Shown here: positions 1 to 25,314 of the stretch, piece after piece | How positions within the stretch are numbered: position 1 is the stretch's first letter | Layout: the number at the start of each line of letters is the position of its first letter | Virus record (IMG/VR): IMGVR_UViG_3300005512_000299 | Coordinates: 1 to 25,314 of that record | From: a virus | Lineage: Duplodnaviria > Caudoviricetes | Direction: 5' to 3' (one strand) | Length of the DNA: 25,314 nucleotides | Translations under genes and position numbers: made by a program | Notes under the pieces: generated by a model | The model's database searches: none | Seen by the model: the letters and a program-made list of their open reading frames with translations, nothing else | What the model was told of the DNA's origin: nothing

Positions 1-80
1 AACACGTACAATTTAAGGGTAGACCACTGGCTCGGGATTTCTATTCTGTATTCTTGGGAATTCGCCTGTTCACAGTACAT

Positions 81-109
81 AAAATATACCATTGTCCGTC
101 AAAAGTCAA
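81..109 (-). promoter_or_regulatory. candidate sigma70-type promoter reading out of the left end of the window
   Basis: Minus strand reads TTGACT (109-104), 17 bp, TATTTT (86-81). An overlapping TGG-TATATT extended -10 is also present. It lies just after the stop of 118..258. Confidence 0.45.
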
Positions 110-117
110 CCAAAAAA

Positions 118-258
118 TTACTTGAGCCAAAGAATAATGGCTGCACCAGTAACCCCTGTCAGTATTGCCCACATGACCATAGTAATGTCGTTGACTCTGG
201 CCTCAATGCGGTCAAGGCTGTCTTGAATGTTCTGGAGCATTCTAGTATAGTCGTTCAT
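118..258 (-). CDS. small membrane protein (coiled coil plus C-terminal TM helix)
   Basis: MNDYTRMLQNIQDSLDRIEARVND is followed by hydrophobic ITMVMWAILTGVTGAAIILWLK. The start at 258 is my choice within ORF 118..309. Confidence 0.6.
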   Translation of the reverse strand: MNDYTRMLQNIQDSLDRIEARVNDITMVMWAILTGVTGAAIILWLK

Positions 259-559
259 CTTTGTACTTATCCTTATTAAATACACGAAGGTCGCTTTCCA
301 TAAGCTCAATCATACCCATTGCAGAAACCCTAAGTTCTTTTTTCATTCCGTGCCACTCATCAACAGGAAGTTTGCGTAAAACCAAACAAAGGTCATACAG
401 CGCCTTTAGCTTGTCAATAGCACGGGCAAAGACCAGGCTGACGGCTGTTTTACCCTCGCCCCTAAATTTGGCAACTTCCCGTAAAGAATGACCGTCCCAG
501 CGGTCTCTATGAGGCTCTCCGTAGGTCTGGTATAGTGCTTTGACGTTGTATCCTGCCAT
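242..559 (-). CDS. hypothetical phage protein
   Basis: 105 aa ORF translationally coupled (TAATG) to the upstream RHH gene. Confidence 0.65.
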   Translation of the reverse strand: MAGYNVKALYQTYGEPHRDRWDGHSLREVAKFRGEGKTAVSLVFARAIDKLKALYDLCLVLRKLPVDEWHGMKKELRVSAMGMIELMESDLRVFNKDKYKDERLY

Positions 560-738
560 TATTTGCCTTCCGTTATTTTTGACTGGTTTTCTTTGATGAT
601 TCTGGGTATCTCGTGCCTGATACCCATTTCAACAATTTTGGACATAGGTATACCTGAACGCCTAGAGAAGTCCCGAAGTTCGCGGACAACAAACCGGCAA
701 AGGTAAAAATTAATCATGTGCTTTTTGGAAACAAACAC
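559..738 (-). CDS. ribbon-helix-helix (Arc/CopG-like) DNA-binding protein
   Basis: Strand-like HMINFYL, then two helices RFVVRELRDFSRRSG and IPMSKIVEMGI. GTG start at 738 follows GAGGGGG. Confidence 0.65.
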   Translation of the reverse strand: MFVSKKHMINFYLCRFVVRELRDFSRRSGIPMSKIVEMGIRHEIPRIIKENQSKITEGK

Positions 739-908
739 TATTGCCCCCTCTTTCGGCAATTAGTACAAATACCTCTTGGTGCATCACCACCGCACTCCGG
801 GCATTTCGGCACAGAAAACCGGCACGACACACGGGTGCAGTATCCATCATGCTTAATGTTCCCGCACTCCGGGAATCTGCCCGGAGTGACACCGTTTGCG
901 TATCTCAT
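738..908 (-). CDS. small Cys-rich zinc-ribbon protein
   Basis: CPECG...CTNC pairs. ATG at 908 overlaps the TGA of the upstream ORF (ATGA). Confidence 0.55.
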   Translation of the reverse strand: MRYANGVTPGRFPECGNIKHDGYCTRVSCRFSVPKCPECGGDAPRGICTNCRKRGQ

Positions 909-1069
909 TGTTCGCCCCACTCTTCAAGGTTCATTCTCATTGTTTCGGACTCACTATTGTCTATTCCATCATGCCAACCATTATGGCACACAGAACATTC
1001 GTATTGCCAAGCGCCATCCTCAAAGAATGGTTCAAACGGCTCACCCCCGCACATCTTACACTTTTTCAT
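905..1069 (-). CDS. small zinc-ribbon protein (CxxCGG...CxxC, Lar-like pattern); not in the ORF track
   Basis: Hand translation: MKKCKMCGGEPFEPFFEDGAWQYECSVCHNGWHDGIDNSESETMRMNLEEWGEQ*. It has ATGA overlaps on both sides. Confidence 0.65.
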   Translation of the reverse strand: MKKCKMCGGEPFEPFFEDGAWQYECSVCHNGWHDGIDNSESETMRMNLEEWGEQ

Positions 1070-1308
1070 ACATGCTCCTTGCATTTTGTACAGAAATTAA
1101 AATCATCAACAGGCTCGCCACAGCAGGGCGAAAGAATCGAACAGTCTTCGCACACCTTTTCATTGTACATGTCGGATTCGACCAACTCTTCAAACATTTC
1201 TTCGCAGTAAGGGCACTTAACAAGCTCAGATTCATCATTTTCCCAATAATCAGGCGGGGTCAGGTTGTAGTCAGGAAGTCTATTCCCGGTGAATTTATGC
1301 AACTTCAT
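1066..1308 (-). CDS. small multi-CxxC zinc-binding protein
   Basis: CPYC, CEDC, CC and CTKC motifs. AGGAG precedes the ATG at 1308. Confidence 0.65.
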   Translation of the reverse strand: MKLHKFTGNRLPDYNLTPPDYWENDESELVKCPYCEEMFEELVESDMYNEKVCEDCSILSPCCGEPVDDFNFCTKCKEHV

Positions 1309-1520
1309 GCTATCTCCTTCCAAGAGGTTAAGGTGTCATCATTGTATTCAACAGCCATTCCGTGCATATCTTTGACACGCGCAATACCAAGCTCGAGAGC
1401 GTCACCGAGGTCAAACCCCGCACGCTCCATCATTTTGTCATCTTCCTCAGAAACACGGGCAAGGTAGACAACTGATCCGTCTTGCTGAATAGAGTGAAAC
1501 TGTACGTTGTTGTGAAACAT
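1305..1520 (-). CDS. hypothetical protein, first gene of the leftward operon
   Basis: 71 aa with a strong AGGAGG RBS, directly downstream of a consensus promoter. Confidence 0.7.
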   Translation of the reverse strand: MFHNNVQFHSIQQDGSVVYLARVSEEDDKMMERAGFDLGDALELGIARVKDMHGMAVEYNDDTLTSWKEIA

Positions 1521-1546
1521 TGGGCCTCCTTGTTAAGTACACCCTA

Positions 1547-1575
1547 ATAATACCACATTCCCGAAGCCTTGTCAA
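1547..1575 (-). promoter_or_regulatory. near-consensus sigma70 promoter for the leftward operon
   Basis: TTGACA (1575-1570), 17 bp, TATTAT (1552-1547), with a TGTGG extended -10 and an AT-rich upstream tract. Confidence 0.8.
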
Positions 1576-1661
1576 TAGTTTTTTATATATTTTTTAAATA
1601 ATTATTTTACCCAATAGTAGTATGGCATGTATACAATATCTTTGCATACCATATAAAGGTA

Positions 1662-1690
1662 TTGATTTTTGGCGCAACATGTAGTATATT
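1662..1690 (+). promoter_or_regulatory. sigma70-type promoter for the rightward (terminase) operon
   Basis: TTGATT (1662-1667), 17 bp, TATATT (1685-1690), followed by GGAGG and an ATG at 1710. Confidence 0.6.
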
Positions 1691-1709
1691 TCTAGGAATG
1701 GAGGAACCA

Positions 1710-1862
1710 ATGGTTGGCATAACGCAAACGGAGCTTGAGTACCTCCAGAAGACCGCAAAGCTATGTTCCAAGCTGTTTGACCAACTAGATGAATGCAAGT
1801 TGTTGATTGAAGCACAGAAGGCTGAAATAAGGAGAATAAGGGATGAACACGGAATCGAGTAA
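1710..1862 (+). CDS. small coiled-coil hypothetical protein
   Basis: 50 aa from ATG 1710 with a GGAGG RBS; heptad-like LFDQLDECKLLIEAQKAEIRRIR. Confidence 0.6.
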   Translation: MVGITQTELEYLQKTAKLCSKLFDQLDECKLLIEAQKAEIRRIRDEHGIE

Positions 1863-1922
1863 ATACTGCCAAATAGAAACAGCCACTACGTACACAAACT
1901 GACTTATTACATTATTAATGCA

Positions 1923-2300
1923 ATGAAATCAAAAACAGAGAAAAATCAGAGAAGTCTTGCAAACCTGAAACCCTTCAAGAAGGGGGAGAGTGGAAACCCT
2001 AATGGTAGGCCAAAGGGTGCGTCTGTAGTTGCAGAGTTAAGGAAGTTGGTTGAGGAGACAGACTGGAAGGATAAGAAGACCGGAAAGACACATTTACAAG
2101 CAAAGGCTATAGCGATGAAGTTGGTAAACATGGCGATGGACGACGAGGGGAACCTGGGGGCCATTAAGGAGATATTTGACCGGCTTTATGGCAAGGCGCA
2201 GCAGAATGTTAATGTTGATGCAAACGTTGGGTTAAAGGTAATCAGGCTGCCTCAGAAGAAAGCGCTGGGGGCACCGATAGACCTAAAGAATGAAATATAG
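1923..2300 (+). CDS. terS: terminase small subunit (DUF5681-type N-terminus)
   Basis: NLKPFKKGESGNPNGRPKG motif, GNLGAIKEIFDRLYGKA helix, and position upstream of TerL. Confidence 0.8.
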   Translation: MKSKTEKNQRSLANLKPFKKGESGNPNGRPKGASVVAELRKLVEETDWKDKKTGKTHLQAKAIAMKLVNMAMDDEGNLGAIKEIFDRLYGKAQQNVNVDANVGLKVIRLPQKKALGAPIDLKNEI

Positions 2301-2562
2301 GGGGTGGCCTGGAGCAAGTCAGGGAAAAGCAGATGATTTTGTATTCATCACCCGCCCCCCAATTATAACCTAATGGGTATAAAACTATTAAAAATTATAG
2401 GTTTTATACCACATCGGGTACAAACTGACCCCTGTTCCCGCCGGGGACACAGCTTGGCGACGTGCGCTAGTTCTCACAAGCCTTCCGGGTGCTGTGGCGG
2501 GTGGAACCGCACGGGGGTTGTATAAATACGACATTAAGCGCAGTAATATGGGATAATGACCT

Positions 2563-2853
2563 ATGAACCGGATGCAGAGACAGAAGCCTAGATATTTGTT
2601 TGCTGTGAGTGATTATAGCAAGGGTAAGATAGATTTGAGTGAACCTGTTGCCGTTAATACTATTTTGTGGTGTTACCGAACGGGGGCATTTTACCATATT
2701 CTTGAGGTTTTGGGTGAGAGTTGTACCGTTCGGGTTAAAAGATATAAGTTTGTTACAGGCAAACCGGAGCTGTCTGGTTATGGGTTCATGGTGGCCGGTG
2801 TGGCTAGAGGGGGGAAGTTTAACCGCAAGCAGAGGGAAATGCTAGGTGTTTGA
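2563..2853 (+). CDS. hypothetical protein
   Basis: 96 aa ORF whose end overlaps the TerL start. Confidence 0.55.
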   Translation: MNRMQRQKPRYLFAVSDYSKGKIDLSEPVAVNTILWCYRTGAFYHILEVLGESCTVRVKRYKFVTGKPELSGYGFMVAGVARGGKFNRKQREMLGV

Positions 2854-4270
2854 CTACACCCACGAGCAGAAGACAACGATAGACGGTTGGAGCCCACACC
2901 CGGGCCCCCAGACCGAGGTGTTAAGCAGACCAGAGAGGGAGGTATTGTATGGTGGTGCCAGAGGTGGGGGAAAGACTGAGGCCGGTATGGCGTGGCTTCT
3001 GGAGCCTGAGTATACGGAAAACCCAGCGTATGAGGCCGTTGTGGTACGCAAGAATACAAAGGACCTGTCAGAGTGGGTGCGGCGGTTTAGCAGATTTAGC
3101 GGAATCTCTCCGACAGGCTCAATGGCACCACAGTTCAAGTTCCCCGCGGGTGGAACGATTGAAACAGGACACTTGAAGGATAAGGATGCTTATGAGAAGT
3201 ACCAAGGGCAAGAAAAGCACAAAATCCTCATTGAAGAACTCACCCAAATCCCCGAAGAGAAGCAATATCTGGAATTGATAAGTTGCGCCCGCTGCCCGAG
3301 TACCCCAGACCTGTCGAGTCAAGTCATGTGCTCTGCGAACCCTGGTGGCAGGGGCCATGCTTGGGTTAAGCGTCGGTTTGTAGACACTTGCCTGAACAAA
3401 CCATTCAAGAGCCCAAAGGGAAACTGGCGCGTGTTTATCCCATCCACGGTTGATGACAACCCCACCCTGCTACACGATAAGGAATACATTGCATACCTCG
3501 ATGAGCTGCCGGAACCGCTCAGAAGCGCTTGGAGGTTTGGTAAGTGGGATATCTTTGTGGGGCAGTATTTCCTGAACTTCGGCGACCATTTAAAGGAAGA
3601 GCCATTCGAGATACAGCCTCACAGGTGCAAGGGGAGGATATATGGAAGTATGGATTACGGTTCCGGGTTTTCTGGGATTAGCTCTTTTGGTTATTGGTTG
3701 GTTGATGACGGTGGCATTCCACATCGACTCTTTACTAAGAGAATGCAGGGACTTACCGCCTCCGAGCAAGCTGATGAACTTTTTGATACTATTCAATCTT
3801 TTCACTATACTAGCGGGTATATGCCTCATATTGTATGGTATGATAATTCTATGGATAACAAGGCTCGTTTAGAGCAGGAGCGCGACTTTGCCCCGATTGA
3901 CTATTTTAAGAAGAAGTTTCCCAAAAATGTGCAGTGGGTAACGGCCAACAAGAGCAGGGTGCAGGGTTGGCAGATAATGATGGATTTCTTCGGGAGAGGG
4001 GTAGACGGGCTACCCAAGATGTATTATTGGGAGGGGTGGAACGGTTCTTTTGAGGATACTATTCCTTTGCTTGTGAGTGACGACAACCACCCAGAGGACG
4101 TATTAAAATGCGACATAGACCACGAAGCGGACGAGTGCCGTTATGGCCTGGTTGGGATAAAGGGGTTGCGGAGCCAAGCGGTAAGAAGCCCCGAAGACGG
4201 CGCAATGAAGATAAGGAATGCAATATGGAGAGCAAAGAAGAAGTTGGGCTCACCTGTGACGGGTTGGTAA
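2846..4270 (+). CDS. terL: terminase large subunit
   Basis: Walker A LYGGARGGGKT, Walker B-like ILIEELTQ, coupling motif SANPGGRGH, and RNase H-like nuclease motifs GSMDYG and DHEADECRY. GTG start. Confidence 0.93.
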   Translation: MFDYTHEQKTTIDGWSPHPGPQTEVLSRPEREVLYGGARGGGKTEAGMAWLLEPEYTENPAYEAVVVRKNTKDLSEWVRRFSRFSGISPTGSMAPQFKFPAGGTIETGHLKDKDAYEKYQGQEKHKILIEELTQIPEEKQYLELISCARCPSTPDLSSQVMCSANPGGRGHAWVKRRFVDTCLNKPFKSPKGNWRVFIPSTVDDNPTLLHDKEYIAYLDELPEPLRSAWRFGKWDIFVGQYFLNFGDHLKEEPFEIQPHRCKGRIYGSMDYGSGFSGISSFGYWLVDDGGIPHRLFTKRMQGLTASEQADELFDTIQSFHYTSGYMPHIVWYDNSMDNKARLEQERDFAPIDYFKKKFPKNVQWVTANKSRVQGWQIMMDFFGRGVDGLPKMYYWEGWNGSFEDTIPLLVSDDNHPEDVLKCDIDHEADECRYGLVGIKGLRSQAVRSPEDGAMKIRNAIWRAKKKLGSPVTGW

Positions 4271-4428
4271 TGGACGCATACGTGGCGGCAACAATGGATA
4301 TGCTGGCGGAGGCAACACTTGATGAGCGCGTTGAGCTATTCAGAGAGATTCGTTTGAATTATTGCTTGGATTGTGGGTTGAGCATTAGCCCGACTATGGC
4401 GTGTTACTGTGACCCGGAGGCGGCATGA
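4270..4428 (+). CDS. small Cys-rich protein
   Basis: TAATG coupling to terL; YCLDCG...CYC. Confidence 0.55.
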   Translation: MDAYVAATMDMLAEATLDERVELFREIRLNYCLDCGLSISPTMACYCDPEAA

Positions 4429-4566
4429 GGCGCAAACTGCCAGAAAGGTATGTTCAGATTAATGGTGACACGAGAGGGGACAGTAGGCTAATGTGGATTC
4501 TTTTCTTTAAGGGTGGTGATTCTCTGGACAGTCTTACTCTTTGGGGTGCAGACACGGGGAATTGTG

Positions 4567-4698
4567 ATGGGTAAGGGTAGCAAGAGCAGGCCGATGCGGA
4601 TAACCCAAGAGGAGTGGGAACGGCGCTTTGAAGAGGCTTTTAAGCCCGAATCTAAGGAGGAAGAGTGCGAGGACAATGCACAAGATGCGGAGCAATAG
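4567..4698 (+). CDS. small charged hypothetical phage protein
   Basis: MGKGSKSRPMRITQEEWERRFEEAF, a short basic and acidic peptide of a type common in phages. Confidence 0.5.
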   Translation: MGKGSKSRPMRITQEEWERRFEEAFKPESKEEECEDNAQDAEQ

Positions 4699-5000
4699 AC
4701 TACTGCCAGCGGTTGCACGGCAAGATAGTCTGTGAGGATTGCTATAACAGGTCGGGTTCTGTGGGCGTAGACCATGAGATGATGCGGGTACACATGGACA
4801 CCGAGGCCATTGCAGAGATACAGGCAGAAGGCGGGGCAAGGCGCATAGATGGTATTCTTGCCGACCTGCACGAGAAGCTGAGGGAAGACAACCCGAACAT
4901 ACTACCTGCAAACTACCTTGATGAATTGGGCCAGAAATGGCAGAAAGAGGAATACAAGGAAGATGGACAGGTTGAGTTCTACCGGAAAGGGGACATGTGA
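4665..5000 (+). CDS. zinc-finger-containing hypothetical protein
   Basis: CTRCG...VCEDC N-terminus; AGGAGG upstream of the GTG start. Confidence 0.65.
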   Translation: MRGQCTRCGAIDYCQRLHGKIVCEDCYNRSGSVGVDHEMMRVHMDTEAIAEIQAEGGARRIDGILADLHEKLREDNPNILPANYLDELGQKWQKEEYKEDGQVEFYRKGDM

Positions 5001-5188
5001 AACCAAGAATGAATTTTTTTGAGCCTCCGTCAACGTTTGAGTTGTGGTGGCTGTTGCAAAAAGAGATTATATACCATGATTTGCCGACCGTTTTTGCATG
5101 GATTGTTTGGAACACGGGGGAACTTTTGGGTTTTAAGAAGGTTGCCAGAGTGGCATGGATGGCCTCACAAGGTAGGGAGGACATGTGA
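4997..5188 (+). CDS. hypothetical protein
   Basis: 63 aa with GTGA overlaps to both neighbours. Confidence 0.55.
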   Translation: MKPRMNFFEPPSTFELWWLLQKEIIYHDLPTVFAWIVWNTGELLGFKKVARVAWMASQGREDM

Positions 5189-5346
5189 AAACCCTATTTT
5201 GTGACAAGTGCAACGAATACTTAGGTGAGATAGAGCGCGGCAAGATTCACAAGCGGGCACGGATCTTGTGTGAGGGTTGTGCAAGGGTGGAACAAGATAG
5301 AAGTACGGACAACTTCTGGGATTTTATTGGAGCGGCTAAAAAATGA
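5185..5346 (+). CDS. small zinc-ribbon protein; not in the ORF track
   Basis: Hand translation: MKTLFCDKCNEYLGEIERGKIHKRARILCEGCARVEQDRSTDNFWDFIGAAKK*. GGAGG RBS, with start and stop overlaps on both sides. Confidence 0.6.
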   Translation: MKTLFCDKCNEYLGEIERGKIHKRARILCEGCARVEQDRSTDNFWDFIGAAKK

Positions 5347-5615
5347 AAATACACGTTGAGGCGTTTGATAACGATGAGAGCAAGTCAATCGTGTTTCACA
5401 AGGGGTCTATCAGCAAGGAAGATATGCTATGTGCTGTCTCGTTTTACAACGAAATGGGGAAACTGACCCGTGCCGATGTTGCGCTTGTGGCAAACAGGTT
5501 CAAGGAACTGGTTGAAAACGCCCTGAAGATAGCAATGGAGCCTGAGAGCCGTATTGTTAAACCGAGCAATGGTATTGTTTTGCCGAACAGGGCAGCACGG
5601 AGGGCAAGGCGATGA
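5343..5615 (+). CDS. hypothetical protein
   Basis: 90 aa, ATGA overlap, basic C-terminus NRAARRARR. Confidence 0.65.
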   Translation: MKIHVEAFDNDESKSIVFHKGSISKEDMLCAVSFYNEMGKLTRADVALVANRFKELVENALKIAMEPESRIVKPSNGIVLPNRAARRARR

Positions 5616-5770
5616 TAGGAAAGGCTCTTGTGTCTGCGTGTTCAATGGTTGAGGCGGTAATTGACATGTATTATAGTGTCATGTGCTTTCTGGGGTATCA
5701 CAAATGGATAAGGACTTTGAGTGGTGGCTTTTTCTGTGCAAACTGCCATAAAGAGGTAAAAAAGCCATGA
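5612..5770 (+). CDS. small C/H zinc-binding protein; not in the ORF track
   Basis: Hand translation: MIGKALVSACSMVEAVIDMYYSVMCFLGYHKWIRTLSGGFFCANCHKEVKKP* (CxxGxHxW...CxxC pattern). Confidence 0.5.
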   Translation: MIGKALVSACSMVEAVIDMYYSVMCFLGYHKWIRTLSGGFFCANCHKEVKKP

Positions 5771-5804
5771 ATAATATTTTTTTTCTACTTTCGGTAATTT
5801 TTAC

Positions 5805-5833
5805 TTGCATCGGAACGATTTTTGTGGTATACT
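5805..5833 (+). promoter_or_regulatory. sigma70-type promoter upstream of the signal-peptide gene pair and portal
   Basis: TTGCAT (5805-5810), 17 bp, TATACT (5828-5833), with the same TGTGG extended -10 as the leftward promoter. Confidence 0.65.
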
Positions 5834-5982
5834 ATGTATTGAAACTAGTTTTGTTGTTCTCCTACCACCAGATTCTAAATGAACTTGATGAATATGGCAC
5901 AAAAGCCAAAGGTGGGGTTCGCTGTTAATCAGCCGATGCCCCGCCTATACCCATATATGGAACTAAATACAGGAGTTGTTGC

Positions 5983-6627
5983 ATGAAAAAGGTACTTTTA
6001 ACCGTTCTTTTGGCTGCCCTTGCGGTTTCAGCAGGCAGAGCCCCCTCCCGCCCAGCGTACAACACGCGGCATTTTTACGATACGCTGTATGTTGCATCGA
6101 CAGCAGATACATTCTCCCAGGTCTTTTGGCAGGATGCGGGAATGGAAAAAACCCTGCTGATTGAGATGAATGATACATCGGTTGCTGGGTTTGATTCCGA
6201 TTCGTGTGCTTTCAAGCTGGAGCTTTATCAGGCATGGCAGACACAACCAGAGTCAACAATTATACTTCTACCCTCACGTGCAAACCCTGATTCTACCGGC
6301 TGGCCGTATTCAAGTGATTTTGTTCTGTTTGACTCCCTCGATATTGCTGATATGGACACCGTTTCAACTTACCGCAGGGTTGCAATTCCATCAACAGACC
6401 TTTCAGGGGATACCACTGGCTACTATTACAAGACGGGTATTGATACCCTCATAAGCGTTTCAGCACAGATTGCGGCATTTGCTTATGTTCCGATAGCCCC
6501 CGATGCTTCTGCTGGTGTGGCGGTAAAGATTACCGGGAAAGCTTCAAACAAGAAGGGTGCCGGTTCAAGGATTATACTTAAGTGGTTTCAGGTCAAAGGT
6601 CAACCCGTTGATGTGGTTGGGAAATAG
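5983..6627 (+). CDS. secreted protein with Sec signal peptide, D-(S/T)-rich
   Basis: MKKVLLTVLLAALAVSA|G and an AGGAG RBS. It has 10 D-S/T dipeptides, 6 of which match D[ST][AILVMT]. Confidence 0.8.
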   Translation: MKKVLLTVLLAALAVSAGRAPSRPAYNTRHFYDTLYVASTADTFSQVFWQDAGMEKTLLIEMNDTSVAGFDSDSCAFKLELYQAWQTQPESTIILLPSRANPDSTGWPYSSDFVLFDSLDIADMDTVSTYRRVAIPSTDLSGDTTGYYYKTGIDTLISVSAQIAAFAYVPIAPDASAGVAVKITGKASNKKGAGSRIILKWFQVKGQPVDVVGK

Positions 6628-6628
6628 C

Positions 6629-7231
6629 ATGAAAAACCTGCTTTTGATAGTTCTGGTGCTTATCGGGTCTGCTTGGGCCCGTTCTCCGTATTCTCCGAGG
6701 GGTGGCAGGGCATACGGGCAAGACCAGTACACCAACGCCATGATAACGATTGATTATGAGCACCACGAGATACACGAGGGGGCGCATTTCTTTATCTGTG
6801 ACACCATAACGCTTGGTTCAGGTGATTCTGTTATGTTTGCCATGAAAACCGATGCAGGGCCGAAGGAAGTTCACCTTGCGTGGGACATTTTTGGCTCTAA
6901 AGGCATTTTTCTTGAGATATTTGAGGGTGCCGGTATAACTTGGGACGGGGCAAACGCAACGATAAGGAACAACGACCGCAACAGCGCCACGGTTTCAACG
7001 GTTGATTCTTTACAGGCTGACCCGACGGTTGTGTCATTGGGAACCAGGATACAGGTTGACATTGGCGGTACGGCCACAAACCCTGCAAGCGGGATACCTG
7101 GGGTTGCATCAAGAAACCGTGAGTTGATACTAAAAAAGGGCACTGTTTACCTGTTCACAATAACTTCACAGGCTGCGAGCAACATTATTGGGTATTGTGG
7201 GCAGTGGTACGAACCGACACCAAAAGATTAA
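6629..7231 (+). CDS. secreted beta-rich protein with Sec signal peptide (putative virion structural protein)
   Basis: The likely start is ATG 6629: MKNLLLIVLVLIGSAWA|R. It has an HHEIHEG motif, alternating beta-strand pattern, and sequons DTI, DSV and DSL. Confidence 0.78.
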   Translation: MKNLLLIVLVLIGSAWARSPYSPRGGRAYGQDQYTNAMITIDYEHHEIHEGAHFFICDTITLGSGDSVMFAMKTDAGPKEVHLAWDIFGSKGIFLEIFEGAGITWDGANATIRNNDRNSATVSTVDSLQADPTVVSLGTRIQVDIGGTATNPASGIPGVASRNRELILKKGTVYLFTITSQAASNIIGYCGQWYEPTPKD

Positions 7232-7232
7232 T

Positions 7233-9104
7233 ATGGCAAGATTCAGCGTAGATAAACCAAACGAAGTATCAAAAGCCTATTCTTGGGTAGAAGAGAGGAA
7301 TCAGGGCTTTTACACCTCTTCGCTGTACTCTGAGAAGTGGACAGGGTTTGAGCGTAGGCAGGACGCTTACTATCAAAGACACCGGTCTGATGCCCCTGCT
7401 TGGCGGTCTAAGCTACATTTAGCCACGTTCTTTAATGCCTGTAAGGCTCTAGACGCTCAGTTTAAGGCTTCACATGCTTCTGACCCGTTCATCTTTGTAT
7501 CGCCCGATAATGACAGTACATTCAACCCTGTGAGTGTTGAAAAGGCGGCATTGGCGCAGGCTGACCTGAATCACGACCTTTCGATAGGGAATTTCAGGGA
7601 AAAACTTGATTATATGTATTGGTATGTTGAGATGTGCGGGACTGCTGTGGGTAGGGAGTACATACGGACAGAGCAGGAAAGAAAAATCAACAAAAAGGTT
7701 GTTACAGACCAGTTTGGTGTGCCGAGGCCGATGGATGAAGAGGTTGTATCAAGGAAAGAATACACCGTTACTGACATAATCCACCCGCTGAACTTTGCCC
7801 ACGAGATACACAAGCCTAATTTCAGGGGTTCGGAGTGGGGCGGAACACGGCTCCCTCTTCCGGTGCATGAGATTTACAAAATGGTTGGGCATAAATCGTA
7901 TTATCAGCCCGGAGTAAAGAAGCTGATTAAACTCCTTGAGTCTGGTAAATACACGGGTGTTTCAAGCGGTCAGACAGAGATATATTTGAGGAACCAGAAT
8001 GAGGGTTCCAATCTCTTTGATAATACAGTTGTGGTTTATGACTATTCGGGGCCGCTTAATTACCGCGGGAACGAGGATGACCACGCTTGGTATTACTGTT
8101 TGTATGTTCCAGCGGTTAATGAGTTCTTGAGGATATCAGAGACGCCGTTCAAGCAGCACCCTTTCTGGAAGATGCAGACTTACCCTGACCCTGACGGGCC
8201 GTTTGGTGTTGGGCCTGCTGATATGGTTCTTCCGATTAACTGGCTGGAAAACTCAACGGTTAATCAGTCGATAGACTACGCTAATATAGCTTTAAAGTAC
8301 ATGTATGAAGTACAGCCGGATAATATCACAGTTGGGTTTGATCAGTTAATCGAGGGGCTGCCGCTGGGGATGATTCCGCTTGAGCCTGACATTCAGCCGG
8401 GGTCTGGTGCAATACGCCCTGTTCAGCAGAACACAGCAAATCAGGCTATTTTTCGTGACCAGATGAGCATGATAGAGAAGTATAAGCAGGAGATGGGGCC
8501 GACTTCTCTTTTGAGGGGTAAGGGGTCAAATCAACTCCCGACAGACACCGCAACGGGGATAAGCCTTTTGGCACAAAGGGAAGATGACCAGGTTGCAATG
8601 CTTCAGGCTGGTTGTGACGCTGGGATTCAGCACGGGCTACAGATTAAATTGCAGAACACCGCTGAGTTCTTCAGGGAAGAAAGATTTTCGGAGATAGACC
8701 AAGACGGCAATCAGCGCAGGGTGAGATATTACCCTTATGAATACGGCGGGTTGGACTATTCTTTGAAGGTTAAACGGGAAGTTGGAGACGTTGAAGCCGG
8801 AAAGAACATGAGCTTTTTTAAACTGCTGACATCTCTTGATAATATGGCAATAGCAAGAGGGACACCGATGCCTTTTGATGCGTTGGTTGATGTTAGTAAG
8901 AAGGTTGGCAGGGCATTAGGAATTGATAACGTAGATGAGACTTTTTCAAAGATACAAGAAGCGATGGGCCCGAATATGCCGCCACAAATAGGCGCTCCGG
9001 GGCAACCCCCGGCAATGGCCCCACAGACCCCCGCACCTGTACCGGGAGCACCGGCAGGGGCACTTCCAGAGGGCAACTTAAATGCATTGGCGCAGGCGGT
9101 TTAA
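7233..9104 (+). CDS. portal protein (P22-like/podoviral)
   Basis: 623 aa from ATG 7233, between terminase and scaffold/capsid. It has PDGPFGVGPAD and TDTATGISLL segments and a Pro/Gln/Ala-rich C-terminal tail typical of such portals. Confidence 0.8.
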   Translation: MARFSVDKPNEVSKAYSWVEERNQGFYTSSLYSEKWTGFERRQDAYYQRHRSDAPAWRSKLHLATFFNACKALDAQFKASHASDPFIFVSPDNDSTFNPVSVEKAALAQADLNHDLSIGNFREKLDYMYWYVEMCGTAVGREYIRTEQERKINKKVVTDQFGVPRPMDEEVVSRKEYTVTDIIHPLNFAHEIHKPNFRGSEWGGTRLPLPVHEIYKMVGHKSYYQPGVKKLIKLLESGKYTGVSSGQTEIYLRNQNEGSNLFDNTVVVYDYSGPLNYRGNEDDHAWYYCLYVPAVNEFLRISETPFKQHPFWKMQTYPDPDGPFGVGPADMVLPINWLENSTVNQSIDYANIALKYMYEVQPDNITVGFDQLIEGLPLGMIPLEPDIQPGSGAIRPVQQNTANQAIFRDQMSMIEKYKQEMGPTSLLRGKGSNQLPTDTATGISLLAQREDDQVAMLQAGCDAGIQHGLQIKLQNTAEFFREERFSEIDQDGNQRRVRYYPYEYGGLDYSLKVKREVGDVEAGKNMSFFKLLTSLDNMAIARGTPMPFDALVDVSKKVGRALGIDNVDETFSKIQEAMGPNMPPQIGAPGQPPAMAPQTPAPVPGAPAGALPEGNLNALAQAV

Positions 9105-9384
9105 ATACGTTCCGATTATTAACAGGGACGGCAGAACAGACGCGGAGAAGTGGCAAGACCCCGAATATTTAAGATTGGTCGGGGGGCTGGCAAACAACCA
9201 ACCATTTGTTAGTGAGGTTGTGGGTGCTCTTTTAAAGCTCAGAGACGAGGCAGACAAGGCGAAAAACCCTGACGTGCTCTTGGGTATGCAGGCTGGAATA
9301 ATGGCCCTTAAAGCGCTATTAACGGCCCCCCAGAGGGCAAAAGACCGTCTGGAGGTAATGAGTGTTAGCCGCGCGATTAACTAG
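9082..9384 (+). CDS. hypothetical protein following portal
   Basis: 100 aa helical ORF overlapping the portal end. Confidence 0.6.
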   Translation: MHWRRRFKYVPIINRDGRTDAEKWQDPEYLRLVGGLANNQPFVSEVVGALLKLRDEADKAKNPDVLLGMQAGIMALKALLTAPQRAKDRLEVMSVSRAIN

Positions 9385-9739
9385 GCTTTACAGCCTGTTT
9401 TTCCCTGTTAAAAGGGGGCTTGGGGCGGCAAAGACACGTATTGAGAAGTGCTGTCGGGTTGCTGATTGGCTAAGTGGTGGGATGAAGTTTCATTTCAACT
9501 ACTTTTTCTTTCACGACATTGGGGAATATGACTTTGCTGCTGGGGTTGAGTTGGAAAAATGGGAAAGAAAGACCGTTTTTCATATGAAACACCACCCAGA
9601 CAGGAAATTAGAGCTTGTTTTAAGGAAGATTGTGTTTGAATCTCTTGAATGGGCGGTGTTGAAGCGTGCGGATTTGGGCATTAATTCAAAAATTGATATT
9701 TATTACGACAAAAACCTTGACTTTTCGGTGAAAAGATGA
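9362..9739 (+). CDS. hypothetical protein
   Basis: 125 aa ORF with ATGA overlap into the Com-like gene; start uncertain. Confidence 0.55.
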   Translation: MLAARLTRLYSLFFPVKRGLGAAKTRIEKCCRVADWLSGGMKFHFNYFFFHDIGEYDFAAGVELEKWERKTVFHMKHHPDRKLELVLRKIVFESLEWAVLKRADLGINSKIDIYYDKNLDFSVKR

Positions 9740-9924
9740 AAGATATACGTTGCCCGATATGTAATGCTCTTTGGTTCAGGGCAGATGGAAAGTTTAAGGT
9801 GAATATTCGTTGCCGGAAGTGTGGGCATGATTTCACAAAAAAGTTTGACACGGGTGGGAGTGTAATAAAGGGAGTGCAAACGGGGAGTGTAAAAGATGCC
9901 CAGTTGATGCACATTAGAGTGTAA
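9736..9924 (+). CDS. Mu Com-like zinc-ribbon regulator
   Basis: MKDIRCPICNALWFRADGKFKVNIRCRKCG fits the IRCxxCxxLL...IxCxxC pattern of the Com family. It lies before the head genes. Confidence 0.7.
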   Translation: MKDIRCPICNALWFRADGKFKVNIRCRKCGHDFTKKFDTGGSVIKGVQTGSVKDAQLMHIRV

Positions 9925-10022
9925 AATATAGAACAATACCCGTCAAGCCTCTCCACGATGCTCAAAGCGATGGGTTAGTATACATAAGAGCCCCTTGAGG
10001 GCCCCGTTAATAGAGTCCTTAG

Positions 10023-10077
10023 AGACCCCCTTGGTGGATTGGTATTCTCCTTTCCTACCTTGGGGGTCTTTTTATTT
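10023..10077 (+). terminator. intrinsic terminator- or attenuator-like hairpin upstream of scaffold
   Basis: AGACCCCC (10023-10030) pairs with GGGGGTCT (10062-10069), with an inner GGTGGA/TCCTACC stem and a following TTTTATTT tract. Confidence 0.6.
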
Positions 10078-10094
10078 GAGACCTGGAGGAACAA

Positions 10095-11138
10095 ATGAGC
10101 AGTTTAGCAGAACCAGTTGCCGCAGCAGAACCCACAGAGGCCGTGGACGTTGTAAGTGACATACCGGCTGAAGAGCCCACAACGGAGCCTGTCGAAAGTT
10201 CGTCGGAGCCTGAAGAGGTAAACCAAAGCGAAACAGACACGGGTAAACCGCAGGAGGAAGCAGAAGGTGTGCCGGGAGAGGGTAAACCGGAAGCGGAGCC
10301 CGAAAAAGCCCCGGAAGTTGATGCAGAAATAGCCAAGTGGCTGAAGGCAAAAAACATTGATTCCAAGCGGTATCTTGAAGACCCGCTTGTAAGGTCGATG
10401 GCTGACAGCTACAGAAACTCGGAAGCCTTTGCAATGTCACAGGCTAACAAGTTGAACGAGCTAAAGAAAGCAGAGACGATCCAAGCAGCGGAGACAGTAC
10501 ACCAGGCAACACCAACCGAGCCGGAGCAGTTGACACCCACTCAGGAGCTTGAGAAGCGCTACAGCGATGCGGCGTTGAACATGGCCCACCTTATGGGGTT
10601 TCAGAGTGCGGAAGAGGCGGCACAGGCTTTGGTCAATGCAGGGCTACCGAATGCGTTTGCGAGTCTTCAGAACGGGTATAATGCCCAATATCGGGAGGCG
10701 TTACGGCAGGAGCTTTTGGGCTCTGTACAGGCAGAAAAGGAAGCACAGGCCAAGAAAGAGGCCCAGCAGAAACTTGAAACGGAGTATGGGAGTGTCAAAA
10801 GGGCGGCGCTGGACAACCTGAAGTCATACCGTGACAAAAATAAGGCGTTTGATGTTGCCTTTCAGAAGTCCGGCGCGGCAAAGGTTATGTCAGAGCTTGC
10901 TAAGACATTCAAGGCCCCGGTTGAGTATCTGTATGCACAAAAGCAATGGGTTGATTTTATGGCAAAAGCGTCCGAAGCAATCACAAAGGTATCCGACCCA
11001 AGTTTTGGTTCAAAGAAGGACTTTGAGAAAAGCCTGAAGGAATCAAAAAAGGGAGAGATGCCCGGAAGTCAGTCGCTTCCTGATGACCACGACGCACCAA
11101 TTTTTAAAAACATAGGCAGAGGTACTACACTTAAATAA
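10095..11138 (+). CDS. capsid scaffolding protein
   Basis: Acidic E/P-rich disordered N-terminus, coiled-coil middle, GGAGG RBS, directly upstream of the capsid gene. Confidence 0.75.
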   Translation: MSSLAEPVAAAEPTEAVDVVSDIPAEEPTTEPVESSSEPEEVNQSETDTGKPQEEAEGVPGEGKPEAEPEKAPEVDAEIAKWLKAKNIDSKRYLEDPLVRSMADSYRNSEAFAMSQANKLNELKKAETIQAAETVHQATPTEPEQLTPTQELEKRYSDAALNMAHLMGFQSAEEAAQALVNAGLPNAFASLQNGYNAQYREALRQELLGSVQAEKEAQAKKEAQQKLETEYGSVKRAALDNLKSYRDKNKAFDVAFQKSGAAKVMSELAKTFKAPVEYLYAQKQWVDFMAKASEAITKVSDPSFGSKKDFEKSLKESKKGEMPGSQSLPDDHDAPIFKNIGRGTTLK

Positions 11139-11149
11139 GGGGTTGAATC

Positions 11150-12376
11150 ATGGCAATTACAAGCGCATCAAAGAGCTATGCCAACGCCAATTCGACTGAA
11201 GAGAACGTGAAGAAAGATGTATCTTCCGTCCTTTGGCACGTTGGCGAACCGACCTCCTATCCGCTTCACACTCTTCTTGGTGGAAAACTGTACATTCAGG
11301 GACAGTCCAAACCTCAGGAAGTCGCGGGTAAGGTCAAGAAAGAAACCACAAAACAGCCGGAATACAAGGTCATCGAAAAAGACCCTCTGGCCCGTACCGT
11401 TACGACAAACGGTGCAGTTGCAAGCACTTCCACCACCACGGTGACTCTTGACGCCAACGCAAATCTGCGTGTTGGTGACATGATTAAAAACCGCGAAAGT
11501 GGCGAAGTGTGTTATGTCAGTGCCGTTGATTCTGGTGGTGCTGCTATTACCGTGAGGAGAAATCTCGGCTCGACCAGTTTTAAGGTTGCAGATAATTCGA
11601 CATGGTACATTATGGGTTGCGCGTTCGCAGAAGGTACTGCAAAAGCCTCACAGAAGGCCCAGCTTGCCGCCCCTCGGACACGTTATCTCCAAATTTTCAA
11701 ACGGACTTTCGGTGTTACCGGAACTCTGGATGAATCAAAGTTGGAAACCGAAGACATTGATAGCTGGACTGAAGAAATGACTCAGGCCGCCGTCAATCAC
11801 CGTCTTGACATCGAAAATAGCTGGTGGTTCAATCCCAACGCTGATTCGACCACGGACGCCTCTTCAAACACGGTTTACATTTCACGCGGTATTCTGAACG
11901 AAATCGGCTCGACTTACACGACCAATTACGAAGCCTCGATTGATGAGGATTTCTTTTTTGGTGAGTTTGCCGAAAACGCTTTTGAGTACGGCCCACGGCG
12001 GAAGCAGCTTTTTGTTGACGCTGAGATGATGACCGTGATCGGTTCTTTTGGCCGGACGAAACTCCAGACCAAGAGCACCGACACCAAGTTTGGCTTCAAA
12101 ATGCAGGAAATCGAAACTGGCCACGGCATGTTCGAGATGGTCATGTGCGGCACGTTTGACAAGCACCTTCCGAATGCCCAGAAGGGTATCGCGGTTGTGC
12201 TTGATGTTGAGCGCGTTTGCTACAAAAACCTCCCCAATCGTGACTCGAAGATGGAGATGGATATTCAGACTCCGGGAACCGATGCACGGGAAGGCCAGTT
12301 TGTCACGGAGTGCGGTTTGAGCCTTCGGTCTCTGCCTCACCACCACATTCTCAAAAAGTCTTCACTGACCATCTAA
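11150..12376 (+). CDS. major capsid protein (HK97 fold, SU10/DUF5309-like)
   Basis: 408 aa after the scaffold. It has AFAEG...RYLQIFKRTFGVTGT, HRLDIE, RGIL and C-terminal EGQFVTECGL...HHIL segments typical of this capsid family. Confidence 0.85.
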   Translation: MAITSASKSYANANSTEENVKKDVSSVLWHVGEPTSYPLHTLLGGKLYIQGQSKPQEVAGKVKKETTKQPEYKVIEKDPLARTVTTNGAVASTSTTTVTLDANANLRVGDMIKNRESGEVCYVSAVDSGGAAITVRRNLGSTSFKVADNSTWYIMGCAFAEGTAKASQKAQLAAPRTRYLQIFKRTFGVTGTLDESKLETEDIDSWTEEMTQAAVNHRLDIENSWWFNPNADSTTDASSNTVYISRGILNEIGSTYTTNYEASIDEDFFFGEFAENAFEYGPRRKQLFVDAEMMTVIGSFGRTKLQTKSTDTKFGFKMQEIETGHGMFEMVMCGTFDKHLPNAQKGIAVVLDVERVCYKNLPNRDSKMEMDIQTPGTDAREGQFVTECGLSLRSLPHHHILKKSSLTI

Positions 12377-12391
12377 CACAAGGAGCATAAG

Positions 12392-12910
12392 ATGAAAGCA
12401 GTAAAAATTCTCAGTGCGCTTCTGGTTGTGGCTGGTCTGACTCAGGCGGCAGTAACTGTTGGAAGTGCTGGTAACAACACACGCGGCGTCACGGCGGCAA
12501 ATGTTCGGATTATCGAACTGACCGACGCTGACACCTCGGATGCTGGTGACACTATCAGTGCTGATGCGGTTTCTATTTATGGCCCCTATAAGGTGGCTGA
12601 CGAATACACCGCAGCGCAGTATAAGTCTTTCTCTGTTTATGCACAGGGTGGGCTGATTGCTTCCGGTGACTCCATCGAGATTAGCTATCAGTTGATTTCT
12701 GGAACAAGTCTTGCGGATACAACCGCAACTTGGACGGTTATTGACACGGTTGCGACAGGTGGAAAAGCCTTGGCAAATGTGGACATTTCGGCAAAACCCG
12801 CACGGTCTATCATATTCCGTATTCTGAATATTGACAGTACCCGTGTTGAGATTACCGATTTTATCCGCGTATGTTTTCTGAAGTCAGAAACCTACAACAA
12901 GAATGACTAA
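12392..12910 (+). CDS. secreted protein with Sec signal peptide at the capsid decoration-gene position
   Basis: MKAVKILSALLVVAGLTQA|A and an AAGGAG RBS, located between the capsid gene and a hairpin. Sequons DTI, DSI, DTT, DTV and DST. Confidence 0.8.
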   Translation: MKAVKILSALLVVAGLTQAAVTVGSAGNNTRGVTAANVRIIELTDADTSDAGDTISADAVSIYGPYKVADEYTAAQYKSFSVYAQGGLIASGDSIEISYQLISGTSLADTTATWTVIDTVATGGKALANVDISAKPARSIIFRILNIDSTRVEITDFIRVCFLKSETYNKND

Positions 12911-12940
12911 GAGGAAGGGGGCTTCGGCCCCCCTCCCTTT
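12911..12940 (+). terminator. GC-rich cUUCGg hairpin, probable terminator of the capsid transcript
   Basis: GGGGGC-TTCG-GCCCCC with extended flanking pairing and only a short TTT tail. Confidence 0.65.
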
Positions 12941-12951
12941 GGAGGTATAAG

Positions 12952-13266
12952 ATGCCCAAGAAAAGAGTAAAAGAGGTTAAAAAGCCCACCACTGTCTCTG
13001 GAACTGCGAAGGGTGCACATTCTGGTAATACTGTTGATGTTGATGAGTACAGAAACCAGATAGCCCGCGAGTATGCACCGGAGCCGGTAAAGCCCAAGAA
13101 TGAGGCAAAAACGTTTGTGGGTGCCGGAACGTACTTGCTGACCGCCCCAGACGGAGAAAAGCAGTCTTTTAAGTGGTCAACAGACAACAATTTTAAGGTT
13201 TTGGTTACTGACCCCAAGTGGATTGCAGTGCTTGAGGAAAAAGGCTTTAAAGAGCTGGAGAAATAA
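12952..13266 (+). CDS. hypothetical protein
   Basis: 104 aa with a GGAGG RBS. Confidence 0.7.
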   Translation: MPKKRVKEVKKPTTVSGTAKGAHSGNTVDVDEYRNQIAREYAPEPVKPKNEAKTFVGAGTYLLTAPDGEKQSFKWSTDNNFKVLVTDPKWIAVLEEKGFKELEK

Positions 13267-13898
13267 TGGCGCTTTCTACCACGATAATTAAGAATAGAAT
13301 GGGTCGGGATTCTGCCCTTTTGCTGTTACCTGCACAGGGTGACGATGAGAAGAATGATATCATTGACGATGCCCTTGCTGAGTTTGTTTCTTTTACAGAC
13401 CAGCCGATACTAAGTGCCAACCTGTCTGTAACGGCAAGCGTTGAAGTCTATTCTATACCGGCTACTATACGCAAGGTGGCCTCTATTCGTGATGCAGACA
13501 CAAACACCGTTGTTTATTCAATTGACCGTGAGAGGGGTGAGATAGTGCTTCAGAGCGCCCCTGGTGCCGCCTATACGTTTGTTGTGTACGGAACCCCAGC
13601 AGATCCACAGACCAACAGGGACACGGTTATTGCGGCTATAAGGCCGGATGATATATCGTGTTTCTTTGCGTATATTCGGTGGTCTGCACATGAATGGGCT
13701 GGAGACCCTGCGGCTGATAAGTTTTACGTAAAGGCCCGGACACTTGGTAAACAGGTCAGAAGAAGGGGCAACAGGTCGGTTGATAATCTTTACAAGGTTT
13801 TTGAGCAGTTTGATGTAAAAGGCAGAAGGATTGGTGATTCTGGCAACGCTTCAGGCTTTGATGTTGACATTAACAACCAATATGAGTCTGATTTATGA
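13266..13898 (+). CDS. putative head-tail adaptor (tail tubular protein A-like)
   Basis: 210 aa, located between the capsid region and the nozzle-sized gene; helical N-terminus then YSIP...VASIRD beta segment. Called mainly by synteny. Confidence 0.55.
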   Translation: MALSTTIIKNRMGRDSALLLLPAQGDDEKNDIIDDALAEFVSFTDQPILSANLSVTASVEVYSIPATIRKVASIRDADTNTVVYSIDRERGEIVLQSAPGAAYTFVVYGTPADPQTNRDTVIAAIRPDDISCFFAYIRWSAHEWAGDPAADKFYVKARTLGKQVRRRGNRSVDNLYKVFEQFDVKGRRIGDSGNASGFDVDINNQYESDL

Positions 13899-15745
13899 GC
13901 AAAGGCGGGATGACAAAGCGTGTGTATTCAAAGTTTATGTCCGTTAATGGCGGCGTAGACCAATACCACGACCCTATTAAATTGGCTAATAATAAATGCC
14001 AATCAATGTCTAATTTGTTTATTGACGGGGGAGATGTCACGCTAATGCCCGGAAGAGAGCTTTGGGGGCCGGTGTTCAATGAGCCATTTAGGGGGGTTCA
14101 CGAGTACATTGACTCTGCTGGTGTCTCGAGGCTTTTGGTTGCAAGTGATGGAAATTTGTACGAGGTAGACTCAACGACAAAGACCAGCCGGGACACGGTA
14201 ACAGATGAGCGGCTGCACTTTCACACGTTAAGGGATAAGTGTTTTTACAATGGTTCAACCACCCAAAGAAAACTGGACGGAACTACTAGCTCTGCTGTGG
14301 GCCTTGATGGGCCTGATACTGCTCCAACTCTTGCGGCAGGCGCAGCAGGGGTATTGACCGGAAGTTATGCGTATAAGGTCACTTTTGTTATTGAGAGCGG
14401 TGGTATTAGGGTGTATGAAAGCGACCCAAGCGATTCTTCCAACTCGGTGACACTTTCAAGCGACAAGGGCTCTTTGACAGATGTTCCTGTAAGCACGGAT
14501 GCGAGGGTGAATGCTCGATATATTTACCGGACGTTTGTGGGTGGTGCAAAGTGGTACTATGCCGGGAAAATCTCTGACAACACGACAACGACATACACCG
14601 ACAACCTTGCAGATGCTTCTTTGGGTGATGAGGTAGAAGACACCCACGGTGTACCGACTGCGGCTGAGTTCTCAGAGGGTGCAAACGAAAGGCTTTTCTG
14701 GCTCGATGATGATAAACTGTACTACTCTGAGGTTGCAAGAACTGATGCCTATTTGGAGTATTCAAAGATACTTGCTGGTGTGTCTGTAAGGTTTTTGACT
14801 CTTCCGAACAACGGTAAGGGTAAGGGGTTAAAGAGGCTTTATAACTCAGAGACCGGAAGAGATGATTTGTACGTGTTCGGGGAAGAGTCTATCAACATTC
14901 TTCCGCAGGGAGACCCAAACTTCCAGCTCCAGACCGTCAGAAGGAATGTTGGGCTAAAGCAACAGGACACGATTGTTGAATGGAACCAGAGTCTTGTGTT
15001 TCTGACAAACAAAGAGAGTGTTGGGCTGGTATCTGGCGGGAAATACGTAGACATTGCAGAAAGGTCTATACCTGAGACGTTAAAGGCGGCGTTTAATCAG
15101 GGAGAATACTCGGCAACGCTTTTGAGAGACAATTATTATGCTTTAAGTATACAAAACAATGCCGGAAAGCTATATGGAAATCAAACTTGGCTTTGTGACC
15201 TGAGAACCGCAAGAGAGGTGAGAAACAACCAGGCTGATGCAACGTGGTTTGCATGGGATGTGGATGCTCAGTATTTCATTGAAAGAGAAAACGGGGATAT
15301 ACTTGGATTTGACAACAATGCACGGCAGATATACAGGTATAGGTTTGATTTAACCAAGTTTGCTAATCAGGACGGTTCTAAGAGCAATATTTCATGGTCA
15401 ATGCGAACTAAAGACCATTTTGGTGACTCTTTGTATGTTCGGAAACAGGTTCACAATGTTTCGATTAAAGGGAAGTTTCAGAGAACTTTTTATGTGACCC
15501 CATACGCTGGAACTGGAAATGCGCAGAGCAATGTCGAATATAACCCGATTAAAACTGCATTTGTTGCAGGTACTAGTGTCATGGGTACACCGACAACGGA
15601 ATTTAAAGTATCGACAGAAGGGCAGTTCCCGGCGTCAACGGTTGGTAATACATTCTCGTTTAAGTTCTTTGGGTCTAACGAGGACGCATTTTTTACTTTT
15701 ACGGGCTATCAATTCATCTACATGGCATTTATGAGGGGATTATGA
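13895..15745 (+). CDS. putative tail nozzle / DNA stabilisation protein (tail tubular B or P22 gp10-like)
   Basis: 616 aa beta-propeller-like pattern with N-terminal NGGVD, plus an inserted Ig/FN3-like segment (APTLAAG..YAYKVTFV..ESDPS..RYIYRT..TYTDN). Confidence 0.65.
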   Translation: MSKGGMTKRVYSKFMSVNGGVDQYHDPIKLANNKCQSMSNLFIDGGDVTLMPGRELWGPVFNEPFRGVHEYIDSAGVSRLLVASDGNLYEVDSTTKTSRDTVTDERLHFHTLRDKCFYNGSTTQRKLDGTTSSAVGLDGPDTAPTLAAGAAGVLTGSYAYKVTFVIESGGIRVYESDPSDSSNSVTLSSDKGSLTDVPVSTDARVNARYIYRTFVGGAKWYYAGKISDNTTTTYTDNLADASLGDEVEDTHGVPTAAEFSEGANERLFWLDDDKLYYSEVARTDAYLEYSKILAGVSVRFLTLPNNGKGKGLKRLYNSETGRDDLYVFGEESINILPQGDPNFQLQTVRRNVGLKQQDTIVEWNQSLVFLTNKESVGLVSGGKYVDIAERSIPETLKAAFNQGEYSATLLRDNYYALSIQNNAGKLYGNQTWLCDLRTAREVRNNQADATWFAWDVDAQYFIERENGDILGFDNNARQIYRYRFDLTKFANQDGSKSNISWSMRTKDHFGDSLYVRKQVHNVSIKGKFQRTFYVTPYAGTGNAQSNVEYNPIKTAFVAGTSVMGTPTTEFKVSTEGQFPASTVGNTFSFKFFGSNEDAFFTFTGYQFIYMAFMRGL

Positions 15746-17280
15746 GAAGTCTTTTAATTAGTCTAATGCTTGCGGCTTCTGTTTTGGGTGCCGGTGGTGA
15801 CACGCTTGTCTTTGACTCAACGTACATCAATTTTGCAGACGGGGATACGTTTTTTGTTGACCAGAACTACAAACCCCCACATGACTCGGTACAGGCTATT
15901 ATTAATGGCCGGTTGGGTGATGTGAACCTTGCCACGGATGCTGAGATAGACGCTTCCAAGATTGACACCACAAGCATTTTAACCGTGCAGAAGGCCGCAA
16001 TAGACACTATAACTCGGTGTGATTCTGCCAAAATAGACACGGTTGAGCTTGTAAAAATTAAGGGCAACCCGGACGTTGACAGCCTTGCCGGGAATATTGT
16101 TATTGATAGTCTTTCGGGAAACCCCACAATTGACTCTGCATCTATTGGCTATTGTGACATCGGGGGTGATTTTCTTTTTGCCGGTGGGACGCAGGATTAT
16201 TTGGTGACTTACGAGGGGGCAAAAAGCCTTGCCATCCAAAGCCAAACAATAAACACAGACTTTCAGATTGAATTTTTTCCGTATGGGCCGTCGGGGACAG
16301 CAGACGGCACTGACGACAACAGGCTGATATTTTATGGCGTGGGTTCACCTTCCGACATCACAGACAGAGAGCGCTTGACGGTATCATACGAGAGCGGAAA
16401 TACAGATTTTGAGATTTACACCGAAGCAGCCGGCACTGGCACACTCAGGCCACTTGTACTATACACCGAAGGCAATGCCAACCAATTACACCTTGCAACC
16501 GATGGAAGTGTTGGAATAGGAACAGCAACAACGAACGGATATCCGCTTCGCGTTGCCTCTGGAAATATTGTTCTTGACAACACGCGCGGGGTGCTTGCGT
16601 ATAATGCAGCTGGAAACGCCGTGAATGGCGGTTTTCAGTATACCGGAACCGACGACCTTCAACTGTGGGCTGGTGGTCAGTATAGGGTAACTGTTGACAA
16701 GTTGGGGTTTGTTGGAATAAACGAGCCATCACCATCCAAAATGCTAGACGTTGACGGCTCGATTAACGTTACAGACACCATTTTTGCTGGAACCTACGAT
16801 TTTAGCGGCTCAGATATTACTTTGGACACGCTTGTAGCCTCAAGGGTTCGGGCTGATTCAATTATAGGCGTTGATTACATTGACTCTGTTTCTTTTGGTG
16901 ATGAGCCTTTGAAGGTTTATGATGAGGGTTCATTTACTGGAACGCTTCAGGGTTGTGCAACAGCCCCAACGATTTCTATTAAATACACAATAATAGGCAA
17001 CATTGCAACTTTGTATTATCCGAGCACAATAGCAGCTTCTGACTCTGCTGGGTTCGCTATTACAGGTCTACCTGCTGCACTACAGCCAACGGGGGCGGCT
17101 ATATACAATGCGGTAATAGCTTATGATAACGGTGGTCAGGTTGGGGCGTTTGCCCTGCTTTCAAACGGTTCTGGCTCAATACGCTTTTTGATTGGCTGTG
17201 ACTCGCCAAACGTTTCGGGTTGGACGACAAGCGGAAACAAGGGCGTTGACGGTGGCGCGATAACATACGGGTTAGATTAA
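15742..17280 (+). CDS. tail fibre-like protein carrying an N-terminal Sec signal peptide
   Basis: MRSLLISLMLAASVLG|A. Fibre-type motifs GSVGIGT and GFVGINEPSPSKMLDVDG, and C-terminal YDEGSFTGTL...YTIIGNIATL. 15 D[ST][AILVMT] sites. Confidence 0.7.
   Translation: MRSLLISLMLAASVLGAGGDTLVFDSTYINFADGDTFFVDQNYKPPHDSVQAIINGRLGDVNLATDAEIDASKIDTTSILTVQKAAIDTITRCDSAKIDTVELVKIKGNPDVDSLAGNIVIDSLSGNPTIDSASIGYCDIGGDFLFAGGTQDYLVTYEGAKSLAIQSQTINTDFQIEFFPYGPSGTADGTDDNRLIFYGVGSPSDITDRERLTVSYESGNTDFEIYTEAAGTGTLRPLVLYTEGNANQLHLATDGSVGIGTATTNGYPLRVASGNIVLDNTRGVLAYNAAGNAVNGGFQYTGTDDLQLWAGGQYRVTVDKLGFVGINEPSPSKMLDVDGSINVTDTIFAGTYDFSGSDITLDTLVASRVRADSIIGVDYIDSVSFGDEPLKVYDEGSFTGTLQGCATAPTISIKYTIIGNIATLYYPSTIAASDSAGFAITGLPAALQPTGAAIYNAVIAYDNGGQVGAFALLSNGSGSIRFLIGCDSPNVSGWTTSGNKGVDGGAITYGLD
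16060..16140 (+). repeat. three tandem 9-aa repeats in the tail fibre
   Basis: KGNPDVDSL / AGNIVIDSL / SGNPTIDSA, each ending in a D-S-(L/A) sequon. Confidence 0.7.
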
Positions 17281-17552
17281 TGATAAACCATGCAACAGAA
17301 GTAACAAGCGACGTCCGGGCTGATGGAGATATCGGCGGGGTTGTTGTTTCTCTTACGACCGGAAGCGATACGGTAGCGTCTCAGGACAGGCACAGATTTA
17401 CGATAGAGCATGGATTAAAAAGGGTTCCAGTTGGTGTTCAGGTGATTTATTCAGACAATTACGTAAAAATGAAAACAATAAGCCGTGATATAAACCAAGT
17501 AATAGTTCAATTTGATACGGCAGAAGTTGAAGTCAATCTAAGGATTTGGTAA
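17280..17552 (+). CDS. small beta-rich tail-associated protein
   Basis: 90 aa; the FTIEHGLKRVP motif (HxLGxxP-like) is common in small phage tail proteins. Confidence 0.6.
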   Translation: MINHATEVTSDVRADGDIGGVVVSLTTGSDTVASQDRHRFTIEHGLKRVPVGVQVIYSDNYVKMKTISRDINQVIVQFDTAEVEVNLRIW

Positions 17553-19592
17553 ATGGCAACTAATACGATTTTTGAAACGCCGACATTTCGTGAAGACGAC
17601 GAAGAACTGTTCCCCGGTCAGGATGTTGCTGCACCCACTAAACCAGCAACTCAGCCGACAACTCTTCCGGGGCAGACTGCACCAAGCGGAACTGATGCAA
17701 TAAACACGCTTGAGGCAAATGTTCCAACGGGTCTTCCGGGGGCGGCTCCGTTTGACATCAACCAGAGCGAGCTTTTAAAGCAGTCTAGGAATGTCGCTTC
17801 TCAGCAGCTTTCAGGTAATGTTCCGGGGCTTACTGAATCCGAAGCCATGCAGAGAGAGGCGTTTAAGACCGGCCAGCAGCAACAGGAAGCCGCACAAAGA
17901 GAGGCGCTTCTTGGGGCTGGTTTGGCTGATTCAGGGCAGAGGTTGGGCTTTGAAGTCCAGACCCCAGCGGAGCAGGAAAGACAGCGCCAGCAGTTTGAAC
18001 GTGGGCTTTCTGCCAATCGTGGACAGCTTCAGATGCAACAGCAACAGGCCGGACAGCAGGCGGCGCTTGGTCTTGGCGGGATTGGAATTGAAGAGTCAAA
18101 AATATCACAATCAGACCGTCAGTTCTTTGCTTCTCTTGGGCAGGACGCAGACCAGTTCTACGCCGACCTTGGTTTTAGAGACAAAGAGCTTATACAGCGC
18201 GGCGACCTAACGCTTACCGAGCTCGCACAGAATAAAGAGCTTTTCTTTGCAGACCTTGGGTTTCAGGAGAGAGCACTTGCACAAGACGCGTCACAGTTTA
18301 CGTCTCGGATGGAGTTTGACCGCTGGGCAGAAGAAAACAAGTTGTCCGAAGCAGAGAAAAATCGCCTTTGGAATGCCACGCAGAACGAGCGGAAACTTGC
18401 AAATGCTGTTGAGCTTGCCCAGATGCAGGTGGACTTTGAAACGTGGAAGCAGGGTCGGGTTGAGGAGTTGACCGCAAGGGGGTGGGACCAAGAAGCCGCC
18501 CTTCAGAAGTCACAGCAAGAACACGACTCTCTTATGGCGAATCTTGACCGGGAACTACAGAGGGAGGTCGAAGACGGAAGGTTGACCCTTGCCGAGAAAG
18601 AACTTGCACAGCAGGCCACACAATTTACTGACCAGCTATCCTTTGAGGAGTGGGCTGTAAGCCAAAACATTGCGGCTGACGGCGCGGCAAGGGCTTGGCA
18701 GGCTTCACAGAATGCGGCCGACAGGTCTCAGCAGATAACGCTTGCAAACCTTGATTATCAACTTGGCCTTCAGGGCTTAAGTCTTCAGGAAACTCAAATA
18801 GCCAATCAGGCTGCACAGTTTGCCGACCAACTTGGATGGGAGCAGGAAGCCTTTAGGCTTGGGCTGGATGAAAAAGACGCCCAGAGACTTTGGGAAGAAG
18901 GCCAGAACGCACTTACTAGGGCGCATGAAGCAAGCATGGAGGCGCTTGATAGGGAACTTCAGAAACAGGGTCTTAATCTCACTGCTATATTGGGCTCGCT
19001 TGATTTTCTACCAGAAGAACAGGTTGGACAGGTTATCGAGCAACTTGCACTTGATGCGGGTATGACTTGGACAGACGAAAACGGAGAAACACAGCAAGGG
19101 CTTCAGCCACCTTCTCGCAACGCACAGCGGACAGCTGTTGCCCAGGATATTTCTTCAAACATTATAAACGGTGGTATTATATCTGAAGGACAACTTCAAG
19201 TCCTACTTGGATATATTAGCGAGGACGCTGTTGATGCAGGGATAAACCTCACCCACTCTTCGAACGGTATTGAAGGCATGGGTTCAACTCTCAGATACAC
19301 GACAACCGGAGAAAACAGGTGGGTTGTCAATGACTCTGCGAAAGCCTGGGCAGAACAAAACACAGGGCAACTTTATGCCGCTAGCAATGGAGATGTTTAT
19401 CAGGTTATGGGGGTTGCTGATGATAGTGATGAAAGAGGCGATGCGCAGGGCATTTTATTCAGAAATGTTGTTACCGGAGAGACGGTTGAATATTATAAAC
19501 CAAACTCAGGCAGCAACTTGAGCACTAAGTATTTTCCTGAGGCGGAAGGTTCCCCGGAACCAATTACCCTAAATGATGCAAGAATGGTTTAA
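17553..19592 (+). CDS. putative internal virion / ejection protein with helical repeats
   Basis: 679 aa Q/A/E-rich helical protein with internal repeats, at the podoviral ejection-gene position. Confidence 0.6.
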   Translation: MATNTIFETPTFREDDEELFPGQDVAAPTKPATQPTTLPGQTAPSGTDAINTLEANVPTGLPGAAPFDINQSELLKQSRNVASQQLSGNVPGLTESEAMQREAFKTGQQQQEAAQREALLGAGLADSGQRLGFEVQTPAEQERQRQQFERGLSANRGQLQMQQQQAGQQAALGLGGIGIEESKISQSDRQFFASLGQDADQFYADLGFRDKELIQRGDLTLTELAQNKELFFADLGFQERALAQDASQFTSRMEFDRWAEENKLSEAEKNRLWNATQNERKLANAVELAQMQVDFETWKQGRVEELTARGWDQEAALQKSQQEHDSLMANLDRELQREVEDGRLTLAEKELAQQATQFTDQLSFEEWAVSQNIAADGAARAWQASQNAADRSQQITLANLDYQLGLQGLSLQETQIANQAAQFADQLGWEQEAFRLGLDEKDAQRLWEEGQNALTRAHEASMEALDRELQKQGLNLTAILGSLDFLPEEQVGQVIEQLALDAGMTWTDENGETQQGLQPPSRNAQRTAVAQDISSNIINGGIISEGQLQVLLGYISEDAVDAGINLTHSSNGIEGMGSTLRYTTTGENRWVVNDSAKAWAEQNTGQLYAASNGDVYQVMGVADDSDERGDAQGILFRNVVTGETVEYYKPNSGSNLSTKYFPEAEGSPEPITLNDARMV

Positions 19593-19611
19593 ATAACCGT
19601 AGGAGAAAAAA

Positions 19612-19857
19612 ATGTCATCAGCTAGTGGTGTAAGTTCAATTATAAGCGCTGTGACTGATTCTGCAGACACAACATCTGATAATTTTTCAGACCTTGTTAC
19701 GTTCGCAGAGGAAAAGCGGCAATTTGATAAAACCTACGGGTTGCAACAGGATATGTTTGACCTTGAAAAAATGCTAAAACTTGCCGAGGAGCGGCGCAAG
19801 GTTGCAGAGGAAACCCGCATGCGAAACATACGCAATTATCTTGCAAGGATAAAATAA
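19612..19857 (+). CDS. small putative internal virion protein
   Basis: 81 aa, AGGAG RBS, S/A-rich N-terminus followed by a coiled coil. Confidence 0.6.
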   Translation: MSSASGVSSIISAVTDSADTTSDNFSDLVTFAEEKRQFDKTYGLQQDMFDLEKMLKLAEERRKVAEETRMRNIRNYLARIK

Positions 19858-21044
19858 TGGGCATGTCATCAAGAAGTGCAAGCAGAAACGCAAGGCGAAC
19901 TGACGAACTCGACAGAGGGTTGGTTTTTGAGTATGGGCCAGAGGCCGCTGCAAAAGAGAGGCAAAGGCAGTTGGAGCAACAGGCCCGCGACATGGTTAGA
20001 GCATCAAGGTCAAATGTTCCATCAACACAGGGTTCGTTTGGAAGTTCTTCCGGTGGTCTTGCAAACCTAAACAGCATACTTGAACAAAACCGCTCGCAGG
20101 GTGGCCTTTCAAGTGTTCCAACTGCTCCTGCAAGCGGGCCAGCAGAGACACTTTCCCAGATAAGCGCCGGTGATTTACTGTCAAGGCCCGAGTTTCAGGC
20201 CGGTGGTCAGTACAGGGACACAAAGGTATTTGAAGAGCTACAGGGCGAGCAGGCCATGTCAAAGGAAGATGAACTTGCAAAGGGGCTACAGCAGCTTTTT
20301 GACAAGCACGGATCCGACAGTGATTTTAGGGCAGACCTTGGGAGACTTTTGACAAACGTGGGCCTTACCGGAGAAGCGCTAAAGCAGGCTGGTGAGTTTG
20401 CCGGTGTTTCAGAAAGTATAGATGCGGAGGAAAGAAAGGCGAAGGCAGATTTAAGCAAAGCGACATCGCTTAAAATGCTTGATTCAGAGCTTGAAAAGGC
20501 AAAGTTTGACCCCAACAGGCCGCTTGAAACCACAATAACAGAGGACAATAGGGGTGTTTGGAAGGATTTGTCTGGGATGTATGACAAAAACACAACAGAG
20601 CACCGGCAGGCTATTTCACAGATTGACAGGCTTGGGTCTCTTCTTGATGAGGCTTCTGGAGCCGGTGATATTGCTGCAATATTCACGTTTATGAAAGCTC
20701 TTGACCCGCGTTCGGTTGTTAGGGAATCGGAGTTTCAACTTCCTACAGGTGCTGGAGGTGTGGTTGACCGTGCCTTGAATACTGTTGACCGCTGGAAGAA
20801 GGGTCAGCTTCTTGGTGATGTTGCCAGAAGAGACATTGCACTCGCGGCCGAAGAACTAAGAACGTACTACATGGGTGCTATTAATGCCGCAAATTCAAGG
20901 TTTAAATATTTGTCAGAAAGGGCACGCCTTGACCCAACGTTGATAATTGACCCAACAGCCACAGGGACGGGTAAAAGTGTAGCTATTCCAGAGAAAAAAG
21001 ACGGATTTTCAACACCAACAGGTAACTCTTTTACAATTGAGTAG
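19857..21044 (+). CDS. putative ejection / DNA transfer protein
   Basis: 395 aa helical protein with a GDIAAIFTFMKALDPRSVVRESEF segment of the kind seen in podoviral internal proteins. Confidence 0.6.
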   Translation: MGMSSRSASRNARRTDELDRGLVFEYGPEAAAKERQRQLEQQARDMVRASRSNVPSTQGSFGSSSGGLANLNSILEQNRSQGGLSSVPTAPASGPAETLSQISAGDLLSRPEFQAGGQYRDTKVFEELQGEQAMSKEDELAKGLQQLFDKHGSDSDFRADLGRLLTNVGLTGEALKQAGEFAGVSESIDAEERKAKADLSKATSLKMLDSELEKAKFDPNRPLETTITEDNRGVWKDLSGMYDKNTTEHRQAISQIDRLGSLLDEASGAGDIAAIFTFMKALDPRSVVRESEFQLPTGAGGVVDRALNTVDRWKKGQLLGDVARRDIALAAEELRTYYMGAINAANSRFKYLSERARLDPTLIIDPTATGTGKSVAIPEKKDGFSTPTGNSFTIE

Positions 21045-21047
21045 AAA

Positions 21048-22586
21048 ATGCCAGTAACAAAAAACATAGACGGCAGACGGGTAACGTTTCAAAGCGACCC
21101 GACCCCAGAAGACATACAGGCCGCAAGAGACCAAATATCCAAAATGGGGCAACAGGGCGAGGAAAAACCTTCCCTTATGTCTCAGCTTGGCGAGAGGGGA
21201 ACAAGGATAAAAGAGGCCGTTACTGGTGGCGGGGACTTCGAGCAAAAAACAGACAGCCCCATAGACAAGGCGGGTGAGGTTGTTGAGCGTGGCCTTGAGG
21301 TTACGGGGCAGATTGGTGGAGCTGTTGGAGATGTTGTTGGCGCAGGGCTTAAAAAGGGTGGAGAGGCCATTTCTGCACTTACGCCTGAGTTTATCAAGAA
21401 GAGCGACAACCCGCTTATATCAACCTCTGCGGCGTTTGAGAAGATTGGCAACATAAAGACCCCTGAAGGCTCGACAATTTCAGAGGCTCTTGCTGAGACC
21501 GCCCAATTTGCCAGTAAGGCATGGAACCAACTTGATGACCGCGAAAAGCGCATTTTAACAAATATAGCAAACACCCTTGACGTTCTTCCTGCCTCTGCTT
21601 TTGGCGCTAAAGCTGGCGGAGAAGCACTTGAGAAGGCCGGAACCAAGGCCGTGAGTGGCGCGCTAAAGGTGACCAACAAACAGGCAAGACAGGCCGGAAA
21701 GACCCTTATAGAGGGTATAGAGAAGATAAGCGACGATGTTGCACGCCTTGGCGTACAATCCCCTACTGGTGGGTTTCAGGGCATATCTGACAACGCTGTG
21801 AAAAAGATTTCAACACTCCGCAACCAAGCGGATGACATGGTTGCAAAGGCTGTTGCAAAAAGTCCGGGGAAAACCGTTGACTTGGAAGATGTTTTCTCTT
21901 CTTATATAGACGAAATCCAGCGCGGTGACATTCACGGGGTGTTCTTGGGCAAACAGCGGGAATCGGCATCTGAGCTTGCAAGTAATATCCTTGAGGCGCT
22001 TGAAAACAAGGGCTTTGTTGGAGAAATACCAATTGAAAGGCTCCCTGAACTCAAGAGAACCCTAAACGAGGGGCTTGACCTCTTTGCACAGGGCAACCTG
22101 AACATTGCAGACGAGAAGATTGCCAAGAGAATAGGTGACATTGCTTATTTAAAACTTGCAGACAGGCTAAACGAGGCCGTTCCTGGTCTGAAGAACATCA
22201 ACAGGGATATACACGACCTTATTGTTCTCAGAGACGCAATGGACGAGGGCGCTGCTAGATATGCCAAAAACAAGCAGATTAATGCCTTTGACCTCCTTAT
22301 GATAGGTGGTGGAATTGCGGGTGGTGCTCCTGCCGGCAGCGTTCCCGTGTCTCTGTCTGGTGTCGGCCTTGTTGGCGCAAGAAAGGCTCTTGGTGGTGGT
22401 CGTGGGCCATCTATGGCAATATCTGCTGGTAAGGCTGCTCAACAGGTGCCGGACGTTTCTGCGTTGGCAGGTTTAACCGGCCTTGGTGCGCAGCAGGGAC
22501 AAAGACAACTTGGAACAACCGTAACGGTGCCAGAAGAGGAAAGACGGCGCGTAGAGTCTCTTTCGGGGCTTAAACTAAGGCGATGA
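21048..22586 (+). CDS. putative ejection / DNA transfer protein
   Basis: 512 aa A/G/K-rich helical protein with Gly-rich hydrophobic segments. Confidence 0.6.
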   Translation: MPVTKNIDGRRVTFQSDPTPEDIQAARDQISKMGQQGEEKPSLMSQLGERGTRIKEAVTGGGDFEQKTDSPIDKAGEVVERGLEVTGQIGGAVGDVVGAGLKKGGEAISALTPEFIKKSDNPLISTSAAFEKIGNIKTPEGSTISEALAETAQFASKAWNQLDDREKRILTNIANTLDVLPASAFGAKAGGEALEKAGTKAVSGALKVTNKQARQAGKTLIEGIEKISDDVARLGVQSPTGGFQGISDNAVKKISTLRNQADDMVAKAVAKSPGKTVDLEDVFSSYIDEIQRGDIHGVFLGKQRESASELASNILEALENKGFVGEIPIERLPELKRTLNEGLDLFAQGNLNIADEKIAKRIGDIAYLKLADRLNEAVPGLKNINRDIHDLIVLRDAMDEGAARYAKNKQINAFDLLMIGGGIAGGAPAGSVPVSLSGVGLVGARKALGGGRGPSMAISAGKAAQQVPDVSALAGLTGLGAQQGQRQLGTTVTVPEEERRRVESLSGLKLRR

Positions 22587-23020
22587 GAAGCCAATTTGTA
22601 AACAAGGCATTTGAGTGCATAGGGCTACCGTATATCTGGGGTGGTAATACTCCGCATATAGGGTTTGACTGTTCGGGGTTTGTATGTCATTGTCTCAGGT
22701 CAACGCCAAAATACTCAAAGATACCTGATTTGTCGGCTCAAGGTTTGGCAGACTTTTTCCACCGGGAAAAGACGCTGATTACCCGCCCCGGTGTGCTGTA
22801 CTTTTATGGGGACTCTTGTGATAACATAAATCATGTAATGGCAGTATTGAGGATGTGGGGCGCTGGGGGTTCATTAATTGGGGCAAGGGGTGGAAACAGC
22901 CAGACCAAGACGGCTTCAGATGCAATGAGGGACAGGGCAATGGTTGACGTAGTTACTCTGGATTACTGGAAGTCAAAGCTATTGTTTATGCGCGACCCGT
23001 GGAGAACTGATGAAAGCTGA
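22583..23020 (+). CDS. NlpC/P60 family cysteine peptidase (candidate endolysin)
   Basis: IGLPYIWGG...GFDCSGFV with the catalytic Cys and a downstream His (INHV). Confidence 0.88.
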   Translation: MRSQFVNKAFECIGLPYIWGGNTPHIGFDCSGFVCHCLRSTPKYSKIPDLSAQGLADFFHREKTLITRPGVLYFYGDSCDNINHVMAVLRMWGAGGSLIGARGGNSQTKTASDAMRDRAMVDVVTLDYWKSKLLFMRDPWRTDES

Positions 23021-23456
23021 CTTTTACGGAACCATTGATGTGAGGCCCATAGACGGGCGTGTGTGGGAATATCAGGGCGAATGGGGTATAGTGGTCTCTA
23101 CAAAGAAAACGATCCTCAAGCGAAGGATAGAGCCATTTGAGGGGTTTCGGTGCGACCTTTGCTCCATTCCGAGAATAGCGTGGAGACTCATAGGCCCGCC
23201 TGCTGGATTTAGCAAGAAAAGCAACTACTTAGCTGCTGGTGTGATTCACGATTTATTGTATGTTTTTGGGACAGAACCGGGGTTGTATCACTGTTCAAGG
23301 AAGTATGCAGACGATGTGTTTTTGGCGTGTTTAAAGGATTTGGGTGTGTCTAAGTGGCGCAGGGCAATGATGTACTCATGTGTGAGGGTTTTTGGTGGGA
23401 GATACTTCGGTGACAAAGAACGGCTTTCAAAGCTCAGAGGGGTTGATTATGAGTAA
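23010..23456 (+). CDS. DUF1353 family protein
   Basis: GFRCDLCSIPR...AAGVIHDLLY...RKYADDVF...GVSKWRRAMMYSCVRVFGG. Confidence 0.85.
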   Translation: MKADFYGTIDVRPIDGRVWEYQGEWGIVVSTKKTILKRRIEPFEGFRCDLCSIPRIAWRLIGPPAGFSKKSNYLAAGVIHDLLYVFGTEPGLYHCSRKYADDVFLACLKDLGVSKWRRAMMYSCVRVFGGRYFGDKERLSKLRGVDYE

Positions 23457-23643
23457 GTTTATGAAATGGTTTGACGGGAAAAAAACAGCGCTGGCCTCTG
23501 CATACTGGCTTTTTACCATGCAGATACTTCCGGTGTGGTTTCCTAACGGAACCCCCGAAGACATAAATAAGGCGTTAATAACCCTGGGTGCCGTTTTAAC
23601 ATACATCGGGCTGGGACATAAAGCCATGAAGGGAATGAAATGA
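23449..23643 (+). CDS. putative holin
   Basis: 64 aa from ATG 23449: WFDGKKT, two hydrophobic segments, and GLGHK with a basic tail. Confidence 0.6.
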   Translation: MSKFMKWFDGKKTALASAYWLFTMQILPVWFPNGTPEDINKALITLGAVLTYIGLGHKAMKGMK

Positions 23644-24125
23644 AACGGATATTGGTTATAGTAACATGTGGGATGTTATTGTTTGGGTGCTCTAAAAAGG
23701 TTATAAAGGGGATAGACTCACTAGACAAGAAAATGGAAGATGTAATTGTGGGAAATCACCCGAAACCGGTAATATTTCCCGATGCAGATTTCGCCAGTGC
23801 TATTGAGGAGATACGCTCGGTGGTGGTGTATTTCGACCTTGATTCTGATGAAATACAGCCTATGTCTGTGGCTCTTCTTGAAGGGTTTTTGGAAGAGAAC
23901 CACGGAAAGGCAATGGTCTTTGAGGGCCACGCCTGCCCGCTGGGTGAGGATGGGTACAATGCAGACCTTTCCAGGAGACGCGCTGAAAGGGCCAGAAACA
24001 GCATTATAGGCGCAATTGATAAATGGGGTAGCTCTATAGTGGCTTATGGAGAAAGCAAGCCTGTGACGCTTAATGGGGCCGAATACGCAAAAAACAGACG
24101 GGTTGAAATAAAAATAAAGGACTGA
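23640..24125 (+). CDS. OmpA/Pal-like peptidoglycan-binding lipoprotein
   Basis: Lipobox LLFG|C; OmpA C-terminal domain motifs VYFDLDS, EGHAC..G...YN..LS.RRA, YGESKP and NRRVEI. Confidence 0.88.
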   Translation: MKRILVIVTCGMLLFGCSKKVIKGIDSLDKKMEDVIVGNHPKPVIFPDADFASAIEEIRSVVVYFDLDSDEIQPMSVALLEGFLEENHGKAMVFEGHACPLGEDGYNADLSRRRAERARNSIIGAIDKWGSSIVAYGESKPVTLNGAEYAKNRRVEIKIKD

Positions 24126-24127
24126 CG

Positions 24128-24385
24128 ATGAGAAGGCGAAGCACTGACAAAATCACACTAAAAACAGCGCTTACTATTGTTGTTTTGGGTGGTACGTGTA
24201 TAGGTTTTTTGTGGGCTGCTGCAACACCGTACATTGACGCTCGGATTGATGAAAAACTTGAGCCGGTGCATGATGCCTTACTTTATCAGAACTCGATTAT
24301 GATGGTGACGCTCGATTCTCTTCATTTGCAGAAAGCAGAAGAGATGTACAGGGCGTTAAAAAGAAGTTCGGGAATGCACAAATGA
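24128..24385 (+). CDS. membrane-anchored protein (lysis accessory-like)
   Basis: Basic RRRSTD N-terminus, one TM helix, helical C-terminus containing a DSL sequon. Confidence 0.6.
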   Translation: MRRRSTDKITLKTALTIVVLGGTCIGFLWAAATPYIDARIDEKLEPVHDALLYQNSIMMVTLDSLHLQKAEEMYRALKRSSGMHK

Positions 24386-24813
24386 ATCTCCCAACCAGAC
24401 CATTTGGATTGGTGCTGGCTTTTGCTAAGACAAAAGAAGAGCCAATGCGGTCTTTTAGGCTGTACCGAAAGCCCTCGATTGTGCGGGTAGAGTTTCTTTT
24501 CCCGAACAATAAGAGGTTTGGGGATTTTAACGGAAAGATGGACTATTTGAGGGGAGAGTATGACCCAAAGTATGATTGGATTCTAGTTTCAGTTAAGGGA
24601 TACGACACCCAAGAGAAGATGAACGAGTTTAGGGAGAAGTTGTATTCCGAAACGGGAATATCTGCAATATACGGAATCAACTGGCTTTTCTGGAAGAAGA
24701 GAAAGAACCTGACAAAACTTTGCCTTGGTGTATTAGGGGAGAAGAAAACCTCTGCACAGAAGGCGTATGAAAAAGCAATTGAAAATGGTGGTAAAATAAT
24801 ATGGCCGAAATAA
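24382..24813 (+). CDS. hypothetical protein
   Basis: 143 aa with ATGA overlap. Confidence 0.6.
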   Translation: MNLPTRPFGLVLAFAKTKEEPMRSFRLYRKPSIVRVEFLFPNNKRFGDFNGKMDYLRGEYDPKYDWILVSVKGYDTQEKMNEFREKLYSETGISAIYGINWLFWKKRKNLTKLCLGVLGEKKTSAQKAYEKAIENGGKIIWPK

Positions 24814-24998
24814 ACATAAACAACAACGCAGAGCAGCAGGTTAAATAATATGGCACTACCACTCTGGATACAAAACTTAAAGCAGTACCTGACCACGCAG
24901 CAAAAAACTGACGGCGGATATTTTCTGTGCAGAAATATTGATGTGACAATTAAAAATGTGGTGTTGCATGTTCAACCGAAATCCGTTGGTTTAAATAG

Positions 24999-25226
24999 AC
25001 GGTATACTCTCGACAGTACAACGCCGTAATATCTGGAAGAAAGACTGTGAGAATGGCACTGTCAGAAGTAGGGGAATGGATGACCGCAAAAACCAAGGCG
25101 AAGATTCGCGGCCTGAAGTCTCCGCCCAATGCTGCATCGACCATCAAACGGAAAAAAAGTTCGAATCCGCTTATCGATACAGGTCAAATGATTAATTCGA
25201 TTCAACACGTGGAGCATATAAATTGA
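24999..25226 (+). pseudogene. 5'-truncated fragment of a phage neck / virion morphogenesis gene
   Basis: Hand translation ...ALSEVGEWMTAKTKAKIRGLKSPPNAASTIKRKKSSNPLIDTGQMINSI... matches the PNAxSTIxxKxSxxPLIDTG C-terminal motif. An in-frame TAG sits at 24996-24998 upstream. Confidence 0.65.
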
Positions 25227-25314
25227 GTTTGCGAAACAGGACAGCTACTGTTTATAGAAAAGACTCTGAGACCACTAGGGTTTTTGGAAAGGGTGCCGAT
25301 TCTTCAGAAACATC
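25223..25314 (+). CDS. partial gene running off the window (possible head-closure-type protein)
   Basis: TTG start overlapping the previous stop, GGAG upstream; MSLRNRTATVYRKDSETT... Confidence 0.4.
   Translation, partial: MSLRNRTATVYRKDSETTRVFGKGADSSET

What the first reader, a model, noticed from the sequence alone, without database searches (positions are those of the whole stretch)
5983..17280. Candidate system: phage exports virion-surface proteins through Sec for host O-glycosylation
Seen: four genes in the morphogenesis module (5983-6627, 6629-7231, 12392-12910, 15742-17280) begin with classical SPase I signal peptides. Tailed phages assemble in the cytoplasm, so this is unexpected. 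The same four proteins are rich in D-[ST]-[AILVMT]: hand counts are 6/214, 3/200, 5/172 and 15/512 aa, or 29 in 1098 aa. The signal-less TerL (2/474), portal (2/623) and capsid (1/408) give 5 in 1505 aa. Established: this tripeptide is the sequon of the general periplasmic O-glycosylation system of Bacteroidota, which acts on exported proteins. Inference: the phage routes decoration and fibre proteins to the periplasm, where the host glycosylates them, and they join the particle at or after lysis, giving a glycan-coated virion. No phage glycosyltransferase is visible in this window. Caveat: the signal-less but D/S/T-rich nozzle has 6/616 and the 90 aa tail protein has 2, so composition explains part of the signal.
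Basis: partly seen in the sequence, partly recalled or inferred. Interest (0 to 1): 0.92.

Follow-up and report, generated by a model that had tools for sequence, protein, structure and literature searches.

The report
Phage exports sugar-tagged outer virion parts
An uncultured short-tailed phage and its relatives put a bacterial export-signal-like leader and about four times the chance number of a host sugar-attachment motif on four proteins of the particle-building gene block, so its likely capsid decorations and tail fibre are probably secreted, sugar-coated and added outside the cytoplasm, where tailed phages are not known to be built.

Summary
Observation confirmed. Four morphogenesis-module genes have signal-peptide-like N-termini and 29 D-[ST]-[AILVMT] motifs against 7.0 expected; 12 signal-less module proteins have 19 against 14.2. 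The pattern is family-wide: SP1 has a leader in 11 of 11 loci, SP3 in 15 of 16, SP4 in 11 of 12, with 3.6-6.1-fold motif excess and a third-residue spectrum like Bacteroidota glycoproteomes. Signal-bearing distant homologues show no excess (0.99), so composition does not explain it. SP1 and SP3 fold as jelly-rolls; SP4 has tail-fibre architecture. Two corrections: strong Shine-Dalgarno use argues against a Bacteroidia/Flavobacteriia host (Fibrobacterota-like fits; host unidentified), and 2 of 11 loci carry an O-antigen-ligase/O-OTase-like gene right after SP1, so glycosylation need not be host-only. Export, glycosylation and virion binding are all inferred; SignalP was unavailable. Cultured phage phi18:3 has MS-detected signal-bearing proteins but no motif excess. 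The scan found this phenomenon before on other DNA; my paper searches found no description of it.

The parts
5983..6627 (+). SP1, 214 aa: signal-peptide-like leader (about residues 1-17/18), predicted single jelly-roll; 6 motifs; likely capsid- or portal-vertex decoration
   Evidence: pLDDT 72; GOLD domains Z 9.0; phage 7-7-1 capsid chain 9hz8_G Z 8.7, rmsd 4.4, 128 aligned; BPP-1 3j4u_H Z 7.8; present with leader in 11 of 11 loci
6629..7231 (+). SP2, 200 aa: leader (about 1-17), phrog_5335 family; 3 motifs; occupant of a variable slot before the portal
   Evidence: homologues in cultured phages MEP301 (between TerL and portal) and Vibrio 172P1 have no leader and 1 motif each; relatives hold other leader-bearing fibre-like genes or a Wzy_C-like gene here
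12392..12910 (+). SP3, 172 aa: leader (about 1-19/20), predicted single jelly-roll; 5 motifs; directly after the capsid gene; likely cement/decoration protein
   Evidence: pLDDT 81.5; XepA Z 10.9, rmsd 2.6, 108 aligned; KHP40 cement Z 7.7; Bbp16-containing cluster 0.87, a lead only
15742..17280 (+). SP4, 512 aa: leader 1-16, conserved anchor (about 17-80), swapped middle modules, shared C-terminal domain; 15 motifs; directly after the nozzle; likely the tail fibre
   Evidence: motifs 10 in residues 17-134, 0 in 135-340, 5 in 341-512
2846..4270 (+). terminase large subunit (signal-less control)
7233..9104 (+). SU10-type portal (signal-less control)
   Evidence: PF23899 E 3.9e-10
10095..11138 (+). 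likely scaffolding protein (by position and composition; no family hit)
   Evidence: 0 motifs
11150..12376 (+). SU10-type major capsid protein (signal-less control)
   Evidence: PF17236 E 8.8e-27
13266..13898 (+). likely tail adaptor (signal-less)
   Evidence: PF24175 E 0.003, under cut-off
13895..15745 (+). likely tail nozzle (signal-less; 6 motifs vs 2.6)
   Evidence: phrog_8040 E 1.8e-11; PDB 8jov_A E 9.5e-5
17280..22586 (+). 90-aa tail protein and four likely ejection proteins (signal-less; role inferred from position)
22583..24385 (+). likely lysis block: NlpC/P60 protein, DUF1353, small holin-like ORF, OmpA-domain lipoprotein, small membrane protein
   Evidence: lipobox in the OmpA protein; holin label by eye

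Best explanation
SP1-SP4 are likely outward-facing virion proteins (two jelly-roll decorations, a variable-slot protein and the tail fibre) that are probably exported by Sec, cleaved, likely O-glycosylated at D-[ST]-hydrophobic sites in the periplasm, and would dock on the cytoplasm-built head and tail at or just after lysis. Shown in sequence: leaders, motif excess, fixed gene slots, family conservation. Predicted: jelly-roll folds. Inferred: cleavage by signal peptidase I; glycosylation by the host's D-S/T system, in a host that uses Shine-Dalgarno sites (Fibrobacterota-like rather than Bacteroidia/Flavobacteriia); storage in the periplasm, since they carry no lipobox or membrane anchor; docking once the inner membrane fails; a glycan coat that stabilises or masks the particle. 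In some relatives a phage Wzy_C-like enzyme may transfer or extend the glycan.
For: Leader kept while its letters drift: SP1 11 of 11 loci, SP3 15 of 16, SP4 11 of 12 with the twelfth holding another leader-bearing gene (capsid identity between 11 loci 35-78%). In 27 of 29 SP4 rows a small residue (A/G/C/S) stands at -1 of the conserved x-G-G-D-T start. Motif excess: SP1 109/17.9 (17 of 17 above expectation), SP3 58/16.3 (19 of 19), SP4 305/69.0 (28 of 28), slot-2 54/12.5 (n 7); beyond the SP4 anchor, in non-homologous modules, 233/51.7 (28 of 28). DS and DT rank 1 and 2 of 374 dipeptides; E[ST]h, N[ST]h and [ST]Dh are not enriched; third residue L142 I136 V88 T80 A70 S39 (555 of 652, 85%), the order given for Bacteroidota glycoproteomes, about 90% (PMC12871550 section 6). 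Control: of 150 best SP4 hits, 30 with a leader but another N-terminus give 122/123.7, 98 without give 378/438. In the complete relative G001 none of 44 ORFs scanned hits a tail-fibre family and its fibre-like ORFs all begin with leaders. Precedent: phi18:3 gp085-087 begin with leaders and are annotated structural from MS/MS.
Against: No experiment; no SignalP. Host not identified. Fold matches are generic jelly-rolls: the top rows are XepA, GOLD and ephrin-receptor domains, and cement proteins score Z 7.3-8.7, near the 7-8 background. Signal-less classes are mildly above chance: adaptor 31/16.5, portal 23/13.9, nozzle 37/26.3, capsid 30/21.5 (homologues are not independent). phi18:3 gp085-087 have 1 motif each against 3.7, 3.2, 2.9 although the host is a Flavobacteriaceae member, and distant phage loci L055 and L060 have leader-bearing proteins without excess (6/7.8, 8/8.3): export and glycosylation are not always coupled. 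Many SP1/SP3 motifs sit in shared columns (7 and 3 columns in half or more of rows), so they may be structural. SP3 leaders are no less conserved than the mature part (0.33 vs 0.30). L020 has no SP3 and L002 has signal-less genes in the slot.
Confidence: 0.66

Rival explanations
1. The four proteins are exported and glycosylated but stay with the cell envelope or medium: superinfection exclusion, receptor masking or decoys. The Wzy_C-like gene of some relatives would remodel the host surface, as in serotype-converting phages.
For: Leaders are the normal mark of envelope proteins; SP3's best fold match is XepA, titled an exported protein; lectin/CBM jelly-rolls score alike; no virion proteome exists.
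Against: Fixed slots after capsid and nozzle genes across 35-78% capsid identity; SP4 has a conserved anchor with swapped distal modules; no signal-less fibre hit and no integrase hit among 44 ORFs of complete G001; the SP2 homologue of MEP301 sits signal-less between TerL and portal.
Confidence: 0.14
2. The proteins are exported and join the virion, but the D-S/T excess is structural (turn caps, metal binding, fibre repeats) and no sugar is attached; export serves folding, disulfides or keeping lectin-like parts away from the cytoplasm.
For: phi18:3 gp085-087 and loci L055, L060 show export without excess; conserved motif columns in SP1 and SP3; mild excess in signal-less proteins; host unknown.
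Against: The excess spans unrelated folds, is strict for D (E[ST]h 0.3-0.9, N[ST]h 0.6-1.1), follows the glycoproteome order at the third residue, and is absent from 128 proteins that share SP4's other modules; 63 of 96 motif columns in the SP4 alignment are singletons.
Confidence: 0.11
3. The leaders are uncleaved anchors: the proteins stay in a membrane, and the particle leaves wrapped in or tethered to membrane, or matures on a membrane scaffold.
For: Cleavage is not shown; an OmpA-domain lipoprotein accompanies the late module in the window, G001 and L039.
Against: Leaders are short (mostly 15-19 residues) with a small residue at -1 in 27 of 29 SP4 rows, and conservation starts right after it; capsid and portal are standard SU10 type.
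Confidence: 0.07
4. Artefact: chance hydrophobic starts and D/S/T-rich composition.
For: Nozzle 6 vs 2.57; the leader call is heuristic and also flags some false ORFs.
Against: Shuffle p values, family-wide conservation and the controls.
Confidence: 0.02

Closest known systems
General D-(S/T)-hydrophobic O-glycosylation of Bacteroidota (PMC12871550; passages and section 6 read)
   Same: Same motif and third-residue order, strict D, confined to proteins with export signals.
   Different: The targets are phage proteins; the host probably uses Shine-Dalgarno sites and so is probably outside Bacteroidia/Flavobacteriia; no glycan shown. The review states that the OTase and the outer-glycan ligase remain undiscovered.
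Cellulophaga phage phi18:3 gp085-gp087 (GenBank KC821620, annotated 'structural protein ... MS/MS')
   Same: Tailed-phage proteins with leader-like N-termini found by MS in virion preparations.
   Different: No motif excess (1 each vs 2.9-3.7); three adjacent genes, not fixed slots beside capsid and nozzle; no homology tested positive; the source paper was not available.
Jelly-roll cement/decoration proteins (BPP-1 3j4u_H, KHP40 7dou, phage 7-7-1 9hz8_G) and T7/SU10-type tail fibres
   Same: Fold class and gene position for SP1/SP3; anchor plus swapped modules after the nozzle for SP4. That decorations can bind finished capsids is recalled (T4 Soc/Hoc, lambda gpD).
   Different: Known ones are made in the cytoplasm without leaders (recalled); fold scores do not single out cement proteins.
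Glycosylated mycobacteriophage virions (Freeman et al. 2023; seen only as a citation in PMC12582341 and in search listings)
   Same: A glycan-coated tailed virion.
   Different: There phage glycosyltransferases act on capsid/tail proteins, recalled as cytoplasmic and leader-free; here the inferred route is export plus periplasmic transfer.
WaaL / PglL (Wzy_C, PF04932) enzymes
   Same: Relatives L005 and L006 encode 9-10-helix proteins with an H-P-H-N motif in the large loop and a PF04932 match.
   Different: Inside a virion gene block; absent from the window; substrate unknown; no PDB sequence match.
Filamentous-phage coat proteins and archaeal pleolipovirus spikes (recalled, no call)
   Same: Virion proteins that use the host's secretion route; the archaeal spikes are glycosylated by the host.
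   Different: Those virions assemble at or bud from the membrane; this is an HK97-type tailed phage with a lysis block.

Membership tests
Sec/SPase I substrates | Basic n-region, hydrophobic h-region, small residues at -3/-1, no lipobox | tested here: met
   by heuristic and conservation, not SignalP; -1 small in 27 of 29 SP4 rows; -3 is L/A/I/V in 26 of 29
Sec/SPase I substrates | Export and cleavage in vivo | not testable with these tools
   needs N-terminal MS
Bacteroidota-type O-glycoproteins | D-(S/T)-(L/I/V/T/A/S/M) excess in non-cytoplasmic proteins, strict D | tested here: met
   reference order from PMC12871550
Bacteroidota-type O-glycoproteins | Host belongs to a lineage with this system | tested here: inconclusive
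   no named host; SD use argues against Bacteroidetes/Chlorobi and fits Fibrobacterota
Bacteroidota-type O-glycoproteins | Glycan attached at the motif | not testable with these tools
   needs glycoproteomics
Jelly-roll capsid cement proteins (SP1, SP3) | Single jelly-roll fold | tested here: met
Jelly-roll capsid cement proteins (SP1, SP3) | Closest fold is a cement protein; binds the capsid | tested here: inconclusive
   cement rows Z 7.3-8.7, tied with or below generic jelly-rolls; binding to the capsid not tested
Podophage tail fibre (SP4) | Gene after the nozzle; conserved N-terminal anchor with variable distal modules | tested here: met
Podophage tail fibre (SP4) | Match to a named fibre family; trimer docked on adaptor/nozzle | tested here: inconclusive
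   no Pfam hit in 29 rows; one PDB match, 7qrj Zav_19, E 1e-4
SU10-like podophage module | SU10-type capsid, portal and adaptor in order | tested here: met
   PF17236, PF23899 over cut-off; PF24175 under cut-off; says nothing on genus or family rank
Wzy_C (WaaL/PglL) - relatives L005, L006 only | PF04932 domain, many membrane helices, His in the large loop | tested here: inconclusive
   L005 33.4 bits over the 31.7 cut-off, 29.2 bits; L006 E 3.8e-4, under cut-off; HPHN in both; topology and activity not tested

The most novel reading that the evidence does not exclude
A tailed phage family assembles its particle in two compartments: head, portal and tail machine in the cytoplasm, every outward-facing part (two decorations, head fibres, tail fibre) as periplasmic glycoproteins that coat the particle during lysis. 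Its host is a Fibrobacterota-like lineage, which would extend the D-S/T system beyond Bacteroidota, and the Wzy_C-like gene that some members carry beside the targets is a phage copy of the still unidentified OTase or outer-glycan ligase of that system.
Probability: 0.25. Interest if true: 0.93.

Novelty: categorically new. Interest (0 to 1): 0.8.

Why it matters
Tailed phages are held to be built wholly in the cytoplasm. A family that sends its decorations and its apparent only tail fibre through the host's secretion route would add an extra-cytoplasmic assembly step, tie maturation to lysis, and give the particle the host's own glycan, with effects on stability, host range and recognition. 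It would also mean that signal-peptide genes in phage late modules, usually filed as morons, can be virion parts. The Wzy_C-like neighbour in two relatives offers a testable candidate for enzymes that a 2025 review calls undiscovered (PMC12871550), and the motif excess in a Shine-Dalgarno-using phage points to the system outside Bacteroidota.

Tried and rejected
Complex prediction of SP4 anchor x3 with nozzle and adaptor gave no verdict (score 0.01, partner fold uncertain). No sequencing run was listed. Cultured-phage searches: SP4 no match, its anchor only E>=5, the Wzy_C-like protein no match in phages or plasmids, and only its two known copies in viral contigs. Foldseek on BFVD and PDB gave generic jelly-rolls. 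SP1 vs SP3 profiles: weak, 63% over 34 columns; paralogy not claimed. Promoter scan 28 vs 21+-5, terminators 16 vs 18: uninformative; TAnnTTTG counts had no control and were not used. In one search the L005 Wzy_C-like protein was wrongly binned with slot-2 proteins (57/13.4, n 8); recounted without it 54/12.5, n 7; it remains as 1 of 72 in the dipeptide and third-residue tallies. My ORF caller missed SP1 in L004 and mis-started it in L007 and L041. The SD motif set for the window included AGGGG, added after seeing the capsid gene's upstream. Duplicated loci were dropped (6; 7 of 30 distant loci). Paper searches that showed no description of exported or periplasm-glycosylated tailed-phage parts (listings only); 'signal peptide' does not occur in PMC10172136 or PMC8776804. 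The phi18:3 proteomics paper and Freeman 2023 were not held, so their text and supplements, which bear on the precedent, were not seen.


Full report
The window. It is a 25.3 kb virus record, linear and about 65% complete, holding a podophage late module: TerS, TerL, SU10-type portal (PF23899), a scaffold-like gene, SU10-type capsid (PF17236), adaptor, nozzle, likely ejection proteins and a lysis block with NlpC/P60 and an OmpA-domain lipoprotein. The closest cultured capsid is 28% identical.

The observation. Each starts with a basic residue and a hydrophobic core and has no lipobox or later membrane segment. Against shuffles the counts are 6 vs 1.37, 3 vs 0.76, 5 vs 1.29 and 15 vs 3.59 (p 0.0004, 0.036, 0.004, <=0.0002); pooled 29 vs 6.97, while 12 signal-less module proteins give 19 vs 14.16. 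The nozzle is mildly high (6 vs 2.57). SignalP was not available; the leader call is a heuristic backed by conservation.

The family. A capsid profile from 53 proteins fetched related loci (more); capsid identity among 11 of them is 35-78%. SP1 lies between TerL and portal with a leader in 11 of 11 loci that cover the interval. SP3 follows the capsid gene with a leader in 15 of 16; L020 lacks it, and L017 holds only its start. SP4 follows the nozzle in 11 of 12, and the twelfth (L041) has another leader-bearing gene there. The slot of SP2 is variable: five relatives' proteins share a short N-terminal anchor and differ distally, one ending in a weak BclA-like knob; L002 has signal-less genes there. 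In SP4 conservation begins at x-G-G-D-T, and the residue before it is A, G, C or S in 27 of 29 rows, as expected for signal peptidase I.

The motif is selected, not compositional. With database homologues added, mature SP1 gives 109 vs 17.9 (17 of 17 above expectation), SP3 58 vs 16.3 (19 of 19), SP4 305 vs 69.0 (28 of 28) and slot 2 54 vs 12.5 (n 7). DS and DT are the top two of 374 dipeptides in these proteins and rank 85 and 50 of 395 in 88 signal-less ones. E[ST]h, N[ST]h and the reversed motif are not enriched. The third residue runs L, I, V, T, A, S (555 of 652), the order reported for Bacteroidota glycoproteomes (PMC12871550, section 6 read). Beyond the SP4 anchor, where modules are swapped, the excess is still 233 vs 51.7. 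Of the 150 best hits to SP4, the 22 that share the anchor give 245 vs 53.8; 30 others with a leader give 122 vs 123.7 and 98 without give 378 vs 438. The window's own SP4 has no motif in residues 135-340, the module whose best hits (up to 57% identical) are signal-less proteins, which fits a recent swap. Against: adaptor (31/16.5), portal (23/13.9), nozzle and capsid (1.4-fold) are mildly high, and many SP1/SP3 motifs are shared columns.

Are they virion parts? SP3 (pLDDT 81.5) and SP1 (72) fold as single jelly-rolls. Matches include phage capsid accessory chains (9hz8_G Z 8.7; BPP-1 3j4u_H 7.8; KHP40 cement 7.7-7.8), but XepA (10.9), GOLD and ephrin-receptor domains score as well or better, so the fold is compatible, not diagnostic. 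SP4 has fibre architecture. SP2's homologues in two cultured proteobacterial phages have no leader and one motif each, and in MEP301 the gene lies between TerL and portal as here. In the complete relative G001, 44 ORFs of about 90 aa or more that I chose gave no tail-fibre, integrase or glycosyltransferase family hit, and its fibre-like ORFs (judged by eye) all begin with leaders. A cultured precedent for export exists: phi18:3 gp085-087 begin with leaders and are annotated structural from MS/MS (lead from earlier scan notes). They show no motif excess, so export does not imply glycosylation; of 23 distant phage loci, 17 have no leader-bearing protein of 120 aa or more on the strand read, two have several without excess and one (L059) has seven with 45 vs 13.2.

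The host. Not identified. SD-like motifs precede 16 of 26 window genes (3.0 at random) and 51 of 72 genes in relatives, against 2 of 18 in phi18:3. Bacteroidetes and Chlorobi lack SD while Fibrobacteres show it (PMC3155529, passages), and Fibrobacterota share the motif enrichment. A Fibrobacterota-like host is my inference; other SD-using FCB lineages are not excluded.

A candidate enzyme. In L005 and L006 the gene right after SP1 is a polytopic protein matching O-antigen ligase PF04932 (33.4 bits, over cut-off, and E 3.8e-4; 29.2 bits). The two are 28% identical (E 3e-34), carry H-P-H-N and 9-10 predicted helices; the L006 copy is split into two ORFs. It is present in 2 of 11 loci and absent from the window, G001 and G002. 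A distant phage, L048, has a leader-bearing gene followed by a weak Wzy_C match after its capsid-like gene. The review says the OTase and ligase of the D-S/T pathway remain undiscovered. The enzyme could equally act on LPS.

Mechanism. Shown: leaders, motif excess, slots, conservation. Predicted: folds. Inferred: Sec export and cleavage; glycosylation in the periplasm, mostly by the host; storage there; docking on finished particles when the inner membrane fails, before or after the outer membrane opens; a glycan coat. Confidence 0.66. Rivals: exported non-virion envelope proteins (0.14), virion parts without glycan (0.11), uncleaved anchors (0.07), artefact (0.02).

Novelty. Seven paper searches (listings only) showed no description of tailed-phage parts exported and glycosylated in the periplasm; the library lacks most subscription papers, and two key papers were not held. 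Earlier notes of this scan report the same pattern for fibres of Bacteroidota phages and exported fibre plus ligase pairs on other DNA; these are unchecked AI notes, not support, and none matched this family by sequence. What this case adds is jelly-roll decorations as well as the fibre in three fixed slots, controls that separate export from motif excess, and a probably non-Bacteroidia host. Verdict: real, categorically new if the inferred steps hold, interest 0.8.

Noticed in passing
L005:2549-4093; L006:4723-5856 and 5846-6178: O-antigen-ligase/O-OTase-like (Wzy_C) gene directly after SP1 in two relatives, HPHN motif; one ORF in L005, two in L006.
   Followed up: partly
L048:5440-6944: Distant phage with a leader-bearing 129-aa gene followed by a 372-aa Wzy_C-like gene just after its capsid-like gene.
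   Followed up: partly
L059:871-20815: Unrelated podophage with seven leader-bearing late proteins and 45 motifs vs 13.2; L055 and L060 have leader-bearing late proteins without excess.
   Followed up: partly
window 23640-24125; L023:1926-2444; L039:10909-11406: OmpA-domain (peptidoglycan-binding) lipoprotein conserved at the end of the late module; could be an unusual lysis or outer-membrane factor.
   Followed up: no
L023:3210-4721; L039:12167-12766: Further leader-bearing protein (503 aa in G001, tailspike-like by eye, no family hit) after the OmpA gene.
   Followed up: partly
L001:3732-4877; L010:2018-4108; L013:4664-6171: Slot-2 proteins share a short anchor after the leader and have swapped distal parts, like head fibres; L010:2741-4108 has 18 motifs vs 3.3.
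   Followed up: partly
window 11150-12376: The signal-less capsid family keeps a nearly invariant A-D-S-T-T-D stretch, a motif match that is probably structural.
   Followed up: no
window 16144-16761 (SP4 residues 135-340): Motif-free middle module, up to 57% identical to proteins of other lineages; 30 of 128 such distant hits carry leaders, so exported fibre-like proteins seem widespread without the motif.
   Followed up: partly
L008:12224-14595: The nozzle gene is interrupted by several unrelated ORFs, one resembling a glycosyltransferase by eye; insertion or chimeric contig.
   Followed up: no
L023:2446-3198: ORF with an N-terminal membrane segment and a response-regulator-like C-terminal part (by eye) next to the OmpA gene in G001.
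   Followed up: no

Follow-up and report, generated by a model that had tools for sequence, protein, structure and literature searches.

A leader-bearing, sequon-rich, predicted jelly-roll protein encoded beside the capsid gene of a podophage clade: a candidate exported and host-glycosylated capsid decoration

The phage record and its head module

The stretch of DNA analysed, hereafter the window, is a whole virus record of 25,314 nt, linear and 65% complete according to CheckV. Its virion module is of the podophage type, with genes for a terminase, an SU10-type portal, a scaffold (assigned by position), an SU10-type major capsid protein (MCP), an adaptor and a head-closure/nozzle protein. Further genes encode a fibre-slot protein, likely ejection proteins, an NlpC/P60 protein (22583-23020) and an OmpA-family lipoprotein. 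A Com-like zinc-ribbon translational regulator (phrog_13819, E 3e-5) lies between the portal and scaffold genes at 9736-9924. The MCP (11150..12376, + strand) is a leaderless protein of the SU10/DUF5309 type (PF17236, E 8.8e-27; phrog_1328, major head), with the capsid of Vibrio phage VP1 (9in6, E 2e-22) as its nearest solved chain. The cultured phages matched by the MCP were four in number, at an identity of only 24-28%.

The gene under study, here called X (12392-12910, + strand), encodes a protein of 172 aa and begins with an ATG 15 nt after the MCP stop, preceded at a distance of 6 nt by the Shine-Dalgarno sequence AAGGAG (12380..12385, + strand), both as described in an earlier note on this DNA. 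The product is predicted to consist of a Sec/signal peptidase I leader of approximately residues 1-20 (12392..12451, + strand), with probable cleavage after Ala19 or Ala20, and a mature part (12452..12910, + strand) modelled as a single jelly roll, in which the D-S/T sites at D53, D93, D109 and D118 and a YGPY / YQ / W114 set are conserved. Folding placed a cUUCGg hairpin with a short U tail at 12913..12940 (+ strand), followed by the ribosome-binding site of the next gene (stem core at 12917-12932; folding energy of the surrounding sequence -24.9 kcal/mol, z -2.1). A canonical intrinsic terminator was rejected here, given a tail of only CUUU and a terminator scan that made no call, and the hairpin is likely a leaky terminator or an mRNA 3' guard.

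Synteny and expression of X

Synteny was drawn from MCP-first locus searches, from which 14 distinct relatives were kept and six duplicates and the distant locus L022 were dropped; a locus search starting from X returned no loci. X was directly 3' of the MCP gene in 13 of the 14, across 36-58% MCP identity. The exception was L021, in which the X slot was empty and the order was MCP, hairpin and a gene of the family found at 12952 in the window (L021:471-857, E 2e-11); this contig is short and X could lie elsewhere. The fetched stretches of the four cultured MCP-matched phages yielded no X homologue, and neither the genes after MCP nor the fibre genes of these phages encoded a leader. X is thus best regarded as accessory, and the earlier generalization that this slot usually holds a cement or decoration protein is not universal. 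The genes that follow related capsid genes had been proposed as a check on the signal peptide; the leader was present in 13/13 X proteins. A partial linkage check compared the 30 X clusters with the MCP matches: nine had a longest record equal in nucleotides to a record with an MCP match, and none exceeded 40,918 nt. In the dropped locus L022, the gene after the distant capsid gene (388-1212) encodes a 274-aa leader-bearing protein with one sequon only and no X-profile match. An apparent inserted beta domain was seen at approximately residues 85-160 of the window MCP, a region either left out of the matches to Pfam and PHROG or bridged by them in stretched form, and this domain may be a built-in cement that makes X dispensable.

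X had been expected to be co-expressed with the capsid gene on the strength of its spacing, its ribosome-binding site and the hairpin behind it. A strong stem-loop was found at most 60 nt 3' of X in 11/13 folded loci, with a weak one in L013 and none in L009 or L012. A stem-loop was also found between MCP and X in four relatives (L003, L009 and L013 by folding, L018 by eye), so the case that the hairpin makes for co-expression is less strong than claimed. The hairpin indicates that the late operon steps down at this point, and 1:1 co-expression does not follow from it. Codon use was compared as well: the synonymous codon use of X was closer to that of MCP than was any other gene's in 5/11 loci and ranked second in two (permutation p 3e-5), with ranks of 5-8, mid to last, in the remaining 4/11. 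As a proxy, codon use is consistent with high expression of X.

The X family and its leader

A full HMMER scan returned 130 proteins at E <=0.001, X included. The alignment held 121 sequences after nine fragments or long spurious matches were left out, and the full-length set comprised 118 Met-start proteins of 140-200 aa. The family has few links to anything named. A word-index protein search returned X itself only, the X profile recovered three proteins, and mature X had no match among 50,697 cultured-phage records. The window protein had no Pfam match, the 121 members gave only five single-member weak matches to PHROGs, and the best E value in a PDB profile search was 0.43; no sequence link to any virion protein in Pfam, PHROG or PDB was found. 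The Atlas clusters nearest to X by features were 94-98% viral and unnamed, and one JGI record labels an X homologue 'type 1 fimbria pilin'. Homologues were located in phage head modules, rather than mainly in non-phage loci as would be expected were X unrelated to phage structure.

The signal peptide proposed earlier was upheld, with an N-terminal hydrophobic leader in 114/118 full-length homologues. X itself has an N-terminus that contains two Lys and a hydrophobic stretch (11-residue Kyte-Doolittle maximum 2.77), with Ala at positions 19 and 20. Among the 121 aligned homologues, 117 had an h-region and 114 a basic n-region, with one lipobox and no Tat motif, and Ala occupied alignment columns 19 and 20 in 94/121 and 73/121, respectively. 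The family thereby shows the features of signal peptidase I substrates, namely a basic n-region, a short h-region, small residues at -3/-1 and no lipobox or Tat motif, the -1 count being partly circular as the cleavage rule used favoured Ala. No leaderless X homologue was found, and the four members of low hydrophobicity look like cases of start codons called inside the leader. The mean hydropathy over 19 residues was >=1.6 in 110/121 homologues, a value that by itself is also compatible with a membrane anchor. Column identity was lower in the leader than in the core (0.20 vs 0.28), and the leader was of low confidence in the AlphaFold model, which is not what would be expected of a hydrophobic segment retained as a structural element. 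Overall, the segment looks like a Sec leader that is cleaved; judged from these sequence features, export of X is near certain and its cleavage by signal peptidase I very highly probable. There was no clear Cys co-occurrence indicative of disulfide pairing in the family (best p 0.03, uncorrected).

Conserved D-S/T sequons

X contains six D-S/T dipeptides, at residues 47, 53, 93, 109, 118 and 148. As first noticed, five of the six match the strict motif D-[ST]-[AILVMT], against 1.3 expected (p=0.006, 5000 shuffles), a p-value that overstates the excess because leaderless slots of these phages reach observed/expected (O/E) ratios of 0.5-2.1. The excess held across the family, with 408 strict sequons vs 103 expected in 118 proteins. 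The family O/E of 3.6-4.0, vs 0.5-2.1 in leaderless slots, is as expected for a Bacteroidota-type sequon, whereas the control motifs E-S/T, S/T-D and N-x-S/T had O/E values of 0.9-1.1. N-glycosylation was rejected on the basis of an N-x-S/T O/E of 1.08.

The sites at D53, D109, D118 and D93 are among the most conserved features of the family, with S or T following in 119, 115, 102 and 75 of the 121 homologues, respectively. The extended Bacteroidota O-glycosylation motif is given as D(S/T)(A/I/L/M/T/V/S/C/G/F) in the available part of PMC10897501, and the third residue fell within this motif in 97-100% of cases at the four sites. D was almost never replaced by E or N, and the conserved D131 and D148 were mostly without a following S/T. 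Next to residue 93, S/T was present in 75/75 sequences with D93 and in 28/46 with D replaced, a comparison between related rows for which any p-value is inflated. T was kept after loss of D in 26/46 at residue 94 and in 12 at residue 119, and the motif is therefore in part structural. Searches for GT1 and GT2 glycosyltransferase families gave no match in four records (one complete), so any glycan on X would be host-made. Taken together, glycosylation of X is likely, and attachment of the glycan by an FCB-type system for general O-glycosylation is quite probable.

Distribution of leaders and sequons across phage proteins

Over the 14 loci, leaders were found on X (13/13), on the fibre-slot protein (6/6) and on the family of the gene at 5983 in the window (9/10, the tenth being a miscalled start). 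None was found on the terminase (9), portal (11), scaffold (11), MCP (14), adaptor (14) or nozzle (12), nor on the ejection slots. Sequon O/E followed the same division, at 3.6 for X, 4.44 for the fibre slot and 5.95 for the 5983 family, vs 0.5-2.1 in leaderless slots, the beta-rich ones among these reaching 1.8-2.1. This joint restriction of leader and sequon across different proteins is, at the level of sequence, the strongest argument in the case for the sequon.

The 5983 family was present in all relatives covering the terminase-portal interval. Its window member (5983..6627, + strand) is a leader-bearing protein of 214 aa with six strict sequons vs 1.4 expected. HHalign comparison with the X family gave a probability of 46.7 (E 2e-4), and the two share Atlas neighbours, which makes paralogy with X a weakly supported possibility. 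The adjoining gene (6629..7231, + strand) encodes a leader-bearing protein in which 3/3 D-S/T dipeptides are strict and the mature part resembles phrog_5335, of unknown function. Both genes sit between the terminase and portal genes.

The tail-fibre-slot protein (15742..17280, + strand), named by position only, bears a leader and 15 strict sequons vs 3.6 expected. The fibre slot as a whole had 81 sequons vs 18 expected, with no detected similarity to X. The N-terminal domain is conserved and its GDT/GDT/DS sites are invariant; the C-terminal part varies among relatives, as does total length (263-599 aa). No sequence match to known fibres was found for the fibre-slot protein, its N-terminus included; the equivalent slot in Roseobacter phage CRP-810 is annotated 'tail fiber' and is leaderless. 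Variable leader-bearing proteins with 6-18 sequons were also observed just 5' of the portal gene (L012:2795-4162; L008:4269-5240; L002:3732-4877; L014:4664-6171). Those scanned had no Pfam or PHROG match, and they are candidate head fibres.

Predicted fold of X

The single-sequence fold of X was poor (pLDDT 38) and was replaced by an alignment-based AlphaFold (AF2) model with a pLDDT of 89.9. This model has a beta-sandwich core in the form of a single jelly roll, with the leader and an arm at low confidence, and bears out the earlier prediction of a beta-rich mature region. Comparison with 48,161 chains gave XepA residues 34-142 as the best structural match (Z 11.5, rmsd 2.5, 107 aligned), which led the second-ranked row by 2.3 Z. 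Subsequent matches were Eph domains, plant-virus coat proteins and then three capsid accessory chains, namely the cements 7dou of KHP40 (Z 7.9), 7eel_H of Pam1 (7.2) and 8h89_J of GP4 (7.0). These cement scores, all below 8, were tied with those of carbohydrate-binding modules, TNF-like lectins and Eph domains, and Foldseek searches of PDB and BFVD returned generic jelly rolls only. The modelled fold is therefore compatible with a cement, without being diagnostic. BPP-1 Bbp16 and epsilon15 gp10 were outside the direct fold comparison, so that their absence among the matches excludes nothing. When the MCP was co-folded with mature X in three copies, the score was 0.00 vs a mark of 0.32, an outcome that gives no answer and is evidence in neither direction.

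Comparison with known systems

Literature comparisons drew on the available portions of PMC11969387, PMC10897501, PMC6834076, PMC5837995, PMC3863775, PMC12582341 and PMC11256854. The jelly-roll cements (BPP-1 Bbp16, KHP40 7dou, Pam1 7eel_H and GP4 8h89_J) are like X in being small single jelly rolls encoded by a gene adjoining the MCP gene, and an Atlas cluster containing Bbp16 was a weak lead for X (score 0.83). According to PMC3863775, Bbp16 is an essential protein that is not cleaved and whose model starts at Met1. X differs from cements of this type in its leader and conserved sequons, in the lack of a sequence match and in a slot that is empty in one relative. Thus X has the jelly roll in its model, the position beside the MCP and, by the codon proxy, a similar level, but neither a cement-family profile match nor the leaderless, uncleaved N-terminus. 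In fold, slot and level it is like a capsid decoration of the jelly-roll type; it belongs to no named cement family, and is set apart by its leader and O-glycosylation motifs.

XepA and YomS of the Bacillus elements PBSX and SPbeta provide the best structural match, with a beta-sandwich of the XepA type. XepA is described as a two-domain pentamer of the lytic cassette, absent from the mature phage and inactive as an isolated N-domain, and its authors suggest capsid vertex binding (PMC6834076, in part). X differs from this protein of a Gram-positive host's lytic cassette in being single-domain, in having a Sec-type leader and in its location in the head operon.

The substrates of Bacteroidota-type O-glycosylation are likewise exported and carry D(S/T)X motifs, with a third-residue spectrum that X matches; those described in the sources consulted are periplasmic, membrane or surface proteins of the host, whereas X is a phage late protein with a probable FCB-relative host. 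A sugar coat on a tailed-phage capsid is known from mycobacteriophages Che8 and Rita, in which the MCP itself is modified and the phages carry glycosyltransferase genes (cited second-hand in the available part of PMC11256854). In the X clade, by contrast, the MCP is leaderless and no GT1/GT2 match was found in the four records.

For Cellulophaga phage phi18:3, GenBank notes for the part fetched mark 12 structural proteins as identified by MS/MS, of which three (gp085-087) have leader-like N-termini. By analogy these may be a precedent for leaders on particle proteins, or could instead have been co-purified. They are like X in being leader-bearing proteins of a podophage of an FCB host with an MS/MS structural annotation, and unlike it in their length (547-785 aa), a Gln after the leader and the lack of an X-profile match. 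Their sequons showed no excess (one each vs 2.9-3.7 expected). The literature searched yielded no account of tailed-phage virion proteins that are exported and glycosylated by the host, subscription literature being mostly outside that search.

Proposed role of X and alternatives

Tailed-phage particles are held to be completed in the cytoplasm. T4 Hoc/Soc, lambda gpD and the P22 tailspike can join particles that are already finished, also in vitro. These proteins are made in the cytoplasm, with no known leader or glycan and with folds unlike X, but their binding to finished particles makes addition of X after lysis plausible. The reading that we favour, by a modest balance of probability, is that X is a dispensable, high-copy capsid decoration that is exported, O-glycosylated by a host of the FCB type and added at lysis. 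X would be made in large amounts alongside the capsid gene and pass through Sec to the periplasm, where signal peptidase I would cleave the leader and the host would O-glycosylate the protein at D-S/T sites. Lysis would open the inner membrane and mix the compartments, allowing mature X to bind the outside of finished capsids. The gain would be a host-like glycan coat on the virion without a phage glycosyltransferase. Export and late addition are favoured because procapsid, packaging and ejection parts never carry leaders, while parts that could be added last nearly always do, and because late binding has precedent. The high-copy, exported, late-added decoration of the earlier note is borne out as regards its export signal, sequons, high expression with the capsid gene (by the codon proxy), phage context and cement-compatible jelly roll; binding to the capsid after lysis is itself only fairly probable.

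X might instead be exported and likely glycosylated yet never enter the virion, acting as a periplasmic or released late sugar- or receptor-binder or as an envelope protein expressed by a lysogen. Roles of this kind would include masking receptors, such that progeny avoid re-adsorbing to debris, and superinfection exclusion. The scores of carbohydrate-binding modules and lectins, as high as those of cements, would suit such a protein, as would the integrase of one relative, the hairpins that can separate X from MCP and the empty slot in L021. Nonetheless, the place of X is fixed after MCP in 13/14 relatives across the range of MCP identity above, its codon use is MCP-like, and the one complete genome gave no integrase match. 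The fibre slot also bears the same signature, with no leaderless fibre-like gene seen there instead, and a role outside the virion is considered rather unlikely. The top structural match raises a related option, an oligomer like XepA/YomS that acts on the envelope at lysis or egress with transient capsid contact. It would suit such a lysis helper that XepA is a lytic-cassette pentamer absent from the mature phage (PMC6834076, in part) and that no endolysin family was matched among the proteins scanned from the complete genome (G002, 39,315 nt). However, X is a head-module gene some 10 kb from the NlpC/P60 and OmpA-lipoprotein genes of the window, it had no Pfam XepA match, and it is a single domain, the isolated N-domain of XepA being inactive according to the same source. 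We consider this improbable.

The remaining alternatives concern the motifs and the leader. The D-S/T sites could be structural, as strand caps or a metal site, in an exported but unglycosylated decoration, which the persistence of T without D at two sites and the O/E of up to 1.8-2.1 in leaderless beta-rich slots would fit. Such a requirement would not readily account for the same excess (81 vs 18) in a fibre-slot protein that was not detectably similar to X, for the near absence of E or N in place of D, or for conserved D131 and D148 that mostly lack a following S/T. Equally, the leader is hydrophobic enough to span a membrane and could be an uncleaved anchor, against which stand the Ala columns that follow a short h-region. 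That either of these holds is thought highly unlikely.

For the clade as a whole, decoration with X at lysis would form part of a virion built in two compartments, with the core assembled in the cytoplasm and the decoration, its possible paralogue and the tail fibre exported, glycosylated and attached at or after lysis, a scheme for which we judge the evidence evenly balanced. There is likewise an even chance that the X family marks an undescribed extracytoplasmic maturation step. An export signal and host glycosylation motifs on a capsid-slot protein imply a last assembly step outside the cytoplasm, and host enzymes are a possible route to glycosylated virions. The rule suggested by the data is that leaders occur only on parts that can be added last. 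If true, phage proteins with signal peptides are being wrongly left out of virion annotations, and the virion would be host-camouflaged by a maturation route undescribed for tailed phages. The four conserved sites provide exact targets for mass spectrometry.

Host and lifestyle of the clade

The D-S/T motif, as a sequence feature, points to a host in the FCB group. Gln near the cleavage site was found in only 13/121 X homologues, compared with an average of 71% of Bacteroidetes exported proteins, a proteome average (PMC5837995, in part), which makes a typical member of the Bacteroidota an improbable host. A non-Bacteroidota FCB lineage, e.g. Fibrobacterota, is our guess. No report of D-S/T glycosylation systems outside the Bacteroidota was found in the literature consulted. 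A pattern search for the MCP found nothing in GTDB, a search of metagenome-assembled genomes (MAGs) gave one unrelated match, with 0/61 genomes of that MAG's phylum positive, and DnaB and OmpA searches gave no informative matches.

An OmpA-family lipoprotein was found near the lysis region in this clade, and an OmpA-family gene in Roseobacter phage CRP-810 (window 23640-24125; L038:2026-2544; L031:10909-11406; L023:934-1689), the window protein having few sequons (one strict). In the complete genome G002, a 460-aa ORF at L038:3439-4821 had neither a Pfam nor a PHROG match. One relative (G066) encodes a tyrosine integrase (L040:466-1575) and has an early region of the lambda type. Temperate members thus exist in the clade, and their prophages could reveal the host.
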